From a virus, in IMG/VR virus record IMGVR_UViG_3300012347_000452, positions 32,001 to 96,000 of that record: DNA of 64,000 nt; one strand, given 5' to 3'. Shown piece by piece: positions 1 to 64,000 of this stretch. The translations under genes were made by a program, and so were the position numbers. Positions within the stretch are counted from its first letter, which is position 1, and the number at the start of each line of letters is the position of its first letter. The notes beneath the pieces were generated by a model. The model saw nothing but the letters and a program-made list of their open reading frames with translations, was not told the DNA's origin and did not search any database.

Positions 1-1
1 C

Positions 2-1267
2 CAGGGTCCGGAGAATCCGAAGGTCGATGTCTTCCCCGACGACCCGCGCTACGACTACCAGATGGACACAGTCAACAGGCTGCTCAAGCACGGCACGATG
101 ATTGCCCAGGTGGCCACCGGTGGCGGCAAGTCCCGCATCGCCCGCCTGGCGTTCATGCGCATCAACCGCCCCACCCTCTTTCTCACCACGCGCGGCATCC
201 TCATGTACCAGATGAAGGAGACGTTCGAGAAGGACTTGGGCATTCCCTGCTCGGTGCTGGGTGACGGCCAGTTTGGCCACACCGACAAGGACGGCCGCCA
301 GTTCATCAAGAAGATGTGCGTGGGCATGGTGCAGACCCTGGTCTCGCGCCTGCAAGAGGCCAACCCCGACGATCCGGTGGACGTGCAGAATCGCCAGACC
401 GCGATCCGCAACCAGACCATCGCCCTGCTCGGCAAGTTCGAGTTCGTGATCGGCGAGGAAGCCCACGAGGCGTCGGGCAACAGCTATTACGAGATTCTTC
501 GCCACTGCAAGAACGCCCACTACCGCCTGGCCATCACCGCGACGCCCTTCATGAAGGAAAGCGAGGAGTCGAACATGCGCCTGATGGCCGCGTTCGGCTC
601 GATCGGCATCAAGGTCTCCGAGAAGCTCCTGATCGACCGGGGCATCCTGGCCAAACCCATCTTCAAGATCATGAGCCTGGCCAACAAGCCCAAGAACCTG
701 CTGCGCGGCACACCGTGGCAGGGTGCGTACCGGCTGGGCGTGGTCAACAACGAGGACCGCAACAACGCCATCGCGTTCGAGGCTCACCGGGCGGCTGCGA
801 ACGGCATGTCGGTGATGATCCTGATCCAGCAAAAAGCGCATGGCCACCTCCTCGAGGCTCTGCTGGGCAAGCGCGGGCTCAAAGCGGTGTTCATCGACGG
901 GGACAACAACCAAGACGAGCGCAAGAAAGCGCTCTCAGACCTCGCCAACGGGTACATCGACGCGCTGATCGGTTCGACCATCCTGGACGTGGGCGTTGAC
1001 GTGCCAGCGGTCGGAATGGTGATCCTGGCAGGTGGGGGCAAGGCCGAGGTCGCGCTGCGCCAGCGCATCGGTCGCGGTCTGCGCGCCAAGAAGCGTGGCC
1101 CGAACATCGCGCTCATCGTGGACTTCTATGACGAGCACAACCGCTACCTGAAGGACCACAGCTTTCAGCGCCTCTCGATCATCAAGGGCACCGAGGGTTT
1201 CGGCGAGAACATCCTTCCCGATGGTGCTGATTTCGACTACAAAGCGCTCGGCCTGGCCACAAAATGA
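2..1267 (+). CDS. Superfamily 2 (DEAD/UvsW-like) helicase, 5'-truncated by the window
   Basis: Q-motif YDYQ upstream of the listed start (frame open to window edge), Walker A ATGGGKS, EEAH motif II, TAT motif III, GVDVP, QRIGRGLR motif VI. Confidence 0.9.
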   Translation, partial: QGPENPKVDVFPDDPRYDYQMDTVNRLLKHGTMIAQVATGGGKSRIARLAFMRINRPTLFLTTRGILMYQMKETFEKDLGIPCSVLGDGQFGHTDKDGRQFIKKMCVGMVQTLVSRLQEANPDDPVDVQNRQTAIRNQTIALLGKFEFVIGEEAHEASGNSYYEILRHCKNAHYRLAITATPFMKESEESNMRLMAAFGSIGIKVSEKLLIDRGILAKPIFKIMSLANKPKNLLRGTPWQGAYRLGVVNNEDRNNAIAFEAHRAAANGMSVMILIQQKAHGHLLEALLGKRGLKAVFIDGDNNQDERKKALSDLANGYIDALIGSTILDVGVDVPAVGMVILAGGGKAEVALRQRIGRGLRAKKRGPNIALIVDFYDEHNRYLKDHSFQRLSIIKGTEGFGENILPDGADFDYKALGLATK

Positions 1268-1287
1268 GTCAAGTTTGTTGGTCAGTG

Positions 1288-1316
1288 GTGACATAGGCGT
1301 GCCTTTGGTTTACAGT
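1288..1316 (+). promoter_or_regulatory. Sigma70-like promoter overlapped by a GTCA-N4-TGAC site (1280-1293)
   Basis: GTGACA-17 bp-TACAGT upstream of the ORF at 1341. Confidence 0.55.
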
Positions 1317-1340
1317 GGGCACTTCAACAGAAAGGCCACC

Positions 1341-1535
1341 ATGAACCATGCCCTCATCCTCAACCTGGCCATTGTCGCCCTGATCGTTGCGGCGCTTCTG
1401 ATCACGAGCAATCCGCTTGCCTTGCTGGCCGTCGCCTTCATCCGCGACATGCCGTTCGGGCTGCTTGCTCAGGATGATGAAGAAGAAGCTGATGAAAAGG
1501 GACGCCCTATCGGTTTTGTTCATCATGAGGACTGA
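1341..1535 (+). CDS. Small membrane protein
   Basis: AGAAAGG RBS before ATG; hydrophobic N-terminal half, acidic tail. Confidence 0.7.
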   Translation: MNHALILNLAIVALIVAALLITSNPLALLAVAFIRDMPFGLLAQDDEEEADEKGRPIGFVHHED

Positions 1536-1591
1536 AGTTCTCTGATTCACGACCACTTTTGCCATTTCGGTTCGTTTGAACCGTGCTCCAT

Positions 1592-1618
1592 AAGCCCCGT
1601 CATCGGGGCTTTATTTTT
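1592..1618 (+). terminator. Rho-independent terminator
   Basis: AAGCCCCG-TCAT-CGGGGCTT followed by T-rich tract. Confidence 0.8.
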
Positions 1619-1699
1619 GTCACAAATTTTTGTATAAGGTTTGCTGATTTCTTGCTATACTACATTTAGCACTTTTGCTGAAACATACAAGGAAACACC

Positions 1700-2017
1700 A
1701 TGACTGATGCTGAAACCAACCCCGTCGAACCCACGACCGCCGAAGTCAAATCCGTCCCCAAGCGCACCGCCATCGTTCTGGAACCCGAAATCCAGGACCA
1801 GGTCGCCGTTCTGGCTCGCACGCACAAGCTCCCCCAGGGCCTCGTGATCCAGACCATGATCGACATGGTCCGCGACAAACCCGAGTTCATCGCCGCACTG
1901 CAAGCCAAGCGCGTGGAGAAGGTCAGCAACCGCACCGGCAAGACCGCTCTGCTCAAGCGTCTGGCCAAACTCTCGGCCGAAGAGCTGGAAGCGCTCACCA
2001 GCAACATCAAGGTCTGA
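1700..2017 (+). CDS. Small putative DNA-binding protein (possibly ribbon-helix-helix)
   Basis: AAGGAA RBS, TGcTATACT extended -10 upstream; KRTAIVL strand followed by helices. Confidence 0.65.
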   Translation: MTDAETNPVEPTTAEVKSVPKRTAIVLEPEIQDQVAVLARTHKLPQGLVIQTMIDMVRDKPEFIAALQAKRVEKVSNRTGKTALLKRLAKLSAEELEALTSNIKV

Positions 2018-2021
2018 GCCT

Positions 2022-2414
2022 GTGACCCCCGAACAGTACCTGGCACTCGCTCGTCGCAGCGGGGCCACTGTTTACACGAACCGCCACTACCCGCTTCAGC
2101 CGGCGGTGGCATTCAGCCACTCCGCGTGGTTGAAGTTCTGCGCCCTGATCGATCAGTCACCCGTGACCCACGCGGATGATCCATGCCCAGGGTGCAGGCC
2201 GGGGGGTGTCTGCCGTACTCCGAGCTGCGGACGCTTGTCGAAGATGAACCTGGCCAAAGCCACGAACGTCGATGACCGGCTCTCTGAAGCGCTTGAGAAG
2301 AACGGTGGCAAGACCGGCTGGCCACCTGGACTGCTCCAGGACGACTCTCGCGGGCTCTCGAAGTGGTTTGCCACTCGTCCCGATGCTCTCTACACACTGA
2401 GGAACTCAAAATGA
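2022..2414 (+). CDS. Hypothetical protein
   Basis: ORF in tightly packed plus-strand operon. Confidence 0.55.
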   Translation: MTPEQYLALARRSGATVYTNRHYPLQPAVAFSHSAWLKFCALIDQSPVTHADDPCPGCRPGGVCRTPSCGRLSKMNLAKATNVDDRLSEALEKNGGKTGWPPGLLQDDSRGLSKWFATRPDALYTLRNSK

Positions 2415-2617
2415 CCGAAGGCGAAATTATCTTCATTGGCGGCATCTTCGGCACGATCGTGCTCGTTGTCGCGATGGTTCTGGGCTACCACCTTTACACC
2501 AACTCGTTGAACCGCCAGGCCTACCTCGAGTGTCTGAGGACCGCCGAGCGAATCAACGAGAATGACCACAGCCAAGGCGTTCGCATCACATCGGTCCCAA
2601 GCTGCTATCTGCGATGA
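2411..2617 (+). CDS. Hypothetical membrane protein
   Basis: GAGGAA RBS, ATGA overlap, one TM segment. Confidence 0.6.
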   Translation: MTEGEIIFIGGIFGTIVLVVAMVLGYHLYTNSLNRQAYLECLRTAERINENDHSQGVRITSVPSCYLR

Positions 2618-2931
2618 ACACCTCGGCACACAAGCCGGAGCTCTGGCAGTTCCGATGGTTGAACCCAAGCGGGGAACCCCAACCCGCCTCGGTACTGGAG
2701 TGGAAGATCGTCGAACCGCTCTGGAACCAAACGGTCGAGCAAAAGTGCGCGGAGCTTCTCGCCTTCCGGTACAAGAACAAGCCGATGTACGAGGTCAGGG
2801 GGCTCTACGCCCATTCGCCATTCGCGAACAGCGAACAGACCGTCGTCATCGACCGAGCCTGCTTCGAGCGGGGCTGTCCCTGCCATGACGTTGGCGACAA
2901 AGACGCCGTCATCGTTCGGAGCGTCCCATGA
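2614..2931 (+). CDS. Hypothetical protein
   Basis: ATGA-coupled ORF. Confidence 0.6.
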   Translation: MNTSAHKPELWQFRWLNPSGEPQPASVLEWKIVEPLWNQTVEQKCAELLAFRYKNKPMYEVRGLYAHSPFANSEQTVVIDRACFERGCPCHDVGDKDAVIVRSVP

Positions 2932-3113
2932 CCGACCAACCGATCCTGGGCTACGACAAAGCGGGCCAACCCATCTACGAGACCAAGCGGGGCTTCATCT
3001 ACACGGCCGCGTGCATCCTGTGCTCTGAGTGCAAGACCGTGATCCGGGGAATGGGCGGCCCGAAGCACGGAAGCACCTGCGTGCCCTGCCACGACGCGAG
3101 GAAGCACTCATGA
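2928..3113 (+). CDS. Small Cys-rich (CxxC...CxxC) protein
   Basis: ATGA-coupled; two CxxC pairs. Confidence 0.55.
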   Translation: MTDQPILGYDKAGQPIYETKRGFIYTAACILCSECKTVIRGMGGPKHGSTCVPCHDARKHS

Positions 3114-3496
3114 GAGTTCTGGTGTGTGGTGGACGCGACTTCACCGACTCGGCTTTCGTGGACTGGGTGCTCGACACACTTCACAAGCGAAAGCCCATCA
3201 CGATCGTCATCCACGGGTGTGCACAGGGCGCTGACACGCTCGGGGAGAAATGGGCCGCCAGGCAGGACGGTGTCACCTCTTACGGGGTGCCTGCGGACTG
3301 GAAGAAGCATGGTCAACGTGCGGGGTTTGTGCGCAATCGACTCATGCTCGAACATGGCAAGCCAGAACTGATCGTTGCGTTCGAGGGAGGTGCCGGCACA
3401 CGGGACATGACGACTGCGGCGACAGCCGCCGGAGTCAAAGTCCTGTTCGCCGAGAAGCTCCGCTCTCACTTCGACGCAAGGCCGCCGTGGGAGTGA
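3110..3496 (+). CDS. SLOG/YspA-like (DUF2493) protein
   Basis: MRVLVCGGRDF, IHGCAQGAD, AGFVRN, AFEGGAGT motifs. Confidence 0.85.
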   Translation: MRVLVCGGRDFTDSAFVDWVLDTLHKRKPITIVIHGCAQGADTLGEKWAARQDGVTSYGVPADWKKHGQRAGFVRNRLMLEHGKPELIVAFEGGAGTRDMTTAATAAGVKVLFAEKLRSHFDARPPWE

Positions 3497-3831
3497 TGTT
3501 CACCTATAAGGATAGAGGTATCGGGTATCGGGAAATGGGGGCCGGGGTGTGGGGTCTGGAGCCGATGTATAAGGATTGGTCCCTGGGGTCTGGGGCCTGT
3601 GTAAGGATCGGTCTGGGGAGGTGGAAGACGAGGAAGGGGTCGCTCACGCACCGATAGCTTTTTTCTAAGACTATCGGTTTCTCATAGGTTTTTACAATGT
3701 ATGCGCGATGACCATCACACCGAAAACACCTACCACAAAAAGACACCAATTGAAAGCATTATCTGACATAATTTTCACCTCTTTTTTGACAACCGACTGA
3801 CACTGTAAGGTGTCAGTCAGTCACTCATGAA

Positions 3832-4512
3832 TTACTTATAAAAAGCAATAATTGCTTCAGCTTTGTCGTTTTGCTTGAATGATATCGCATCATTCTTTTT
3901 AGCTTTAATGACATTACAAATGTCTAAAAACCTAAGCATTTGACGCGATGACGACAATTGAGTCGTCGCGGTGTTTTCACTGACATTCAAGAGTGCTCGA
4001 ACATTCTGAACCTGTTCAGTCTCAGAGTAAACGACCGTTTTTGTAAGTGACATCAGACCTGACTTATTTGTCAGTGTTTCATTCTTTGTAAGATTGAAAA
4101 GAATGCTATTTGTATAAGGGTCTAACTCGCTTTTTTGCTTTGTTGCAAGTGCATAAATGCAATCGCGTATTTTGGTTATCACTTTCAACGCTACATAATT
4201 TTCTGAACCTTTAGTACCTGTTTTTATTGCATTTGCAAGAGTTACAAGCGATTCAGGTGAAGTAAAACCGTTTTTAATAACATGTTCGATTTGCACCGCA
4301 AAACGAGCACTTTTTATCTCATTCAAGTCTGAGATTATCGTTTTGCACTTTGCGTTTTCAGGTTGTGCTTTTCTGAACTCGCATGCATCAATGAATGCTT
4401 GCTGAATTGCTTTGTAGTCAACCGCTTGAACCGCGTCAACCGCTTGCACTACTAGTGGTGTCTTGGTGGTCTTGGTGGTCTTGGTGGTCTTGGTGGTGGT
4501 CTTGGTAGACAT
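3832..4512 (-). CDS. Hypothetical AT-rich protein, distant paralog of 16295-17134
   Basis: GAGG RBS before ATG at 4512; TTK repeats at N-terminus; own leader hairpin and TATAAT. Confidence 0.75.
   Translation of the reverse strand: MSTKTTTKTTKTTKTTKTPLVVQAVDAVQAVDYKAIQQAFIDACEFRKAQPENAKCKTIISDLNEIKSARFAVQIEHVIKNGFTSPESLVTLANAIKTGTKGSENYVALKVITKIRDCIYALATKQKSELDPYTNSILFNLTKNETLTNKSGLMSLTKTVVYSETEQVQNVRALLNVSENTATTQLSSSRQMLRFLDICNVIKAKKNDAISFKQNDKAEAIIAFYK
4418..4506. repeat. Two 9-bp coding tandem repeats
   Basis: GTCTTGGTG about x5 (TTK repeats) and a TCAACCGCT-type unit x3 (QAV/DAV repeats). Confidence 0.8.
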
Positions 4513-4900
4513 AGAAACCTCATAAGTTGAATTGTGCAAAATCGCACTTTATGCGCACGAAAACCATGCGCATAAAATGAGACTTTAGATTTTTAAAGAA
4601 CTTCAGTGATGCACCGCGATGAGTGCATGAGTCAAATTATACATGCTTTTTTTGTGCAAACGGTGACTTTTTTCACCTTGCACAAAAAAAATGTGAAAAG
4701 ACCTGATTTTCAGCAAATCGATTTAAACGCGTTTTAAGGTGCTTTTTAGCGGTTTTTGTGCGAGTTGATACAGATGCACCAGACACCTCGAAAAAATCGA
4801 TTGTAGAGCGTTCTGGTGGGTTTGAGTACTTTTGTGCAACGACTCAATTTTCACAAAATAGTTGGTACGGTTTTTGAATGCACGCAAAGTGCATTTTGTG

Positions 4901-5055
4901 ACTGAACAGTATTTTTCCTACTGAACGGTCTGGTTTTCGACTGAACCGACCAGTCGGCAAATAGGCGGTCTGGTTTGCTACTGAACGGTCTGGTTTCTGA
5001 CTGAACTGTTCAGTAGGCGACTGAACGGTCTATTCGGCGACTGCACCGACCAGTA
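4901..5055. repeat. 20-bp-period array of degenerate ACTGAACnGTTCAGT palindromes (iteron-like)
   Basis: ACTGAAC at 4901, 4920, 4940, 4980, 5000, 5020 and ACTGCAC at 5040. Confidence 0.75.
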
Positions 5056-5149
5056 GGCGACCAGGCGGTCGTTCGGCAACTAGGCGGTCGGCAGGCGACC
5101 GAGCGGTCTGCGCACGACCTGCGCTCGTCCTAACCTGCGCGTACTTCGT

Positions 5150-5400
5150 CCTAGCCGTACCCCTACTTCGACCCAGCCGTACTCCTAAACTCGTCCTTAC
5201 TTCGGTCCACCCGTACTCCGAGGCATCCCTAGGCAAGCCCTTGGATCGTTCCTTGGACGCATCCTTGGATGACGCCCTAGGCAAGCCCTTGGATCGCCTC
5301 TTGGATCGTTCCTAGGCTTCGTGTGCCCCTACGCACACTTCGTTTCGCCCATACATCGCCTAACTTCACCCTACCCGTACTCCGAGGCATTCCTAGGGCG
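5150..5400. repeat. CCTWGG / CCGTACTCC spacer array 1
   Basis: CCTWGG at 5228, 5239, 5251, 5263, 5276, 5287, 5311, 5392. Confidence 0.8.
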
Positions 5401-5412
5401 AGAACGATGCTG

Positions 5413-5437
5413 AAAAACCGAGCTTGGGTGCTCGGTT
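5413..5437 (-). terminator. Terminator, AACCGAGC family copy 1
   Basis: AACCGAGC-6 nt-GCTCGGTT plus T run on minus strand, just after the 5444 stop. Confidence 0.8.
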
Positions 5438-5443
5438 CGGTGC

Positions 5444-5761
5444 TTACATGTCCAAGTCAGTCGCGCTCATGTTGGACATCTCAGCAAGCGCTTCACGGTA
5501 GGAGTCGTGTTTGCTGAATGCGATCAAGTCCCCTACCTTGTCGTCAACCGAGTTGGTGATTCCAATGAACCAGAACTCTGTGTTTCCATTTGTGATCTCA
5601 ACGATCGCGTAGTCGTTTCCATCGTTCGCGGTGAATAGGACTCGAACCTGCTCATCTTGAGTTTTCCAAAAGCTCATTAGCTGTCGAAAGATGGAAAGGT
5701 TGTGACCGTAGGGGTTGGTATGAAATGCGTCGCGAAGGTCGCTGAAAGTTTGGAAGCGCAT
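5444..5761 (-). CDS. Hypothetical protein (cassette 2)
   Basis: ORF between its own TATAAT/leader hairpin and terminator. Confidence 0.7.
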   Translation of the reverse strand: MRFQTFSDLRDAFHTNPYGHNLSIFRQLMSFWKTQDEQVRVLFTANDGNDYAIVEITNGNTEFWFIGITNSVDDKVGDLIAFSKHDSYREALAEMSNMSATDLDM

Positions 5762-5769
5762 AGGAGCTT

Positions 5770-5817
5770 TCGGTGAAGTACTACAAAATCGTAGAACCTT
5801 GATTATAACTTCACCGA
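5770..5817 (-). promoter_or_regulatory. TATAAT promoter with CTAC-GATTTT-GTAG leader hairpin inside a 10-bp inverted repeat
   Basis: TATAAT 5802-5807; hairpin 5781-5794; TCGGTGAAGT/ACTTCACCGA arms. Confidence 0.7.
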
Positions 5818-5871
5818 TGTTGAAAAATGTAGGGTGAATTCAAACGCCCGAACGTCCAACGCCTACCGTGG

Positions 5872-5927
5872 CCTAGGAATGCCTAGGCCGAGATTCCTAG
5901 GCCGGTGTCCTTGGCCTGGTTCCTAGG
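5872..5927. repeat. CCTWGG spacer array 2
   Basis: CCTWGG at 5872, 5882, 5896, 5909, 5922. Confidence 0.8.
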
Positions 5928-5944
5928 CCGAGGTTTGTAGTTTG

Positions 5945-5968
5945 AAAACCGAGCATGGACGCTCGGTT
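5945..5968 (-). terminator. Terminator, AACCGAGC family copy 2
   Basis: AACCGAGC-6 nt-GCTCGGTT plus T run. Confidence 0.8.
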
Positions 5969-5978
5969 CTCGGACCGC

Positions 5979-6266
5979 TTATTCTGATCGGACCGCGACG
6001 TTCAGCATCGCTTCAAGTCCGACCTCGTCGAACTTCTTCAACCAGGACGAATACGCTCTGGTAGCAGGACCGTTCATCTCGTTCGGACGCTCACCGCTGA
6101 TCTTTGATCGGACGCTAGAGAGCATCACACCGAGCGGTTTACTCGGACGCTTGTCACAATCGCGTTGGTAAGTAAATCGGACGAACGGTTCATATTTGCA
6201 AACCGCGCTAGGGTTTTCACTTTGACCAACAGCGATGATGGTGATCGGAGATTCTTTCTTGCTCAT
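5979..6266 (-). CDS. Hypothetical protein (cassette 3)
   Basis: ORF coupled to 6263-6472. Confidence 0.65.
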   Translation of the reverse strand: MSKKESPITIIAVGQSENPSAVCKYEPFVRFTYQRDCDKRPSKPLGVMLSSVRSKISGERPNEMNGPATRAYSSWLKKFDEVGLEAMLNVAVRSE

Positions 6267-6472
6267 GCTGCGCTTTCAGGACGTGTCATGGTGAAGCTCT
6301 GACCAACGAGGTCGTAGGGCAAATCTTCACACTCGTCACACAGGTCGGACGCGACATAAGGTAAGACGGACGCTGGTAGCAACGACTCGAAGGTCGGACC
6401 ACCATCTTGCGTGAACACGCAGGCGAAGGTGTCGAAGTGAGAATCGTAGGACTTGATGAGAATATTTAGCAT
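6263..6472 (-). CDS. Hypothetical protein (cassette 3)
   Basis: ORF directly downstream of TATAAT and leader hairpin. Confidence 0.65.
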   Translation of the reverse strand: MLNILIKSYDSHFDTFACVFTQDGGPTFESLLPASVLPYVASDLCDECEDLPYDLVGQSFTMTRPESAA

Positions 6473-6489
6473 CGGACGCTTTCAAAGAA

Positions 6490-6519
6490 TCACTGCAAAA
6501 TCACAGTGAACCGATTATA
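6490..6519 (-). promoter_or_regulatory. TATAAT promoter with CACTGT-GATTTT-GCAGTG leader hairpin
   Basis: TATAAT 6514-6519; hairpin 6490-6509. Confidence 0.7.
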
Positions 6520-6571
6520 ACATCGCGTTATGTGGAAAATAACGGACATTTTCAACCGCCCTATCACCGAC

Positions 6572-6735
6572 CCTAGGCTTTCCCCTTGGATTTCTCCTTG
6601 GACTACGCCTAGGCATCCCTTGGACCGTTCCTAGGCTCGTTCCTAGACTCATGCCTGCTTCTCCGTGGCCGTACTCCTAGGCCCATCCCTGCTTCTTCCT
6701 ACCCGTACTCCTAGGCTTCTCCGTGGCCGTACCCG
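6572..6735. repeat. CCTWGG / CCGTACTCC spacer array 3
   Basis: CCTWGG at 6572, 6584, 6596, 6608, 6618, 6630, 6676, 6710. Confidence 0.8.
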
Positions 6736-6743
6736 AACATGAG

Positions 6744-6765
6744 AAAACCGAGCCTAAACTCGGTT
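6744..6765 (-). terminator. Terminator, AACCGAG family copy 3
   Basis: AACCGAG-6 nt-CTCGGTT plus T run. Confidence 0.75.
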
Positions 6766-6777
6766 CATTGGAAGCGA

Positions 6778-7008
6778 TTAGGCTTCTGCGTAATCTTCTT
6801 CGGACGCATTGAGCGCCCACAGAGCAGCGTCAAGCCCTGGTTTCGCATACCGAACGAGTCCAACCTGGCCCTCAAACGCGACCAGGTATTTCCAACCTCC
6901 GTCGTTCAGAGGAACCGCACACAGGGTCTCTCCCGTGTTGAGGTCCACAGTTGTGCCCATCTGAGCTTGCGTGAGTTGGGCGGGAGTGAGGGCGATGATT
7001 TTGTTCAT
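6778..7008 (-). CDS. Hypothetical protein (cassette 4)
   Basis: AGGAAA RBS; ends next to the terminator. Confidence 0.65.
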   Translation of the reverse strand: MNKIIALTPAQLTQAQMGTTVDLNTGETLCAVPLNDGGWKYLVAFEGQVGLVRYAKPGLDAALWALNASEEDYAEA

Positions 7009-7028
7009 GGATGTTTCCTGGTGATTTG

Positions 7029-7265
7029 TTAGGCGTTCAAGGTGGGCACGTACATGTCACTCACGGTGATTCCCCATGAGACGAAGTGACCGTGACAGAG
7101 GACTTGCTCCAACCAATTGATTGCCTCCTCATCTGTGAAAAGATGGAAGACGTTGAAGATGCGCTCGGGCGCTTCCGCTTTTACCGCGTAGGGTAGTGAC
7201 TCATGGAACATGGACTTGAGAACATTGCGGGCTTTGTCCGCATCGCAGGTGGAAGAGAAGGACAT
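7029..7265 (-). CDS. Hypothetical protein (cassette 4)
   Basis: AAGGAG RBS before ATG at 7265. Confidence 0.7.
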   Translation of the reverse strand: MSFSSTCDADKARNVLKSMFHESLPYAVKAEAPERIFNVFHLFTDEEAINWLEQVLCHGHFVSWGITVSDMYVPTLNA

Positions 7266-7291
7266 GGTGGTCTCCTTATATAAGAAGGGTG

Positions 7292-7336
7292 CAGTGCAAA
7301 ATCGCACTGACTCAAATATAACCAATGAACTCAGGA
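7292..7336 (-). promoter_or_regulatory. Promoter TCCTGAGTTC-N6-TATATT with CAGTGC-GATTTT-GCACTG leader hairpin
   Basis: Motifs read directly; same register as 14371-14433 and 50439-50480. Confidence 0.7.
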
Positions 7337-7340
7337 CAAA

Positions 7341-7770
7341 CTTATAGGAACGAGGGAACCTTATAGGGAATCTTATAGGGGGAAGGACGACGCTCTCCTA
7401 GGCATCCCACGGACGAATCCATGCTTTTCCCCTAGGGAGATACTTTCCTAGGCCGGTGCCTTGGAACGAGCCTAGGGAATGACGCCTAGGGATGCCGAGG
7501 ACGACGTGCCCACACTTCTTCCTACCCGTACTCCAAATCAGGCCATACAGGCGTCGCCCCGTACTCCGAGGCTCGTTCTCCCTAGGGAAGAAGCAGGATG
7601 GCTCGGGCGGCGAGATTTTTTCCTGTAAGGTTTTGGGAAAGTGAGGATGAAATGATGAGGGGAATACTTCGCCCACACATTGGTTCCACATTGGTTCCAC
7701 ATTGACCCTTTCTCCGTAGCCTGACTCTCTTCCCTACTCCTCTCATCCATAGGCTTCTCCCTAGGCTCAT
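7341..7770. repeat. Non-coding repeat block: CTTATAGG x3, CCTWGG array 4, CACATTGGTTC tandem repeat
   Basis: CTTATAGG 7341/7360/7372; CCTWGG 7397-7765; 11-bp tandem 7676-7707. Confidence 0.7.
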
Positions 7771-8229
7771 CCTTCTCCGTATGGTTGTTCGTCTCCGTGG
7801 CCTGGTCCTTCTTGTTCGTGTTGGTGACGTTGATCTTCCTATTCGTCGTTACTGTCCTCTTCCCGTACTCCGTGATCTTGGTTGGGATTGTTCGGGCTTT
7901 TTCTCTCCGACGTATATCTGTATGTAGTAGGAGTAGAGACTCCTATTGTTCTTTGTTCGGGGAATCGTTCGGGCTTTCTTCTCTCAGGCTGTTGTCGGGG
8001 TCGAGCTCTTTAAACGCGATTTGAGCGCTTTCCGGTCGTTGGTGGTGTCAGCGGTCATCTTGAGTGTCTGGCACGCTTCTATGGTCGTTCTGATGCGCTG
8101 GCCAAGGTTCTTTTTCGGTGGTTGGTTCTGAGGTTGCTTATAGGTAGGGAACCTTATAGATAGGCTATTCTTTGGTTAGTAGTCGGGACTTAGTGCCTTC
8201 CTGTTAGCGTTAGCGGAAAAGTCCTTTAA

Positions 8230-8242
8230 AATCAACAACTTA
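8230..8242 (+). promoter_or_regulatory. IHF-binding consensus site
   Basis: AATCAACAACTTA matches WATCAANNNNTTR; flanked by CCTTATAG repeats. Confidence 0.55.
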
Positions 8243-8268
8243 CGTTCCTAGGCCTGAACCTTATAGGG

Positions 8269-8293
8269 AAAAGCCTCTGCAATGAGAGGCTTT
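8269..8293 (-). terminator. Terminator (possibly bidirectional)
   Basis: AAAGCCTCT-6 nt-AGAGGCTTT downstream of the 8314 stop. Confidence 0.7.
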
Positions 8294-8313
8294 CAAGGGT
8301 TTTGGCCTGATTC

Positions 8314-8769
8314 TTATACTTTGGCCTGAGCCATTTTGAGCATCATCGTGGCCGTGTCGATCACGGCACTGACGGCCTTTTCAGCTTTGTCTGCCTGTTG
8401 CTGCGCCAAGAGAGAATAGGCGCCCTCGAGTGCCTTATCGTGAACCCGCTGGATGGTGACGAGTTCGGCGATCGCCATGCCGGTGACTGCCTCGATGTTG
8501 TTCTTTCCGAAGATGCGGGCCAGGGCATCGACGCTCTCCTCGTTATGACTCTCCCAGGGGTCAGCCGAGCAATTGATCTCCTTCAGTTGCGCCTCCGAGA
8601 ACAGACTGCCTACCGCGCAGTTGTTGCCTGACTTGTACTGATAGGCGCAATCGAGCTTGTCGCCCTTGTTGACGTTCGGTCCGATCTTGCCCTGCTTGGC
8701 CTGGTCGATGATGTGTTGGAGCGATTCGATCTTGGATCGGCATGAGACTCCATTGATGATGTGTGGCAT
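8314..8769 (-). CDS. Hypothetical phage protein
   Basis: AAGGAGAA RBS; CAY...CAVG.L motif common in phage small proteins. Confidence 0.75.
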   Translation of the reverse strand: MPHIINGVSCRSKIESLQHIIDQAKQGKIGPNVNKGDKLDCAYQYKSGNNCAVGSLFSEAQLKEINCSADPWESHNEESVDALARIFGKNNIEAVTGMAIAELVTIQRVHDKALEGAYSLLAQQQADKAEKAVSAVIDTATMMLKMAQAKV

Positions 8770-8797
8770 TCTGTTTTCTCCTTCAGTCGTGACTTAG

Positions 8798-9229
8798 TTA
8801 CTTGGATTGCATTTCGAGCGCCTTTTCGAGCCAATGGATCATCGGCTCGGGGGTGTTGAGTCCATTGGTGTTGTCGCGAAAGGCGTACCAGGGCGCAATG
8901 TCCTCATCGTCGCGTTCGTTGTCGCAGGGCGTCTTGCCTCTTACGATAGACAGTGGGCAGGGCTCGCACCGGTCCAAATGTTCGTCTTTGTGCGAGAGGA
9001 AGTGATGGCAAAGGGAGCAAGTGGTTCCATTTATGCTCAGACCGTCCATCTGGTCATCGTCGTTGATGCCAACAACATCCGCGAACGTGCTGACTCGGAC
9101 GTTGTGCTTCTTCAGGTTCTCGGGTTTGAGGCCCTGCCACTTGGTCAGGCTGTGCTGGACGGCATCATCCGGTGTGGTGTCCTCGACCGGCTTGGGATAG
9201 AACTCGTCGATCCATGTCTTGACTGTCAT
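8798..9229 (-). CDS. Hypothetical Cys-rich phage protein
   Basis: CSLC, CEPCPL; coupled ORF. Confidence 0.75.
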   Translation of the reverse strand: MTVKTWIDEFYPKPVEDTTPDDAVQHSLTKWQGLKPENLKKHNVRVSTFADVVGINDDDQMDGLSINGTTCSLCHHFLSHKDEHLDRCEPCPLSIVRGKTPCDNERDDEDIAPWYAFRDNTNGLNTPEPMIHWLEKALEMQSK

Positions 9230-9459
9230 CGGGCTTCTCCTTGTGATTGTTTGAGGGCTCGCCGGAGCTCGGCGAGGTTGTTCTTGTAGGCTCGAGGGTC
9301 GGTCTCGCTCTTGGTCAGGAAGAACGCCCGGTCGATGCCTTTGAAGACCACCTTGAAGTGACTTCCATTGCGCGGCTCGATGGACTCGACCTCGAACCCA
9401 TCGCGCTTGTATAGGGCGAACTGCTCACGCAAACGCCGGTGGATGATCAAGGCGCTCAT
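9226..9459 (-). CDS. HicA-like small protein
   Basis: GFEVESIEPRNGSHFKVVF resembles the HicA GSH motif; no adjacent hicB seen. Confidence 0.5.
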   Translation of the reverse strand: MSALIIHRRLREQFALYKRDGFEVESIEPRNGSHFKVVFKGIDRAFFLTKSETDPRAYKNNLAELRRALKQSQGEAR

Positions 9460-9779
9460 CCTTGAGCCAATCGGTAGCCCTCACCGACGATGCGGAAGGT
9501 CGTGATCGTCCGGTCGGCGTTCTCACTGTGGATGAAAAGCATAGGCTGGCGGCCTGTGAAGTACTCGATCGCGTCCATGTAGACGCCGACGCCGATCTTG
9601 TCGTTGGTGTGGATCTCGATCAAGGCGTTGATCGGGTTCTTCCAGTCAGCACGATCCTGAACCTGCTCGAAGGCAGCTTCCAGAATCTTGTGTCGAGCAT
9701 TGGACACATTGACGGTGCGTTCGGGGGCGCTGCTGGCGATGCCCCGAAGATAGTCGGTACGCTTGTCGTCGGAGCTCAT
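9456..9779 (-). CDS. Hypothetical protein
   Basis: ATGA-coupled ORF, GAGGAG RBS. Confidence 0.7.
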   Translation of the reverse strand: MSSDDKRTDYLRGIASSAPERTVNVSNARHKILEAAFEQVQDRADWKNPINALIEIHTNDKIGVGVYMDAIEYFTGRQPMLFIHSENADRTITTFRIVGEGYRLAQG

Positions 9780-9979
9780 TCGGCATTCTCCTCAATGTGC
9801 TTGACGCATTCAATCCATGCAGCTTCTTCGCTTTCGGACGTGTCGTGGTCTTGGAAGTCATTGGTGACAGAGTTCATCCAGCGGTACTCACCGGCGAATT
9901 CGGCACCGTACTCCTGGCCCATGTCCTCGACATAGAAACCCTGGGAGATTAGTTTGGCTTTGGTTTCCTGGAAGGTCAT
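9776..9979 (-). CDS. Hypothetical protein
   Basis: AAGGAG RBS before ATG 9979. Confidence 0.7.
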   Translation of the reverse strand: MTFQETKAKLISQGFYVEDMGQEYGAEFAGEYRWMNSVTNDFQDHDTSESEEAAWIECVKHIEENAE

Positions 9980-10170
9980 CGCGTTACTCCTTTGTGTGTT
10001 TGAGCGATAACGTATTATCTCGACCGCACTGAGGAGAACTAATCGTTCCAATCACTTTGCCTTGCAGAATCCCATGCCGCTCGTTGGCAAGGTCTCTCAT
10101 GGCCTGGGTGATGAACCCAGGCTGATTCACGAGGTCGGCCCAGCTCCGACCGTTGCGTATGGCTTTGGGG

Positions 10171-10401
10171 TCACACAGGCCCATGTGTCACCCCTTGCAG
10201 CTTCGACAGGTAGTGCTCCTTCACCCAGTCGATGTCCAACCGGGTCATCGGCCGGTCAGGCGTATCGCCCTTGCGTCCGTGACTGCTGACCATCCAAGTC
10301 CTGATGTTGTAGTACCAGAACTGGTGATGGGTTTTGTTCCAAGCGAGAATGGTCTGGTGAATCTCCAGAATGTCGCCCTCAAGTTTGAAGCTCAGTGCCA
10401 T
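10171..10401 (-). CDS. Hypothetical protein
   Basis: AAGGAG RBS. Confidence 0.6.
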   Translation of the reverse strand: MALSFKLEGDILEIHQTILAWNKTHHQFWYYNIRTWMVSSHGRKGDTPDRPMTRLDIDWVKEHYLSKLQGVTHGPV

Positions 10402-10404
10402 GTG

Positions 10405-10650
10405 TTATCTCCTTGCGATCCAGCCGACCGGTTCCTGATCCTCGCTCTCAAGACGATGGAACTCGGCGTCGGCCAGGAATTGGTCCTGAAAGCAGAAGCG
10501 CCTGCCCCAGCCATCGGGACTCACGTCCATGTAGATGGCTCGGGTGAACATCAGGTCGCCGATGGCGATGATGGAGCCATCAGGCAATAGCCTGACCTCC
10601 CGGTAGTCGCCCAGGCTCTCGATGTGGGCCAAGAGCTCGGAGTCGGTCAT
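10405..10650 (-). CDS. Hypothetical protein
   Basis: AAGGAA RBS, coupled ORF. Confidence 0.65.
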   Translation of the reverse strand: MTDSELLAHIESLGDYREVRLLPDGSIIAIGDLMFTRAIYMDVSPDGWGRRFCFQDQFLADAEFHRLESEDQEPVGWIARR

Positions 10651-10823
10651 GCCGCTTCCTTGAGGTTGGTCTTGCGGAACCACTTATCGCCGATGAAGCG
10701 AATCCAGTCCTGGTTGGTCCACAGGGCTGTGCTCACGGGCGGCACCTGCATCCAATAGCCCCAGCCAGTCTCCTGGCCATTCAAGGTGTCGATCTTTTCC
10801 TGCTCTGTCGGTTGTGGCTTCAT
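10647..10823 (-). CDS. Hypothetical protein
   Basis: AGGAGA RBS. Confidence 0.6.
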   Translation of the reverse strand: MKPQPTEQEKIDTLNGQETGWGYWMQVPPVSTALWTNQDWIRFIGDKWFRKTNLKEAA

Positions 10824-10836
10824 GGGGTTCTCCTGG

Positions 10837-11019
10837 TTAGCCGTTGGGGAAGTCGTTGAGTTGTTGGAGGTAGCCTTCGCGCACCAGTCGGCGATCATCG
10901 AAGGGCATGGATTCGAGGTCGTTCAGGGGAATGAGAGCCTGAGCCATCAGTCGTCCGTAGTCCCGAAGTTGTTCGCGCCCTTGTTCGAGCGCGGCGTTGA
11001 TGGCGTCGGCGTAACTCAT
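10837..11019 (-). CDS. Hypothetical protein
   Basis: TGATG coupling with upstream ORF. Confidence 0.55.
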   Translation of the reverse strand: MSYADAINAALEQGREQLRDYGRLMAQALIPLNDLESMPFDDRRLVREGYLQQLNDFPNG

Positions 11020-11354
11020 CAGCCTCTCCTCATGGTTGAAATCTCGATGGCCTCATCCTGCGAGAAGACGGGCACGCTGTTGGACTTGTGCATGACGCCG
11101 ATGCCAAGCAGCTTGGTGCCGGTGTACTTCATGCCCTGGATCGGTTTGGTGCCACCGTTGCAGCCCGTGTCCACCGACTGATGCTCCCTGCCCGTCGAGC
11201 GCCCTGGTGGCGTCGTGAGCTTGGGAGTGTGATCGATGGCGCTTTGAGCGTGTGACCTGCGGGCGAACTTGGGCACTGAGGCCCACTTCTGTTGCAGGGC
11301 GGCGAACGAGGCGATGGCGTCACGCTCGGCGCGGGTGGGGTTCTTCTTGCTCAT
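11019..11354 (-). CDS. Conserved phage protein
   Basis: C-terminal KYTG..LLGIG.MHKSN.VPVF motif recurrent in large phages. Confidence 0.7.
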   Translation of the reverse strand: MSKKNPTRAERDAIASFAALQQKWASVPKFARRSHAQSAIDHTPKLTTPPGRSTGREHQSVDTGCNGGTKPIQGMKYTGTKLLGIGVMHKSNSVPVFSQDEAIEISTMRRG

Positions 11355-11686
11355 GAAGCCTCCAACACGCTGAAGTGATTGGACGGCCACCCGTAGAAGA
11401 ACCAGTTCTCGCCCTTGAGCGTGAAGGTGCCACGCCCATCAGGCTCGATCTGGATGAAAGGCTCGCGCCCGGTGAGCCAGGTGCTCTTGAGTCGATCCAA
11501 GAACTGCTTGGGCTCGGGGTACGCCTTAGCGTGGTAGAGGTGGGCCACCGCCTTGTGCAGCCTGGTGGCCAGCTCTTCAAACTTGGACGCGGTGAGGTTG
11601 CCGTCATACGGCAGGATGTACGCGACCCGGTCCATGCCATGAGTCAGGTGCGTCATCAGGCACTTGTTAAACGCCCGAGAAGCCAT
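11351..11686 (-). CDS. Hypothetical protein
   Basis: Coupled ORF; start uncertain. Confidence 0.6.
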   Translation of the reverse strand: MASRAFNKCLMTHLTHGMDRVAYILPYDGNLTASKFEELATRLHKAVAHLYHAKAYPEPKQFLDRLKSTWLTGREPFIQIEPDGRGTFTLKGENWFFYGWPSNHFSVLEAS

Positions 11687-11852
11687 GATCTTCCTCCTGG
11701 ATCATCTGAATGTGGACGCGGTGCCCGTGATTGTTGAACTCGTTCTCCAAGTAGTCGTAGAGTTCGGCCACTGCCTCAGCAGAGCCGGCAGGATGCTCAC
11801 TGCCCTCCATCGGCTCGATCAGGTCGAGTAGGAGATATTTGCGTTTTGCCAT
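11667..11852 (-). CDS. Hypothetical protein
   Basis: GAGGAA RBS. Confidence 0.6.
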   Translation of the reverse strand: MAKRKYLLLDLIEPMEGSEHPAGSAEAVAELYDYLENEFNNHGHRVHIQMIQEEDHGFSGV

Positions 11853-11865
11853 GATGGTTTCCTCG

Positions 11866-11997
11866 TCAGTTGAGTTTGGCCAAGCGGGTCTGCTCGGCAG
11901 TGGTTGGATCGAGGCCCAGGGCCCCGGAGAAGACCGCCAGTTGGTTCCGGCGTTCGTAGATGGCGACCATGTCGCCCTGGATGAGTAGAAGTCTCAT
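11866..11997 (-). CDS. Small hypothetical protein (43 aa)
   Basis: ORF MRLLLIQGD... just downstream of the promoter at 12024-12045. Confidence 0.45.
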   Translation of the reverse strand: MRLLLIQGDMVAIYERRNQLAVFSGALGLDPTTAEQTRLAKLN

Positions 11998-12119
11998 GGA
12001 GTGCTTTCTGTTGCTGATGTCTTATTGTCAGCGGTGACTGATGGACAATCAACCGCTGAAGCAGGGTCATCGCTTGTGTCCGAACACAATCCCATACGCC
12101 ATGCAAAAGAGCAGGACCG

Positions 12120-12374
12120 TCATGCAAGCTCCTGTTGGCCACCGGTGGGCTTCTCGGCCGCCAGGCGCACCCAGTGGTCGGCAGGCAGGTGAGCGAGCTC
12201 CTCTGGCAGATAGCTGCCCACATGCGCCTTCAAGCACTTCGGGCACACCTTGTCGCGGAACTCAGGCTTGTCGATCGGGGCGTAGATGTAGTGAACGCCC
12301 TCGTCGCCATCGGCTCGTTCGCCACAGATCGAGACTCCGGCAAAAACGCCGGTCATCGTGAGGTGGATTGACAT
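12120..12374 (-). CDS. Hypothetical protein
   Basis: AAGGAG RBS; Cys motifs. Confidence 0.6.
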   Translation of the reverse strand: MSIHLTMTGVFAGVSICGERADGDEGVHYIYAPIDKPEFRDKVCPKCLKAHVGSYLPEELAHLPADHWVRLAAEKPTGGQQELA

Positions 12375-12604
12375 GCTTGCTCCTTTTCCCATTGGTGAAC
12401 TTCGGGGGTGCGAATGCCGATGTAGTCGTAGACCCAATCGGTGTTCTGCGGGTCGCGATTCCATTTGGCGATCGCTTTCTTGGCTTCAGCCTCGATCATC
12501 CGAATGCCCATGAAGGCCATGTCGGGGATTTGGGCGTCGTTGAAGGTGCCGAGATAGACCGTGTTGGTCGGGAGGTGCCTCCTCCAGTAGTGAAGTTGGA
12601 TCAC
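12353..12604 (-). CDS. Hypothetical protein
   Basis: GTGA-coupled, GGAG RBS. Confidence 0.55.
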   Translation of the reverse strand: MIQLHYWRRHLPTNTVYLGTFNDAQIPDMAFMGIRMIEAEAKKAIAKWNRDPQNTDWVYDYIGIRTPEVHQWEKEQACQSTSR

Positions 12605-12903
12605 AGTTGCTCCCAGTCGGTGTGGTTCTGTTGGCGGTACTCCATCGAGGTGCATCCGAACTGCTCGGCCCAGTCGAGTGGTGCAAAGGCGTGATCGGCG
12701 TCGGCTTCCATGATGTCGCCGCACTTGCCTGTGAAATACACCTCGCCATCGTCATCGAGTAGGCGAAACTCGTAGGGCAGCTTTGCGGCCAGGGCCTGGA
12801 GCTCGGCGAGTGCGGGGAACTTGTGGCAGTTGTGGAACTTGCCCTCGTACCGCCCTGTGTACTGCGTCTGGTGGTCGGGGTCGTGAGTGATGATCCAGTT
12901 CAT
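12601..12903 (-). CDS. Hypothetical phage protein
   Basis: FRLLDDDGEVYF motif; GGAG RBS before ATG 12903. Confidence 0.7.
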   Translation of the reverse strand: MNWIITHDPDHQTQYTGRYEGKFHNCHKFPALAELQALAAKLPYEFRLLDDDGEVYFTGKCGDIMEADADHAFAPLDWAEQFGCTSMEYRQQNHTDWEQL

Positions 12904-12919
12904 AAATCGCTCCGTGTCA

Positions 12920-12984
12920 TGTTCAAAATCGAACAATTCAATTGTCACAACCGAGTGTTGGACTTGCAACACTCAGTCGTGACA
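12920..12984 (-). promoter_or_regulatory. Promoter TTGCAA-17-GACAAT, leader hairpin TGTTC-GATTTT-GAACA, operator at 12971-12984
   Basis: Motifs read directly. Confidence 0.7.
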
Positions 12985-12991
12985 TAGCCAA

Positions 12992-13717
12992 TCAATCGCC
13001 CGAATCGTCGTCCTCTTCGTCGTACTCGGCCATGTAGATGATGATGGCTTCGATGGCGCGCCCTTCTTCGTCGCGTCGGACGAGGCAGTCGTAGGAGCCG
13101 TCACCCCACCCCGTACTCGACACACAGCCAACAGGGTGCACACCCCACTGCCCTTGCGTGTCGCAAGTCAGGGCGCACACCTCGTCGTAGAAATTGTCCT
13201 TGACCGCCTCCGAGCCGCACATCTGATCGAACAGGGCGTAGTCGAAGAAGCCGGCCTGGCCCGAGTCCACACCCACATGGATGTCGGAGTCGACCCATGT
13301 GGAGTCAAACTCTGCCTCATGGTCGAAGTGGCTCTGGGTGTTCTCGTGGCGAATGTGCAGGTAGGCCACGCGACCGATGTGCGCCTCATAGTCGGCTCGG
13401 CGCTTGGCCAAGTCTTGCTCATCCATGTCCGCGATGATGCGACGAGTCTTGGCGGTTTCGGTGTCCAGCCCTTCGACAGCCGCTCGGGCTTTGGCGATGC
13501 GTTCTTCGCTCTCCTTGAGCGAGTCGAGCATCCACTGCTGTTCTTCAGGCGGTTTGCGGTAGCCGACGTGGGCCTGCCAGATGCCGTTCTTGACGTTGTC
13601 CAAGGTGCCCGCGCACCAAGTCTCCATGTCATAGCACGGGTCCGTGACCCGCAGAGCGCCCGATGACACCGCAAAGGCGTTGGGCGACGAGGTGCTGTCA
13701 ATTTTGGAGAGTTTCAT
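12992..13717 (-). CDS. DUF4241-like protein
   Basis: VTDPCY, VGVDSGQAGFFD, STGWGDGSY motifs. Confidence 0.7.
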   Translation of the reverse strand: MKLSKIDSTSSPNAFAVSSGALRVTDPCYDMETWCAGTLDNVKNGIWQAHVGYRKPPEEQQWMLDSLKESEERIAKARAAVEGLDTETAKTRRIIADMDEQDLAKRRADYEAHIGRVAYLHIRHENTQSHFDHEAEFDSTWVDSDIHVGVDSGQAGFFDYALFDQMCGSEAVKDNFYDEVCALTCDTQGQWGVHPVGCVSSTGWGDGSYDCLVRRDEEGRAIEAIIIYMAEYDEEDDDSGD

Positions 13718-13938
13718 TTTTGTTCCTTGCTGATGATGACCATGCCAAACAGCAGATCGATCAGGACACTTGAGCTGCCGATCGAGATGCCAAGTTTGTA
13801 GTTCCAGCCCGCGCCGAAGCGCGAGCCTTGTGAGTTAAGCAGAGCCTTCGGGCCACGTTCGGTCTTGTGAGGGAACCATCCGTAGCCCTCCTGCCAGGGC
13901 CAACGTCTGGCCCTGATGGTGAAGTTGCCGAGCTTCAC
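13714..13938 (-). CDS. Hypothetical protein
   Basis: Coupled ORF. Confidence 0.55.
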   Translation of the reverse strand: MKLGNFTIRARRWPWQEGYGWFPHKTERGPKALLNSQGSRFGAGWNYKLGISIGSSSVLIDLLFGMVIISKEQK

Positions 13939-13941
13939 GGC

Positions 13942-14352
13942 CTACCACCAACTGTCATACAGACAGGCTTTGCCTTCGCCGATGGCGGCGCGGGCCTTGC
14001 CGACGAACTCGAGGACCGAGGCTTGGTCATCCTCGTCGAACAGCTCATCGCCGCCAAAGAAGAAGCCTGCCGTCGGTGTCAGGGCCTTAGCCTTCGCCAG
14101 CGACTCCAAGACATCGAGGTCTTCAGGCATGAGGCGCACCGTGGTGCAGTTGAAGGACGGCATGGTTCCGCCCTTCTTGCGATAGAGCTGCTCCATCCAG
14201 CCATGCAGGTGGTTGAACTTGCGCCAGTAGGCGAAGTAGATGTCCACACCCTCGACGGGATGGCCGTTGTCGAACAGCTTGTCTCCAAGGTCCACTTGCT
14301 GGTCGCCAACCAGCTCCGCAGGTGCGGTGTAGGCGTACATATCGAGTCCCAT
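13942..14352 (-). CDS. Conserved phage protein
   Basis: MGLDMY...YWRKFNHLHGWM...GFFFG...Y.SWW family pattern; AAGGAG RBS. Confidence 0.8.
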   Translation of the reverse strand: MGLDMYAYTAPAELVGDQQVDLGDKLFDNGHPVEGVDIYFAYWRKFNHLHGWMEQLYRKKGGTMPSFNCTTVRLMPEDLDVLESLAKAKALTPTAGFFFGGDELFDEDDQASVLEFVGKARAAIGEGKACLYDSWW

Positions 14353-14370
14353 TCGGGTTCTCCTTGTTGC

Positions 14371-14433
14371 TTGTCAGAATCGACAAAATGAATTGTCACA
14401 GGTGAACTCAGGATATACCAGTCACCCGTGACA
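14371..14433 (-). promoter_or_regulatory. Promoter TCCTGAGTTC-N6-GACAAT, leader hairpin TTGTC-GATTCT-GACAA, operator 14420-14433
   Basis: Motifs read directly. Confidence 0.7.
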
Positions 14434-14449
14434 GATGCCCATCAGCCGA

Positions 14450-15148
14450 TCAACGGGCGTCGAGGAGCGTGACCAGCTTGTTCAGGGTCTCGTTGGCTTC
14501 GCTGACCTTGGCTTCGATCTTCTTGGACTTGGTCTTGACCGAGCCCAAGTCCTCGATCTCCTTCTCGACCTTCTTGATGGCGTCGATCAGTTGGTCGTCG
14601 GACATGGTGGTCACGTCCACGTTGTTGATGTAGGTCTTGTTGGCGATGGTGATTTGGTTGGACACGGGTTGCTCCTGGATAGGTTGAGAGAGGGGTTGAG
14701 AAGTCAGGGTGTCAACGGCTTCGCAAAGCTCTTTGACTTCCTGCAAATGTTGGCCGAGAGCGATCTCGGCACATGGATTCGTCGCTGGTGGGCGACGCTG
14801 AACGCCGTTTGGCGTGTAGTTGTAGCCTACGACGTTAAGGCGTTGAATTCGCACTTGGAACAAGATGCAATCGTCTTTAGCCCAAGTCGAGTCGGGCCCC
14901 TGACCGTCCATACGCCACCACATTTCGAGAAAGAGGAATGCCCATTCTTCGGCGTGGAAAATGTCAGGCGTGTTCGCGATCCGCTTGATTTTCTTGACGA
15001 ACTGTTCCACCAGCACCGTGAACTGGCCGAAGTTGCCGCGCTTCGCCTCATGTCTGGCCTTCATGACGAACTCATGTTCGTTTTCCAAAGCCCAGATGTA
15101 CTGCGTGGTGATGTGATCCACTCGGATCGGTTCCTGTCGTGCTGTCAT
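14450..15148 (-). CDS. Hypothetical protein with C-terminal coiled coil
   Basis: Long ORF with AAGGAG RBS. Confidence 0.7.
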   Translation of the reverse strand: MTARQEPIRVDHITTQYIWALENEHEFVMKARHEAKRGNFGQFTVLVEQFVKKIKRIANTPDIFHAEEWAFLFLEMWWRMDGQGPDSTWAKDDCILFQVRIQRLNVVGYNYTPNGVQRRPPATNPCAEIALGQHLQEVKELCEAVDTLTSQPLSQPIQEQPVSNQITIANKTYINNVDVTTMSDDQLIDAIKKVEKEIEDLGSVKTKSKKIEAKVSEANETLNKLVTLLDAR

Positions 15149-15486
15149 TTCATGTTCACTCCTTCATGGTTGGTTGCGATGAATGAATTACACCAGCGCA
15201 ATCTCGGACTTTGACCGTGCCTGCGCATCTTCCCTATCACTTGCCCTGCTCTCGCTTCACCCCTCGGGCAGATCAATTTAAACGACAGGCCTGCCAGCCG
15301 TTGGTGTCGGTGGTGCTCAGACCTTCACCACCTCTCGGAAAGCGCTCTACGGTCGTTCTAGTGGCAGGAGCGCGGTGCTCTGGTCGGTGTAATGACTCAT
15401 AAACCGAGCATTACATGGACTAATGCCACATTTATGATGCAAATCCTGGACATTGCGTCCCGAGTCCTTGGACCGTGGACAGGGTG

Positions 15487-15511
15487 AAAAATCAGGGCGC
15501 GAGGCCCTGAT
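15487..15511 (-). terminator. Rho-independent terminator
   Basis: ATCAGGGC-loop-GCCCTGAT followed by T run on minus strand. Confidence 0.75.
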
Positions 15512-15516
15512 CGGTA

Positions 15517-15852
15517 TCACCACACGTTGGCGGCTGAGGTTGATGGCCTATGTGCCGCAGCGGGCTTGGGCGGGGCCGCTTCACCCACGATGTTGAGCAG
15601 GTTGGGCGAGACGCGCCAAGTGGTCGTATTCAGGCGCTTGCGAGTGATCGAATCCACCTCGTAGCCTGAGACGGTCTTGGTGTTGATGCGCTCCACATAG
15701 AGGTAGCGCTTGGCGTTTGTCCGGTCGAGAAACCAGCCGATGGCACCGCGACGCAGGCTGTTGTCCTTGCGCTTGGCCAATGTGTCGATGCACTTGTCTC
15801 GGATGGCCTGAAGCGCCTCCGAAGACATCGACTCCAGCTTGGTTAGATCCAT
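15517..15852 (-). CDS. Hypothetical protein
   Basis: AAGGAG RBS. Confidence 0.7.
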   Translation of the reverse strand: MDLTKLESMSSEALQAIRDKCIDTLAKRKDNSLRRGAIGWFLDRTNAKRYLYVERINTKTVSGYEVDSITRKRLNTTTWRVSPNLLNIVGEAAPPKPAAAHRPSTSAANVW

Positions 15853-15853
15853 T

Positions 15854-16222
15854 TCAATCTCCTTTGCGTTTAAATTCGGCGATCATCCGCCGTGCCCATT
15901 GCTTGCGGTGCTTCTGGACGTTCTCATGCGTGATGTCACGAGCCAAAACATTGCCCATGTACAGAAGCCAGGATTCGAGGCTGTTGTACGGGACCAAGCG
16001 TTGCTCGATCATGTCTTTGACCTCCTTGATCCTTTGCTCCACGCGCAGTTCGGCGCGATGCTCGATGAACATCCAGTTCTTGTGTCCACCCCGAGCAGCT
16101 CGCATGATGGCGTGACAGAGGTATTCCTCCTTTTTTGCCTGACACACCTCGCCATAGTCTTTGCCATTCCAGAGGTAAGGAAGGGCCTGACGGATGAGGT
16201 CTGAAGTTTTAAGGGTTTGCAT
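15854..16222 (-). CDS. Hypothetical protein
   Basis: Abuts next ORF; start approximate. Confidence 0.65.
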   Translation of the reverse strand: MQTLKTSDLIRQALPYLWNGKDYGEVCQAKKEEYLCHAIMRAARGGHKNWMFIEHRAELRVEQRIKEVKDMIEQRLVPYNSLESWLLYMGNVLARDITHENVQKHRKQWARRMIAEFKRKGD

Positions 16223-16294
16223 AAAGTGGTGCCTTTCATCGCAGTGCTCCAAACACGAAGCACTCTGATGAAAGGGGCACGAGGCCCCCTTCGA

Positions 16295-17134
16295 TCACTC
16301 GATGCCCATCTTCAGCTTCATCACATCGACGATGGCGCTGTCGGGGTTGATGACCATGCGTCCACGTTCGCGCTGGGTGATACCGAGAATCGGGAACAGC
16401 ATGAACATCTGGTTCGCCTGACTTGCCGCAGTGCCTGGCGAGTACGGCTTGGACAGCAGGTTGGTCTGCAAGTTGCCTTTGTTGCCCGATGTCAGCTCAC
16501 CCTCCTTGAGCAGCACTTGGAACGAGCGGAGCAGAACCTCATTCAGGGCTGACGTATCCTTGCCCGACGCGATCCAGGTCAGAAGCATGATCGCCTTGTC
16601 CTTGACCTTGTCGGCGATGGCATTGCGGTCGTTCATGTCCGCGATGAACAGGTCGGCACGCTCGTTGGCGGCGTCGATCGTGTCCGTCTTCATGAAACCC
16701 AGCCAAGTCTTGTCACCGCCCAGCAGAGCCATCAGACGCTCGCCAGGCTTGTGCGTGGTGGAGGTGATGCGAGGCGTCTTCGGCTCTTTCGGCTCACCGT
16801 CAGCTTTGGGCTGCTTCGCTTTCTTGGCCTTGATGGTCTTCTCGTCAGGCAGCGCGTCGGTGGCGGGCTTGTCAGCTTCGGCAGTCTCCTCGACCGCGTC
16901 GTCCTGTTCAGCGTAGACCGCCTGAACGGCCTCAGCCTTGTGAATGTCGGCGACTGCGGCTTCGAGCGCGTCTTCGGCGACAGCTTCGTCGTCGGCGGGC
17001 TCGATCACCTCATCCAGATCACCGAGCATCGAGGACAGGAGGGCGTCATCGTTGGTGCTGACTTCGGCGTCTTGAACACCGAGCATCTGGAAGAACACGT
17101 CGTCGATGGCGGGGGTGGCGTTATGCTTGCTCAT
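16295..17134 (-). CDS. Conserved phage protein (acidic N-terminus, possible winged-helix C-terminus)
   Basis: GGAG RBS, own promoter TTGTGA-17-TACAGT, YSPGTAASQANQ motif. Confidence 0.8.
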   Translation of the reverse strand: MSKHNATPAIDDVFFQMLGVQDAEVSTNDDALLSSMLGDLDEVIEPADDEAVAEDALEAAVADIHKAEAVQAVYAEQDDAVEETAEADKPATDALPDEKTIKAKKAKQPKADGEPKEPKTPRITSTTHKPGERLMALLGGDKTWLGFMKTDTIDAANERADLFIADMNDRNAIADKVKDKAIMLLTWIASGKDTSALNEVLLRSFQVLLKEGELTSGNKGNLQTNLLSKPYSPGTAASQANQMFMLFPILGITQRERGRMVINPDSAIVDVMKLKMGIE

Positions 17135-17512
17135 GGAAAAATCTCCGTTGAAAGTTGAAAAAAACAAGTTGAAGGACTGGCATCGAATACTTCGACAATT
17201 GAACTGTATCGCTCGAATCTAGGAGTCACAAGCATCTTGCTTGGGGACTTTTCAAACTGCCTTCGAGGTACATTTCTTATGCGCCGCTTCGATGGTTTGA
17301 ATTATGACCAGCGCGGCTAGGAGAAACAACCACATCTCAGGACACTTCGTAGGGAACCTGCCGTGGTCAGGAACTGAATAGATAAGGCGCGTGCGCGTGC
17401 GCGAATAACCTGCGAACTCAGGAGCTTCAAGTGGTGGCTTTGGGCACTTGATTGGCACGGTGGCAGGGTGGCAGGGTTCGTTGGAAGACTTCCTAGGATG
17501 TCGAGGCCCAGG

Positions 17513-17535
17513 AAAAAGGCACCGGATGGTGCCTT
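17513..17535 (-). terminator. Rho-independent terminator
   Basis: AAGGCACC-4 nt-GGTGCCTT followed by T run. Confidence 0.75.
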
Positions 17536-17594
17536 GTTATGGATGAATGCGTGAATGAATACGCCTAGCTGGCCATACAGCCAGCTACCCGTAC

Positions 17595-18035
17595 CTACCA
17601 GGCCGCGCCGAAGTCCGGTGGTGCGTCTTTCAGGGTCGATGTCGGTGCATCAGGATCGGGCGGCGGTGGGGGTGCAAGGTGGTTGTCCACCTCGACCAGA
17701 TGTCCATCGTCGTTGATGTGGCAGTCCGCCCAGGTGATGAGAAACTCCTCGTACCCGTTCAGGGCATCCGCCTCATAGGCGAATGTCGTGCCATCTCTCG
17801 GATCGGGTCGCAGCTTGCCTTCGGCGTCATAGTTCATGATCCGAATGGTGAACAGTGGCCAGGTGTCCCGAAAGCTCGTCTTCTGTTGGAGCGTGAGCGC
17901 TCCGTTCCAGATGAGGCGAACCTGAACCTTGCCGTTGTCGAACTCTTTTAGGGTTCGGTAGGTCGGGTCGGCTGTCATCAACTTCCACTGCGCGCCACTC
18001 ATGGGCATGCCTTCTCGATTGAAATACAGGGCCAT
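17595..18035 (-). CDS. Hypothetical protein
   Basis: GGAG RBS, TAATG coupling; Pro-rich tail ending FGAAW. Confidence 0.7.
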   Translation of the reverse strand: MALYFNREGMPMSGAQWKLMTADPTYRTLKEFDNGKVQVRLIWNGALTLQQKTSFRDTWPLFTIRIMNYDAEGKLRPDPRDGTTFAYEADALNGYEEFLITWADCHINDDGHLVEVDNHLAPPPPPDPDAPTSTLKDAPPDFGAAW

Positions 18036-18523
18036 TAAATCTCCAGTTCCGGTTGTTTGAGGGTGAACCACAGTGGCTCGATTTGATTCGTCCACTTGCA
18101 GAAGCGAGCCTTGTCGCCCAGGTAGAAGCGACGGTAGGCGATGACGGGGTCGTCCGTGCGGTATTGCTCGGGCATGCACTGGACGAACTCCTGGAGCCCC
18201 GCCCTGGGCAGCGCCGGTGGCATGTGACGGAGCTCGCCTTTGAGGAGCTGCTCACACGCATGGGTCTTGCCGTAGCGCAGGGTGTACTCAGCGCACAGGG
18301 CACGGCCGTGATGCCAGAGCCAAGCGAAGTTGTGAGCCGTCTTGCCTGCCCAGATCGTGCAGGGATGGCCTGCATGGGTGGGTTTGTAGCGTGCCGACCC
18401 GCCATGTGCCTTGATGATGGTGGCCAGCATCTGGCAGGTCTCGGTCGCCATCTTCACGACATGCTTGTCACAGGCCATCGAGGCAGCGGTGTACGGGTCG
18501 CGGTGCAGGACGAAGATGTTCAC
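18035..18523 (-). CDS. Pyrimidine-dimer DNA glycosylase / endonuclease V-like protein
   Basis: MNIFVL...CDKHVVKM..E..QML, H..HPC..W, EY..RYGK.H, AYRRFY. Confidence 0.85.
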   Translation of the reverse strand: MNIFVLHRDPYTAASMACDKHVVKMATETCQMLATIIKAHGGSARYKPTHAGHPCTIWAGKTAHNFAWLWHHGRALCAEYTLRYGKTHACEQLLKGELRHMPPALPRAGLQEFVQCMPEQYRTDDPVIAYRRFYLGDKARFCKWTNQIEPLWFTLKQPELEI

Positions 18524-18876
18524 GCCAGCAGCTCCTCTGGAATCTCCACCTCGTCGCCCAGCCTAGATGCCACGTAGCACCGCATGGCCGCAATGAGTGG
18601 TGTTGGGCCTAGATATGGCTTCTCCTCGTGCGAATAAAACACCCAATCATCAAGGTGTGGCTTGTTTGCGTAACGCTCCCGCTCGATGAGCGCCCCGCCC
18701 TGCGCCCAACTCTTGCTCGGGTGAAAGTGGTTCTTGCCACCGTTCTTCTGAGGGATGACCCAGATGCCTTTGCGGCGAATGTCCGGATTGATGTAGACCT
18801 TCTTGGGGCCGTACTCGATGATGGCGACGGCATAGTTGAGAGCCTCGCCGATCAGCTCGGATGTTTTGATTCTCAT
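18520..18876 (-). CDS. DUF2591/NinX-family protein
   Basis: L.G.ALNYAVA, PS.SWAQGG.LIER, PLIAAMRCYV. Confidence 0.8.
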   Translation of the reverse strand: MRIKTSELIGEALNYAVAIIEYGPKKVYINPDIRRKGIWVIPQKNGGKNHFHPSKSWAQGGALIERERYANKPHLDDWVFYSHEEKPYLGPTPLIAAMRCYVASRLGDEVEIPEELLA

Positions 18877-18877
18877 G

Positions 18878-19453
18878 TCAGTACGCCTTGAACATCCAGT
18901 CTTCGACCCTGAACGTGCGCATGGTGCGCCCGTCCACATGAGGCTCGAGGATGATTGATTCATCCGTGACTGAGTCGCCCTCAAAGACGAGAACGACTGC
19001 GTCCTTGCTGAATTGAATGGAGTGGATCTCGTTGTGGTGCATGAAGTACCACTGGCCTGGCTGGTAGGTTTTCGTGATGCGGCCGTAGCGGCGGGTCTCG
19101 ATCTCCTCACGCTCGTACTTGCCTGGCTCGCCACCGTAGACGAGCTTGGAGACCATGAACTCGTCGCTCCACTTCTCCATGCCGGCCGCATATTGCTGGT
19201 AGGTCGTGTTGTCCACACTGCCCTGAAGCACCATGCAGGCCAGGTCGAACCGATGGCTGTGAGGCGTGATCGGCATGTCCTGGGTGCGCGTGTTGCGGAA
19301 GATGCGAATCTTGGCGCTGGCGCTGGGCAGTGGGTCTTGCCCGATGATCGTGCTGGTCAAGCCTGGCACGATGTAGTTGGCCATGCTCCCGTACCCCATG
19401 TCCAAGAGGTGGTGGATGACATCGGTGTCGATTTTCGGGTCAATTCTTTCCAT
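18878..19453 (-). CDS. Hypothetical protein, possible cupin fold
   Basis: PHSHRFDL...IHSI motifs. Confidence 0.65.
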   Translation of the reverse strand: MERIDPKIDTDVIHHLLDMGYGSMANYIVPGLTSTIIGQDPLPSASAKIRIFRNTRTQDMPITPHSHRFDLACMVLQGSVDNTTYQQYAAGMEKWSDEFMVSKLVYGGEPGKYEREEIETRRYGRITKTYQPGQWYFMHHNEIHSIQFSKDAVVLVFEGDSVTDESIILEPHVDGRTMRTFRVEDWMFKAY

Positions 19454-19592
19454 GAGAGTTCTCCTCGATAAGTGATTCGTCCTTCTTTGAAGGCTTTTTG
19501 GGTTGATGTTTGCCGGCGTTGCGCTTGGGGTTGACGATGAACTCGCGGACCACCGGGTTGCGGCGCGTGACCTTCTTCTTCTTGCGGGTCAT
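19440..19592 (-). CDS. Small basic phage protein
   Basis: MTRKKK...RNPVV...AGKH; ATGA-coupled. Confidence 0.55.
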   Translation of the reverse strand: MTRKKKKVTRRNPVVREFIVNPKRNAGKHQPKKPSKKDESLIEENSHGKN

Positions 19593-20053
19593 GACCAGTC
19601 GCCTTCGGGCATGATCTTGCGAGCAGAAACGATGACGCGAACGCTCATCCGTTCTGCCTCGTCGAAGGTCATGGGGCGCTCGTTGCCCTTGTCGTCCACG
19701 ATGCTCACGGCGTCCGAGAGAAAGGCCGCATCGGCTGCGTTGTTGCGATCCAGCGTGCGCTGAATGCCGCCGCGCCCGTGAGTGCCGCTCCATGTTTCGT
19801 AGTGCACAGCAGAGGCTGACTCCACGATGTCGAAGCAGTGGTGGTCGATCAGGTAGGCGTTGATTTCGATGTTGTCCACGTCCACCGGGTACGTGGGGAT
19901 GGGGTGTGTCATCGACTGCGAGTCCACGAAGGTGATCTTCATCCGAAGCGTCTTCATGTGGCCCAGACCCAGCGTCTTGTTGAAGACTTGGCGCAGGCCG
20001 AAGTCGTTCAGGACCACGGTGTCGCCGACTTTGGGGACGGGGTGGGCCTTCAT
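19589..20053 (-). CDS. Hypothetical protein
   Basis: Coupled ORF. Confidence 0.65.
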   Translation of the reverse strand: MKAHPVPKVGDTVVLNDFGLRQVFNKTLGLGHMKTLRMKITFVDSQSMTHPIPTYPVDVDNIEINAYLIDHHCFDIVESASAVHYETWSGTHGRGGIQRTLDRNNAADAAFLSDAVSIVDDKGNERPMTFDEAERMSVRVIVSARKIMPEGDWS

Positions 20054-20160
20054 GACTTCGCCGCCTTCTGTTGCCGCTTGTACTCGCGGCAGGCCAGTGC
20101 ATAGCGCGAGTTCGCCTCCTGGGCGGCCCGCTTGAGCTGTTCGAGTTCCTCTTTCGTCAT
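20050..20160 (-). CDS. Small hypothetical protein (36 aa)
   Basis: GGAG RBS, downstream of promoter 20196-20217, ATGA coupling. Confidence 0.5.
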   Translation of the reverse strand: MTKEELEQLKRAAQEANSRYALACREYKRQQKAAKS

Positions 20161-20217
20161 GGTTTTCTCCGTTGCAATAAGTTGCTGGTGACTGAATTTT
20201 AGAACGCGAACGTAGGG

Positions 20218-20631
20218 TCAGTGGTGTTCCTCTGCGGTTGCCTCAGAAGTCTCCACCGGCGTCTTGGTGTCGTGTGGGTTCAGGCTGATCGCTTGGTAGC
20301 CCGAGCCACGCAGCATGTCGTCCAGGGCTCTTTGCTTGTCCTCTTCCGACAGGTCGCGCTCGATGACTTCCGTGGTGATGAAGCCGTTGGCGTTGCCCGC
20401 GAAGCCCGCGCCGATCGACAGACACAGGAACGACAAGCTCGACCACAGCGACTTGGCGAATGGCCAGAGGCTGTTGAACCACAGAATCTGCGGCAGGTGG
20501 ATGATCGGCGAGACCACGCCCGCGATCAGCGAGTCCGCATAGCTCGGATTGGGACCGAGACGAAACTGGCCAGGCGATGGCAGGTTGGTTCGGGCTTCTT
20601 TGTACTCAAAGGCTTTGAATTGGATGGGCAT
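20218..20631 (-). CDS. Hypothetical membrane protein
   Basis: Hydrophobic central segments; abuts upstream ORF. Confidence 0.6.
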   Translation of the reverse strand: MPIQFKAFEYKEARTNLPSPGQFRLGPNPSYADSLIAGVVSPIIHLPQILWFNSLWPFAKSLWSSLSFLCLSIGAGFAGNANGFITTEVIERDLSEEDKQRALDDMLRGSGYQAISLNPHDTKTPVETSEATAEEHH

Positions 20632-20632
20632 A

Positions 20633-20896
20633 TCAGGGGAACTTGTAGAGTGAAGGGATGGAGAAGCGGTGAAGCTCGGTTTGGGTGACGGCAATGGAGA
20701 TGACCTCCCATTGCTTCATGTCCTCGATCAGATAGTCGGGGAACTTGCCGTCGTTGTCCTTGTGCAGGTTCAGGTGGTTCTTCAGGGCACCGATGCTGTT
20801 CCACACCTTGCCCTTTCGAGTCCAGTTGGAGGGCGTGCCACCGGTCTTGTAGAGACCCAGGCGCTTGTGGTGGATCATGTAGATGGTCGTGCTCAT
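20633..20896 (-). CDS. Hypothetical phage protein
   Basis: GG...W...GKVW...LK.HL pattern. Confidence 0.7.
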   Translation of the reverse strand: MSTTIYMIHHKRLGLYKTGGTPSNWTRKGKVWNSIGALKNHLNLHKDNDGKFPDYLIEDMKQWEVISIAVTQTELHRFSIPSLYKFP

Positions 20897-21195
20897 GGCG
20901 ACACCATCTTGCAGCCGTAGTTCTGACCCTTCTTACTGAAGGTGAAGCGCCCTGTGATGTGCCCGTGATTCATCTTGCTGACGATGTCGGCGAAATCCGA
21001 GACGAACATGGAGACCGTCTGGCCACTCACACGCTTGAAGGTAAACGTAACGGACGAGCGCCCTCTGCCGTAAGACTGAAACGTCAAGGTGTCCTCGAAC
21101 TCGAAGTTGTCCACCATCGCGTCGATTCCGTAGCCCTCGTAGTCCATCTGGTTGCCGTTCTTGTCGAAGGGGATTTTGTAGTTTGTCTTTGCCAT
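20893..21195 (-). CDS. Hypothetical phage protein
   Basis: GRGRSS...F.KKGQNYG pattern. Confidence 0.7.
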   Translation of the reverse strand: MAKTNYKIPFDKNGNQMDYEGYGIDAMVDNFEFEDTLTFQSYGRGRSSVTFTFKRVSGQTVSMFVSDFADIVSKMNHGHITGRFTFSKKGQNYGCKMVSP

Positions 21196-21204
21196 AGCTT
21201 TCTT

Positions 21205-21552
21205 TCAGAATGAGCCCCAGACGCCTTCGTAGCGAGGCGGGAGCCCTTTGGGATTGGTGATGGGGTAGTTCTCAACCACCGACCCACTGATGACCTTGGC
21301 GATTCTTTCGATGCGCCAGGGTGTGTAGATGGACCAGGCGCCACCGTTCTTCGTGACAGTCTCGTCCAGGCAGTCGATGCGATACCGGAAGTCGAGGTAG
21401 TCGAAAGTCCACCAGATCGTGTCGCCCATGCGGCCGCGATGGTTGGCCAAGACGTTGACACGCCTGCTGTCCCAGGCTTCAGCCAACGTCGAGAGCAGGC
21501 TTGCGGAGAAGCCCACGCACTCGATGTTCTCGTAGTTCTCGGGCCAGTTCAT
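21205..21552 (-). CDS. Hypothetical protein
   Basis: Coupled ORF ending WGSF. Confidence 0.6.
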   Translation of the reverse strand: MNWPENYENIECVGFSASLLSTLAEAWDSRRVNVLANHRGRMGDTIWWTFDYLDFRYRIDCLDETVTKNGGAWSIYTPWRIERIAKVISGSVVENYPITNPKGLPPRYEGVWGSF

Positions 21553-21770
21553 GATGGCGTCCGTTCGACTTTGACCGTGACGGCCAGTGGCAGAGCGTTC
21601 AGCAGGATGGTTCCACCCGCCACCGCGATGACGAGCAGGACCGCCCCCACCATGCCGGTCTCACGATCGCCCAGCGCCATCCAGGCGAGGATCAGCACGA
21701 ACGACAGTCCGAGCATCACCGTCAGGATCGCGCCGCACACGAAGATGCCGAGGTAGGTGAGGATGCTCAT
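21549..21770 (-). CDS. Small membrane protein
   Basis: Two TM segments; ATGA-coupled. Confidence 0.6.
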   Translation of the reverse strand: MSILTYLGIFVCGAILTVMLGLSFVLILAWMALGDRETGMVGAVLLVIAVAGGTILLNALPLAVTVKVERTPS

Positions 21771-22372
21771 GCGGGCACCCCTGGCGCGTCGTGACAGTTG
21801 GCAAAGCCAGCCATCTTGCGAAGCTCTTTGGGGAGCTGGTAGAAGCCGCGATCCAGGCCCTTGAAGAACGCCTCCATCATCACGATGGCGTCGTAGTCGG
21901 CGGCGTGAGCGGCAGTCGGGTCGTAGGGCACACCGAGCGCGAAGCACAGTTCGCCCAATCGAGGCAGCTTGCCATCGGGACAGGCCCACCTGGCGTTCTC
22001 CATCGTGCAGAGGCTGTGAATGTCGGGGACGTTCACCCCGATGCGGTTCAGTTCGCCAGCGATGAAGGGGCCGTCGAAGCCCATGTTGTGAGCAATCAGG
22101 AGTTCACCCGTACTCATGCGATCGGCGATGTCCTGAGCCACGTCTTCCCACTTGGGTTGCCCCACGAGCTCCGAGTAGCTGATGCCATGCGCCGCTTGGG
22201 CACCTGGATCGATGGCACGCTCGGGGTCGATGCGTTGCACGTACTTGTCCAGAAGCGTTTGGGTCTCCAGGTCGTAGGTCAGCAAGGCAATCTCGATGAT
22301 GCGATGCCCGCGAGCCTGTTCGAGACCAGTTGTCTCTGTATCCAAACCTATAATTTTCACAGCTTTCTCCAT
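21767..22372 (-). CDS. DEDDh 3'-5' exonuclease (DnaQ/epsilon-like)
   Basis: LDTETTGL, AHNMGFD, AH.ADYD motifs. Confidence 0.9.
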   Translation of the reverse strand: MEKAVKIIGLDTETTGLEQARGHRIIEIALLTYDLETQTLLDKYVQRIDPERAIDPGAQAAHGISYSELVGQPKWEDVAQDIADRMSTGELLIAHNMGFDGPFIAGELNRIGVNVPDIHSLCTMENARWACPDGKLPRLGELCFALGVPYDPTAAHAADYDAIVMMEAFFKGLDRGFYQLPKELRKMAGFANCHDAPGVPA

Positions 22373-22890
22373 GTTTTCCCCCGACACACGGCGGCCGCGT
22401 ACATCGGGTGGATTTCGTACTTCTCGCCAAGCTCATCGAATGAAGCGCCTGCTTCTCTGAGACTGCGCATCTCCAACACTTGTGATTCGGCCAGCTTGGC
22501 TCTTCCATTCATTTCACCGTCCGCCGAACGAAGTGAGCTTGCATAGGCGTGACGCAGGTTGTCCGCCTCCAAACACCACTCCAAGTTGCCGACCCGGTTA
22601 TTCGACTTCACGCCATCCTTGTGATTGACCTCGGGCAGAAGCCCTGGGTTATCGATGTGGATAAGCGCGACAATGCGATGAACAAGGCAGCAATGCGATT
22701 TCTTGAGCGCCTTATCCCAAAGCACGACCTGTTCGTACCCTGTCTTCGGATGAATTTTTGTCTTCAGGACTCGAGACGAGCCACCACGGTAGGCGTTTCG
22801 AGAGATGAGGCACCCATCGACCGTGACCTCGTATTCGCCACCGCTGAACTTCGCCTTGATCCATTTGTCCTTGTCGGCGCTAGGACTCAT
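22357..22890 (-). CDS. Free-standing HNH (homing) endonuclease
   Basis: VHRIVA, VNHKDGVKSNN..NLEW, N.RHA, C-terminal DNA-binding segment. Confidence 0.85.
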   Translation of the reverse strand: MSPSADKDKWIKAKFSGGEYEVTVDGCLISRNAYRGGSSRVLKTKIHPKTGYEQVVLWDKALKKSHCCLVHRIVALIHIDNPGLLPEVNHKDGVKSNNRVGNLEWCLEADNLRHAYASSLRSADGEMNGRAKLAESQVLEMRSLREAGASFDELGEKYEIHPMYAAAVCRGKTWRKL

Positions 22891-23075
22891 TTCTTATCCT
22901 CGATGGGTTTCAAGCGGGCGTAGCCGTCGATGCTCCAGAAGTAGTCGCACTTGTCGCCCTTGATCGGCGGCATCGTGAAGTACGACTGACGGAACTCGTT
23001 GGGGATGGCGCGAAAGCGGTAGCACTCGTTGGCTGACGGGCAGCCGGTGCCGTTGCACATGGCGAGGTCTGGCAT
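22887..23075 (-). CDS. Small Cys-rich phage protein
   Basis: MPDLAMC.G..CP....CYRF. Confidence 0.7.
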   Translation of the reverse strand: MPDLAMCNGTGCPSANECYRFRAIPNEFRQSYFTMPPIKGDKCDYFWSIDGYARLKPIEDKK

Positions 23076-23446
23076 CAGAGCTTCCCCTTGATGGTGGCCA
23101 GTTCCGCAGTGACCTTGGTCTTCCAAGCGAAGAGGCCCGCGATCTGGCACTGGTGCGTTTTCATCTGGTCGGAGGTGTCCACATCCGAGAACGCCACGAA
23201 CTCGTTGAACTCGCCGAGCTTGCTGAACGCCTCGGTGTGTTCTGCCACCTGCTCGGTCAGGACGCGAATCTTCTCGGCCTGATCCGCGATCGTCGTGGCC
23301 ATGCGGCTTGCAACAGACTCGGCCTCGCTGGCCTGCTTGACGAGTTTGCGGATGGTCGAGCGATTGGCCTTCTCCGCTTCCTCGAGGTGGCAGATGCGCT
23401 GAGTCAGCAAGGCGAGGTTGTCGCTCTTTTTGAACAGTCCGAACAT
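23075..23446 (-). CDS. Hypothetical coiled-coil protein
   Basis: TGATG coupling. Confidence 0.6.
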   Translation of the reverse strand: MFGLFKKSDNLALLTQRICHLEEAEKANRSTIRKLVKQASEAESVASRMATTIADQAEKIRVLTEQVAEHTEAFSKLGEFNEFVAFSDVDTSDQMKTHQCQIAGLFAWKTKVTAELATIKGKL

Positions 23447-23616
23447 CACGCACCTGCCTTTTGTTCGGCCCAGATCGAAGCGAGGATGCCGACGGCGAGC
23501 AGGGCAGTACCGGACCAGATGTGACCGGCCTGCCAGGTGTCCACGACAGCGAAAAGAAACACCATGTCCAGGTAGTTGAACCGGCACTTGGCGAAGAACT
23601 GAAGAACGGATTTCAT
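23446..23616 (-). CDS. Small membrane protein
   Basis: Coupled, hydrophobic. Confidence 0.55.
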   Translation of the reverse strand: MKSVLQFFAKCRFNYLDMVFLFAVVDTWQAGHIWSGTALLAVGILASIWAEQKAGA

Positions 23617-23759
23617 GTGATGCCTTTCAACTTCTTGTCTTTCTCGGCCAGCTCCTTCATGTGCTGGTCGAGGCCTTTCCAGTCTTTCGTGGTCCACAGG
23701 TGGTGAGCCTGTGACCCAGGCATCAGGTAGATGCCCTTGTAGAGAACCGCGCCTCTCAC
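23613..23759 (-). CDS. Small hypothetical protein
   Basis: GTGA/ATGA coupling on both sides. Confidence 0.5.
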   Translation of the reverse strand: MRGAVLYKGIYLMPGSQAHHLWTTKDWKGLDQHMKELAEKDKKLKGIT

Positions 23760-24319
23760 AGCGCGACCACCGTTCCTGCGCCGGTCTTGACCTTCTTGGC
23801 GGGCTTCTCGGCCTTCGCCGGTGCGGCTTTGTCTTTGGGCCAACCGAGCGTGGCCAGGTCGGCGACGAGGTTCGCAATCGAAGGCAGGTAGATCGACTTC
23901 TCCTGCTGCTTGGGCAGGTACTGCTCGAACTCGGGCAGACGCTCCAATGCGACCTTCAAGGTTGAGCAAGGCTCGATGGCACCACGCAGCTTGGCGCGAG
24001 CCGATTCCAGACGTGCTTCCTGCTCTTTGTGGAGCTGGGTGAGCTCGTCCACCTTTGTCTGCACTTCCTCGGTGGGTGTGTAGGAGCAGCCGCGAGGCTC
24101 GTAGACTCGAATCGAGCCGAACTGGCTGCGCCACCAACTGCTCGTCTCCAGGCAGTGACAGAGCGCCTTGTCACGGGCGATGGCTTGCACTTTCGCCGGC
24201 AGTTGCGCGATGGAATCGTCGTGAATCAGGGCGCGGACCTGCTCCTGATAGTCGATCTTGGGGATGTCTTGAACGACGGCCAAGACGAAAGCGTCCTTGT
24301 CGGATTTGGTGAGTCTCAT
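23756..24319 (-). CDS. Nmad5-like (nucleotide-modification-associated) protein
   Basis: MRLTK...F...V N-terminus and TLK...E.LPE C-terminal pattern; AAGGAG RBS. Confidence 0.55.
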   Translation of the reverse strand: MRLTKSDKDAFVLAVVQDIPKIDYQEQVRALIHDDSIAQLPAKVQAIARDKALCHCLETSSWWRSQFGSIRVYEPRGCSYTPTEEVQTKVDELTQLHKEQEARLESARAKLRGAIEPCSTLKVALERLPEFEQYLPKQQEKSIYLPSIANLVADLATLGWPKDKAAPAKAEKPAKKVKTGAGTVVAL

Positions 24320-24329
24320 GGGGTTCTCC

Positions 24330-25247
24330 TTAGATATGGCAATCCACCACCGTCAGGCGGGTGTCGTCGGGGAGGTCGTCGATCAGCTTGGCGAACTGCT
24401 CGTTCCAGACTCCCTGGCCCTTTTCGTCAGAGACCATGCCCCACCAGCCCATTTCGCCCTTCTCGAACCACTCGCCATCCTTCAGAACGGCGAACGTGGT
24501 GCCGGCGGCGTTGCGGGCGGCGTTGATGAATGTGAATCGAGGCGTCAGGTACTCGTCGAGGTCGGCAAAGGGGTTGTCGAACTTCTCGCGCAGTGCCTTG
24601 AGCGCCTCCTGGGCGTGGTAGAACTCGCGGCGCACGTCCCAGACGTTCTTCTCGCCCTGCCCTTCGGTGATCTGTGCCTGAACCTGCTTCCAGGTCAGCC
24701 AGGTGCAATCGCCGATGATGGCGTGCGCATCGTCCCAGCGCTTGGCAGCCTCTTCGCACGCCAGATCGCGCATCGTTGTGAAGTCGATGTCCTTCTTGAG
24801 CGCGGAGTCGCAGTAGTTGGCATCGGTGGGCTGGCCACGATTCACCCACGAACGCTCCCCGTTCTTGCCTTCGGCACCGGGCTTGAGGCGCAACATGCCC
24901 GACCAACGGCCGCCGATCTGATACCAGTCCCACTTGCGGTTGGGGTTGGTGCGGTTGACCGCCTTGATCAGCACGCCGTCCTTGACGATGGCGTATCCGT
25001 ACTTGTGGTCGCAGTCGTCGCCGACCGTATCGACCTTCGACTCGTCGTCCACGATCTTTTCTTCCAGACCGTAGTAGCCGAGCGCATCATCAAGAGTCTC
25101 GCCGTCGTCGATCCTTGCTTGAATCTCGGCAGTGATGTCTTCGTCGAGGACGTACTGGTCGTTGCAGCCAGTGCATTCAAACTCGTGGAAGGGTTGAAGC
25201 TGGGCTTCGACGTTCTCGCCGATGACCAGTACGGTGAAATGGGACAT
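24330..25247 (-). CDS. Conserved phage protein
   Basis: MSHFTVLV, NPN.KWDWY.IGGRW, G.W.EKG.MGWWG, VVDCHI. Confidence 0.8.
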   Translation of the reverse strand: MSHFTVLVIGENVEAQLQPFHEFECTGCNDQYVLDEDITAEIQARIDDGETLDDALGYYGLEEKIVDDESKVDTVGDDCDHKYGYAIVKDGVLIKAVNRTNPNRKWDWYQIGGRWSGMLRLKPGAEGKNGERSWVNRGQPTDANYCDSALKKDIDFTTMRDLACEEAAKRWDDAHAIIGDCTWLTWKQVQAQITEGQGEKNVWDVRREFYHAQEALKALREKFDNPFADLDEYLTPRFTFINAARNAAGTTFAVLKDGEWFEKGEMGWWGMVSDEKGQGVWNEQFAKLIDDLPDDTRLTVVDCHI

Positions 25248-25343
25248 TTGGTTCTCCTTGTTGAGTGAGTCAGTCATAAGTGACTGCAATCACATTGTAA
25301 AAGCTCAAAAGCGGGGATTCACCGCTTGAGTAGGGAGAGTGCG

Positions 25344-25502
25344 TCAGGCACTCTGTTCATCCAACCACCGAGTGCGGCAGTAGAAGTAGTCGAGCCACAT
25401 CTGGCCATGCACAGAGGTGTCGTCGAACGGGCACGCCTCGTCGGTCTCACCCTTGTCGGCGGCCTGGATGGCGTGGTCACGGATTTGCTGGATGTCGAGC
25501 AT
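25344..25502 (-). CDS. Small hypothetical protein
   Basis: AGGA RBS; downstream of TATACT and operator. Confidence 0.55.
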   Translation of the reverse strand: MLDIQQIRDHAIQAADKGETDEACPFDDTSVHGQMWLDYFYCRTRWLDEQSA

Positions 25503-25689
25503 GGTCGTCCTGAGTGTCAGTGGTGACTGAAGTATAGGAGCCTTCAGTGACTCCCGACAAGGCCGCTGATCCACCCTCCTCGCCCGCTGGCTTCTTGCGG
25601 AAGATGGCGTCGAAGTTGTTGCGGAACGCCTCAGTCGATTTCTTGGAGACGATGTTGTCGCCCGTGATCGGGTTCTTGGCGGTCGTCAT
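25477..25689 (-). CDS. Small phage protein
   Basis: KNPITGD.I.SK...F..NFD.IF pattern. Confidence 0.55.
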   Translation of the reverse strand: MTTAKNPITGDNIVSKKSTEAFRNNFDAIFRKKPAGEEGGSAALSGVTEGSYTSVTTDTQDDHARHPANP

Positions 25690-26012
25690 GTCGCCGCTTT
25701 CATCTGAGCCTCCAGGCGGTCGTTCAGACCCCGAAGGCCGGTGGTGTTGAAGTAGAGCTTGTCGAGGGCAACGGCCATCACCTCGTAGGGCGCGGCATCC
25801 CACCGAACCGCGATCTGCTCCTCTTCCATCGACCAGTTGCCTTCGATGACACCTGCGGCGCTGATGGCGTAGGCGCTGTGCGTCATGACGCCCATCTGAG
25901 GTGTGGGGCCGTCGGTGAGGATCAGAATCGAGCTGCCCTCTTTGGTGGCTGCGATCAGCTCGGAGGTCACGCCGCGCTTGATCAGCGCATTCAATGCGTC
26001 CATGAATTTCAT
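25686..26012 (-). CDS. Hypothetical protein
   Basis: Coupled ORF. Confidence 0.6.
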   Translation of the reverse strand: MKFMDALNALIKRGVTSELIAATKEGSSILILTDGPTPQMGVMTHSAYAISAAGVIEGNWSMEEEQIAVRWDAAPYEVMAVALDKLYFNTTGLRGLNDRLEAQMKAAT

Positions 26013-26066
26013 AAGATTCTTTCTATAAGGATGGCGAAAAATCACCAAAAAAGTTGGCGCCGATTT

Positions 26067-26327
26067 TCAGTTTTTTCGTGCCAGAAAAGCCATGCACTGG
26101 TTGGACACGCTGGTGTTGTAGCCAGTCGCACACGCCAGAGCCACCGGGTCCGATGACTTGGCTATCAACTCGTCACTCGCCAGCGAACGCTTGGCCAGGA
26201 TGAAGGTCAGCGTGATCAAGGCAATCGCGATCATCGTCCAGATACTGAGCCAGAAGGCGTTCTCACCAAGCTCCAGGTGATGGGTGTGCGTCACTTTGAC
26301 GGGCACTGAGGCGTTCATGTCTGCCAT
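26067..26327 (-). CDS. Hypothetical membrane protein
   Basis: One TM segment. Confidence 0.6.
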   Translation of the reverse strand: MADMNASVPVKVTHTHHLELGENAFWLSIWTMIAIALITLTFILAKRSLASDELIAKSSDPVALACATGYNTSVSNQCMAFLARKN

Positions 26328-26541
26328 GTTGCTTCTCTCTTTCGATGAGGCTTTGCGCCTCGGTGATCATGATGATGTAGTCGCGGTCCGTCACCAGCCC
26401 CGATGTCGCCATGAAAAGCGAGTCGATGCCGGTGGAGAACTGCTCGGGGGAAATCTTGCCGCTGGTGACGGCAAGAGTCAGCCAGGCGATCGTCTCGAAC
26501 GCCTTGCGATTGATTTCGTCTTGAAGGACGGGAACGGTCAT
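26263..26541 (-). CDS. Hypothetical protein
   Basis: Starts 1 nt after upstream stop. Confidence 0.55.
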   Translation of the reverse strand: MTVPVLQDEINRKAFETIAWLTLAVTSGKISPEQFSTGIDSLFMATSGLVTDRDYIIMITEAQSLIEREKQHGRHERLSARQSDAHPSPGAW

Positions 26542-26542
26542 G

Positions 26543-26815
26543 TCAGCGGACGATGACGCGAATGGACTTGTTGTCGAACATCCGGTTCGTGCGGTAGTTC
26601 TTGCTGCCGAAGCGGTTGGTGAGAATCTTGCAAACGTGAGCCTGAGCACGCTCAATCGGCAGGTCATGAGGCGTGCGGATCAGGTATTCACCGGGGCCGG
26701 TGACTCGTTCGAGCTCCTTGAATGCCCAGGCGCTGCGGGTGCCCCTGGGGAAATGGGGCTGAGGTGGGGTTTGAGGGGCTTTTTTGCTGAAGAGGGATTT
26801 GATGAATGAAAACAT
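26543..26815 (-). CDS. Hypothetical protein
   Basis: Downstream of promoter 26859-26880. Confidence 0.6.
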   Translation of the reverse strand: MFSFIKSLFSKKAPQTPPQPHFPRGTRSAWAFKELERVTGPGEYLIRTPHDLPIERAQAHVCKILTNRFGSKNYRTNRMFDNKSIRVIVR

Positions 26816-26906
26816 AAGGCGTTCCGTTTCTTTGTTTCGTGCAATCTTGCACGCTCTAAATATAGTTCAGAAGTCACGGGCTTTATGTCACCCGTGACAT
26901 CTTCCC

Positions 26907-27542
26907 TCAGTGAACGAGCACTTTCCCGCTCATCTTGGCGTCGGCCAGCTCGGAGAACACCCGAGCCCGTGCCCGGTCCACAGAGGCTTCGAGCGCCGCA
27001 AGGCGATCTTCGCGCGTTGTGACGGCGCGTGGCATGTAGAAGTGGGTGGTCGTGAGCCGTTCATCGACCGTCAGGCCCAGGATCAGGCTGTTCAGATGCT
27101 CGATGTAGCCCTGGTTCATGGCCGCCTTGCCCGCCTCGTGGACGAGCGCGATGCCAGGCTGAACGAGCAGCACCATGCCGAAGCGCCGATTGGTGACATC
27201 GAAGCAGCTCCGGACGTAGGCGCTCAGTCGATCCTGGCAGTTGTCGGGGACTCGCTCTCCGATCGCATCGCCCAGCGTGTAGGCGGCCATGTCGAGTGGC
27301 GTTCGGTCGGTGATGAAGTCGAGCCCCGTGTACTTGGCGTAGATGGCATCGACCCGCTTGAGAATCTCTTCCTGCACGGCAAGGCGCGTGGCGAAGTCGT
27401 ATTCTTTGGCGGGGTCCAGACCCAGCTCGCGCCAGATCGCAGACACGGAGGTCTCCACGAAGGGAATCCCCCGCTTCTGCGAGAAGGCTCGGGCGAGCGT
27501 TGTCTTACCGGTCCGGTGAGCGCCGCACAACCCGATCGACAT
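26907..27542 (-). CDS. P-loop nucleotide kinase (AAA_28/NadR-like)
   Basis: IGLCGAHRTGKTT, ITDRTPLD. Confidence 0.8.
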   Translation of the reverse strand: MSIGLCGAHRTGKTTLARAFSQKRGIPFVETSVSAIWRELGLDPAKEYDFATRLAVQEEILKRVDAIYAKYTGLDFITDRTPLDMAAYTLGDAIGERVPDNCQDRLSAYVRSCFDVTNRRFGMVLLVQPGIALVHEAGKAAMNQGYIEHLNSLILGLTVDERLTTTHFYMPRAVTTREDRLAALEASVDRARARVFSELADAKMSGKVLVH

Positions 27543-28156
27543 TACGCCTTGCCTTCCAGAATGGCGCGCTCGGCTTCGGTGTCGCGGTTCACGGTGGCTT
27601 CGGCGTTGAAGACCTTGCCCTTGTTTCGCAGCTCCAGTTTGCGAATGTTCTTCTCGCGCTCCACGTCCTCGTCGGTGCCGGCAGCGTCGTGGCCCAACGC
27701 CTGATACCAGGAGATGTCGCCACCGATTTCTTCGCCCCAGCCCACGGTGTCGAACGGATGGCCTTCGAGTTGCTTGCGCACCAGTTCGATCGCCTCGCCC
27801 GACTCGGTGAAGATGCCCAACGCGGCGTGCAGCAGGCGCAGATCGACGTTCTCGGGCTTGATGTTGGCCGCTTCGGGAGGCAGGCTGTTGAAGTTGTTGA
27901 AGTCGTTGGGCGTGGCCAGGTGGTCCGACATTTCATGGATCAGACGGCCGTAGCCTGCGAGGTTCTCGGAGAGATCGCGCAGCTTGTCGCCCTCCATCGG
28001 CTTGCCGTAGAAGATCGTGCGCTTGGCCAGGTTCATGATGCTGGCGGCGTTCTCGGCCATGTTCAGCATGATGTGCAGACCGATTTCGCCGAAGTTCAGC
28101 GTGGCAGGCTTGCTCTCGGTGAGGAGAGCGCGTGATTGGTAGTCTTTGAAGTTCAA
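27542..28156 (-). CDS. MazG-like nucleoside triphosphate pyrophosphohydrolase
   Basis: F.DYQ..A..T, LG..TESGE, EE.GGD..WY, NI.KL..R. Confidence 0.8.
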   Translation of the reverse strand: MNFKDYQSRALLTESKPATLNFGEIGLHIMLNMAENAASIMNLAKRTIFYGKPMEGDKLRDLSENLAGYGRLIHEMSDHLATPNDFNNFNSLPPEAANIKPENVDLRLLHAALGIFTESGEAIELVRKQLEGHPFDTVGWGEEIGGDISWYQALGHDAAGTDEDVEREKNIRKLELRNKGKVFNAEATVNRDTEAERAILEGKA

Positions 28157-28217
28157 AATGATTCCTAAGTGAGTGATGACTTATTAAATATAGCGCGAAA
28201 TGCGCGGGGTTCTTGCG

Positions 28218-28400
28218 TCAGAAGAACAGCCCCAAGATCGAGCCCAGAGGCGCCACGATGACACCCAGGACGCGCAGGATCAGAGCGCCCGTGATGTGGT
28301 CGAAGCTCATGCCGTACAGGACGACGATGTTCATGACCCAGCCGACGATGGCCAGAACCCAGGCGATGATCATGGCGGACAAGATGGTGAGGTTCATCAT
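28218..28400 (-). CDS. Small membrane protein
   Basis: Two TM segments, GW..NI...RV.G...P.G.ILG. Confidence 0.65.
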   Translation of the reverse strand: MMNLTILSAMIIAWVLAIVGWVMNIVVLYGMSFDHITGALILRVLGVIVAPLGSILGLFF

Positions 28401-29230
28401 GCCGCTTCTCCAAACGAGGCTTCGACCAGCTTGCGGTTCTGCATCCAGCCCCGGAAGTTGCCCGACCACAAATCTGCCTCCGCCATCGGGGTTGCTTGAT
28501 GCTCAATCGGTGATGCGTGGAGGGGCACACCCCCGACCAGTCGCTCGTACAGCGCAACGTCCTTTTCGATGCTCGGTGTCTGACCGTCATGTGTGAGATA
28601 GGACACGCGAGCGCACCGGGCAGCAGAGACCTTCAGGAGCAGGTCCATGTTGTCGAAGTGCTCGGCAAGTTCGGCGCGCGTCACGTAGGGCAGATGCCAC
28701 TGACCTTCCATGAGCGTGATCGGACGCGACTCGGCGAAGGCGTGCTTCATCACCAGCGCCAGCGCGTGAATCTCGGGCTGGGCGTCAGGGTGAGCGCGGA
28801 GCTCGAAGAAGTTGTCCCACTCGGTGGCGGTGACGATGACGTGCATGTACTGATAGGGCTCGAGGATGCGGTTGGCCACCTGCTTGTGCAAGCCGATGTC
28901 AGCCATCACCTGGGCGACAGCCGCAGCGTCACGGGCCGCTTGCACCCACAGTTGCTTTGCGCCCTCACGAGCCAGCGGCCGAAGCTCTTCGTTCGCCTGC
29001 ATCCCTGCCTGGTTCTGACCCCAGTGGATCGGCATGGCGGGGTCGTTGCGGACCTGCTCGATCATCTTGGCCACCGGAATGGCGCGCGACGAGCTGGCGT
29101 TGCGGCTGAACACCCGATGCGTCATGAACTCGGCATGGATGAAGCGGGGATAGCAAAGCTGAAGGGTGGTCAGCCGCACCCCGTGATCGGCGATCGAGTC
29201 TTCGATCACCTTGGCGGTGATGGTGGTCAT
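28397..29230 (-). CDS. thyX: FAD-dependent thymidylate synthase (ThyX-like)
   Basis: EFMTHRVFSRNASSSR, AQPEI, ARCARVSY, HASP.EH. Confidence 0.85.
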   Translation of the reverse strand: MTTITAKVIEDSIADHGVRLTTLQLCYPRFIHAEFMTHRVFSRNASSSRAIPVAKMIEQVRNDPAMPIHWGQNQAGMQANEELRPLAREGAKQLWVQAARDAAAVAQVMADIGLHKQVANRILEPYQYMHVIVTATEWDNFFELRAHPDAQPEIHALALVMKHAFAESRPITLMEGQWHLPYVTRAELAEHFDNMDLLLKVSAARCARVSYLTHDGQTPSIEKDVALYERLVGGVPLHASPIEHQATPMAEADLWSGNFRGWMQNRKLVEASFGEAA

Positions 29231-29364
29231 TTTTTGTCCGTCTTTCGTTTGATGAAGTGATAGAGCTGGTGGACCTTCCAGCCCACCCATGCTCCGACGA
29301 GGATTGCGAGGCCCAGGGCGACGATCACGTCACCCCGACCGGCGAAGATGCCGACTGCGTTCAC
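29227..29364 (-). CDS. Small membrane protein (45 aa)
   Basis: GTGA/ATGA-coupled ORF filling the gap; one TM segment. Confidence 0.45.
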   Translation of the reverse strand: MNAVGIFAGRGDVIVALGLAILVGAWVGWKVHQLYHFIKRKTDKK

Positions 29365-29876
29365 GACTTGGCGCCCACCGCTTTAGGCAAGGGGAACGGC
29401 ACTTCGAGCGTGGAGGCGCACGAGCCGTCACTGCCCTTTGCAGGGTGCTTGGACCAGTTGTCGGTCGGGCTCACCATCACGCAGCCTTGAGTCGCGCTCA
29501 CGGTGGAGCACATCACGGTTGCCTTCTGAACCTCCAGGTTCTTGGTCTTGCCCTCTTCACGTTCGGTCCGCATGAAGACAACCTCTGCCCAGCCATCGCC
29601 TTGCGGGCAGGTGGACGAGTGGGTGGTGTCGGCCTTGACGATGGTTTCCCAGCCCGCGATGCGCGGATTCTGGCGCTGGTATTCGGCTGCGGAAGCGCCG
29701 GCATTTGAGCGGCCCTGGGCACGCTGCTCTTCCACGGTCTGAAAGCTGAAGGCGTTGGTCTTGTGAACCTGCCCGCCCTCCTTCATGACCTGTTCGATGC
29801 TGGGCTTGTCACCGCAGGCGGTGAGTGCGAGGGATGCTGCGACAGCGGCAAGGGTGGCGATGGCGATGCGTTTCAT
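29361..29876 (-). CDS. Lipoprotein
   Basis: Signal peptide with lipobox LTAC; AAGGAG RBS. Confidence 0.75.
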   Translation of the reverse strand: MKRIAIATLAAVAASLALTACGDKPSIEQVMKEGGQVHKTNAFSFQTVEEQRAQGRSNAGASAAEYQRQNPRIAGWETIVKADTTHSSTCPQGDGWAEVVFMRTEREEGKTKNLEVQKATVMCSTVSATQGCVMVSPTDNWSKHPAKGSDGSCASTLEVPFPLPKAVGAKS

Positions 29877-30136
29877 TGAGATTTCTCCTTGGTCGAAGTG
29901 AAGGTGCGGTTGAAGGCACTGGGGAAAATGATCAGCTTGATGAAGCCGATCAGAACGAGCAGGCCAGCCATGTCCCAGAAGTCCATGTTCAGGTAGATGG
30001 CAGGCACGAAGCTGAAGTAGGTGGGGCCGAGCCAGCCCCACAGGAAGTGCAGAGGGATGGCGATCAGCACCGCGAAGATCGCGGAGATGAGCCAGCCCAG
30101 CACGGGGATGATTGCGAACTTGGCAAGTCCTTGCAT
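29873..30136 (-). CDS. Membrane protein
   Basis: Hydrophobic; coupled. Confidence 0.65.
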   Translation of the reverse strand: MQGLAKFAIIPVLGWLISAIFAVLIAIPLHFLWGWLGPTYFSFVPAIYLNMDFWDMAGLLVLIGFIKLIIFPSAFNRTFTSTKEKSQ

Positions 30137-30145
30137 GGCCAGCCC

Positions 30146-30634
30146 TCAGTTCGCGCGTTGGGCGCGTGTGGAGGGGCCACCGGTGGGCTTTTCGCCCTTG
30201 ACCGTGGTGACGGGTGCCAAGGTCTTGGCTGCGGTCTTCTTGAGCCGAGCACAGGACAGGAACATCGCCGTCGATTCGACCTTCTTGGCCTCGTTCGCGG
30301 GCTTGGTCACATCGAAGTAGACGCAGCCGTTCAGGAACGTGGTCTTGGTCGTTGCGATGCCCTTGTGCCCGCTGATGATGTCCTGGACTTCATCGCCCAC
30401 CTTGATGTCGGTGGCTTGCGGGGCGATGGCGTTTGCGCTCACACCCTTGCTCTTGAACTTCAGGCTCACGGCGTCGATGCTGTACGCCTCCGGGAGCTTC
30501 TCGGCGCCCTTGATGGCTTTGGGCTGAACCGAGTACTGGACGTTGCCGTTGAACAGATCGTTGCGGGAGGTGATCGTGCCCTCGAAGCCGCTGGTGATGT
30601 CCGTGACGACGCAGCCGATAGTGATTTCTGACAT
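30146..30634 (-). CDS. Phage protein with two tandem SH3-like repeats
   Basis: G..V.D..SG..G........NG occurs twice. Confidence 0.75.
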   Translation of the reverse strand: MSEITIGCVVTDITSGFEGTITSRNDLFNGNVQYSVQPKAIKGAEKLPEAYSIDAVSLKFKSKGVSANAIAPQATDIKVGDEVQDIISGHKGIATTKTTFLNGCVYFDVTKPANEAKKVESTAMFLSCARLKKTAAKTLAPVTTVKGEKPTGGPSTRAQRAN

Positions 30635-30643
30635 AGGTGCCTT

Positions 30644-31036
30644 TCAGTAGGTGTGGTGGGTGAACATCATCGAGAGAGCCTGTTTGACGCTCACGTTCTG
30701 GCGGGTGGGCACGCGCAACATCACGTATGCGCCGTCGATGAAGTTGGTGAGGGCAAGGTGGCGCCCGAGCAGCTTGTCGAACTGGTCGTCTGGGTGACAG
30801 AGCGCGGTGGCGATCGCCACGACGTTGCGGCGATCGACCGCGTAGGCAATCGTCATGCGGCCCTCACGGGCGGGCACGGCGGGGCGGGCTGCGTAGTTGG
30901 TGGGGGTGATTTCGAGGAAGTGCATGCCGTTGTTGGTGGCATTGAGCACTTCGGTCTTCATGGCCTTGCGCTTTTTGCGCCGTTCGGCGGCAAAGAGTTC
31001 GGCCTCGACCTGCATCGGATGGGGGGTGTCTGACAT
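30644..31036 (-). CDS. Hypothetical phage protein
   Basis: A.CHPDDQFDK..GR..A motif; AGGAG RBS. Confidence 0.75.
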   Translation of the reverse strand: MSDTPHPMQVEAELFAAERRKKRKAMKTEVLNATNNGMHFLEITPTNYAARPAVPAREGRMTIAYAVDRRNVVAIATALCHPDDQFDKLLGRHLALTNFIDGAYVMLRVPTRQNVSVKQALSMMFTHHTY

Positions 31037-31122
31037 GGTTTCTCCTGTAGATCAGTCATTGGTGACTCATCTACTATATCGAGAAAATGCAGGGGTTTTG
31101 AACCGAGAGGTGGGAGAGTGAG

Positions 31123-31198
<76 letters not shown>

Positions 31199-31288
31199 CC
31201 ATCAACTCTGCCCTCTGGTGGGTCCAGCACTTGTTCAGCCTTCAGAGGGCAGACACTTGGCCATTCCTCTTTGAGAGGACAGAGTTGA

Positions 31289-31363
31289 TGGTTCCAGAGG
31301 GAGGTTTTGAACCTCCGACCTACCGCTTATCAAGCGGGCGCTCTACCCCTGAGCTACTCTGGA
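31289..31363 (-). tRNA. tRNA-Ile(GAT)
   Basis: Cloverleaf, loop TT-GAT-AA, GTTCAA T-loop, ACCA end. Confidence 0.85.
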
Positions 31364-31364
31364 C

Positions 31365-31439
31365 TGGTTGCGGGGACAGGACTCGAACCTGCGACCTCCG
31401 GATTATGAGTCCGGCGCTCTACCACTGAGCTACCCCGCG
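31365..31439 (-). tRNA. tRNA-Met(CAT), initiator-like acceptor stem
   Basis: Loop CT-CAT-AA, C1xA72 mismatch, ACCA end. Confidence 0.9.
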
Positions 31440-31448
31440 ATTCATCGA

Positions 31449-31505
31449 ATCTTATATAAGTTTTTGAGGGAACGCAAGTCAGTTGTGACTGATTCCCTCA
31501 AAAAA
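31449..31505 (-). promoter_or_regulatory. tRNA-cluster promoter TTGCGT-17-TAAGAT with operator (31477-31490) inside a 12-bp inverted repeat
   Basis: TTTTTGAGGGAA...TTCCCTCAAAAA; the hairpin could also terminate nrdJ transcription. Confidence 0.65.
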
Positions 31506-31507
31506 AC

Positions 31508-33955
31508 TTACGTCGCTGCCGAGAAGTCCACCGGGCAGGCGCCTGTCGAGCAGTCAACGTGCTCGAAGCCGATGTCTTCCTTGACCGACTCGGAGTCCTT
31601 GATGGCCGCCAGGATCATCTCGAACTCATGCTTGGTCACAGGCTGCTCGGGCTGGTACTCGTAGGCGGTGGTGTCGGCCTGTGGCATCACCGAGCAGCAG
31701 CGGATCGAGGACTGGCCAGCCAGCAAGGTGCGCTTGAACTCCTCGAAGGTGACGACTTTGGGGTCGTACTTCAGGGTGTAGCTCACCTGATTGCCACGTT
31801 CCTCGAGTGGGGTCACGCCGTCTTCTTCCACGCCGGTGATCCAGTACTTCTCCATGAGGCGCAGGTACTGGTACTGCTCTTCCGGAGTGGCTTCGGCGGC
31901 CGTCACCAGCTTGTCACCCATGCCGAGCGCCACGATCTCAGGCACTGTCGGGAAGCCCACGATGGTGGTGCCCGAATAGCTCTTGAGCTTGCGGATCGGA
32001 TAGCCCAACTCACGGTACTGGTCGATCAGCGGATCGTCGTTGCGGAACTGGACCCAGCGCAGGTACTCACGCATGGACGGCAGGTGCGCACCCTCGGTCA
32101 GACCGAAGAGCTTGGAGGTCGTGCCCGCTGGCTTGATGGTCGTGTTGGTGTGCGGCACCGTCACGCCCAGGGCTTCGGAGTACGACTTCGCCTCGTCCTG
32201 AACGGCACGCTTGAAGCGGCTCAGGGTCAGCCACATCGACTTCGAGACTTCCTCGTCGACCAAGTCCTTCCAGCCGAACCCGAAGCGTGCCCAGACCCAC
32301 TCATGGAAGCCGGTGATGCCCACGCCGATGCGGTTGGTGCGCTTGACCTCCTTCGCGTACAGGCTGTCCATCAGGTTGGTGCGGATGAGCGCACGGGTCG
32401 CGGTGCGGAAGGCGTCTTCGGCATCGTCGTCCCACTTGAGCAACTGCTTTGTCTCGCCAGCCAGACCCGTTGCGCCAGCGTGGTAGGGCACCACGTCCGC
32501 GATCACGCAGTAGCCGCCCAGGGCACCGAGCACGATCTCGCCGCAAGGGTTGGTGATGGTCTTGTACTGGCAGTTGCCCCAGGCTTTGGCCAGGGCGGCG
32601 GTCAGCTCCAAGGTCTCGGTGTCGAGCTTGTAGCGGGCCGACTCGGCGAAGTTGCCGTCAGCCAGCGCTTCGATGCCCTCGTCGCTCCAGGTGAGCTTGT
32701 CCACGCTGATGATGCCTGGCTCGCCGGTCTGGTCGTAGTAGGCCGCCTCGCACAGGGCGTTGAAGACTTCGTAGGCGTGAACCTGCAACTCGGTCACGGG
32801 TTCGCCCGCTTCGGCCGCCTTCACAGCGTCCCAGAACTCGTCGTCCACGGTCACGGAGTTGTTCGAGCTCCAGAGGAAGCCGCCACGTTTGACCTGCACG
32901 AAGTCCAGCACGTTCTTGTCGCGCCAGGTCTTGGTGGCCATGCGGGCTGCACGACGAGCGCCACCCACCAGCACGCACTCGGCGACATAGTGGTCGGCGT
33001 ACATCGCGGCGCGCCAGGGCGACATGCCGGCGTCACGCAGCTTGGCCACGTTGCCGATGGCGGTCATCATCGGGCCGGGGCCGGATGCGGGGCGGTTCTG
33101 CATTCCACCGATCGGGGAGCCACGGGGGCGCACCTTGCTGAAGTCCAGAATCAGGACGGTGTTGCGCTTGTCACCTCGGAAGGCCAGGTACTCCATCTTC
33201 TCCAGCGCCTTGGCCCAACCCTCGCGGCTGTCGGGCACCTCGAAGACTTCCATCTCGCGGTCGGCATACAGGTGCTTGGCCGTGCGCATGTCCAGAGCGT
33301 TGATTTCGCCCGACTGGCAGTCCTTGTGCATCATGTCGATCACGCAGACCGTCACAGGCAGGCTGTTCAGGTCGGCGCGGATCATCTCGTTGTCGTAGGA
33401 GCGACCGACACCCGAGCCGTTCAGCAGCAGGTAGAAGGTGAGGAAGGTCGAGGCTGCGGTCGAGCAGTTGGTGAACACCTCCATGTTGCGGCTCGGTTGG
33501 GTCTCGTCACCGTGTTGAAGGTGGCGGCCCGACATCAGGATCGAGGCTTGGCGCAGGTGGTGGTGCATCTTGTCGAACTCGAACGTCCGTTGACGCGCCA
33601 GCTCGGCCAGGTGGGTGCCCTCGATCTGCGGGTGGAGCATCGCGCTGCCAGTGGCCACGCGGTAGGCGACATCGGCCCATTGCTCGACTTCGATGTGGCC
33701 GATCACGGACAGGTCGGCGCGCACGATCAGATCGTCGCCATAGCTGACGTGGTAGGACTCGATGATGAGGTTGTTGGACTTGCACCATTCATCGACCTCG
33801 TGATCCAACGCCATGTCGTCGCGGCGTGGAATCTCGATGGTCTTGATGTAGGGCGCCACCAAACGGGTGACTTTGCGGTTGATAGTTCGATCCGCGACGG
33901 CATCACCAATACCTTTGGCGTAAGTTCGTGCGGGGGTTGTTGACGGCAGGCTCAT
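31508..33955 (-). CDS. nrdJ: Class II (B12-dependent) ribonucleotide reductase
   Basis: TNC, GSGVG, ASGP, GGARRAA, TNPCGEI active site, TIKPAGT, C-terminal C...ACP. Confidence 0.9.
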   Translation of the reverse strand: MSLPSTTPARTYAKGIGDAVADRTINRKVTRLVAPYIKTIEIPRRDDMALDHEVDEWCKSNNLIIESYHVSYGDDLIVRADLSVIGHIEVEQWADVAYRVATGSAMLHPQIEGTHLAELARQRTFEFDKMHHHLRQASILMSGRHLQHGDETQPSRNMEVFTNCSTAASTFLTFYLLLNGSGVGRSYDNEMIRADLNSLPVTVCVIDMMHKDCQSGEINALDMRTAKHLYADREMEVFEVPDSREGWAKALEKMEYLAFRGDKRNTVLILDFSKVRPRGSPIGGMQNRPASGPGPMMTAIGNVAKLRDAGMSPWRAAMYADHYVAECVLVGGARRAARMATKTWRDKNVLDFVQVKRGGFLWSSNNSVTVDDEFWDAVKAAEAGEPVTELQVHAYEVFNALCEAAYYDQTGEPGIISVDKLTWSDEGIEALADGNFAESARYKLDTETLELTAALAKAWGNCQYKTITNPCGEIVLGALGGYCVIADVVPYHAGATGLAGETKQLLKWDDDAEDAFRTATRALIRTNLMDSLYAKEVKRTNRIGVGITGFHEWVWARFGFGWKDLVDEEVSKSMWLTLSRFKRAVQDEAKSYSEALGVTVPHTNTTIKPAGTTSKLFGLTEGAHLPSMREYLRWVQFRNDDPLIDQYRELGYPIRKLKSYSGTTIVGFPTVPEIVALGMGDKLVTAAEATPEEQYQYLRLMEKYWITGVEEDGVTPLEERGNQVSYTLKYDPKVVTFEEFKRTLLAGQSSIRCCSVMPQADTTAYEYQPEQPVTKHEFEMILAAIKDSESVKEDIGFEHVDCSTGACPVDFSAAT

Positions 33956-34030
33956 GGAGCTCCTTGAAGGTTGGATTTTTGAAGAGGACGCGCAGTCTAA
34001 CTCAGTTGTGACTGACGCGCCATATAAGGG

Positions 34031-34612
34031 CTACCAGGCGTCTTCACTCGCCGTCATGGGAGTGTCGGGACTGGTCCTTATATTCGTTTTCACCGGCATC
34101 GACTCGTGCCACGTAGACAGAATTGGCATCGTGTTGTCGGCCAGGAGAGGTCCGGTGTGGAGCCGAGAGTGAGTCACGGCATTGAAGCCGCGTTTCACCG
34201 CCAGCTCGCCATCAGGGCATATGTTCGTGTTGCCTGGTGCAGCACCCTTGCATTTCGTTCGCAGAATGTGGGTGGTCGTATCGCTGATGAGGTCTTGCGT
34301 GGGGACAACCTCCAACATGAAGTTGGAGCACTTCGCGCACCGAGGCATGTGATCAGCCACCTCGCGGCGCATTCTTTCGGACGATTGTCTGATTCGATCG
34401 GACAGCGCATCGTTGCCAAAGCGCATTTCATCGATCCTACTCACGAGGATTTTCTCCTGGAGCACCTGACCAAAGACGGTCGGATCTTCCTCGAATGTCT
34501 TGACCTTGGGCTTGAACTCGGTCATGAACTGGTCGCGAGGATCGGTCATCTTGGCCAACCGATCCAGGTAGTCTGCGGGCCAGCGAGAGATGTCTTCAGG
34601 TAAAAGTGGCAT
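34031..34612 (-). CDS. Hypothetical protein
   Basis: GGAG RBS, own promoter; Cys motifs. Confidence 0.65.
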   Translation of the reverse strand: MPLLPEDISRWPADYLDRLAKMTDPRDQFMTEFKPKVKTFEEDPTVFGQVLQEKILVSRIDEMRFGNDALSDRIRQSSERMRREVADHMPRCAKCSNFMLEVVPTQDLISDTTTHILRTKCKGAAPGNTNICPDGELAVKRGFNAVTHSRLHTGPLLADNTMPILSTWHESMPVKTNIRTSPDTPMTASEDAW

Positions 34613-34673
34613 AAGTGGTGACTCCGTGTTGCATATGAATTATTCACGGGTGACTAAGGGGTTCAGGGTCGGG

Positions 34674-35249
34674 TCACGAGGCGACCTTCATGCCCCGGTA
34701 GATCGCCAGGGCTTGCTGGAGCTGCTGAGAGTCCAGACCGGCATTGATCGAGGCGACCGCGTCCGCAAGGTGCTCGTTGGCAGCCGTGGGCACGCGCTTG
34801 CCCTTCAGGGTTCTCATGCGCCAGGGCGCAGCGGGGAACCGGTCCATCGCCCAGTCGATCATTTCGCCCTTGGTTGCAGAGCGCACCCCGGTTGCCTTCT
34901 GTTTGACCTCCGAGGGGAACACCTGAATGAGCGGGATGGGGCATGACGCCAGCACCCCGGTCACGAGCCCCGAGTTGAAGTTGGCGCCGGCGTAGCCTGC
35001 GGGGTTGCAGAACGGAATCTCGCTGATGGCGAACGAGGCGTCCTCGCAGGCTTCGATCATGCCGGCCTGTACGATCTTGGCCCGACGCAGGTCATCGGAC
35101 TGCTTGATCACGCCCTTCTTGGACTCGCTCTCGGTCTCGATCAGGATCAGGTCATCGACCGTCCACTCCATTGTGTTGACATCGAGCGTGGCCTTGCAGA
35201 CACCCCAGTTGGACATTGATGGGTCGAAGCCCACGATTCGGATTTTCAT
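34674..35249 (-). CDS. RuvC-like Holliday junction resolvase
   Basis: IVGFDPS..NWG, SE.P, P.EVK, EHLADA. Confidence 0.8.
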   Translation of the reverse strand: MKIRIVGFDPSMSNWGVCKATLDVNTMEWTVDDLILIETESESKKGVIKQSDDLRRAKIVQAGMIEACEDASFAISEIPFCNPAGYAGANFNSGLVTGVLASCPIPLIQVFPSEVKQKATGVRSATKGEMIDWAMDRFPAAPWRMRTLKGKRVPTAANEHLADAVASINAGLDSQQLQQALAIYRGMKVAS

Positions 35250-35476
35250 TACCAGCTTTCGATTGTTGTGTTGGGGGTGTCGGTGGTGGTGGGTGTTTTT
35301 GCCACCGCCGCCGAGTTGATGACCATCTGGATCACGTCCATGCGGCGGTTCATCAGCGCGTTCTGGAGGTTCTCCCTCTCCGCCTTCGTCATGTAGATTT
35401 CCAGGATCACGTTCTCGTCGGCCTCGCCGAACGCCTCGGCGTAGCGGGCGCGGTGGAAGATGCCTTCGATCACCAT
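35249..35476 (-). CDS. Hypothetical protein
   Basis: TAATG coupling to the RuvC-like gene. Confidence 0.6.
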   Translation of the reverse strand: MVIEGIFHRARYAEAFGEADENVILEIYMTKAERENLQNALMNRRMDVIQMVINSAAVAKTPTTTDTPNTTIESW

Positions 35477-35928
35477 GATCCGAACCCGATGTTCTTGTAG
35501 GTCTCGGCGCGGTCGGCGAGCTTCTCTCGCTCCTTGTTGCCCGCGATCCGTGCCTTGATCTGGCCCGCCTTGTGCTCGATGTCGCCCACGAACTCCCGCA
35601 GGTAGTCCTTGAAGCCCACGAGGTTCGCTGTGGCGCTCGCCTCGTCCATCTCCATCTCCGAGTACTCGGAGACCATGACAGGCTTGAAGACGAAGATCAT
35701 CTTGTTGCGCTTGCCCATGTAGGCTCGCACCGGCTGGAAATCTTCCGAGCCGACATGGGCCACCTTCGCAAAGGTGCCGCCCGGCCGCTTGACGGTGAGC
35801 AGCATGGGTGCCGAGAGCATGAAGGTCTCGGTCGTCGCCGCCATGACGGCGGTGATTTCCTCCGCCAAGAGGTCGAGCTCCAGCTCCTCATCGGACTGCT
35901 CGACCTCGGGTTTCTGTTTGTCTTCCAT
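35470..35928 (-). CDS. Hypothetical protein
   Basis: AAGGAA RBS; promoter/operator upstream; ends FGSW. Confidence 0.7.
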   Translation of the reverse strand: MEDKQKPEVEQSDEELELDLLAEEITAVMAATTETFMLSAPMLLTVKRPGGTFAKVAHVGSEDFQPVRAYMGKRNKMIFVFKPVMVSEYSEMEMDEASATANLVGFKDYLREFVGDIEHKAGQIKARIAGNKEREKLADRAETYKNIGFGSW

Positions 35929-36049
35929 TCTGAATTCCTTCAATCCACGTTCTGTCAGTGATGACTGATCGGTAGTATAGCCAGGGGTCAGCAGGAGATG
36001 GGCCATCTCAGCGGCAAAGCGCTGGCGGTCCATCTTCACTGGTTCATCC

Positions 36050-37996
36050 CTATTTGCGAGTAGCACCAGAGACTTGTCCATAGCCCTTTTCCTTCGTGAC
36101 GGTGATCACTTCATCGATCCAATCGGAGAGCGAGTTGTGGCTGATCACCAGCACCGTGCCGCGCTCTTTGGCCTTCTCGTTCAGCACCGTCATCAGGCGC
36201 TCCAGCCCCGACTCGTCCAGTGCATGGTCAACCTCGTCGGCGATGAAGATGTTGATGGGCTTGGTGGCGCGTGACGCGACCATGTCCTGCAACGCCATCG
36301 CGCAGGCCAGGCGCACCTTGCGCTTTTCACCGCCCGACAGTCCATCGAACGACTCTGCGCCCTTGTCGTTGACGACCTCGATCTGGAACTTCTCCTTGAC
36401 CTCGCCCTTCGCGTTGGTGGTGAGCGTGTTCCAGGTCGCATGGATGTTGCCGTCGGCCAGGGCTGACAGGTAGTGTGCCGTGCGGTCGTTCAGGTACGGC
36501 GTCACGGTGTCGAGGATGTGCGCCCGTACCCCGGCGGGGCCGAAGACCTTCACCGCGTCCTCGTGCAGCTCCATCGCCGCCTCGATCTCTTCCAGCGCCT
36601 TGTTGACGGCTGTGAGTTTGCTCTCCACCTCCACCCGTTGCTTCTCGAGGATGGCTTTTGTCGAAGTATAAGGATTGTCTTTTTTCAACCAAACTCCGGC
36701 CGCCAATTTCAGCTTTTCCACCTCCACCTCGATCGCGGTCTTCTCCTTCTTCAGGTTCTCGATCGCTCGGAGCTCGTCTTGCAGAACGCGCTGTCGCGCA
36801 GCCATTGCGGTGACATCGGTCATTGAGCTTTTGAACGCGGAGGCTGTGCGAGACGCGCTGTCATGGTCAGCCTTCGCGGTCTTGTACTGTTCAGCATCTT
36901 CACGCAGTCGCTTGGTGGCGTTCTCCAGGTCGGCCTCGCGCAGCTTCTTGACGGCTTCGATGTCGTGCTCGCAGTAGGCTTTGCCGCACTCACCGCACGC
37001 CTCGCCCACCTTCGCGCCTACCCCACGCAGTGCCTCGACGGCATCGGTGTGCACCTGCTTGGAGCGACGAGCGGCCGCCTCTCGAACCGCCAGCAGCTTG
37101 GTCGTGTTGTAGACGACCGTGGACAGCTTCTCCTCCTGGTCGCGCTCACCCTGGAGCGAGGCGAAGGTGGCGGCAATGTCTGCCAGCTCCTCGTCCCTGC
37201 CCTTCAGTTGTTCGGCGTCGATCCTGCCACCCAACTCGATGATCTTGGCGTTGAGGGGAATGGTCTTGGCCAGTTCCGTCTTTGCGTTGGGCTTGCGCTG
37301 GGCCTCGAAGCTGGCGTGAAGCGTGTCCTCGTCGATGATGCTGGCCACGAGGCTCGCATGTTGAGCGGCGAGAACGGAGAGCTGGGCGGTGGCAGCATTG
37401 TGCTTGGCCTTGATGTCGTTGTGCGCGGTCTTGGCCGCCGCATAGGCTTTGGCCAGAACCTCGGTGCCGGCCGCCTCCTCGATCATCAGCTTCAGTTGCT
37501 TGTCCGTCATTGCGGGCAGGTCGGGCATCTTCTCCTGACCGGCGTAGACGGCTGCCTGGAACACGTCGAGCGAACAGCCGATCAAGGCGTCGATCACGGT
37601 CTGGGTTTCGCGCTCGGTGCCTTTGTGCAGCTCGATCGGGATGACGCCAGGGGTGGGGTCACGTTGCAGGACGACCGTCGTGTTCTTGTGGGTGCTGTCC
37701 TTGCGGTAGCGGATGACCTTGTAGTCGTTCGTGCCGTCCGTCAGGTCCAGCTCCACCCGGCAGTCTTTCTTGGCCGTCTTGTTGACCACTGCATCGGTGG
37801 AGACGCCTCGTGCGGTGACGCCATACAACGCCCAGCAGATCGCGTCCGCAATCGAGGACTTGCCCGCCCCGTTGGAGTCGGCCGACGAGTCGTCCTTGTT
37901 GTCGCCCTGAATGAGCAGGAGCCCCCGATCGTCCAGCTCGATCTCGGCGTGCTGGATGGTGAGGAAATTGTCGATGGTGACTTGTTTGATTTTCAT
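36050..37996 (-). CDS. SbcC/Rad50 (gp46-like) ATPase
   Basis: NGAGKSS Walker A, coiled coil with CGEC hook, LSGGE signature, DEVD Walker B. Confidence 0.92.
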   Translation of the reverse strand: MKIKQVTIDNFLTIQHAEIELDDRGLLLIQGDNKDDSSADSNGAGKSSIADAICWALYGVTARGVSTDAVVNKTAKKDCRVELDLTDGTNDYKVIRYRKDSTHKNTTVVLQRDPTPGVIPIELHKGTERETQTVIDALIGCSLDVFQAAVYAGQEKMPDLPAMTDKQLKLMIEEAAGTEVLAKAYAAAKTAHNDIKAKHNAATAQLSVLAAQHASLVASIIDEDTLHASFEAQRKPNAKTELAKTIPLNAKIIELGGRIDAEQLKGRDEELADIAATFASLQGERDQEEKLSTVVYNTTKLLAVREAAARRSKQVHTDAVEALRGVGAKVGEACGECGKAYCEHDIEAVKKLREADLENATKRLREDAEQYKTAKADHDSASRTASAFKSSMTDVTAMAARQRVLQDELRAIENLKKEKTAIEVEVEKLKLAAGVWLKKDNPYTSTKAILEKQRVEVESKLTAVNKALEEIEAAMELHEDAVKVFGPAGVRAHILDTVTPYLNDRTAHYLSALADGNIHATWNTLTTNAKGEVKEKFQIEVVNDKGAESFDGLSGGEKRKVRLACAMALQDMVASRATKPINIFIADEVDHALDESGLERLMTVLNEKAKERGTVLVISHNSLSDWIDEVITVTKEKGYGQVSGATRK

Positions 37997-39048
37997 GCGG
38001 CCTCCCGTGCCTCTTTGAGAAAGCCGTCACACATGACAGCCAGGTCTTTCTTGCGCTCGAAGTCCGAGCCGTTGATGTAGTCGGTGACACTGACCTCCAG
38101 CGATGCACCTGCCTTGACGGTCGAGGCGGTGCGTGTGACGCCCGCCTTCGGCTGTGAAATGATCGTCACGCCCAATGCGCCCGAGTCGGTGAGGAACTTG
38201 CGCAGGTCTTCGATCTCGGAGGGTTTGCTTGAGAAAATCTTGGCGCGCACGTAGTTGCCATCGACCATCAGCGGGATGTCTTCTGGCTTGGTGGCCCCGT
38301 CAATCTCGATGAAGCTCGGGGCGTGGGTCGAATGCCACTTGACCCCATCGACGGCGTCGTGAACGACGAGAAAGCCCGCCTTGCTGCCGATGTCCGACCA
38401 TGTCTGGTGGGTGAGCGCACCGACACTCCACACCCGGTCGGCCAGCTTCTTGTGGTGGTGGTAGTGGCCCGCGAAGGTTCGGGCGAACTTGAGCTTGTTC
38501 AGGTACTCGGCATCCAGCCCGTGGTCGGGCAGGCCCTTGATGACCCCGTCGATGCCGGCGTGGACGATCAGGTTGCAGTTCGGTGCGTCCGTGCCGTCTT
38601 GCAGGTCTTCCAAGACCTTCTTCAGGTCGGCGACCTTGCCGATGTAGGGCACCAGAATCAGACCCAACGCGGGCATGGCGGTGGGCTGGTTGACGACCAT
38701 GCAGCCCACCTCCTTCAGCGCGGTGATGGCGCTACCGAGGTCGTTCGCATCCTTGCCTTCGAGGTCGTGGTTGCCGGCGTTGATGATGACCTTCAGGCCC
38801 GAGTCCACCAGAAGTTTGTAGGTCTGCAAGGTGGGGTTGAGCACCGATGGGGCGACCGAACCACGGACGTGGAACAGATCACCGGCGTGAACCAGGGTGT
38901 CGCCACCGGCCTTGAAAACCGCCGAAGCGCATCGCATCGTCTCATCGAGGATGGTCTGGAGCCGGCTGTTGACGCCGCGTGAGTTGGTGTGCGCGAAGGA
39001 CGACCAGTTGTGGTGGTGCGTGTCGCTGATGATGCCGAAGGGTTTCAT
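37993..39048 (-). CDS. SbcD/Mre11 (gp47-like) metallophosphoesterase nuclease
   Basis: SDTH, GDLFH, GNHD, GHYH motifs. Confidence 0.9.
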   Translation of the reverse strand: MKPFGIISDTHHHNWSSFAHTNSRGVNSRLQTILDETMRCASAVFKAGGDTLVHAGDLFHVRGSVAPSVLNPTLQTYKLLVDSGLKVIINAGNHDLEGKDANDLGSAITALKEVGCMVVNQPTAMPALGLILVPYIGKVADLKKVLEDLQDGTDAPNCNLIVHAGIDGVIKGLPDHGLDAEYLNKLKFARTFAGHYHHHKKLADRVWSVGALTHQTWSDIGSKAGFLVVHDAVDGVKWHSTHAPSFIEIDGATKPEDIPLMVDGNYVRAKIFSSKPSEIEDLRKFLTDSGALGVTIISQPKAGVTRTASTVKAGASLEVSVTDYINGSDFERKKDLAVMCDGFLKEAREAA

Positions 39049-39069
39049 GGTTCTCCTGTCATTGGTGAC

Positions 39070-39471
39070 TTAGTTTGCTTTGTAGAAGATGTGGGCGCCC
39101 ATGCGCTTGGTGCGGGTGACGGCTGGCCAGGCGGGGGCAACGCTTGTGGCGTGATAGAAGGTGGCACCCTGAGTGAAGTCGATGTGGCGGTTGGCCATCG
39201 CGTAGGCGGCGATACGCTGGGCGCGTTCCCAGGCGACCTCGTCGCGCGGATAGCCGGCGGGCTTGAGAACAAACTTGCCGCCGCGCCGTGTGACGAGCTT
39301 GGTGGTCCACGAGAACTGGTGGCGGGCGGTGACGGTGCGGCAGACGTTCTCGGGGCTCTTGGCCCGATTCATCGTGACGTTGGCCACACCGTATTGACCC
39401 GGAATCATTTCACCGCGAGCCTCGTGGTAGATGTTCAGGGCCATGCAAAGCAAGGCAGATTCTAGAATCAT
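39070..39471 (-). CDS. Cell wall hydrolase (SleB/Hydrolase_2)
   Basis: CMALNIYHEARGE, VA.V..NR, QFSW, GATFYHA, G.HIFY. Confidence 0.9.
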   Translation of the reverse strand: MILESALLCMALNIYHEARGEMIPGQYGVANVTMNRAKSPENVCRTVTARHQFSWTTKLVTRRGGKFVLKPAGYPRDEVAWERAQRIAAYAMANRHIDFTQGATFYHATSVAPAWPAVTRTKRMGAHIFYKAN

Positions 39472-39530
39472 TTGTTTAACTTTCGTCGTTTGCTTGATCA
39501 TAAGCATTAAACGCAGGGATAACAGTCGTT

Positions 39531-39893
39531 TCATCGGAGTCTCATCGCGGCTTCGACATTCTCCCGATTCATCGCGGGGATGAGGGCGAAGCGATTGAGC
39601 GGCAGACAGCGTTGCAGGATGTTGTCGGGGTTGGTGAATGAATAGGGTCCGAAGAAGTCCGCGACGGGTGTCAGCCACACGAGCTTTCGCTTTCCCTGCT
39701 TGACCACCACACCGGCGCCGGCGTAGCCCTGCTCGATCGAGTCCTCCAGGGCGATGCGCTCGATGCCCCATGCGTTGCGCTTGGCGTAGAGGTGACGCAT
39801 CTGGCGGTGGGCGAGGTACAGACCCCGACCATCGGTGAGCCTGTACCACGCGCCGTAGTGCTCGAAGTTGACCCTATGTTGTTTGAACTCCAT
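39531..39893 (-). CDS. Hypothetical protein
   Basis: ORF in operon. Confidence 0.65.
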   Translation of the reverse strand: MEFKQHRVNFEHYGAWYRLTDGRGLYLAHRQMRHLYAKRNAWGIERIALEDSIEQGYAGAGVVVKQGKRKLVWLTPVADFFGPYSFTNPDNILQRCLPLNRFALIPAMNRENVEAAMRLR

Positions 39894-40239
39894 CGTTGAC
39901 CCTTCTCAACTTCACGACCGTGGCGGTCTTGTTCGGCTGCACGATATGTGGCCCGTAAATCTTGGTGAGCGTCTGGTAAAGCCGCTCGGCATGATTGCCG
40001 TCGTCCTTGTCGAGCTCCGTGTGGTTCTCTGAGGCGTAGACCGCACACAGGGCACTGAGCGGGCCGACCGACACATCGAGGACGGTCGCTTTGCCGAAGA
40101 CCACCTTCCTCTTTTCATCCATCAAAAATACTTCAACACCGATCGCCAGCGAGGCGTATTTGCGACCGAGGCGAAAGGTGTTGAAGTCAGCACTCACGCC
40201 GATAAGTGGCGGGATAAAACCGATGACGGGTGTTTCCAT
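39874..40239 (-). CDS. Hypothetical protein, possible ASCH/PUA-like fold
   Basis: TFRLG...G..V......FG.A.V pattern. Confidence 0.55.
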   Translation of the reverse strand: METPVIGFIPPLIGVSADFNTFRLGRKYASLAIGVEVFLMDEKRKVVFGKATVLDVSVGPLSALCAVYASENHTELDKDDGNHAERLYQTLTKIYGPHIVQPNKTATVVKLRRVNDGVQTT

Positions 40240-40288
40240 TGCACTCTCCACTGGGTTGAATGCCAGTATAGAGAGCGCGATAGGTGGG

Positions 40289-41293
40289 TCAGGTTGGCAA
40301 CATCGCGACCAGTTCGGCGTACTTGCCTTCGGTGCGAATCTTCTCGGCCAGCGCCTTCACGAAGTACTGCTTGCCGTCGGTCCAGGTGATGCGGGGCTTG
40401 GTGTAGGCAACGAGCTTGTTGGCCACCAGATAGTCCAAGAGGCTCACGATCATATCGAACTGGGCGGCACCCAACTCGTCGAAGCTCATGCGGATCGAGG
40501 TCTCCTGGAACGGCTTGGTCATCTTGGACTTCACGCACTGGATGGAGATGTTCTGACCGACGAAGGTCTTCTCACCGTCCTGCTGCTCCATGATCTTCTG
40601 ACGACCGAGCGCCAGTCGCGCGGTGGCATAGAACTCCATCGCCTTGCCGCCTGGGGTGGTGCGCGGGTCGCCGTAGACGACACCGGGCTTCAGGCGCATC
40701 TGGTTCAGATACAGGAAGGTCGCATTGAACTCCTCACAGTGCTGGGCCATCGCCTTGAGTGTCGTGGAGGTGACGCGGGCCAGCGCCGTGGTGTCGTTCA
40801 TCGTGTACTCGTCGATCTCCTTCTCGGCTTGCGACTTGGGCAGCGCGGAGGCGATCGAGTCGAACACGAAGAGGATCGGCGCATCGGGCTTGATCACCTT
40901 GGACTCGCGGATGATCTTGCAGGCTTTGGCAGCGGTGACGTTGCCCTCCTCCCAGGTCTTGGGCTTGCTGTAAAGCCAGTAGGGGCGCTCGGCCTTCAGA
41001 CCGAACCCTTCGGCAAGACCCACATCGAACGAGCGCTCCCAATCGATGAAGCCGGCCACACCGCCCAACTTCTGAGCGTTGACCATCCACTGGGTGGCGA
41101 GCGCCGTCTTACCGGTGGATGACTCGCCGAACATTTCGACCATGCGGCCGAACGGCAGGCCACCGTCATAGCGGCCCGACATGATCTTGTTCAGGGGTGG
41201 GAAACCCGTGTCGATGAAGTTGGTGACTTGTTGGCCATCGGCGTTGGGGCCGAGTTCCTTGTCGAGTGCGGAGATGAGGTCGGCTACGGACAT
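40289..41293 (-). CDS. recA: RecA/UvsX-like recombinase
   Basis: GESSTGKT, D.E..FD, VFDSIA, NQMR, TPGGKAMEFYA. Confidence 0.92.
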   Translation of the reverse strand: MSVADLISALDKELGPNADGQQVTNFIDTGFPPLNKIMSGRYDGGLPFGRMVEMFGESSTGKTALATQWMVNAQKLGGVAGFIDWERSFDVGLAEGFGLKAERPYWLYSKPKTWEEGNVTAAKACKIIRESKVIKPDAPILFVFDSIASALPKSQAEKEIDEYTMNDTTALARVTSTTLKAMAQHCEEFNATFLYLNQMRLKPGVVYGDPRTTPGGKAMEFYATARLALGRQKIMEQQDGEKTFVGQNISIQCVKSKMTKPFQETSIRMSFDELGAAQFDMIVSLLDYLVANKLVAYTKPRITWTDGKQYFVKALAEKIRTEGKYAELVAMLPT

Positions 41294-41296
41294 GGT

Positions 41297-42199
41297 TTAT
41301 TCCTGGAACGGTTTGGTGAAGTGGTCGATGTTTTTGGTGATGCTGGAGAACGCCAGCTCGGCGCACAGGTCGTGGAACTTGTCCTTGTCGAATGCGCCCT
41401 TGCGGACCTCGACGGCTTCTGGCGCCGGCTTGTCCACCCTGAGCAGTTGCATCATCTGGAAGTTGCGGCGGTAGAGCGCACGGCCCTCGCCCTCGTTCAG
41501 ACTGATCAGCGCCTTCTTGGTGGGCTTGAAGGTGCCGTCGGCACACAGGCGCCAGAAGTTGCGCACCGACCCGAAGGCTGCGATCAGATCGACAGCGCCC
41601 TTCTCTCCGATGCCACCGACGCCCGAGATCACATCTGAGCCGTCACCTTGAAGACACTTGCCGTCCAGAAACCCGAGCGGTGTCTTGAAGGCGGTCTTGT
41701 CGAAGAAGTTGGCGTGGTTGACGATCTTGGCGTCGTCGCGCATGTCGCGCCATGAAACGCCGGGTCGCACCAGTTGGAGCCAGTCCTGGTCGCCCGAGAT
41801 CAGCACGATTTCATTGCCTGGTTTCTTGGTGAGTTCCGTCACCAGATAGCCCGCCATGTCGTCGGCTTCATGTGTCAGCACCCGCATCTGACGGATGCCG
41901 AGCGGCTCGATCAGGTCTTTGATGAAGGGGGTCTGCTTTGCGTAGGCTTCCTTGATCGCGACCTTCTTCGGGTCGTTGTCGCGGTTGCTCTTGTAGGTGG
42001 GGCACAGCTTGAAGCGCCACTCGGCGCGACCGTCCCACAGCACGATGGGCGTGGCGTCGGGGTACGTCACCCGAAGTTCGCGCATCGTCTTCACGAAGCC
42101 GAAGATGGCTTGTGTTTCCATGCCACCGGAGTGGAGCTTGGTAGCGTAGTGACAGGCGTAGCCGATGCTGTTGCCGTCGATCAGTAGGTGCTTTGTCAT
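41297..42199 (-). CDS. 5'-3' exonuclease (Pol I N-terminal / RNase H-like)
   Basis: LLIDGN, YKSNR, EADD, SGDQD, GD.SD.I.GV.GIGEK. Confidence 0.92.
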   Translation of the reverse strand: MTKHLLIDGNSIGYACHYATKLHSGGMETQAIFGFVKTMRELRVTYPDATPIVLWDGRAEWRFKLCPTYKSNRDNDPKKVAIKEAYAKQTPFIKDLIEPLGIRQMRVLTHEADDMAGYLVTELTKKPGNEIVLISGDQDWLQLVRPGVSWRDMRDDAKIVNHANFFDKTAFKTPLGFLDGKCLQGDGSDVISGVGGIGEKGAVDLIAAFGSVRNFWRLCADGTFKPTKKALISLNEGEGRALYRRNFQMMQLLRVDKPAPEAVEVRKGAFDKDKFHDLCAELAFSSITKNIDHFTKPFQE

Positions 42200-42259
42200 G
42201 GCAAAAGAATCCCCGCCCAGACACCGAAGTGCCTGGGAGAGGTATTCCTCACTCGTGAG

Positions 42260-43060
42260 TTAGGCGAGATCGCCGAGCAGATCGTCCAGCTCTTCGCCGA
42301 GGTCTGGGGCGGGCTTGGCGGCAGGCTTGGCGCGGACCGGTGCATCTTCCACGTCGTCATGCGCGATGGCAGGGCGAGTAGAGGTGGTGCTGGGGCGGTC
42401 GTTGGTCAGGATGCCCGCAACGCTGTTGATCGCCGACAGAGCCTTGCGTTTCTGTTCGTCGCTCTCTTGCGCCACGTACTCGTCCAGGTCGGTGAGCTTG
42501 GCGTAGGCGGCTTTCGGCACCGCTTGCTTCTTGGGGCTCATCTGCACGGAGTACTTGGTGTTCAGGCCCTTGCCCTCGCGGGTGATGACGAAGATTTGAG
42601 CCTCGTCGGGGTCGAACATGGTGCCAGCCCATTCTTCGACGGCATCGAGCAACTGACCAAAGGCAGTGGCACGAATTTCGAGAATCTGGGGCGTGGTGGG
42701 GTCTTCGCTGTCCAGGGCCAAGACGTTCATCAGGTACGAACGACCGGCTTTGGCCTTCTTCAGCAACTCGACGGTCTCGTCATCCACAGCGGCGTGCTGG
42801 GCGCGGTTCAGACCATCGCAGATCGGGCAGGGCTTGCCGTAGATCGCTTCGTTGCAGGGGTAGACGGCTTGGATTTCGTCGGCAGCATTCTTGATGTAGT
42901 GCTGGCCGAAGTCGTGATACCAGACATGCTGTTCTTCCTTGCGCCATCCTGGCATGAGGATGTAGCGGTTGGAGCCTGGTTGAGGCTTGATCGTCTTGTC
43001 TTTCGACTTCAGAGCGGCCTTCTTTTGTTTCATCATTTCGAGAAGTTTTTTGGTATCCAT
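42260..43060 (-). CDS. Single-stranded DNA-binding protein (gp32-like)
   Basis: HY, C...CPIC, G.GLNTKY, acidic C-terminal tail; next to recA/exonuclease. Confidence 0.75.
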   Translation of the reverse strand: MDTKKLLEMMKQKKAALKSKDKTIKPQPGSNRYILMPGWRKEEQHVWYHDFGQHYIKNAADEIQAVYPCNEAIYGKPCPICDGLNRAQHAAVDDETVELLKKAKAGRSYLMNVLALDSEDPTTPQILEIRATAFGQLLDAVEEWAGTMFDPDEAQIFVITREGKGLNTKYSVQMSPKKQAVPKAAYAKLTDLDEYVAQESDEQKRKALSAINSVAGILTNDRPSTTSTRPAIAHDDVEDAPVRAKPAAKPAPDLGEELDDLLGDLA

Positions 43061-43160
43061 TTTGGGTCCAGTTTGGTTGAGGTTTAGTGCCTTAGACAAA
43101 TGTCAATCAGCACAGTCATTATAGTCACCCATGACGTATGCGGTCACGGGGAACTGTAAT

Positions 43161-44045
43161 TTATTGAATGCCGCGCCCGTTCTTGAAGGCGGCTTTTGCA
43201 CGTTCGGCGATCGACTCGCGCTCGTCCTGGGCGGCCATGATGCGCACGCCACCCTTGAACTCCTCGCGGCGATCGGCACCGAGTTGCACCATCATGTCCT
43301 TGCGGTCAGCCAGTGAAATCACCAGTGACTTGTTGATGGCGGCGATGGTGTCGGCCTCGATGACGGTGTTCTTACCCTTCAACCAGCGCGGGTCGAGCTT
43401 GACGGCGTTCTCCACCATCTTCTCGGTGACTTTCTCGCCGCTGGCGGCGGCAAGTTTCCGGTGCTCGTCGTAGAGTTTGGCCTCCAAGACCTCGAAGCGC
43501 ACCTTCAGGCGGGCGTGCTGGGCTTCAGCCTGGGCGGCCTGGGTGCCATAGTAGGCGCGCAGACCCGACTGCTCCATCATCGCGCTGTCGAGCGTGGCTT
43601 CCGTGAGCTTGGTGTCGCGGTTGAAGGCCATCACGTCCACGTAGAAGCTCAACTTCTGGCCAGGTGCCTTCTCGCTCGTCTCGGGCACATCGCGGCTGAC
43701 CTCGATGTCCACGTCGGCGCCAGGCTGCGTGCCACGAGCCATCTCACGCGCTTCTTCCATCGCGGCGACGGTTTCTTCGTTGGGCTTTTCTTCGACCGCT
43801 GCGGCGGGTTCGGGCTCGGGCTCGACCACCTTGGGCTTCTTCGGTGCGGGTGCCTTGACCGGCTTGGGTTCAGCGACCGGCTCGGGTTCAGGTTCGGCGA
43901 CCGGAGCGGGCGCAGGTGCAGGTTCGGGTGCGGGTGCGGGGGCTGGCGCCGGCGTGGCGGCAGCCGTCATCTTGGTCTGTTCGGCTTCGAGTTCGTCCAG
44001 CAGCGCTGCGATCTCCAGGTCGTCCATTGCGATCTCTTTGGGCAT
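43161..44045 (-). CDS. Hypothetical protein, Pro/Glu linker plus coiled coil (possible UvsY-like mediator)
   Basis: KVTEKMVENAV..D helical domain; position between dnaE and ssb. Confidence 0.6.
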   Translation of the reverse strand: MPKEIAMDDLEIAALLDELEAEQTKMTAAATPAPAPAPAPEPAPAPAPVAEPEPEPVAEPKPVKAPAPKKPKVVEPEPEPAAAVEEKPNEETVAAMEEAREMARGTQPGADVDIEVSRDVPETSEKAPGQKLSFYVDVMAFNRDTKLTEATLDSAMMEQSGLRAYYGTQAAQAEAQHARLKVRFEVLEAKLYDEHRKLAAASGEKVTEKMVENAVKLDPRWLKGKNTVIEADTIAAINKSLVISLADRKDMMVQLGADRREEFKGGVRIMAAQDERESIAERAKAAFKNGRGIQ

Positions 44046-44130
44046 GTGATTCTCCGTGTGTCAATAAAGTGGTGACGGTTTGATGTTAGCGTCAAGTTTC
44101 AGGGTTTGTAAGTCATGTTTGACTTAATTG

Positions 44131-47100
44131 TCAGGACAAGATGTCGGCGACTTGCGCAAACACCGCGTCCAGAACTTCTTGCTTGTCGGGGTCGAACCCG
44201 ATCTGTTGAGCGTTGATGCCGCACACGATGGTGGCGTCCAGCGTGGGGTCGTAGAAGGTCTTGCCGACCACCTCGGTCACGCCACCCTTCAGCCCTGGCA
44301 CGAAGCGCTTGATCGAGGCCGAGCCGAGCGCGACGATGATGGCGGGCTTGATGAGCTCCAGCTCCCGGTTGAGCCACTGGGAGCACCCGTTGATCTGACC
44401 GTTGGTGAGGAACTTGTCGCTCTTCTTGGCTTTGACGAGCGTGGTGTAGTAGCCATCGGCCGCTGAGAGCCCTGCCCTCACGATCGCGCCCTTCACGTAG
44501 CTTGCGGCATCGCCTTCGAGCAGCTTGTCCTTCTTCTCCTCCTGCCAGGTCGGGCAGTCCGAGACGACCATGAACCTGACGGTGGACTTGGCCCGAACGG
44601 TCGGGTGCGGGGTCTCCTTCAGGTCACAGTCCGAGCACTTCTTGTAGTCCTGGATCAGGTGAATGACCTTGGAGCGCAGGAACTTCTCGGTGAGGTCGGT
44701 GGTGCGGTCGGCCTTGACGGCGTCGATGATGAGCCCAGGCATGAGCTCCATCTGGTCCTTGCGGCGACTGAAGTGCTTGGGGCTGGGTGCGCCAGGGTCG
44801 ATCAGCGCCAGCGCCCCGACCCGCCCCAGGTTCTCGACAGCCTTCGAGTTGACCTTGGAGCCAGGTTGAAGTGCTGCCAGCTCGAACTCCAGCGGCGTGT
44901 CGAAGCGGCCCTTGATGACCGAGCCGTCCATCTCCCAAACGTCTTCGGTGGTGCCATCGCGTTTCTTCTTCACGCGGGCAATCTTCCACTCGCCGTTGGC
45001 CTCGCGCAGCTCCACGATCCGCTTGGCGGTGTTCTCGCTGATGCCCTTGACCGAACTGAAGGGCGCGAGGATGGTCGTGTCGTTGGGGATGGTGTATCGA
45101 TCGCTGGACAGGTTGATGTCGGGCGGGCTCACCTCGATGCCGCACTCTCGCGCATCCTTGACCAGACCGGGGAGCTTCTCCTCGTCCACGATCGACATGC
45201 AGGCGGCGAAGTACTCGGCGGGGTAGTTCACCCGCAGCCACATGGTCCAGTAGCTGATGATGGAGTACTCGACGGCGTGGCTGCGGTTGAAACCATAGCC
45301 CGCGAACGCCTCGATCTTGTCGAAGATGGCCCCGGCGGTTCGATCGTCCAGGCCCGAGGTGGTCGCGCACCCGTCGATCCACTTCTGACGGCTCTCGGCC
45401 ATCTTGTCCTTGTCTTTCTTGCCCATCGCTTTACGCAGGTGGTCGGCTTCGGCCCGCGTGAAGCCTGCAAGATCGACGGCAGTCTGCATGACCTGCTCCT
45501 GATAGACGATCACCCCGAAGGTGGCTTCGAGCGCACTCTCCATGTTCGGGTGGTCGTAGGTCGGGGTGCGGATGCCCTGCTTGATGGCCACATAGTCGTC
45601 GAGCAGCCCTGAGTCCATTGGACCGGGTCGATACAGGGCGGTTGCGGCGGTGATGTCCTCGAAGGTCAACTGCCCGCCCACCGCCAGGTCACGAAGGAGC
45701 TTTCTCATGCCCGGTGACTCGAACTGGAAGACGCCGGTGGTGTCGCCCCGACCGAACGCATCCATCACGTCCGGCGCCTCGAAGGGCAGCCGCAGGTAGT
45801 CGATGTCGATGCCGTGCCGATCGTGGATGTAGCCCTTCGCGATCTCCATCACATCGAGCGTCGAGAGGCCCAAGATGTCCATCTTGACCAAGCCCCAGTC
45901 TTCGACCGTCCGCTTGTCCCAGTTGGTGACAGGTGCGTCCGAGCGGGTCTCGATGACGGCTCGGTTGACCAGCGGCTCGCCCGCGACGACCACACCAGCG
46001 GCGTGTCGCCCGAACGCACGCATCGCGCCCTCCAGGTGCAGTGCGTGGTTCCAGATTTCCGGTTGCTCGTCCTTGAACTTGTCGATCTCCGGCACCGCTT
46101 TTGCTGCTTCGGTCAACGTGAACGACTGACCATGTTCTTTGGGCACGAGCTTGGTAGCGGTAAGCTCGATGCCATTGAGACCGTACATGCGACCGGTATC
46201 ACGCAGAGCACTGGCGCTCGCAAGCGTCGAATAATTCGAGATTCCTGCCACGCGGTCTGCACCGTATTTGGCGGTCAGGTATTCGATCACCATGTGGCGC
46301 TTCGATGACATGAAGTCGAGGTCGGCGTCAGGCAAGTCGAGTCGCTCGGGGTTGATGAAGCGCTCGAAGAGGAGGTTGAAGCGGATCGGGTCCACGTCGG
46401 TGATGCCGATCAGGTAAGCGACCAGCGAACCGCCGACCGAACCGCGCCCTGGACCCACGATGATGCCGTTGGTTTTGGCCCAGACGACCAAGTCCTCGAC
46501 CAGAAGGAAGTAGCCCGCGAAGCCCATCTTCTTCAGCACGGACAGCTCGTAGGCGAGGCGGTCCTGGTAGACCTTGATTTCGGTGTTGTCGGGCTTGTGG
46601 CCAAGAATCTCGATGCCGAAGCGCTTGGTCCAGCCTGCGATGCACTTCTTGCCCAGGGTCACGAACTCGTTGTCCGCCATCTTGGGCAGCGACACCGGCT
46701 GCTTCTCGAACACGTAGTTGCACTTGGCGACCAGCTTGTCGATGTTCTCCAGGCCCTCGACCCAGTACGAGGCTGGCCCCTTGTGTGCCCACTTGTGAAC
46801 GCGACCGGCGGCGGCCTTGACTCGGGCAACGAGGTGACGCGGCTCCTGGATGTAGAAGTCCTTGATGAACTGGATCGAGCGATACCGGACATCCATCTTG
46901 GTGTTGGTGGTGATGCACTTCAACACCTCCAGCGAGTCCGCAGCCTCAGCGGTGCGGTACATGGCGGGGTAGGTGACGAGCGTGGGCATGTCCTGCAACT
47001 GCGCGATCTGCATCGCCTTGCCGTTCAGGGTGTCGAAGAGCGGCGTGTCGATGGGCACGAGCTCCGAGTAGACGTTGCCCTTGCCAAAGTAGTCCTGCAA

Positions 47101-47580
47101 GACATCGATGATGATCGAGGCATCTTCCCGGTGGTAGATGCTGAAAAGATCGCCGGTGGAGATGATCACCTCCTCGAGCTCCATGATTTCGTCGAGCCCG
47201 ACCCTGGCGTGGTAGTAGAAGTAGTCCTCGCTGTAAGCCTTTGAGAGCAGTTTCATCAGCGAAGTGACGCCTTTGTCACCCGTGACGTACACCTTCAGCA
47301 TGAACATCGGGTTCGGTTTCTCCTTCTCACCGGACGCCTTTGGTGGCTTGCGGTAGGTCGGGTCTTCGACGACGCGGATGCGGCAGCCGATGATGGGCTT
47401 CAGGCCCGCCTTCTTGCACTTGTTGGTGAAGTCCACAAGACCGTGAATCGACATGGTGTCCATGAGCGTCACGGACTCGTAGCCCAGGGCTTTGGCGTCG
47501 GCGATCAGGTGGTCGATCTGGAGCATCGATTCGCCGATGCTGAAGTCGCTCCGAGAGCCGAGCAGGTGGTTCAAATTCAT
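44131..47580 (-). CDS. dnaE: DNA polymerase III alpha subunit with C-terminal UDG-like domain
   Basis: PHP domain, GPGRGS.GGS, PDADLDF, GVFQFES, YGFNRSHA; C-terminal C..C.L...IVALG. Confidence 0.95.
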   Translation of the reverse strand: MNLNHLLGSRSDFSIGESMLQIDHLIADAKALGYESVTLMDTMSIHGLVDFTNKCKKAGLKPIIGCRIRVVEDPTYRKPPKASGEKEKPNPMFMLKVYVTGDKGVTSLMKLLSKAYSEDYFYYHARVGLDEIMELEEVIISTGDLFSIYHREDASIIIDVLQDYFGKGNVYSELVPIDTPLFDTLNGKAMQIAQLQDMPTLVTYPAMYRTAEAADSLEVLKCITTNTKMDVRYRSIQFIKDFYIQEPRHLVARVKAAAGRVHKWAHKGPASYWVEGLENIDKLVAKCNYVFEKQPVSLPKMADNEFVTLGKKCIAGWTKRFGIEILGHKPDNTEIKVYQDRLAYELSVLKKMGFAGYFLLVEDLVVWAKTNGIIVGPGRGSVGGSLVAYLIGITDVDPIRFNLLFERFINPERLDLPDADLDFMSSKRHMVIEYLTAKYGADRVAGISNYSTLASASALRDTGRMYGLNGIELTATKLVPKEHGQSFTLTEAAKAVPEIDKFKDEQPEIWNHALHLEGAMRAFGRHAAGVVVAGEPLVNRAVIETRSDAPVTNWDKRTVEDWGLVKMDILGLSTLDVMEIAKGYIHDRHGIDIDYLRLPFEAPDVMDAFGRGDTTGVFQFESPGMRKLLRDLAVGGQLTFEDITAATALYRPGPMDSGLLDDYVAIKQGIRTPTYDHPNMESALEATFGVIVYQEQVMQTAVDLAGFTRAEADHLRKAMGKKDKDKMAESRQKWIDGCATTSGLDDRTAGAIFDKIEAFAGYGFNRSHAVEYSIISYWTMWLRVNYPAEYFAACMSIVDEEKLPGLVKDARECGIEVSPPDINLSSDRYTIPNDTTILAPFSSVKGISENTAKRIVELREANGEWKIARVKKKRDGTTEDVWEMDGSVIKGRFDTPLEFELAALQPGSKVNSKAVENLGRVGALALIDPGAPSPKHFSRRKDQMELMPGLIIDAVKADRTTDLTEKFLRSKVIHLIQDYKKCSDCDLKETPHPTVRAKSTVRFMVVSDCPTWQEEKKDKLLEGDAASYVKGAIVRAGLSAADGYYTTLVKAKKSDKFLTNGQINGCSQWLNRELELIKPAIIVALGSASIKRFVPGLKGGVTEVVGKTFYDPTLDATIVCGINAQQIGFDPDKQEVLDAVFAQVADILS

Positions 47581-47825
47581 TCTTCTTCCTTGTCTGGAAC
47601 GTAGCGTTCCCAAATAACGACCCATGAGCCGAATGTCGATCGATGAAGAGACTGCGTGTAGGGCACGACCGAGCCGTCTGGCCCCGAGTGAAAGCCCGTC
47701 GTCATCGTCTCACTGGAGCCTGCGTTCACGAACTGCATTTCTCGGAGTCGAAACCCATCGGGCGGCTTGAGCGCATCAGGTGGAATCGTTCCGACGTAAG
47801 CCTGTGTTCTGTACTCATACGACAT
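47577..47825 (-). CDS. Hypothetical protein
   Basis: ATGA-coupled to dnaE. Confidence 0.55.
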   Translation of the reverse strand: MSYEYRTQAYVGTIPPDALKPPDGFRLREMQFVNAGSSETMTTGFHSGPDGSVVPYTQSLHRSTFGSWVVIWERYVPDKEEE

Positions 47826-48516
47826 TATCACCGACCAAACTAGGGTTAAGCGCGAACCCTTCAGGCGTTTCGATGGCAATTGCGAAGGCGACCAGCACCG
47901 GCAGGACGATGCCCACATGCGACGAGGCGGTGGCTTCGTCCCAGGGCTGACGAGCGCCCAGGCGCTTCATGAACGCCTTCTTCAGTGCGGTCTTCGTGAC
48001 CGGGCCCGCCACCAGCGCCTCGCACACGATGAACTCATGATTGACCTTGGCGCTGGCAAACGGATTGCGCCGCGCGGCGAGCTCCGTGCGGATGTGATCG
48101 AGCTGGCCCTTCTTGATCCACTTGAAGGCCAACTCCCGAGCGTTCTTCTGCGGCACGGTGTTGATGATCGCTTCCTGCTCCGCGCTGACCTCGGTGGTGT
48201 TCTCGGCACGAGGGGCGCGGCGCTCCACCTTCTGCTCGGGCTTCTTGATCGAAGGCATGAAGCGCGAGAAGTCGGGCTTGATCGCGACCGACACGGCAGG
48301 CTCCGCACTGGAGGTTTTGACCTGACGGTGGCGAGCGAGGATGTCTTCGATGTTGATCTTGTCGCGCAACGCCTTGAGCGTCTCGATGCAGGCAGAGCCG
48401 CACGACTCGAAGGCGGGGCACTGCTGGCAGATGGTCGAGTCCTGGCTGAAGACGCTGGGCGAGGCGTAGCAGCCTGGTGCGGCGGGGTTGGTCAGGGATT
48501 CATGCGTGGATTCCAT
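47815..48516 (-). CDS. Hypothetical protein with N-terminal Cys cluster
   Basis: PGC...C..C....C...C. Confidence 0.7.
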   Translation of the reverse strand: MESTHESLTNPAAPGCYASPSVFSQDSTICQQCPAFESCGSACIETLKALRDKINIEDILARHRQVKTSSAEPAVSVAIKPDFSRFMPSIKKPEQKVERRAPRAENTTEVSAEQEAIINTVPQKNARELAFKWIKKGQLDHIRTELAARRNPFASAKVNHEFIVCEALVAGPVTKTALKKAFMKRLGARQPWDEATASSHVGIVLPVLVAFAIAIETPEGFALNPSLVGDNVV

Positions 48517-48517
48517 A

Positions 48518-49186
48518 TCAGGCTCCGATAAATCGTTTTGCGTCCGTGTAGCGCATCGTCTCGATCTCCTTCAGTGCGCCGCTGACCTCGGGTGGCGTGG
48601 CGTTGGAGATCATTCCGATGAAGCTGGCGATGTAGCGCGGCGTGACTTGCACCATGCACCGCGAATTGTGGCCAGTGGAGCGACCGTAGTCGGCGTAGTG
48701 CTGGGCCTTGCGGACCTCGGTCATCACCTCCTCCGGTGGGGCGATCGACCATTCGAGGATCAGCGTGGCCAGTGGCGAGAGCGTCTTGCTCATGTGCTCC
48801 AGCAACTCGGTCACGCGGAAGATCGACTCAGGGTCGGTGCTGGGGTCGGCAAAGCTATCCAGCTTCTGCGCCAGGTCCATCTCCCTGCCCTCCTCGTTGT
48901 CGGAGAGCTCCTCGATGCTGACCATCCCGTGCTTCAGGCGCTCCTCGATCAGGTCTTGCGCCCACCGATTCAAGCGGTTGTAGGCGCACATGAAGAAGTA
49001 GGTGGAGAACTTGAAGCCTCTGGACTCGTCGAACTTCTCGAACGCCTTCAGGAAGACGATCGACATCTCCTGAAACACGTCCTCGTAGTCGATCACGACC
49101 TTCGCTGCCGCCAAACGACTGAAGCCCTTCCGCGATACGACGTGGACGAGCCCCATGTTGGCCTTGTAGTAGTCGGCCGGTGTCAT
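48518..49186 (-). CDS. Sigma70-family sigma factor (region 2 clear, region 4 divergent)
   Basis: N.GLV, EDVFQE, KAFEKFDESRGFKFSTY. Confidence 0.8.
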   Translation of the reverse strand: MTPADYYKANMGLVHVVSRKGFSRLAAAKVVIDYEDVFQEMSIVFLKAFEKFDESRGFKFSTYFFMCAYNRLNRWAQDLIEERLKHGMVSIEELSDNEEGREMDLAQKLDSFADPSTDPESIFRVTELLEHMSKTLSPLATLILEWSIAPPEEVMTEVRKAQHYADYGRSTGHNSRCMVQVTPRYIASFIGMISNATPPEVSGALKEIETMRYTDAKRFIGA

Positions 49187-49188
49187 GT

Positions 49189-50379
49189 TCAGGCGCCGAA
49201 GACGCGCTGGGCCAGACCGTCAACCACTTCGCGATCCACCTTGGACAGCTTGTTGGTGAACGACAGCGTGATGCCCTTGCGGAAGGAGGCACGCATCACA
49301 CCGATCTTGGCGGCGTAGATCAGAGTGCGAGGCGAAATCACATCGCTGATCTTGGCGCCGTCATACGCATCACGGACCACGGTGGCGAAGTCAACCAGCT
49401 TGTCGGCGTCTTCTTTGGTGAGGCCCACTTGGTTCTGAAGAATCTGGCTCTCGGCTTGCTTCTTCATGTACTTCTTGTGGATCACCATGCCGAAGCGGTC
49501 GTAGTTGGCGCTGTTCTGCAAGTTGGTGCCCTGGTAGAGGCCCGTCTCGTCACCGCTGCCGTTGGTGTTGCCGGTCGCGGCGAAGCGGAAGTTCGGGTGC
49601 GGCTTGATCAGACGATTCTCGGCGTCCGCTTCTTTGATCATGAGTGACTTACCTTCGAGGACGGCCTGATAGACCGACAGCACGGAAGGCAGTGCGAAGT
49701 CGTATTCGTCGGCGACGTACATCCAACCGTTCTGCATGGCCAGCGGCAATGGTCCCAGCTCGAACTTGGTCTCGCCGCCCTTGACGGTCCACTGACCGAC
49801 GATGTGCGACTCTTCCGTGTTGACCGTGTGCTGGACACGAATCATGGGGTGGTTGGTACGTGCGGCGATCTGCTCGAAGAGCTCCGTCTTGCCAGCGCCC
49901 TTGTGGCCCCAGACGTAGCACGGAATCTTCATCTCGATGGCGAGCACCACGTCCTTGAGCTCGTCGATGTCGTAGACATAGTTGTCGGACGGTGTCGGCA
50001 CGAACTCGTCGAAGCCGTGATTGGCCATCGTCGAGATCGGGATCGGCTCGCCACGCGAGTTGAGCGCCGACTTGACGCGGCCCAGGTTGAAGATTTCGTT
50101 GAAGGGCTTCTTGATCACGCCGTTCTTGGGAATCAAGGCGCTGACGCTGGCAGGCTCGGTGGCCATCTCCACCGTGGTGGTCTCGGCAGCGGCGGGGATG
50201 CCCTTGCTTGCCTGGCGCTCGGCGATCTTGCGCTTGGCCATGTCGGAGAGCAGCGGCGCGTCGGGGTACTTCGCGCTGTACTCCTCGACGGTCATGGAGG
50301 GGTGTGCGTCACGCAGGTGCAGTTGGATGGCGTGAACTTGGGCTCCGCATTCGGAGCAGGTGATTTTGGCGTCAGACAT
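49189..50379 (-). CDS. MoxR-clade AAA+ ATPase (CobS-like)
   Basis: GHKGAGKT, ADEYD, HPNFR..ATGN, A.YDRF, SPR; N-terminal C2H2. Confidence 0.88.
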   Translation of the reverse strand: MSDAKITCSECGAQVHAIQLHLRDAHPSMTVEEYSAKYPDAPLLSDMAKRKIAERQASKGIPAAAETTTVEMATEPASVSALIPKNGVIKKPFNEIFNLGRVKSALNSRGEPIPISTMANHGFDEFVPTPSDNYVYDIDELKDVVLAIEMKIPCYVWGHKGAGKTELFEQIAARTNHPMIRVQHTVNTEESHIVGQWTVKGGETKFELGPLPLAMQNGWMYVADEYDFALPSVLSVYQAVLEGKSLMIKEADAENRLIKPHPNFRFAATGNTNGSGDETGLYQGTNLQNSANYDRFGMVIHKKYMKKQAESQILQNQVGLTKEDADKLVDFATVVRDAYDGAKISDVISPRTLIYAAKIGVMRASFRKGITLSFTNKLSKVDREVVDGLAQRVFGA

Positions 50380-50438
50380 GAGACTCTCCAGAAAAATGTT
50401 GAAAATTCAACGGGTTACAAAAAATTTGCGATTGATGA

Positions 50439-50480
50439 ATCATAAGGTGCGAACTCAGGAGAGACAAGTCACGAATGACT
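50439..50480 (-). promoter_or_regulatory. Promoter TTGTCT-17-TATGAT containing TCCTGAGTTC, with operator at 50467-50480
   Basis: Motifs read directly. Confidence 0.7.
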
Positions 50481-50503
50481 TTGCCTCTCACATTGCCAAT
50501 CGG

Positions 50504-52624
50504 TCACACCATCAGCAGGTGGCGCAGCTCCTTGATGACGACTGCGGGCAGGTCGGCGACGTTCTGGATGACCAGATGCTTGGGGTAGAACTTCGCCACC
50601 GCATCGGACTGGATGCCGATGCCCACGATCCGCACACCGGCGCTGGCGATGTCCTTGACGGTGCGTTGCAGGTGGGTCTCCAGGTCGCCGCGATGGCCAG
50701 CGGCAGCGGGGTAGCCGTCCGAGAGCACCAGCATGATCTTGCCCTCCTCGCGTCGAGCCAGAAGGCGGCGCGCTGCGATCTCCACCGACTCACCATCCAC
50801 GTTCGAGCGAAGGATGTTCGTGTTCGGCAGCCAGGCGAAGCGATCACGGACACCGCTGGTCATGCGCTCCTCGTAGCCCTTCAGGATCGGCATGTAGAGG
50901 CCCTCGACCCGTGAGAACCGGATGCTGGTGGAGCGCGTCGTATCGGAGAGCTCCTTCTGGGCAGCGGACCCAATCTCCTTCGTCGTGAAGCAAATCACTT
51001 CATTCTTGATGTTGAGGCGCTCCAGCACCGATGACAGCGCATAGGCGGCTTGCGCGGCGGTGTGAATCTTGGAGCCGTTCATCGAACCGGACGCATCGAC
51101 CACCAACTGCACCGCCACGTCTTTGCTGGTGGACTCGTGCTTGCGGCTGAAGACCCGGTCGTCGTTGAAACGCAGGCGTGACAGGTTGGCGGCGTGGAGC
51201 TTGCCGGTGCGGTGGCCATGTGAGCGTGTCGCAAGCGATCGGGCGGCAACGGCGCGCTCCAGGTCTTTCTGGAGCGGGGCGACCATGTGATCGACGGCAT
51301 CCATCAGGCGCTGCGTCATGGAGGGGCTGAACGAGCTTCCGACTGGCAGCTTCTCGATGACATCGAAGTCCTTCGTGAAGGGCATGTAGTCGGCGGTCTG
51401 GGCGGACTTGAGCGCCGTCTCGGACAGAGCCCGTGACATCGACTCGTCGTAGCCGTTCTTGCCGTCCTTGTCGAGTTCGGCCCAGATCGGTGCGGAGTCG
51501 CCGAGCTCCTCGCTTTCGTCACCTTCACTCTCACCCATCGTGCCTTCAGTCATCGTCGAGGCGGCGTCGTCACCCTCCTCCTCGTCGGCGTCCTTGATGT
51601 CGCCCTCGTCCTCGTCGTCTTCAGGCTCGGGCTCTTCTTCAGGCTCGGGCTTCGCTTCGGACTCGTCTTCTTCGTCTTTCGACTCGGGCGCTTCCTCCTT
51701 CTCGGGCTTCTCGGTCTTCTTGGGCTCCTCTTCTTTCTCGCCCTCACCCTCACCCTTGCCGGCACCCTCGTCTTCTTCGTCTTTGTCTTCTTTCTCGCCC
51801 TTGCCCTCGCTGGGCTTGCCGGCTTCGGTCTTCTCGTCTTCTTCGGGAGCGGGGGCTGGCGGGGCTTTCGACTTCTTGGGCTTGCCGTCAGCTTTGCCCT
51901 TGCCCATCTTGCCCGTCGCACCGGAGCTTGAGTCGCTGCCCTCGCCGTCGTCGCTCTTGTCTTTGCCCTTGTCGCCCTTGCTGCCCTCGCTCAGACGCTT
52001 GCCGATTTCCATCGCGAGCTCCAGACACTCCTGGGTCGAGCTGGCGGCTTCGATCTTGGGCTGAAGGTCTTCGATGCGCTTGTAGATCGGGTCCATCTTG
52101 GCCCAGTGATCTTTCATGAACTCCTGGAAAATCTGCTGGCCCGACATCGCGCGGATCATCGGCACCATGAGCGTCTGGATGACACCATTGGCGTCGCCCG
52201 CTGCCGCTTTCTCTTTCAAGCGAGGCATGACGAACTTGTCGAGGTAGAACTTGCCCGTGACCGCCAGGTTGTACGCGGAGCCCTGAAAGCGCTGCGCCAT
52301 CTCTTTCTCGATGCGGGGGTCTTCCAGCGCATTGAGCATGAAGCCGATCTGGCGACCATGCGCGTTCGCTTTGGCCATCAGCGGGAAGTTGGTGAACAGG
52401 ATGTGCGCGACCTCGTGGTCGAGGAAGCCTTGAATCGCGTTGCACAGCTCCTCTGTCGCGTTGTCGGGCAGGTACGGCAGGTTGACCACGACCGGGGTGC
52501 CCAGGTGGTCTGCCTTGACGTATGCGTTCACGCCTTGTTGCGTGACCTTGATGCCCTTGCCCGAGAGCATCTGGGTGATCTTCACGACTGACTCGCGAAG
52601 GATGAAGACTCGATCATTTCTCAC
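50504..52624 (-). CDS. CobT-like protein: HExxH domain, acidic linker, vWA domain
   Basis: DHEVAH, NALED.RIE, DASGSM MIDAS, LSDG.P. Confidence 0.88.
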   Translation of the reverse strand: MRNDRVFILRESVVKITQMLSGKGIKVTQQGVNAYVKADHLGTPVVVNLPYLPDNATEELCNAIQGFLDHEVAHILFTNFPLMAKANAHGRQIGFMLNALEDPRIEKEMAQRFQGSAYNLAVTGKFYLDKFVMPRLKEKAAAGDANGVIQTLMVPMIRAMSGQQIFQEFMKDHWAKMDPIYKRIEDLQPKIEAASSTQECLELAMEIGKRLSEGSKGDKGKDKSDDGEGSDSSSGATGKMGKGKADGKPKKSKAPPAPAPEEDEKTEAGKPSEGKGEKEDKDEEDEGAGKGEGEGEKEEEPKKTEKPEKEEAPESKDEEDESEAKPEPEEEPEPEDDEDEGDIKDADEEEGDDAASTMTEGTMGESEGDESEELGDSAPIWAELDKDGKNGYDESMSRALSETALKSAQTADYMPFTKDFDVIEKLPVGSSFSPSMTQRLMDAVDHMVAPLQKDLERAVAARSLATRSHGHRTGKLHAANLSRLRFNDDRVFSRKHESTSKDVAVQLVVDASGSMNGSKIHTAAQAAYALSSVLERLNIKNEVICFTTKEIGSAAQKELSDTTRSTSIRFSRVEGLYMPILKGYEERMTSGVRDRFAWLPNTNILRSNVDGESVEIAARRLLARREEGKIMLVLSDGYPAAAGHRGDLETHLQRTVKDIASAGVRIVGIGIQSDAVAKFYPKHLVIQNVADLPAVVIKELRHLLMV

Positions 52625-52736
52625 TGGTTTCTCCTTATGTCATGAGTGACTGATAACGCATTGTCACCGCTGAAGGTAGGGAGAACAATGCTTTGCGTAG
52701 GGCAAACGAAAGGGCGACCGAAGTCGCCCTGAACAC

Positions 52737-52925
52737 TTACATGGGGACACAGGCGGCGCGGCCGCAGGCGGTGCTGACGAGCGTCAGCTTGCCAAGGTGG
52801 ACATGCTCTCCCACATGCAGTATGGTGGAGCCTAGGTCGATTGTCCTGGTGATGACACTTTCGCTCAGGAGTTTGCACATTTCAGTGATCGAAACTTCCT
52901 GAGCTTCCTTAATGAGCTTGGGCAT
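52737..52925 (-). CDS. Small hypothetical protein
   Basis: AAAGG RBS; divergent from the XRE gene. Confidence 0.55.
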   Translation of the reverse strand: MPKLIKEAQEVSITEMCKLLSESVITRTIDLGSTILHVGEHVHLGKLTLVSTACGRAACVPM

Positions 52926-53113
52926 AAGCGCCTTTGTTGTTGTTTTGCATATTGCAAAGATATGTTAGTCACGGGTAACACATTCCTGTTTCAGGCGATG
53001 ATTGTCTCCGGTTAAATTCCCACTCGAGTCGTGATTCAGCAGGGACTTATTCCCGCTTTATACTGAGTCGGTAGTAACTTATTTCTTACCTTACCTCTAG
53101 GCTCCACACCACT

Positions 53114-53557
53114 ATGGCTACGAAGATCGAGAAGCTCCCGCCCGCCCCGACCACCAAGGCTCGCAACGTCGCGGAGTACATCTCCATGCAGTTGCACCTG
53201 TGCGGCAAGTCCCAGACTCAGATCGCGGAGGAAGTCGGGTTCGACAAGCCCAACGTCATCACGATGATCAAACAGGGCAAGACCAAGGTTCCGATGAACA
53301 AGATCGGCAGCATGGCCAAAGCCCTGGAAGTCGATCCGGTGTTCTTCTTCCGGATGGTCATGAACGAGTACATGCCCGACCTGATGGACATGATCACCGC
53401 CATCACCACCCAGCCGATGATCACCCGCAACGAATGGGACTTCATCGCGGTCATCCGCTCCTCCAACGTCGTGAACCCCAAGCTGCGCACGGACGCCGAG
53501 CGCAAGAAGCTCAAGGAGTTCGTCGATACGCTGAAGGCCGACAACGAGTCCAACTGA
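53114..53557 (+). CDS. XRE-family HTH regulator (repressor candidate)
   Basis: SQTQIAEEVG...ITMIKQG...P...I..MAKAL.VDP. Confidence 0.85.
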   Translation: MATKIEKLPPAPTTKARNVAEYISMQLHLCGKSQTQIAEEVGFDKPNVITMIKQGKTKVPMNKIGSMAKALEVDPVFFFRMVMNEYMPDLMDMITAITTQPMITRNEWDFIAVIRSSNVVNPKLRTDAERKKLKEFVDTLKADNESN

Positions 53558-53730
53558 AGTCATTCCACGCTGATCCAATGTGTGAGTAAGTTGACACAAC
53601 CTTGGCCATGACCAAAGTGGTCGGACTCTGTGACTGACAAACGGTCGTGGTGTCCGGCCCCAACCCCTTCACTTGGCCGATGAATCATCGTAGCATGGCG
53701 ACTCACTACTGACTTACAAGTGTGGCGCCA

Positions 53731-53937
53731 ATGGAACGTCTGCTGAAGCTGCCCGAGGTCGAGACCCTGGTCAGCCTGAAGAAGTCGAAGATTTACGCCC
53801 TCATCCAGGTGGGCGACTTCCCAGAGCCGGTCAAGGTTGGGCGGTCGTCGTCGTGGCTTGAGAGCGAGGTTCAGGGCTGGATCGTCGGGCACGCCAGTCG
53901 GCGAACCACGTCCACGGCTGATGCACTTCCTGCCTGA
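53731..53937 (+). CDS. AlpA-family excisionase/regulator
   Basis: LLKLPEV...SL.KS.IY......FP.PV..GR...W..SEV..WI. Confidence 0.88.
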   Translation: MERLLKLPEVETLVSLKKSKIYALIQVGDFPEPVKVGRSSSWLESEVQGWIVGHASRRTTSTADALPA

Positions 53938-55120
53938 GCGCATCGAGGTAGTCGGCCCAGGCCTGCATCATCTCCACCCGGACATCCCAGTATTCGGCGC
54001 GGTTGTAGGCCCGCTCGGTCTTGTCGTCGATGTCGTGGGCGAGTTGTTTGGAGGTGTATTTGCTATCAAAGCCACCCTCCTCGAGCAAGGTCTTGGCGGT
54101 TGCCCTGAACCCGTGCGTGGTCTGTTGACCTTTGAAACCCAGGCGTTCCAGATTCTTGTTCAGAGTGTTCTCGGAGAGCATCTGTCCCCGTTTGTGACCG
54201 GGGAAGATCAGCGCCTCGTGACCTGTAACACTTTTCCAATTGCACAACAGCTCCACCGCCTGTCTGGACAAAGGCACTAAATACTCCCTGCCTTTCTTCA
54301 TCAGATGGTGCGGAACCTCCCATACGGCCTCATCCGTTCGGATGTGTTCCCATTGAGAGGAACGTAGGTTCTGCGGCCGTACCCACACCAGGCAGGCGAA
54401 CCGAAGCGCCATGATCGAGACGCTCCCCGGTTCCCGATCCATCCTCAGCAGCAGGGCGCGAAGGTCTTTGGGGTTGGTGAGCGCGGCGTGATGGCGCTCG
54501 ATATGGGCCTTGTACTCGCGCCGCTTGACCAGTGCCGCAGGGTTGCTCTTGATGTATCCCTTGTCATCAGCGAACTGGCACGAGCGCACGAGGATGTCGC
54601 GCACTCGGGTGAGCATGTAGTGGGCTCCCCGGTCCTCGACCTTCTGAAGGATCGACCGGACCTCCTCGGTGGAGAGCTCCGTGATGCGCTTGGCCCCGTG
54701 CGTGGCCAGGATGTTGGCCTTGGCGGCGGTGTTGTAGTCGTCGTAGTGCCGCGAACTCCACTCATGCCGGTTGTGTTCGAGCCATTCGGTGATGACCTCG
54801 CCCACCGACTTCGCGTCCCGGTTGGCGTCCCGAGCCTTGCGCCGTAACTCCACCGGGTCCGTACCAAGCTGCACGGCTTCCCTAGCTTGTTCAGCCAGGG
54901 TGCGTGCCGTACTCAACTTGACCTGTGGGTAAGTGCCCATCGAGAAGGTCTTCCGTACCCCGAGCAGGACGTAGTCGAGCTGCCAGGACATGCCGCCGGT
55001 GCGCCGCACGACGAGGTAGAGCCCCGAGCCGTCGCTGATCTTGGTCACGGAGTTCTCGGACTCGCGCGCCTGCTTGATGCGCTTCTCCAGCTCCTTCTGC
55101 GACAGCTCATGCAGTGCCAC
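53831..55120 (-). CDS. P4-type tyrosine integrase
   Basis: DG.GLYL arm-binding domain, VRP, MKK, HGFR, LAH, AYNR. Confidence 0.93.
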   Translation of the reverse strand: MALHELSQKELEKRIKQARESENSVTKISDGSGLYLVVRRTGGMSWQLDYVLLGVRKTFSMGTYPQVKLSTARTLAEQAREAVQLGTDPVELRRKARDANRDAKSVGEVITEWLEHNRHEWSSRHYDDYNTAAKANILATHGAKRITELSTEEVRSILQKVEDRGAHYMLTRVRDILVRSCQFADDKGYIKSNPAALVKRREYKAHIERHHAALTNPKDLRALLLRMDREPGSVSIMALRFACLVWVRPQNLRSSQWEHIRTDEAVWEVPHHLMKKGREYLVPLSRQAVELLCNWKSVTGHEALIFPGHKRGQMLSENTLNKNLERLGFKGQQTTHGFRATAKTLLEEGGFDSKYTSKQLAHDIDDKTERAYNRAEYWDVRVEMMQAWADYLDALRQEVHQPWTWFADWRARRSSPEPRSQATTTTAQP

Positions 55121-55285
55121 GGCCGATCTCCGAGGTCGTTGTGGTAACGGCGGTGGGTGCGTTTGCGCCTCAGTGGTAACGAATCGCCGCCCGGTGCCCG
55201 TTTTGGGACGTTACCACAGGCCCTACTGGCGGAATTCGTGGACGCAGGCGGTCGTCGGTGGACGACGCTGGAATGAAAAAAGCCC

Positions 55286-55298
55286 CAAGTGGTTGATT
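55286..55298 (-). promoter_or_regulatory. IHF site within attP
   Basis: AATCAACCACTTG on minus strand, within the AAAGCCCCA/TGGGGCTTT hairpin. Confidence 0.6.
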
Positions 55299-55353
55299 TC
55301 TTGGGGCTTTCTGGTTGACCGTGGAGGTCAGCGGACTGTTGTGGAAGTGCAAC

Positions 55354-55374
55354 TGGCGGAGAGGGTGGGATTCG
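55354..55374 (-). other. attP core resembling a tRNA-Ser 3' end
   Basis: CGAATCCCACCCTCTCCGCCA on minus strand; no rest of tRNA upstream; next to integrase; GTGGTAACG arm-like repeats at 55141, 55173 and inverted at 55209. Confidence 0.75.
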
Positions 55375-55437
55375 TACTCCTAGTATCCATGCGGGTCTTC
55401 AGGCACGTTTTCGTTCTCTACCACTTTGGTTGCCACG

Positions 55438-56082
55438 TCAGTTTGTCGCTAGGCATTCGTCCGCCAAACGGACGATCCGCTCGACGATGCCGTCGATGTT
55501 GCCCTCGTGGAACTCATGCAGCCAGAGGTCGCAGATCGGCCCGACATCCTCGCCCCACCAGCACTCGTCCTTGATCATGACGCCCAGGCGATTGGCGTAG
55601 GTGGTCTCGACCTTCTGGACGGCCTCCTCAGTGACGCCGTTCTGGACCACCTTCTTCAGGTCATCCATGAATCGGGTGATGAAGCGTTCGCCGATCACCT
55701 TGCCAGGATTGTCGATGAAGACCGTGAAGTAGTTCCAGACTCGGGTGTTGCAGAAAGTCTTGATCTGCTTCAGGCCTTCGGGCTCGACGATCACGACGAT
55801 GGGCTTGTTCATCGCGGCGACCCGCTCGACCTCGGTGATGGACACGCCGTAGAGCTGGCCATTGAACTCGACCGCCTCGACAAAGCGACGTTCGGCGGCC
55901 TGGCGCTGGAACTCCGCCTTGCTGACGAAGTAGTAGCTCTTGCCGTCCACTTCCCCGGCGCGTGGCGCGCGGGTGGTGGTGGAGATGACGTTCTCGAAGC
56001 CTGCCTTCTTGAGAGCAGCCTCGAGTGTGGATTTGCCGGCGCAGGTTGGGCCGGTCAGCGTGACGATGAAGGGCGGGTTCAT
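55438..56082 (-). CDS. Guanylate kinase-like protein
   Basis: GPTCAGKST, STTTRAPRAGEVDG..YYF, NG.LYG. Confidence 0.88.
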   Translation of the reverse strand: MNPPFIVTLTGPTCAGKSTLEAALKKAGFENVISTTTRAPRAGEVDGKSYYFVSKAEFQRQAAERRFVEAVEFNGQLYGVSITEVERVAAMNKPIVVIVEPEGLKQIKTFCNTRVWNYFTVFIDNPGKVIGERFITRFMDDLKKVVQNGVTEEAVQKVETTYANRLGVMIKDECWWGEDVGPICDLWLHEFHEGNIDGIVERIVRLADECLATN

Positions 56083-56531
56083 GGTGTTGTCCTTTCTACA
56101 TAGCGGACTCGGGAGGTGTTGACCCGAATGCCGTCGGGGCTGTTCGGGGTGATGGAGTGGTGTGTGCCGAGGTAGGTCGAAAGCTCCCAACCCTCCTCGT
56201 GAAAGCGCCCTTCCGGGTCGTGTTCGAGGTGGGCTCTGATGCCCGCCTTGTCGTGGCTTTGGAGGCCGTACTTGGTCATGTACTCGTCCGTCAGCACGAA
56301 CGTGATGGCTTGGCTGTCGCGCACCTTGCCGACGTTGCTCAGACCCCGAACGGTGAGCATCGCTTCGACCTCCGAGAGGCCCGTCAGCGCTTCTGCGAAC
56401 GAGGCAAGAGGCACCTCGACGGTCAAGAAGTCGATGCGGCTGGTGGCGTCGCGAATCTTGATGCTGATGCAGGCGCCGTTATCGTGACGCCCGCCATTCG
56501 GCCGACTGATGGTCAGGTTGCCCTTAAGCAC
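56079..56531 (-). CDS. Hypothetical protein
   Basis: GGAGG RBS; coupled. Confidence 0.65.
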   Translation of the reverse strand: MLKGNLTISRPNGGRHDNGACISIKIRDATSRIDFLTVEVPLASFAEALTGLSEVEAMLTVRGLSNVGKVRDSQAITFVLTDEYMTKYGLQSHDKAGIRAHLEHDPEGRFHEEGWELSTYLGTHHSITPNSPDGIRVNTSRVRYVERTTP

Positions 56532-56712
56532 TGGGGGCCTCCTTCGCTTCGAGCTTGCGGGTGATCATCTCCAGGAAGGCGATCATGTCGAACATGGGCA
56601 CCTCCTGGCCGAATCTGTTGAGCACCTGCACATGGCCACCCAGGCCCGATGGACGAATGGTGTGCGTCCAGGGAAAGGTGGCTTGCAGGAGCTTGAACTG
56701 TTCTTCAGTCAT
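56524..56712 (-). CDS. Small hypothetical protein
   Basis: ATGA-coupled to ligase. Confidence 0.6.
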   Translation of the reverse strand: MTEEQFKLLQATFPWTHTIRPSGLGGHVQVLNRFGQEVPMFDMIAFLEMITRKLEAKEAPSA

Positions 56713-58103
56713 GACTTATCGTCCCGGAACCGTTTGAATCGGGGATGGCGCAGCGAGCCATCGGGGGTGATTTCGTGGAACTCGACTTCGATGATGCGCT
56801 TGAGGAACTGGTACTCCGGGGCGCTGCCTTCGCAATCGACCAAGTACGCCTCCCACATGTCGCGGCGCTGGTCGTCGCTCAGGCCACTGCCCACGTTCAC
56901 GCGCACAGCGCCAGAGTGATCGTGGTTGGCCCCGTGAGCGTCGTTCTCGTAGCAAATCTTGTCGAACGCCACGATGATCGCGCCCAACATGCCCTGGTAC
57001 TTGCCGGTGCCCTCCTCTGCGCCCACGATCGGCACATCGGTCGATTCTTCGGCCTTGATCTTCATCCAGGCGTGGTTGCGGCGGCGGTAGTACGGGGAGT
57101 TCGTCTTGATGATGAGCCCTTCGAGACCTCGCGCCCGCACCGACTCGTAGAGGGCGTGAATCTCGGCTTCGGAGCTGGCCAGGTAGCGCGGCAGAAGATG
57201 AATCGGACCCGACTTGCCGGTGGGCAGGAGCTCGGTGAGCACTTGGCGGCGCTGGGTGTAGTCGTGCTTGCTCGGCACCTTGTCGTCCTCGCTGAAGAGC
57301 GACATGGGCAGGATGTCGAACACGTTGAAGATCGCGTCCGTCGCCTGGGCGTCCTTCTTGCGAACTTCCGACACGGTCTTGTTGAAGCTGCCAGAGACGA
57401 TTTCCCCATCGAACACCACGGCGAAGTCTTGGCAGTCCAGGTGCTCGGCGAAGTATTCGGTGTCGGCTTCTTGGTAGTCGGCCTCGTTGCACAGTTGGAT
57501 GCGGAAGTTGTCGATCAGCCTCAGCAGCGGCGCTTTCAGATGGTCGAAGGTGGTGAACTCCTTGCCCGAGCGGGAGAAGAAGTGAACCGATGGCTTCATC
57601 ACGTCCACGAATGCCAGCACCCGCACGCCGTCCAGCTTGGGTTCAGCGACCACTGGCCAGGATTTGACCCGGTGTGCCTCGAACTTGTGAGCCAACATGC
57701 AGTCGAAGGTGGGCACTGTGCCTGGAATGGCCTTGTTGACGGTTGACTCCGAGAAGCCCGCCCGCAGGTCTTTGCTGACAATGCGCCAGAGCAGTTCGGC
57801 CGAGTTGGCGTTCAGACGCATCAGCTCCGACACCAGCGCCTCGCGAGCCGCGTTGCCTGTCAGGGTGCGAGTCTCCAAGTCAGCCAGCAGGTTCCAGGTC
57901 TGTGGGTCGAAGACGCCCTCCAGGTGGTGATTTACCGGGGGACGCTTGGCAATACCGTAGGTCTTGAAGGGGTTGAGCGCCGCCTCCAGCACTGCAACAA
58001 AGGTGCCGTTAGCGCCGTATTTGGCGACAAGGGCTTCCTTGCCGGTCTTGCTGGAGGTGTTCGCGATCTCCTCGATCGCGTCGAAGATTGCATCCGAGTT
58101 CAC
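56709..58103 (-). CDS. ATP-dependent DNA ligase
   Basis: EPKLDGVR, FDGE, EGLIIK, WMKIK, VGSG, LRHPRF. Confidence 0.93.
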   Translation of the reverse strand: MNSDAIFDAIEEIANTSSKTGKEALVAKYGANGTFVAVLEAALNPFKTYGIAKRPPVNHHLEGVFDPQTWNLLADLETRTLTGNAAREALVSELMRLNANSAELLWRIVSKDLRAGFSESTVNKAIPGTVPTFDCMLAHKFEAHRVKSWPVVAEPKLDGVRVLAFVDVMKPSVHFFSRSGKEFTTFDHLKAPLLRLIDNFRIQLCNEADYQEADTEYFAEHLDCQDFAVVFDGEIVSGSFNKTVSEVRKKDAQATDAIFNVFDILPMSLFSEDDKVPSKHDYTQRRQVLTELLPTGKSGPIHLLPRYLASSEAEIHALYESVRARGLEGLIIKTNSPYYRRRNHAWMKIKAEESTDVPIVGAEEGTGKYQGMLGAIIVAFDKICYENDAHGANHDHSGAVRVNVGSGLSDDQRRDMWEAYLVDCEGSAPEYQFLKRIIEVEFHEITPDGSLRHPRFKRFRDDKS

Positions 58104-58411
58104 TTGGAAGCCTCTTCGATCTCCTTGACCATGCGGTCATAGGACACGGCGACGAAGTTGCCCATCGTGTCGATCGCCTCCTTGCAGGTGATGGTGACTT
58201 GCTCTTTGGGCAAGCCGGACGCGGCGCACAGGGCTGCCACGAAAGTGACGTAGGAGGCGCACAGAGCGCTTGCCAGAGGTGCGGCTTCCACGCCCGAAAT
58301 GTTCACGGTGCGCTGGGCCTCCAGCAGAATCCGCATGGCGTTGTCGAACTGGTTGTTCAGACTGGCCTCTTCGACCTGCTCGGGGGTGGGGGTGGTGGTT
58401 TGTTCGTTCAT
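58100..58411 (-). CDS. Hypothetical protein
   Basis: AAGGAG RBS. Confidence 0.65.
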   Translation of the reverse strand: MNEQTTTPTPEQVEEASLNNQFDNAMRILLEAQRTVNISGVEAAPLASALCASYVTFVAALCAASGLPKEQVTITCKEAIDTMGNFVAVSYDRMVKEIEEASK

Positions 58412-58414
58412 GAG

Positions 58415-59026
58415 TTACTCCTTGTTCAAGCCCATCTGAAGACGTGCCTTCTCGATCATCGAGAGGCCCTGGTTGACTGGCGAAGGCGATGGGCTGACAA
58501 CCTTCGGTTCTGGTTTCGGGGCAGGTGCTGGGGCTGGGGCCGCAGATGCTTCTTTGATCGCGGCGTTGATCGCGGCCGCATAGCCGTCGATCTCGGGCGT
58601 GGGCATCGTCGTCAGACCTTGCTCGACCCGCTTTGCGACAGCAGCCTTGATCGGTTCTGGTTTGGCGACAGGTGTCGTCTTGGTCGGGGCGAACCGAGCG
58701 TTCGAGGAAGCGAACGCCTTGTCCATCTCCTCGCGCAGCAGTGCCCGGTCGATGAAGTACAGCGCCTTGCCGGCGGCTTGTTCTTCAGCCCGCATGGTGA
58801 GCGCGGGGCAGACTCGGGTTGCGATGGCCCGATCGCATTCGGGATAGCTTGCAAGCGCCTTGTCGCGCTCGAATGCCTTGATCTTGTTCAGGCACACGCA
58901 GTAGCCAGGGGTGTGCCCCACCACCTTGCAGTTCTTGACGGTGAAGGTGTTGATGCCGCCTGCCGAGTGCTCGGGCGGGTAGGTGGGTTGGCGGTCGCGA
59001 ACCGCAGCTTCGATAGTGTCGAACAT
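58415..59026 (-). CDS. Hypothetical protein
   Basis: AGGAG RBS; Cys-containing N-domain, Pro/Ala tail. Confidence 0.7.
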   Translation of the reverse strand: MFDTIEAAVRDRQPTYPPEHSAGGINTFTVKNCKVVGHTPGYCVCLNKIKAFERDKALASYPECDRAIATRVCPALTMRAEEQAAGKALYFIDRALLREEMDKAFASSNARFAPTKTTPVAKPEPIKAAVAKRVEQGLTTMPTPEIDGYAAAINAAIKEASAAPAPAPAPKPEPKVVSPSPSPVNQGLSMIEKARLQMGLNKE

Positions 59027-59137
59027 GGAAAACTCCTGTGATGACCCAGAACGGGTGTTGTACTCAGCGCTGACTTATAGTTTAGTGCGATTTCTTCGGG
59101 GTGTGCGGTGCGATGTTCGATTGCCGGTCAACGGTCC

Positions 59138-59641
59138 TCACCAGCTTCCCCAGGAGTCGCCGCGTTCGGGTTCGGGTGCCGGTGCCTCACTCACGATGTC
59201 ATTGAACTCGTCGAAGACCATGAAGTCGGCCTTCCTGCCGGTGATCTTGGTAGCGCCCGATGCGCTCAATGCGCCCTTGAACTCACTGAAGATGCGTGCC
59301 GCGTTCGCCGTGCCGTAGTGCGACTCAAGAAGCTCCTCCGCGTTGTCGCTGTCCATGCTCCCGCCGTACCCATGCAGCCCGATCGCGACGCTCCGCTTGG
59401 CATAGCCCCGGCCCTCTTTCTGATTGATGATCGTGCTGGCGGCCGCCTGGGCTTTGCGTGCGTTGGTGAAGGAGTTGAGTTGGATTTCACCACCACCCGA
59501 TACGGCCGACCCGGTCTTGCCCCAGCGCTTGATCACAAGGTGTATGCCTATGTCCGGGGCGTGGAGCAAGACCACCTCATAGAACTTGGTGCCGCTTTCG
59601 TGCTTGAGGAAGATGGTTTCGTGAGCGATGGAGATTGTCAT
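59138..59641 (-). CDS. WGR-domain protein
   Basis: KFYEV, RWGK.G, K..RGY; ends WGSW. Confidence 0.75.
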   Translation of the reverse strand: MTISIAHETIFLKHESGTKFYEVVLLHAPDIGIHLVIKRWGKTGSAVSGGGEIQLNSFTNARKAQAAASTIINQKEGRGYAKRSVAIGLHGYGGSMDSDNAEELLESHYGTANAARIFSEFKGALSASGATKITGRKADFMVFDEFNDIVSEAPAPEPERGDSWGSW

Positions 59642-59714
59642 GGTGTTCCTTGACGAAAAGTCGTCTGAATTGAATTGTAGAAAGTGATGCGCGGGTCATA
59701 AGCGACCCTACGCA

Positions 59715-60806
59715 TTAGCCCATGAGGCACTTGAGCTTGATCTTGGCGGCGGTTGCGGGGTTCAGCGTCTCCGCTTTCCAGAACGCCTGGCGCACCACGT
59801 CCGGGGCGACCTCGTTGGGGTCTTTGTCTTTCGGCAGGAAGGCGATCCGAGCGATAAGACCCAGCCCGCGAACGACGAGGGCGGCCTTCACCGCGTCCTG
59901 AGTCGCCCGCTTCTCGCCGTCCCACATGAAGGTGACTTCGCGCAGTCCCTTGTCCTTGAGCGCGATCAGCTTGCCGATCTGGCTCGCCTCCGTACCCTCC
60001 GAGAGGTGCTTGCCGAAGGTGCCCACCGGGACCACATCCCGAAGTGCGGGGTCGCCGTCCAGGGCGATCTTGGTGGCCATCACATCGAACGCCCCTTCAG
60101 CCAGCACGATGCGCTTGGCACCCACCGCGTTCTGGCCGTTGTAGAGGTAGGCGCCGGTCGAGGCAAAGCCAGGCGGAAAGAGGTATTTCTGCTCGGCGTC
60201 CCCGGTGATGTCCCGACCCTGGAAGCTCACCAGCTCGCCATCCAGCCCGTAGATCGGAATCAGGATTCGGCCGGCGTAGCTCTGGCGACGCGCCTTGCCG
60301 CTGTCGTCGGTGTAGGCGAAGTAGCCATTGGCGCAGTAGCTCAGGTGGAAGTACTGGGCGACCTCGGCGTTGATGCCTCGGTTGTCCAGGTACTTGAGGT
60401 TGCGCCCTCTATGCGGCATCGCGATGGATTCGGGCAGGTGGAGCTCACCCGTATCCCGAACCGCCGCCGTAGTCCGCACTTTCGGCATCCAGCCCTGCTC
60501 TGCCGCCACCGTCTTGATGTGCTCGATCAGATCGCGGGTGCTGATGGAGGTGCCCAGGCTTGCCTGGATGAACTTCCACTTGTTGAACTTGGTCTCGCAG
60601 TCGCCCGAGAAGCAGTTGCCCAAACCGTTCTCGGCGTTCAGATACACCTTCCAGTTCGAGCCGCCGCAGCACGGGCACTCCTTGATGTTGAGCTGGGTGC
60701 CCCTGGAGCCGCGCGTGACCTTGTAGGTGACGCCCTCGCGGTCGAGCCACGACTCCATGTCGATCGTCTCCAGGGCTTCCTGGAGGTCTTCGTTGCGGCC
60801 CATCAC
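59715..60806 (-). CDS. DNA primase (Zn finger + TOPRIM)
   Basis: CPCC..., YL..RGI, FQGR, EGAFD, WDGE, KDPNE. Confidence 0.88.
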   Translation of the reverse strand: MMGRNEDLQEALETIDMESWLDREGVTYKVTRGSRGTQLNIKECPCCGGSNWKVYLNAENGLGNCFSGDCETKFNKWKFIQASLGTSISTRDLIEHIKTVAAEQGWMPKVRTTAAVRDTGELHLPESIAMPHRGRNLKYLDNRGINAEVAQYFHLSYCANGYFAYTDDSGKARRQSYAGRILIPIYGLDGELVSFQGRDITGDAEQKYLFPPGFASTGAYLYNGQNAVGAKRIVLAEGAFDVMATKIALDGDPALRDVVPVGTFGKHLSEGTEASQIGKLIALKDKGLREVTFMWDGEKRATQDAVKAALVVRGLGLIARIAFLPKDKDPNEVAPDVVRQAFWKAETLNPATAAKIKLKCLMG

Positions 60807-62221
60807 TCTCTCCGCAGGATCGACTCGATGAACTTCATCTTGGCGATGTCTTGCTTGATGAAGAGGGTGAACCCAGACTCCTGGTTTCGACTGGCGGCGA
60901 AGTACAGTCGGGCTTCGCCCTTGCTGCGCTCCTCGTCGGTGATGTTGATGGAGATCATCAGATCGACCGTTCGCACCTTGTTGAAGTCTTCGGCGACGTG
61001 CTCGGCTTTGGCCACGGTCGCTTTGAACCCTTCCCGGTTGGTCTGGGTGGCCGTGAGCATCGCAACGTCTTTCTCTTGGGCGATGGCCCGCAGGTCCACG
61101 TACACCGACTTGGAGTTCTCGATCACATCGTTGAAGCGGAAGTTCGGGGCCATGATGTCGGCGTAGTCCACGACGACCAGATCGAACTTCTTGCCCTTCG
61201 ACTCGTAGCGATCCAGCAGCGCCCGCAGTTGCTTGGGGCTGAAGGTGCCGGATGGGTACTCGTGGATGATCAGATCACCCGAGAGGCCCTGCATCGCGCT
61301 CACCTTGGCCTCGACATCCTTGATGTGCTTGGAGAGCTCCTTCATCATCGTGTCGGAGATCGCGGCGTCGAGTCGTTCGCTGATGATCTTGGCCGACACT
61401 TCAAGCGTCACGTAGAGCACGTTGAACTTGGCCTGGGACGCAGCCTTTGCGAACCCGATCAGAGCGGTGGTCTTGCCCGCTTTGGCACCGCCCATGATGG
61501 TGGCCAGCTCTTTGCGACCCCATCCCCGGTGGTACAGAATCTCATCCAGCTTCAAGTGCCCTGTCGTGATGCCGCGTGGTGGGCGGGTGCCCGCTGCGTC
61601 ATCGAGCCGTTCGCTGGTTCGGATGCTGATGTTGGAGTAGTAGTCGTAGGCGCCGCCGTCCTCGTTGATGCCGATTTCGACCGCCTCCTTGATGTACTGC
61701 TCGACCTTCTCGAACTCGCCGCGCTGGACCAGTTCGACGGACTTGAGGATGGCCGCGCTCGTGGCCTGGTGACGCACGAATTCGACGATGCGCTCCTCGA
61801 TGTATTCCCGACCCGAGAGGTCTTCAGTGCCGTAGAGTCGCTTGTAGGCGGCAACGGCCAGGGGCACGACATCCTTCTTGACGATCTTCGCGTTGACCGC
61901 CCGCTTCAGGATGTCGGCCATGACGGTCTTGTCGGGCAAGGCCCGTGAACGCTCGAAGTACTTGAGCGCCAGGTTGACCATCGTCGCCTCGCCCACGTCC
62001 TCGAAGTACTCGGGCTTGACGAGGTGGCCAACGCGGTTGATGAAGTCGATGCTTCGGCACGACAGGGTCGCGACCTTCGCCTGGAAATCGGCGTCGAAGT
62101 CGAACTTGTCCGTGCTGTCATCCAAAACGGTGGCAGCCGGCGGTGTGGTGCGCTCGCCCTCAAAAGACGAGCCGATCATGTCAGCGGTAGATTGCTCCGC
62201 GATAGAGTTGGCTTGCGTCAT
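60803..62221 (-). CDS. DnaB/gp41-like replicative helicase
   Basis: GGAKAGKT, YVTLE, VVDYAD, TATQTNR. Confidence 0.92.
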   Translation of the reverse strand: MTQANSIAEQSTADMIGSSFEGERTTPPAATVLDDSTDKFDFDADFQAKVATLSCRSIDFINRVGHLVKPEYFEDVGEATMVNLALKYFERSRALPDKTVMADILKRAVNAKIVKKDVVPLAVAAYKRLYGTEDLSGREYIEERIVEFVRHQATSAAILKSVELVQRGEFEKVEQYIKEAVEIGINEDGGAYDYYSNISIRTSERLDDAAGTRPPRGITTGHLKLDEILYHRGWGRKELATIMGGAKAGKTTALIGFAKAASQAKFNVLYVTLEVSAKIISERLDAAISDTMMKELSKHIKDVEAKVSAMQGLSGDLIIHEYPSGTFSPKQLRALLDRYESKGKKFDLVVVDYADIMAPNFRFNDVIENSKSVYVDLRAIAQEKDVAMLTATQTNREGFKATVAKAEHVAEDFNKVRTVDLMISINITDEERSKGEARLYFAASRNQESGFTLFIKQDIAKMKFIESILRRE

Positions 62222-62226
62222 ACATT

Positions 62227-62517
62227 TCAAGCCGCTTTGGTCTGGTCGATGGGGTTGGTCCAGAAGCTCTCGATGGCGTGCTTGAAGATCACGAAGACCT
62301 GATAGGTGCCGTCCTTGTGATCGACCTTCAGGCTGATGGTGTACTTGTCGAAGTGCTTGATCGTGCCCTTCATCGGGGGCGCACCGGGGTCGGTCATGAG
62401 GGCCACATTGACGACTGCACCGGCAGCTTCAAGTGCTTTCAGAAAGGCCTCGTGACCCTTCAATGCGGGGGTCTTCTTGACGATCGGGGTCTTGGGACGG
62501 GAGAGGGAGTCGGACAT
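62227..62517 (-). CDS. hfq: Hfq-like Sm RNA chaperone
   Basis: FL..L, GTIKHFDKYTI.L (Sm1), IFKHAI (Sm2). Confidence 0.8.
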   Translation of the reverse strand: MSDSLSRPKTPIVKKTPALKGHEAFLKALEAAGAVVNVALMTDPGAPPMKGTIKHFDKYTISLKVDHKDGTYQVFVIFKHAIESFWTNPIDQTKAA

Positions 62518-62577
62518 AAGGTTCTCAGTGATAAAAAGTGATGACCTGCTCAGTATAGCTCAGGGGTGACTTACGCT

Positions 62578-63324
62578 TTACCGACACTCATCGATTGCCG
62601 AGTGGATGACCCGCTCGTCGAAGTCCTGAAGCGCCCGCTCGATGCGCAGCACCTTCTGGTCGTAGATCGCGCCATGCAGGGCGTAGTGCGGGTGCCGGCG
62701 GTTCTTGATCTGAGCGATCACGAAGGCCTCCCAGTCCAGTTGGTCGATGTGCCCGAAGAAGTTCTCCACCTTGTAGCGGGTGTCCTGTGGGTACTGGATG
62801 CGGGCCGCGCACTCCTCTTCCCAGGCCATCATCACATCGGTGATCATGTCCTCGTTGGTGCTCAGGTGCGAGGGCCGGGGCGGCTGAAGCCAGCCGGCGC
62901 TGACATGCCAGTCCATTGCTTTCCTGAGAAAGAATTCGTACCGAATGCCCAACGAGTCGATTCGCTGCCGTAGGCGCCAGAACGAGAGCTTCTCGCGGGA
63001 CTCCATGAAGTCCATGCCCTTGAAGCCACGCATGAACTTCCCGCTGCGGTCCCGCATGACGACCATGCAGTCCTGATAGGCGCGGTTGTAGCAGTGGGCC
63101 AGCAGGTAGGTCGCCTTGGTGGGGTGCATCCGACGATAGTCGAACCACTTGGTGCGGTAGAGGGCCGCCTCCTCTTTCAGGAGCTTGGGCGTGATGTGCT
63201 GGATGGCCAGGAGCTCCGCATGGAGAAGCCCCAGGTCATGCCCGAAGAAATACCCGAACCACTCGGTCGGTTTCGGGGAATCGGGGAAAGTTGGAGCCGG
63301 CATAGAAGGTAAGAGTAAATTCAC
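62578..63324 (-). CDS. Conserved hypothetical phage protein
   Basis: TKWFDYR.MHP..AT; long ORF in replication module. Confidence 0.7.
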   Translation of the reverse strand: MNLLLPSMPAPTFPDSPKPTEWFGYFFGHDLGLLHAELLAIQHITPKLLKEEAALYRTKWFDYRRMHPTKATYLLAHCYNRAYQDCMVVMRDRSGKFMRGFKGMDFMESREKLSFWRLRQRIDSLGIRYEFFLRKAMDWHVSAGWLQPPRPSHLSTNEDMITDVMMAWEEECAARIQYPQDTRYKVENFFGHIDQLDWEAFVIAQIKNRRHPHYALHGAIYDQKVLRIERALQDFDERVIHSAIDECR

Positions 63325-63385
63325 TCATGAAGTATATTAACTATACGCGGGGCGAATTTTCCCCGCGTCGTTTCCCCGTGACCGC

Positions 63386-64000
63386 TCAGTCGTCGGAATC
63401 CGATTCGTAGGCTTCGACGATCTCTTGAACCAAGCCGGAACGGACCACGTCCTTGCGCGAGAAGCCCACGCACTTGACGCTCGGGATGTGGGAGACCCGG
63501 CGGATGGCGTCCTCGAGTCCCGACGCCCCGTGAATGTCTTTCTGTCGGGTGTCCCCGTTCACGACGACCTTGCACTCGGCCCCGATGCGGGTGAGGAAGA
63601 GCTTCATCTGGTTCGGGGTGGTGTTCTGGGCTTCATCCAGGATCACGAAAGCCCGCTTGAAGGTGCGACCGCGCATGTAGGCGAGCGGGGCGGCCTCGAT
63701 GCGGCCCATCTTCATCAGGTACTCCACGTAGCTCTTTCCGAGCCGTTCATTGAGCACGTCGCGGAACGGTTGCAGGAACGGATCGAACTTGTCCTCGATC
63801 TCGCCAGGCAGAAAGCCCAGGGACTCGCCCGCTTCCACGGCCGGCCGGGTGATGATGATCTTGTCGATCACGCCTTCGGAGAGCGCCTGCGCGGCCAGTG
63901 CCCCGCATATCCACGTCTTGCCCGTACCAGCGGGGCCGGTGGCGAAGACGAGCTCGAAGGACTTGATCGCGCTGATGTAGCGTTTCTGGGAGTCGTTCAG
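63386..64000 (-). CDS. phoH: PhoH-family ATPase, 5'-truncated by the window
   Basis: GPAGTGKT, RPAVEAGE.LGFLPG, YMRGRT, DEAQN, LTRIG, VRS. Confidence 0.93.
   Translation of the reverse strand: MNDSQKRYISAIKSFELVFATGPAGTGKTWICGALAAQALSEGVIDKIIITRPAVEAGESLGFLPGEIEDKFDPFLQPFRDVLNERLGKSYVEYLMKMGRIEAAPLAYMRGRTFKRAFVILDEAQNTTPNQMKLFLTRIGAECKVVVNGDTRQKDIHGASGLEDAIRRVSHIPSVKCVGFSRKDVVRSGLVQEIVEAYESDSDD

Follow-up and report, generated by a model that had tools for sequence, protein, structure and literature searches.

Why should some 1.3 kb of a phage-plasmid do without three-letter words that are common throughout the rest of its genome, and what reads those words? Local word avoidance is one of the few sequence traces of an unknown DNA-reading activity, and the trace at this locus is unusually clean and so old that a protein family has been reshaped by it. 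The locus lies in the window analysed here, a stretch of 64,000 nucleotides (positions 32,001 to 96,000 of the IMG/VR virus record IMGVR_UViG_3300012347_000452), whose numbering is used throughout. The element is a 107-kb genome of the SSU5-like phage-plasmid type, rated 100% complete, which bears out the phage-plasmid nature assumed by the first-pass annotation of this DNA. Our answer, favoured tentatively, is that the element encodes a reader of GGV on duplex DNA that is kept off one of its own transcription units.

A transcription unit free of GGA, GGC, TCC and GCC

The four words are absent from positions 3635 to 4917 (1283 nt), a zone bounded by a GGA at 3632 and a TCC at 4916. Its 31 GG and 26 CC dinucleotides resolve into 27 GGT, 26 ACC, 4 GGG and no CCC. 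The first-pass annotation had pointed out this zone and had called for a Markov-type check, which was run here by dinucleotide-preserving shuffling; 2000 shuffles of the zone gave a mean of 31.3 occurrences (sd, 3.5; minimum, 17), so that 0 words stand against 31 expected and the zero count is unexpected. Elsewhere in the genome one of the four words occurs per ∼12 nt. Over the genome as a whole, the longest stretch without them measures 1284 nt and the second longest 89 nt; by a rough estimate, sites scattered at random at this density would leave a longest gap of about 110 nt, which the 89 nt fits, so that the words show no ruler-like spacing outside the zone. The purge is therefore real and far above chance. 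The edges of the zone are sharp, and its GC content is 39%, compared to 60% for the genome.

Coding and non-coding DNA comply alike, as had been noted. None of the four words occurs in the coding part (3832 to 4512) or in the non-coding parts at 3635 to 3831 and 4513 to 4917, which contain 12 and 14 GGT/ACC, respectively. All four Gly codons of the gene in the zone are GGT, and GCC, TCC and Trp codons are absent, in agreement with the earlier reading of this gene. The palindromes GCGC, CGCG, TCGA, AGCT, GTAC, CATG and TGCA, listed at first reading as survivors, are indeed kept; GATC, CCGG, GGCC and ACGT are missing, and the GA dinucleotide is not avoided. Of the four GGG, an overlapping pair makes up a GGGG run in the boundary element conserved at the 3' end, another is unavoidable where codons for Asp and Pro adjoin (GAC CCT), and the last lies in upstream non-coding DNA.

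The gene (3832 to 4512, minus strand) encodes a protein of 226 aa for which a disordered N-terminal tail of TKT repeats, a helical domain and a C-terminal winged helix are predicted. The tail is encoded by a 9-nt tandem repeat at 4460 to 4512 on the minus strand (GGTCTTGGT on the plus strand), which is the source of many of the GGT words of the zone. The protein falls into phrog_4202/9272, an unnamed family whose Atlas clusters are all labelled "hypothetical protein"; it yielded nothing above cut-off against Pfam and NCBIfam, and no match in GenBank phages by tblastn. Longer, fused relatives were not found, which is weak evidence. Located 3' of the gene, at 3692 to 3769 on the minus strand, is a predicted open reading frame for a hydrophobic peptide of 25 aa (MSDNAFNWCLFVVGVFGVMVIAHTL) with a GAGGT ribosome site.

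The unit has a sigma-70-like -10 element and, in the 5' leader, a hairpin of the form GTGC-GATTTT-GCAC (4534 to 4547, minus strand); relatives have a hairpin at the same leader position with GATTTT or AAACGAAA as its loop. The 3' end of the unit holds a second hairpin (ACCGATAG-loop-CTATCGGT, 3650 to 3678); in relatives its stem covaries and its loop, GTCTTAGGAAAT, is kept, and the zone stops inside that loop. Directly after this hairpin, most relatives carry the conserved boundary element, which occupies positions 3619 to 3645 of the window and contains GACCCCTTCCTCGT on the sense strand. The neighbouring G-rich stretch (3497 to 3612) contains two copies of TATAAGGAT plus TGTAAGGAT, and at its position relatives show 2 to 3 CCTTATACA repeats. 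On the opposite side, the right edge of the zone is precisely where direct repeats of ∼20 bp with a ACTGAACGGTCTGGT core (4914 to 5100) begin, and at that edge several relatives have 23-bp direct repeats containing TATAAG.

These 20-bp repeats, like the 23-bp repeats of relatives, are iteron-like in that they measure about two helical turns and lie beside AT-rich DNA. Identification of the zone gene as a plasmid Rep was rejected for the Acinetobacter baumannii plasmid ZW85p2, whose annotated RepM lies 70 kb away; SSU5 has its own replication gene elsewhere, and no Rep family matched the zone protein in Pfam, NCBIfam or PHROGs. Cumulative GC skew tracked gene orientation and gave no origin signal. 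No RNA family was found with Rfam between 2800 and 9500, simple promoter and terminator scans stayed at chance level, and the literature on SSU5 lysogeny control and on CCTAGG repeats yielded nothing for the locus. A read-archive search returned only partial word shares, from metagenomes and metatranscriptomes.

Conservation of the ban in related elements

The syntenic region of related phage-plasmids, which the first-pass annotation had proposed for comparison, contains purged zones of 0.6 to 1.6 kb around the orthologous gene in relatives at 35 to 52% protein identity. The ban is found in elements of Acinetobacter, in a Paraburkholderia metagenome-assembled genome (MAG) and in metagenome contigs (flank GC, 40 to 62%), with zone GC contents ranging from 31 to 50%, and each complete genome has exactly one zone. 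The zone of ZW85p2 equals its flanks in GC content; homologues of the gene occur in 153 Acinetobacter plasmid records, among which ZW85p2 is the one whose zone was examined.

When 15 zones (15,282 nt) were pooled, GGA/TCC occurred 0 times (352 expected), GGC/GCC 0 times (238 expected) and GGG/CCC 7 times (241 expected), while GGT/ACC reached 423 (361 expected). Overall, these diverged 15 kb contain 7 banned words where about 830 were expected. With 14 zones pooled, the sense strand alone gave one GGA, no GGC, four TCC and no GCC. The word had originally been given as GGM/KCC. Its GGA/GGC part stands, but GGM does not hold as the full motif; GGG/CCC is banned too in most relatives, and the family rule is therefore GGV/BCC, that is, GG only as GGT.

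The zone proteins themselves have adapted to the point where their sequences no longer force a banned word: under any synonymous coding, the minimum number of forced words is 0 to 1 in the zone-protein family, compared to a median of 3.5 per 100 aa for the genome's own proteins. In three relatives (L003, L037 and L007) that carry two tandem paralogues at a distance of ∼2 to 3 kb, the purge is restricted to the terminal copy, with 57 words in unpurged and 2 in purged copies, and 12 and 2 Gly residues, respectively. The ban is tied to the locus and not to the protein family, and it is kept by selection rather than inherited. The strong selection against a very short word proposed at the outset is thus upheld, by conservation in relatives, in both strands and in non-coding DNA, and down to the amino acid level. 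Something must read the three-letter word.

An origin without selection, whether as a relic of donor composition, through extreme codon bias or by local mutation (e.g., a context-specific deaminase), is largely refuted and hardly credible. Here the zone is indeed a sharp-edged AT-rich island, and strongly expressed genes typically use ACC for Thr and GGT for Gly. However, a first-order Markov model leaves 31 expected words against none found, the non-coding parts comply as well, the ban survives protein identities of 35% and the whole range of zone GC contents, ZW85p2 has no GC contrast, and BCC-rich arrays (see below) are intact a few hundred bases off. Besides, no single known deaminase context comprises GCC, TCC and CCC but not ACC.

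It is improbable that the zone is first-entering or first-needed DNA written to evade a host defence or a CRISPR PAM-like word. The first-pass annotation had suggested a defence reading GGM/KCC; this is disfavoured because the word is identical across Acinetobacter, the Paraburkholderia MAG and varied metagenome contigs, while defence specificities normally differ between strains. The location would suit such a role, since the unit lies ∼9 to 10 kb from the small-terminase gene and adjoins a block with a Tad2-like anti-Thoeris domain, a SLOG/YspA protein and ParB-like genes. The sigma-70-like -10 element and 5' hairpin are as in early genes read by host polymerase, and T5 is known for local site-free early DNA. 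Nevertheless, no known restriction system reads 3 bp, many 4-bp palindromes are kept, and the banned word is so frequent in the remaining genome that sparing 1.3 kb would not protect it from a nuclease. Nor do the counts resemble PAM depletion: GG/CC PAMs would not spare GGT, and in the zones GGT/ACC exceeds its expectation whereas the other GG words are nearly absent. We know of no PAM reading GGV.

It is also conceivable, although rather unlikely, that an undescribed enzyme of the element marks or cuts DNA at GGV, and that the unit is devoid of sites since its genes have to stay readable on marked DNA, or to stay intact, when nothing else does. By our reasoning, a third position of "anything but T" fits steric exclusion by the thymine methyl, and three-base specificities exist among enzymes, such as Nt.CviPII/M.CviPII and those of the DpdA type. 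The genome encodes an Nmad5 domain protein, a divergent ThyX-like protein and a guanylate kinase, and the ThyX-like gene is present in 5/5 ban-positive and 0/2 ban-negative genomes. ThyX and guanylate kinase, however, act on nucleotide pools and would give no sequence context. Nmad5 is missing from G003 and ZW85p2, the holders of the cleanest zones; it was rejected as the modifier, having no co-distribution with the ban. The 107-kb genome contains no N6/N4, C5 or D12 methyltransferase and no TGT/DpdA, and PF01555, PF00145, PF02086 and PF01702 gave no match. TopIB, considered since YCCTT recurs in the repeats, has no gene in the genome either. The phage DNA modification suggested at first reading thus lacks a known enzyme here. 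A marking enzyme would leave unexplained both the arrays and the full purge of just one of several host-promoter-type cassettes.

A contrast of gene content between five ban-positive and two ban-negative genomes, which is confounded by phylogeny, singled out the zone gene, the ThyX-like gene, a 194-aa protein of no known function and two open reading frames which we regard as shadows on the strand opposite to true genes. None of them is an obvious reader, and in this set of seven genomes neither a nuclease nor a methyltransferase set the ban-positive ones apart. In SSU5 and in Stenotrophomonas phage BUCTxx99, the homologue of the zone gene differs in its predicted recognition helix; there are no arrays beside it, and the ban is missing. 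The near-total lack of CCWWGG in SSU5 probably has its own separate cause.

CCWWGG arrays and the candidate reader

Four phased arrays lie between the cassettes beside the unit, at 5228 to 7490, as in operator or centromere regions. Array 1 (5228 to 5316) consists of B-CC-TW-GG-V units spaced 11 to 13 bp apart, and arrays 2 (5872 to 5927), 3 (6572 to 6715) and 4 (7397 to 7490) consist of CCTAGG/CCTTGG units; taken together, these B-CCWWGG-V arrays are phased at roughly 12 bp. The region from 5.2 to 8.3 kb of the window contains 21 of the 24 CCTAGG copies of the genome, and arrays upstream of the zone gene are conserved in most relatives. Among 332 clustered CCWWGG units of the family, A precedes CC in 3.9% and T follows GG in 2.7%, against a background of about 25 to 30%. 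The 29 units of the window show no A before CC and no T after GG, the bases used being C (16), A (9), G (5) and T (0). The array flanks form the positive image of the ban.

The cassettes between the arrays form a second tier. The first contains a gene for 105 aa (5444 to 5761, minus strand) without GGC/GCC but with GGA/TCC allowed, and the next contains genes for 95 and 69 aa (5979 to 6472, minus strand) in which GGC/GCC is nearly absent. None of these small proteins matched a family in Pfam, NCBIfam or PHROGs. In the 400-nt windows from 5401 and 6001, GGC plus GCC numbered 0 and 1 against 7.9 and 8.2 expected, respectively, with normal GGA/TCC, so that the stepwise relaxation described earlier is real in the window. 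Across relatives the depletion is modest, with pooled second-tier GGC at 0.75 of expectation compared to 1.09 in a control stretch. Thus, the ban on GGC extends to the second tier and that on GGA is confined to the zone, four GGG are tolerated and GGT is unrestricted, and this order of avoidance matches the order of base use in the array units of the window.

The reading that we tentatively favour joins these observations. The zone would be a site-free island in the phage-plasmid: a factor encoded by the element would read GG plus non-T (GGV/BCC) on duplex DNA, the B-CCWWGG-V arrays before the neighbouring cassettes would be its designated sites, and one promoter-to-terminator unit would have been cleared of even single words, so that the factor could not bind, spread over or act on it. 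That both strands comply, and also the 405 non-coding nt preceding the start codon, indicates duplex DNA rather than mRNA as what is read. The identity of the banned word in elements from different host orders suggests a reader that is carried by the element. A regulator that binds the arrays is the likeliest reader; arrays and ban would then share one reader. A sequence-specific binder would not normally be expected to select against isolated 3-bp cores, which speaks against this account.

The zone protein is the first candidate for that regulator, and about half of the weight we place on an element-encoded reader goes to it. Its AlphaFold2 model (pLDDT, 86) suggests a winged helix-turn-helix fold: with VIA-align, residues 120 to 226 gave Z scores of 8 to 9 to MarR/ArsR/HxlR-type chains, superposing with an rmsd of about 2 Å over 70 to 80 residues, while Foldseek against the PDB returned nothing below an E value of 0.1. 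In the predicted recognition helix (SSSRQMLR), R194 is invariant and R190 nearly so. The single clade with a changed helix (SQ[IV][RK]Q) has CCATGG arrays in place of CCTAGG, a covariation that amounts to one evolutionary event. The absence of both arrays and ban from SSU5 and BUCTxx99 is a co-occurrence confounded by phylogeny. Ban and array strength do not scale with each other, which also counts against the reader account: G003 and ZW85p2 have only 2 to 3 array units beside very clean zones, and L004, L014 and L007 combine good arrays with a relaxed ban.

Two further readings also start from a factor of short specificity. In the first, the zone would be a priming desert, the element's DnaG-type primase starting at 5'-BCC-3' (with a cryptic 3' C and a primer beginning pppG) and such starts being avoided on both strands. 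Primases read single-strand trinucleotides with a central pyrimidine (5'-CCC-3' for Aquifex DnaG, GTC for T7), which would make the ban strand-symmetric, the group has a conserved DnaG-like primase, and the arrays would offer closely packed priming sites on either strand. Still, SSU5 and BUCTxx99 have the primase homologue and no ban, just one of the tandem paralogues is purged, and we can name no benefit of a primer-free 1 kb; we give this reading little chance.

In the second, which we think has very little chance, an endoribonuclease or RNA-binding factor would act at GGV on a unit transcribed from both ends. The zone does coincide with a transcription unit, inward-pointing TATAAG repeats bracket it in several relatives, and three-base mRNA interferases and transcripts without their sites are known. 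But antisense transcription is only hypothetical, TATAAG is a poor sigma-70 -10 element because of its final G, and its upstream copies resemble 23-bp iterons. Moreover, the putative antisense leader holds GGA and GGG, and the flanks of the array units would go unexplained.

The part of SSU5-like phage-plasmids that holds the unit, next to anti-defence and partition-like genes, is the least understood one, and the ban occurs in bench-tractable elements such as those of the ZW85p2 type. If the reader account is true, regulation would follow a new logic, with a gene shielded from the global DNA reader of its own element; if marking is the cause, a new DNA-marking system would be involved. The broader statement, that in a widespread phage-plasmid group an undescribed system reads or marks duplex DNA at GG-not-T and one regulator unit per genome is invisible to it, is a possibility that we advance with some reserve.

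Comparison with known systems

Among enzymes, Nt.CviPII/M.CviPII of chloroviruses act at CCD, and DpdA insertion of 7-deazaguanine is reported at GA/GGC in phages such as CAjan. The likeness lies in a three-base specificity with one degenerate position and in a motif containing GGC; in contrast to those systems, this genome has no homologue and GA is not avoided in the zone. The mRNA interferases MazF and MqsR cut at ACA and GCU, respectively, and some transcripts lack these sites. As in such immune transcripts, a 3-base word is missing from a whole unit and the protein has adapted in sequence; unlike them, in which the transcribed strand would be cleared, both strands and the upstream non-coding DNA are purged here, which points to DNA rather than mRNA.

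ETS-domain winged-helix proteins read a GGA core by means of two recognition-helix arginines. The zone protein is, by its model, likewise a winged-helix protein with two conserved arginines four residues apart in the predicted helix, but it has no sequence relationship to ETS domains, and the arginine spacing probably differs by one residue from that of ETS domains. Repressors of short-repeat arrays are represented by omega of pSM19035 (7-bp heptads before several promoters), ParG of TP228 (4-bp boxes), ParR/parC of R1 and MetJ with its metboxes. They share with this locus phased, short, part-palindromic arrays before several small units of a plasmid-like element; here, by contrast, the cognate protein is only a candidate, and we know of no system of the omega/ParG/ParR/MetJ type in which a gene unit has been cleared of its core word.

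The first-step-transfer (pre-early) DNA of T5 and the early regions of T7-like phages are locally free of certain restriction sites. In accordance with T5, the locus is a bounded gene block for host polymerase in a siphovirus-type genome of ∼100 kb, without an otherwise common word and with repeats at its edge. It differs from T5 in that the word is not a restriction site but a 3-bp "not T" word common to different host orders, in that one transcription unit only is cleared, and in that the positive image of the word is arrayed next door.

Word counts in the zone and organization of the unit

From the GGA at position 3632 to the TCC at position 4916, GGA, GGC, TCC and GCC were all absent when every GGN and NCC was listed between 3300 and 6600 of the window, while one of these words occurs roughly every 12 nt in the genome outside. 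The zone (3635-4917; 1283 nt) contains 31 GG and 26 CC dinucleotides, corresponding to 27 GGT, 26 ACC, 4 GGG and no CCC. A first-order Markov model predicted 8.9 GGA, 7.9 GGC, 7.5 TCC and 6.9 GCC, and 2000 dinucleotide-preserving shuffles rendered a mean four-word total of 31.3 (standard deviation, 3.5; minimum, 17), against the 0 observed. In the single 107,050-bp contig (60% GC), the zone is the longest gap free of the four words (1284 nt), followed by one of 89 nt. The sharp 1.28-kb GGA/GGC-free zone claimed by the first-pass annotation was thus borne out.

Coding and non-coding DNA complied alike, as had been claimed. None of the four words was found in the coding part (681 nt) or in the two non-coding parts (197 and 405 nt), the latter retaining 12 and 14 GGT/ACC, respectively. 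Within the gene, all four Gly codons are GGT, and GCC, TCC and Trp codons are missing, also in agreement with the annotation. The palindromes reported to persist in the zone were indeed present; GATC, CCGG, GGCC and ACGT were absent. A reader of mRNA is an unlikely cause of the ban: the purge is as complete on one strand as on the other and includes the 405 nt of non-coding sequence preceding the start codon, and antisense transcription across the unit would be required.

The claimed lack of GGC/GCC in the next cassettes (approximately 5401-6317) was real in the window, with 0 and 1 occurrences in the 400-nt segments from 5401 and 6001, compared to about 8 expected, and normal GGA/TCC. Around 12 copies of TCGGACGC (CGGAC core) lie on the plus strand at 5950-6545, every 25 to 35 nt, both within the coding sequences of the 95-aa and 69-aa cassette genes and next to them; owing to these repeats, the plus strand of 5930-6317 holds 11 GGA but only 1 TCC.

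The purged unit is carried on the minus strand and comprises, in this order, a -10-like element, a 5' hairpin (GTGC-GATTTT-GCAC; 4534-4547), a GAGGT ribosome site, the 226-aa gene (3832-4512), a predicted 25-aa hydrophobic peptide ORF (3692-3769) and a closing 3' hairpin (3650-3678). Such ORFs of 25 to 26 aa were observed inside the purged unit here and in L056, a relative's locus in which the ORF lies upstream of the zone gene. In another, L017, the zone contains a second full cassette with promoter and leader duplicated.

The 226-aa protein belongs to no Pfam or NCBIfam family, and its only two PHROG matches are of unknown function. AlphaFold2 modelling from 23 homologues (pLDDT, 86) predicted a disordered tail of TKT repeats, a helical domain and, at the C terminus, a winged helix. 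Residues 120 to 226 gave VIA-align Z scores of 8 to 9 with MarR, ArsR and HxlR-type chains; Foldseek alone returned nothing clear. Look-alikes in the Atlas fell into unnamed clusters of 91, 747 and 513 members from phages and Pseudomonadota. A distant 290-aa paralogue (16295-17167, minus strand), homologous to SSU5_087 (phrog_3932), is acidic in its N-terminal region and normal in word composition. A role of the zone gene as plasmid initiator was rejected, at least for the Acinetobacter baumannii plasmid ZW85p2, whose RepM lies elsewhere.

Conservation of the purge and its restriction to one locus

Relatives were collected by a related-locus search of viral, genome and metagenome contigs and by tblastn on plasmids, the latter detecting the zone gene in 153 records of Acinetobacter plasmids, approximately 90 to 155 kb in size. 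Zones were present in L001 (904 nt), L002 (1085), L005 and L006 (1010), L010 (980), L017 (1561), L028 (at least 889), L030 (1004), L033 (976), L034 (949), L035 (930), L036 (1007), L052 (828) and L056 (942). In ZW85p2, the zone spans 1154 nt around an annotated 266-aa hypothetical gene and shares the GC content of its surroundings (about 35%), which hold 20 to 30 banned words per 500 nt.

The relatives' zone proteins are 35 to 52% identical to that of the window, a divergence at which synonymous sites are saturated, so the purge must, on this evidence, be actively maintained. When each GGN was tested separately, GGG/CCC was also missing in most relatives and GGT/ACC was normal. In 15 pooled zones (15,282 nt; expectation from base composition), there were 0 GGA/TCC versus 352 expected, 0 GGC/GCC versus 238, 7 GGG/CCC versus 241, and 423 GGT/ACC versus 361; because the zones had been selected as lacking GGA and GGC, only the GGG result is independent. 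All other trinucleotides reached at least 0.63 of the Markov expectation. The family rule is therefore that GG occurs only as GGT and CC only as ACC: of the motif proposed earlier, GGM/KCC (M, A or C), the ban on GGA and GGC stood, and the word was sharpened to GGV (V, A, C or G).

Chance, donor composition and codon bias were excluded by the Markov test, the compliance of non-coding DNA and the conservation at different GC contents. The selection on a short DNA word proposed earlier was supported by this conservation, non-coding DNA included. Host defence, one of the causes suggested for it, is disfavoured, as the same word is purged in Acinetobacter elements, a Paraburkholderia MAG and metagenome contigs with flanks of 40 to 62% GC. 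We know of no restriction system that reads 3 bp, GG/CC PAMs would leave GGT unexempted, and elsewhere in the genome one of the four words occurs about every 12 nt.

A dynamic programme was used to obtain the minimum number of banned words forced on any synonymous coding of a protein. Per 100 aa, the proteins of this genome had a median of 1.9 under GGM and 3.5 under GGV, while the zone family showed 0 in 20 of 23 homologues for GGM and 0 to 1 in most orthologues for GGV. The sole coding GGG of the window zone stems from Asp-Pro (GAC CCT), for which the alternative is TCC.

Tandem paralogues of the zone gene, spaced by 2 to 3 kb, were found in L003 (2991-3542 and 6016-6564), L037 (605-1156 and 2541-3098) and L007 (5821-6378 and 7706-8263). 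The upstream copies contain 56 to 69 banned words and the terminal ones 2, 1 and 18, respectively, with Gly falling from 8 to 12 residues to 2. Each pair provides a natural control, one copy being of normal composition (52 to 61% GC) and the other AT-rich and purged. Every complete genome examined contains exactly one zone (this genome; G001, 1010 nt; G002, 578 + 264; G003, 1561; ZW85p2, 1154), and none was found in the phages SSU5 and BUCTxx99. Since only terminal tandem copies are purged, there is one zone per genome and these two phages have none, the ban is a property of a locus, not of the protein family or the genome.

Zone edges and CCWWGG arrays

The 3' edge is conserved in relatives as a hairpin with a covarying stem and the loop GTCTTAGGAAAT, within which the first GGA of most relatives falls. 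Beyond it lie GACCCCTTCCTCGTT (3619-3645 in the window) and two or three CCTTATACA repeats (3497-3612). The 5' edge carries direct repeats, with 20-bp units in the window (4914-5100) and 23-bp units with TATAAG in several relatives. CCCTATAAGGTTC repeats, in minus-strand orientation, were observed at 7341-7380 and 8137-8318; they share a TATAAG core with the 3'-edge repeats (TATAAGGAT). TATAAGGAT also occurs in the ParB-helicase divergent spacer (genome position 31690) and ahead of plus-strand genes at 1633.

Further upstream, small cassettes alternate with CCTAGG/CCTTGG arrays whose units are spaced by 11 to 13 bp; 21 of the 24 CCTAGG copies in the genome fall within 5.2 to 8.3 kb of the window. 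Arrays upstream of the zone gene are kept in most relatives, with CCATGG as the replacement in one clade. In none of the 29 window units is CC preceded by A or GG followed by T, and among 332 clustered units of the family the frequencies were 3.9% for 5' A and 2.7% for 3' T (background, 25 to 30%). Given these flanks, the array unit is B-CCWWGG-V, and its half-site is exactly the word missing from the zone. The ranking of base use in the window arrays (16 C, 9 A, 5 G and no T) matched the ranking of the words by avoidance: the ban on GGC extends to the second-tier cassettes, that on GGA is limited to the zone, four GGG are tolerated, and GGT is unrestricted. The purge is also at odds with a local mutational process, since BCC-rich arrays survive within a few hundred bases of it and we know of no deaminase context that spares ACC alone.

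SSU5 itself (NC_018843.1; L026, L027 and L091) contains 5 CCWWGG in 103 kb, versus about 105 expected, with no CCTAGG or CCATGG, a pattern suggestive of a Salmonella phage avoiding a StyI-type site.

Genome context, candidate reader and known systems

The helicase at the left of the window has its nearest counterparts in Stenotrophomonas phage BUCTxx99, Xanthomonas phage JGB6, RHEph10-type Rhizobium phages and Salmonella phage SSU5. Blastp of all ORFs revealed long synteny with SSU5, including tail, capsid, terminase, ParB-like, helicase, PolIII alpha, DnaB, primase, ligase and CobS/CobT-like genes. From this synteny and the helicase relationships, the genome is judged to be of the SSU5-like phage-plasmid type. 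It also encodes a 222-aa sigma-70 region-2 protein adjoining a CobS-like ATPase (48518-49186, minus strand); ZW85p2 has an annotated sigma-70 family factor in the counterpart position, and SSU5 only a 67-aa gene. A class II ribonucleotide reductase is encoded as well. Although the genome is otherwise syntenic with plasmid-prophages, it carries a tyrosine integrase with an arm-binding domain (53831-55120, minus strand), and blastp against SSU5 revealed no RepFIB-like gene; accordingly, this element may use integration instead of plasmid replication.

Genes to the left of the zone encode ParB-like proteins, an ABC-type ATPase and thioredoxin. A Tad2-like anti-Thoeris domain protein (L062, 3091-3588; genome 29091-29588, minus strand; PF11195, E = 9e-26) and a YspA/SLOG-domain protein (3029-3496, plus strand; PF10686, E = 8e-19) sit between the terminase genes and the zone, which suggests an anti-defence neighbourhood.

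A divergent ThyX-like protein (28397-29290), a guanylate kinase (55438-56190) and an Nmad5-domain protein (23756-24319), all on the minus strand, are possible hints of unusual nucleotide metabolism. The ThyX-like protein is 49 to 71% identical across all ban-positive genomes; tblastn did not find its gene in SSU5 or BUCTxx99, both of which have ThyA. DNA modification by an enzyme of the element, as the first-pass annotation had also proposed, is possible but was not supported: no N6/N4, C5 or D12 methyltransferase, TGT/DpdA or TopIB was found in the genome, and two genomes whose zones are very clean lack Nmad5.

The explanation that accounts for the largest share of the evidence, to which we give somewhat less than an even chance, is an element-encoded factor that recognizes GGV in duplex DNA. 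The B-CCWWGG-V arrays would be its designated sites, and the zone unit would be held free of the word. A 'not T' preference would be expected from steric exclusion by the thymine methyl. About half of that probability falls on the zone winged-helix protein as first candidate, because its predicted recognition helix has two conserved arginines, the clade with a changed helix is the clade with CCATGG arrays, and the SSU5 and BUCTxx99 homologues have different helices, with neither arrays beside them nor a ban. Both estimates are kept low since these correlations run along one tree. G003 and ZW85p2 combine clean zones with weak arrays, and some lineages with good arrays show a relaxed ban; both points count against a GGV reader, as does the fact that a binder selecting against every isolated core would be unusual. 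Only the zone gene, the ThyX-like gene, a 194-aa unknown and two ORFs, taken to be opposite-strand shadows of real genes, were specific to ban-positive genomes in the gene-content contrast.

The pattern is clean and conserved, and it can be tested directly at the bench. Literature searches returned nothing on this locus. The nearest described situations are the site-free first-entering DNA of T5, the short-repeat operator and centromere arrays of omega, ParG and ParR, interferase-immune transcripts and three-base viral DNA enzymes, none of which has a 3-bp 'not T' word together with a lone purged unit set against arrays of the word.

Follow-up and report, generated by a model that had tools for sequence, protein, structure and literature searches.

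The window analysed here, a stretch of 64,000 nucleotides, comes from the 107,050-bp genome of an uncultured phage (~107 kb). An initial annotation had reported six hairpins with a GATTTT or GATTCT loop on the minus (sense) strand of this stretch, and all six are present. The first, s1 (4534-4547, GTGC GATTTT GCAC), lies in the leader of a 226-aa gene (3832-4512), where it is internal, ~35 nt in and downstream of a 15-bp hairpin at about 4545-4579. The second, s2 (5781-5794, CTAC GATTTT GTAG), follows a TATAAT -10 box (5802-5807) and precedes the gene at 5444-5761, with a terminator at about 5407-5440. Genes 6263-6472 and 5979-6266 are headed by s3 (6490-6509, given as 6491-6508 in the initial annotation; TCACTGT GATTTT GCAGTGA), whose promoter has the extended -10 element TGTTATAAT with the hexamer TATAAT at 6514-6519, and genes 7029-7265 and 6778-7008 by s4 (7292-7309, CAGTGC GATTTT GCACTG; -10 TATATT, 7315-7320). 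The s5 hairpin (12920-12935, TGTTC GATTTT GAACA) stands at the head of an operon running from 12903 to 8314, with its terminator at about 8270-8292; its -10 hexamer, GACAAT (12941-12946), lies within an operator-like inverted repeat. The same hexamer (14392-14397) precedes s6 (14370-14387, earlier 14371-14386; TTTGTC GATTCT GACAAG) and its gene, 13942-14352.

We found a seventh site, s7, on the plus strand at 4583-4598 (CTTTA GATTTT TAAAG), downstream of a TAAAAT/CATAAA -10 element. It starts a ~110-nt plus-strand unit that ends in a bidirectional terminator (about 4650-4693) and is a candidate small RNA. Two or three weaker variants, in which the loop is ACUUUU or AAUUUU, are also present in the genome. 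One, at 1665-1682 on the plus strand (TTTAGC ACTTTT GCTGAA), is located 3 nt downstream of TATACT and precedes gene 1700-2017; it folds with an A-U pair and a CUUU loop, and the orthologous leaders of relatives retain the stem, with loops that differ but are U-rich. Another, on the minus strand at 59652-59665 (GACG ACTTTT CGTC), is 8 nt downstream of TACAAT and 10 nt upstream of an ATG. A weak variant, also on the minus strand (50398-50411, GTTG AATTTT CAAC), is upstream of an ATG.

The best fold of the element, which can be written as a GAUUUU hexaloop, is a stem capped by an AUUU tetraloop, which a conserved G.U pair (rarely A-U) closes. The stem is 4-7 bp long and free in sequence, usually with a C-G pair before the G.U. 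Among 28 copies from 10 contigs, each of the inner four pairs is paired in 26-27 copies and occurs as 4-5 pair types, a result that is partly a product of site selection, the sites having been picked for pairing. Hence it is enrichment, position, orientation and the relatives that carry the case. In the same 28 copies, loop positions 1 and 6 form G.U in 24 and A-U in 4 and are unpaired in none. When the 3' partner was shifted by 1-3 columns, 25-49% of cells were paired, compared with 84% in the true register. Predicted RNA stabilities range from -1.8 to -9.5 kcal/mol, the weakest stems being those of s7 (-1.8) and the copy G1d (-2.1), and whole-leader folds retain the hairpin in 9 of 11 cases. 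The initial observation that stems differ while pairing is kept is thus borne out: the arms covary, and the loop is conserved and strand-specific.

Hairpins in which GATTYT is flanked by at least four perfect pairs occur six times in the whole genome, all within 4534-14386; they are s7 and five of the six original sites, s3 having a U.G pair next to the loop and being detected only when G.U pairs are allowed. In an unbiased genome scan, GATTTT ranked first of 4096 six-base loops for stem enrichment, with at least four Watson-Crick flanking pairs in 5 of its 29 copies against 0.15 expected (Bonferroni p about 0.002). For such hairpins, 200 dinucleotide shuffles gave 0.34±0.57 (maximum 3) against the 6 observed, and 1.9±1.4 against 9 when G.U pairs were allowed. 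The hairpins are not explained by chance. Rfam covariance models, those of CRISPR repeats and phage RNAs among them, run over window positions 3500-16000 at E≤5, gave no relevant match, the three hits all being chance snoRNA. The GAUUUU-loop hairpin is real and, with no Rfam match, uncatalogued.

The promoters upstream of the hairpins are sigma-70-like (host-type), often with an extended -10, and have TATAAT-like boxes; the 3' end of the hairpin is 15-30 nt from the start codon. The loop had been placed 10-11 nt from the -10 hexamer in five of the six units, and the distances are indeed 11 nt for s2, s3 and s4 and 10 nt for s5 and s6, the exception being s1. In 9 copies scored by script the distance is 11 nt whatever the stem length, and four further copies give the same value if TGTAAT is read as the -10 box (a manual reading). 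It is therefore the loop, and not the start of the stem, that keeps a constant distance from the -10 box. The 7th base downstream of the -10 box, the predicted start, is A in 15 of 24 copies and falls within the 5' arm in most, and a hairpin at the very 5' end of the mRNA, as first suggested, remains the best reading. Several 7-bp DNA stems begin at the 5th base past the -10 box. These start upstream of the usual sigma-70 start, and their outer pairs would consequently be absent from the RNA.

In every case, including the plus-strand unit of s7, the loop reads GATTTT on the strand of the downstream gene, and the G.U pairs are possible on the sense strand only. This orientation, together with arms as short as 4 bp, makes the DNA cruciform of the initial annotation unlikely. 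A cruciform or single-strand hairpin could also be a promoter of the phage N4 type, used by a phage RNA polymerase. N4 early promoters are likewise hairpins with covarying arms linked to early transcription, an inverted repeat does lie near the transcription units here, and the 15-30 nt left downstream of it would be a workable leader. N4 hairpins, however, combine a 5-7 bp stem with a 3-base loop, are located upstream of the start and depend on a giant virion RNA polymerase. Here the loop has 6 bases (or 4), the hairpin is downstream of a good TATAAT or extended -10 box at a fixed distance, and extrusion would need arms longer than 4-5 bp. No giant virion polymerase was found either. Outside the window, the structural regions have three ORFs of at least 700 aa (1911, 1500 and 953 aa), namely a tail fibre, a tape measure and a fibre/decoration protein, the first two being the largest of the genome; inside it, the matches of the large ORFs are to DNA polymerase, ribonucleotide reductase and a CobT-like protein. 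A T7-like RNA polymerase was not found, the search with PF00940 giving no match in a test whose control matched nowhere either. We regard an N4-type promoter as extremely improbable.

The constant distance of the loop could equally well reflect a promoter-linked signal in DNA. GATTTT at about +5 to +10, with its A at position 2 and T at position 6, might then induce sigma-dependent pausing in the manner of a -10 element, or it might act on promoter escape as a signal in the initial transcribed sequence; the hairpin might instead be a decayed or alternative form of the operator GTCA-N4-TGAC. This operator is found genome-wide and stands, at many other promoters, in the same place directly past the -10 box. 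The s6 hairpin also reads GTCg-ATTC-TGAC, a one-mismatch copy of it, and the orthologue of s6 in the relative G004 is a perfect operator, GTCA CTTT TGAC. The outer stem pairs lying upstream of the expected start point the same way. On the other hand, in a test for the GTCA and TGAC half-sites only s6 and its orthologues came within one mismatch, s1-s5 and s7 being far off, and most hairpin copies match about 3 of the 8 half-site bases. Fixed arms around a variable centre, as in the operator, are the mark of duplex DNA bound by a dimer; variable arms around a fixed centre, as in the GAUUUU class, are that of a single strand. A duplex reading leaves arms that differ and yet are complementary unexplained, the conserved G.U pair makes sense in a single strand only, and GGTTTT variants, present in the contigs L105 and L114, are without the essential A. 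A signal acting at the DNA level is thus unlikely, and the occurrence of operator and hairpin at one promoter position offers a clean natural case for distinguishing signals in DNA from signals in RNA.

At least nine related metagenomic phage contigs carry this element too, with covarying stems of other sequences. Three more distant complete relatives lack it, as does an Acinetobacter phage-plasmid. In leaders of the 226-aa gene family the orthologous stems are GTGC/GCAC, ATCGGTT/GACCGAT, CTCGATT/GATCGAG and ACTGCAGC/GCTACAGT. A covariance-model search, suggested in the initial annotation, was carried out with a model trained on four genomes and recovered untrained copies in five related contigs (L105, L106, L107, L108 and L114), each directly downstream of a -10 box. 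In 14 of 14 relatives, the 226-aa gene has in its leader a hairpin that begins 5-8 nt past the -10 box, even with other loops. More distant relatives carry, at the same hairpin position, the unrelated loops GCGGT, ACGGT, AAAAA and AACT, showing that the GAUUUU loop is not universally required.

A conserved loop on a variable stem, only a few bases from early promoters, would also suit a nut/boxB-like antitermination tag, on which a small phage protein would bind the loop in the nascent RNA to allow read-through of the strong early-cassette terminators and delayed-early expression. A clear intrinsic terminator closes every cassette, the phage encodes many small early proteins of no assigned function, and lambda boxB is itself a small hairpin on early phage RNA, near early promoters and upstream of terminators. 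The lambda element, however, has a conserved stem, a GNRA-like pentaloop (GAAAA/GAAGA) and a boxA partner and occurs twice per genome, whereas the hairpin studied here has a variable stem and a GAUUUU loop (or G.U plus AUUU) and is present in seven or more copies per genome. A search for boxA (CGCTCTTTA-like) as GCTCTTTA with at most one mismatch gave 27 matches in the window (25 expected), and on the sense strand no match lay beside a hairpin. Neither an N nor a Q family protein was detected in the genome: Pfam N36 had no match, this being a short, poorly conserved family whose control matched one genome only, below cut-off, and the Q family PF06530 had none, its control matching in E. coli. 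Since each cassette has its own promoter, moreover, its expression needs no read-through. The boxB-like element proposed at the outset is not upheld, and we consider an antitermination tag quite unlikely.

Hfq had been named as one candidate ligand. An Hfq-like gene of 96 aa is encoded on the minus strand at 62227-62517 (Pfam Hfq, E = 7e-9, over cut-off), a second is present in the relative G001, and the product of the phage or of the host could conceivably be the specific reader, binding the AUUUU of the loop and chaperoning or protecting early mRNAs. The proximal face of Hfq binds AUUUUUG-type runs (PMC4152361), and the loop suits that site in sequence. Internal sequence suits the same site less well than a free U-rich 3' end does, and G is disfavoured (PMC4152361), whereas the AUUUU run here is internal and held in a tightly constrained loop of four to six bases. 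Hfq-like genes also occur in G008 and, weakly, in G006, both without the motif. At E≤0.01, none of the solved Hfq chains resembled the phage protein. The candidate thus stands as far as the gene and the fit of AUUUU are concerned, but its presence does not track the motif, and Hfq is very doubtful as the specific reader.

The reading that we favour, and hold to be somewhat more probable than its negation, is that of a 5'-terminal RNA hairpin on early mRNAs that both shields them and serves as a shared recognition tag. From the position of the hairpin we infer start sites such that it would be transcribed from the first bases of host-type early promoters; with the start base in the 5' arm, the mRNA would have no single-stranded 5' end. 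Stabilisation of mRNA by 5' structures via RppH and RNase E is established (PMC3997798), and a 5'-terminal stem-loop would be expected to impede RppH and 5'-end-dependent entry of RNase E, so that the short mRNAs of the early cassettes may be stabilised. The leaders of E. coli ompA and papA, described as 5'-terminal stem-loop stabilisers of mRNA (Emory, Bouvet and Belasco 1992, cited in PMC3997798), resemble the phage hairpin in their place at the extreme 5' end (predicted here), few or no unpaired bases, a free stem and the expected block to both enzymes. They need no particular loop, whereas the phage loop and its closing G.U are conserved across genomes, on seven or more units per genome with one copy internal. 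Plain end protection needs no conserved loop, a point against the proposal; so are the location of s1 away from the 5' terminus and the weakness of some stems.

The tag role is proposed because the loop stays constant across diverged phages while the stems drift, and because s1 is leader-internal. The hairpin would then be the common mark for one putative trans-acting factor, of the phage or of the host, which would jointly set how stable, or how well translated, all early units are. A phyletic-profile search for the reader protein returned 117 candidates and was non-discriminating. The MS2 and PP7 coat-protein operators and the sites of T4 RegA-type translational repression are also short hairpins or sequences near the ribosome-binding region, with specific loop bases through which one protein silences several early mRNAs. 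They overlap the Shine-Dalgarno sequence or the start codon, whereas in this phage 15-30 nt separate the end of the hairpin from the start codon downstream. More tentatively, as a possibility that we put well below an even chance, the hairpin may be the operator of a new RNA-level regulon, in which a dedicated reader of the G.U-closed U-rich loop switches the whole early class. The switch could work by stability, translation or terminator read-through, and either the phage Hfq-like protein or a small early protein might act as reader.

The early genes of large uncultured phages and their co-regulation are mostly uncharacterised, and a shared leader tag that is easy to recognise marks the immediate-early units in this phage clade. 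At ~20 nt the hairpin is a compact test object for the protection or shut-off of phage mRNA, and it might be put to use as a portable module for stabilising or controlling mRNA from the 5' end. Should there be a dedicated reader, the two would form a new phage RNA-protein control pair. The regulon, if true, would give lambda N/boxB or T4 RegA a new counterpart, in phages of roughly 107 kb whose clade is related to phage-plasmids.

The six minus-strand hairpins described in the initial annotation, at 4534-4547, 5781-5794, 6491-6508, 7292-7309, 12920-12935 and 14371-14386, are all present in the sequence. When we required at least four perfect pairs flanking GATTYT, six hairpins were found genome-wide and all six fell within 4534-14386. 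Five of these are sites already listed and the sixth is a new copy on the plus strand (4583-4598); the hairpin at 6491-6508 has a U.G pair beside the loop and is detected only if G.U pairs are allowed. Dinucleotide shuffles and a count over all possible loops both placed the observed number far above chance. In 200 shuffles 0.34 ± 0.57 hairpins were obtained (maximum 3) against the 6 observed, and 1.9 ± 1.4 against 9 with G.U pairs allowed. GATTTT ranks first of the 4096 six-base loops, with stems on 5 of its 29 copies where 0.15 would be expected (Bonferroni p ~0.002). Chance is excluded as the source of the hairpins.

The virus record (107,050 bp, 60% G+C, with the window covering 32001-96000) encodes a DnaE-type polymerase, ribonucleotide reductase, CobT/CobS-like proteins, a ligase, a DnaB-like helicase, an integrase, a lambda-J-like tail fibre and a tape measure protein. 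The polymerase is about 60% identical to that of ~110-kb Acinetobacter baumannii phage-plasmids such as pABTJ2, 44% to the enzymes of RHEph10-group Rhizobium phages, and 36-42% to those of Pseudomonas phage nickie, Stenotrophomonas phages and SSU5-like Klebsiella and Salmonella phage-plasmids. Genes between 3800 and 15200 run on the minus strand. The part from 3800 to 7400 is a series of small self-contained units separated by repeat-filled spacers; in each unit a promoter and a leader hairpin precede one or two ORFs, which lack family matches, and an intrinsic terminator.

The non-transcribed spacers at 5040-5400, 5850-5930, 6560-6740 and 7340-7600 are dense in CCTAGG and CCTTGG (CCWWGG), CCGTACTCC and CTTATAGG repeats, for which protein-binding arrays, insulators and decoy sites are possible roles; similar spacers occur in G001, a 108-kb relative. 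At 4895-5090, adjoining the divergent promoters of the hairpins at 4534-4547 and 4583-4598, about nine GACTGAACGGTCTGGTTT-like iterons with 20-bp phasing look like a plasmid-type origin or partition site, a reading that fits the phage-plasmid relatives. At 4581-4700 on the plus strand, the new hairpin, another hairpin and a long bidirectional terminator (MFE -31.8 kcal/mol, z = -3.7) make up a candidate 110-nt small RNA that is oriented toward this array. The gene downstream of the hairpin at 4534-4547 (3832-4512, minus strand) encodes a 226-aa protein that bears a TTK repeat at its N terminus and is assigned to PHROG 4202/9272 (function unknown); its location beside a divergent promoter and iteron region is conserved in 14 relatives, and it may be a replication or partition protein.

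We aligned 28 copies of the hairpin from this genome and its relatives, and since copies were chosen for pairing, the pairing signal in this alignment is partly ascertainment. Each of the inner four pairs forms in 26-27 of the 28 copies and is represented by four or five pair types, and the true register is 84% paired, while shifting the 3' partner by 1-3 columns lowers this to 25-49%. Independent support for covariation comes from orthologous leaders: the stem preceding the 226-aa gene family reads GTGC/GCAC here, ATCGGTT/GACCGAT in G001, CTCGATT/GATCGAG in the related contig L108 and ACTGCAGC/GCTACAGT in another relative (G003). Positions 1 and 6 of the loop pair with each other in every copy, as G.U in 24 and as A-U in 4, in accordance with the G.U-closed AUUU tetraloop that RNAfold draws in most copies (-1.8 to -9.5 kcal/mol).

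The asymmetry of the element points to RNA. GATTTT is invariably the loop sequence on the strand that carries the downstream gene, the single plus-strand unit included, and the G.U pairs, among them three extra ones beside the loop in the 6491-6508 hairpin, in G1c and in L108, are possible on the sense strand only; one C.A mismatch in G003 opposes this trend. Of the alternatives put forward in the initial annotation, an RNA element is the likely one and a DNA cruciform is unlikely. An Rfam scan of 3500-16000 at E ≤ 5 returned nothing relevant and no CRISPR-DR model match. The stems CACTGC and CUAC are reminiscent of CRISPR repeats of types I-F and V-A, but mimicry of such repeats was rejected given that match result and the differences in stem between copies. 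A pseudoknot between the loop UUUU and a GAAAG ribosome-site motif was also discarded as not general, several copies lacking GAAAG. The GAAAG motif itself, often as TTC-N3-6-GAAAG, replaces the GGAG-type Shine-Dalgarno sequence 5-8 nt before ATG in many early cassettes (5762-5780 and 6473-6489 here, 7019-7036 in L086, and leaders in L105, L106 and L114), and may mark a distinct ribosome-site class of early genes. In the leader of the 12920-12935 hairpin (12898-12918, minus strand) a six-codon mini-ORF, ATG ACA CGG AGC GAT TTA TGA, has a stop that overlaps the real start codon (ATGA), which suggests translational coupling.

In this genome and in G001, a different palindrome, GTCA-N4-TGAC, occupies the place of the hairpin just after the -10 box at many other promoters. 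It lies 3-9 nt after -10 boxes in all modules, for example at genome positions 57271-57286, 63054-67 and 98320-31 and at 61093, 63557 and 12725 in G001, and if transcribed it would form a 5' hairpin too. Its conserved arms and variable centre suggest an operator for one dimeric repressor, as expected of duplex DNA read by a dimer. The GAUUUU class is the reverse, with arms that are free but complementary and a fixed centre, as expected of a folded single strand. A single mismatch separates the operator from the hairpin at 14371-14386 and from its orthologues (TGTC GATTTT GACA), and the G004 site is a perfect operator; this site is therefore a hybrid that we do not count as clean support.

A script could place a -10 box, a TATAAT-like hexamer, in 24 copies, 11 of which have TGn ahead of it. 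From the end of this hexamer to the loop the distance is 11 nt in the nine copies that it scored, and four more have this distance if TGTAAT is read as the -10 box (L089 11709, L094 4625, L105 2130 and 2607), a hexamer with G in place of the normally essential second base. The remaining copies lie 9-14 nt from the -10 box regardless of stem length, except for two outliers (at 7 nt and at 16 nt) in which the hexamer picked by the script is questionable. The usual sigma-70 start, seventh base downstream of the -10 box, is A in 15 of 24 copies and falls within the 5' arm in most. The hairpin at 4534-4547 is an exception, about 35 nt inside its leader and behind a 15-bp hairpin. A signal read in promoter DNA keeps some weight, as the fixed distance is held by the loop and not by the stem start, and 7-bp stems have their outer pairs upstream of where transcription should start; such a signal, however, explains neither the complementary arms of free sequence nor the GGTTTT variants. 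No phage polymerase was found, and an N4-type hairpin promoter can be set aside. A general test of any hairpin after any -10-like hexamer (20.5% versus 17-18% in shuffles) was too noisy to use.

The initial annotation had proposed a covariance-model search of related genomes, and a model trained on four genomes recovered untrained copies in L105-L108 and L114. G001, reached via the gene following the 14371-14386 hairpin (77% protein identity), has four copies, each between a -10 box and a start codon, with stems ACTGA/TCAGT, ATCACTC/GAGTGAT, ATCGGTT/GACCGAT and GTC/GAC. More copies occur in G002, G003, G004, L105, L106, L107, L108 and L114, with GATTTT, GATGTT, GATTCT or GGTTTT loops. The model found no convincing copy in the complete, more distant relatives G006, G007 and G008, and the best pABTJ2 hit (16.8 bits, a 3-bp stem abutting ATG) was rejected. 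With copies in at least nine relatives and none convincing in these four, the element is assigned to a single sub-clade of uncultured phages whose G+C ranges from 47 to 60%. Nucleotide search of a phage collection with 4000-9000 gave no match. Among cultured-phage proteins the 226-aa gene had none and a 136-aa gene matched only Limnohabitans phage DC31 (42%), so these searches point to no cultured carrier of the motif.

We also scanned more widely with the pattern TATAAT-N3-9-BTGCGATTTTGCAV. Viral contigs gave 9 matches, three of them microvirus contigs, a count similar to a rough chance estimate. Bacterial genomes gave 117 across all phyla, mostly AT-rich and without a host-lineage signal, many being 3-4 bp stems only or terminators. 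As these counts are near chance, we claim no spread beyond the clade. The microvirus contigs (L138, L139 and L140, 4.4-4.5 kb) have the order terminator, TATAAT, N7, GTGC GATTTT GCAC, GGAG, ATG, the same layout as in this phage; this may be chance, scan counts being near expectation.

In the leader of the 226-aa gene family a hairpin always begins 5-8 nt after the -10 box in 14 relatives, with an A at position 7 or 8 as a frequent first base, and this position is kept even with the loops GCGGT, ACGGT, AAAAA and AACT. On this comparison a hairpin at the first predicted transcribed bases is a deeply conserved feature, and the GAUUUU loop is a trait of the sub-clade. In L114 (2199-2270) and L106 (~2270-2330) the same leader has, beyond its first hairpin, another that runs into a T-run, ACCGC-AAA-GCGGT-TTTTTT, a possible attenuator where the present genome has its GAUUUU hairpin.

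The best-supported reading has the element folding as an RNA hairpin at what is predicted to be the extreme 5' end of early mRNAs, a kind of 5'-leader hairpin for which we found no Rfam family or published description. Among the papers searched, none joins GAUUUU, hairpin and phage, and those found on early promoters and conserved hairpins (N4, T4, HK022 put, cappable-seq) do not describe it. Antitermination in the style of boxB, named in the initial annotation, is a possible function, but none of the defining features of boxB was found. The phage's Hfq-like protein is, judged by sequence, a fair candidate for binding the U-rich loop, because AUUUUUG binds the proximal face of Hfq (PMC4152361). 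On the other hand, that face favours free 3' ends (PMC4152361), Hfq-like genes occur also in relatives without the motif, and none was found in G007; the phage protein had no match among PDB sequences at E ≤ 0.01. A phyletic profile for a reader (present in this genome and G001, absent in G006-G008) left 117 ORFs, too many to be useful. Structures at the 5' terminus are known to stabilise mRNA, since a single-stranded 5' end is required by both RppH and RNase E (PMC3997798). A 5'-terminal RNA hairpin would likewise stabilise the early mRNAs of these phages by denying both enzymes such an end. End protection alone explains neither the loop kept in diverged genomes nor the internal hairpin at 4534-4547, and we infer that a common reader would recognise the loop.
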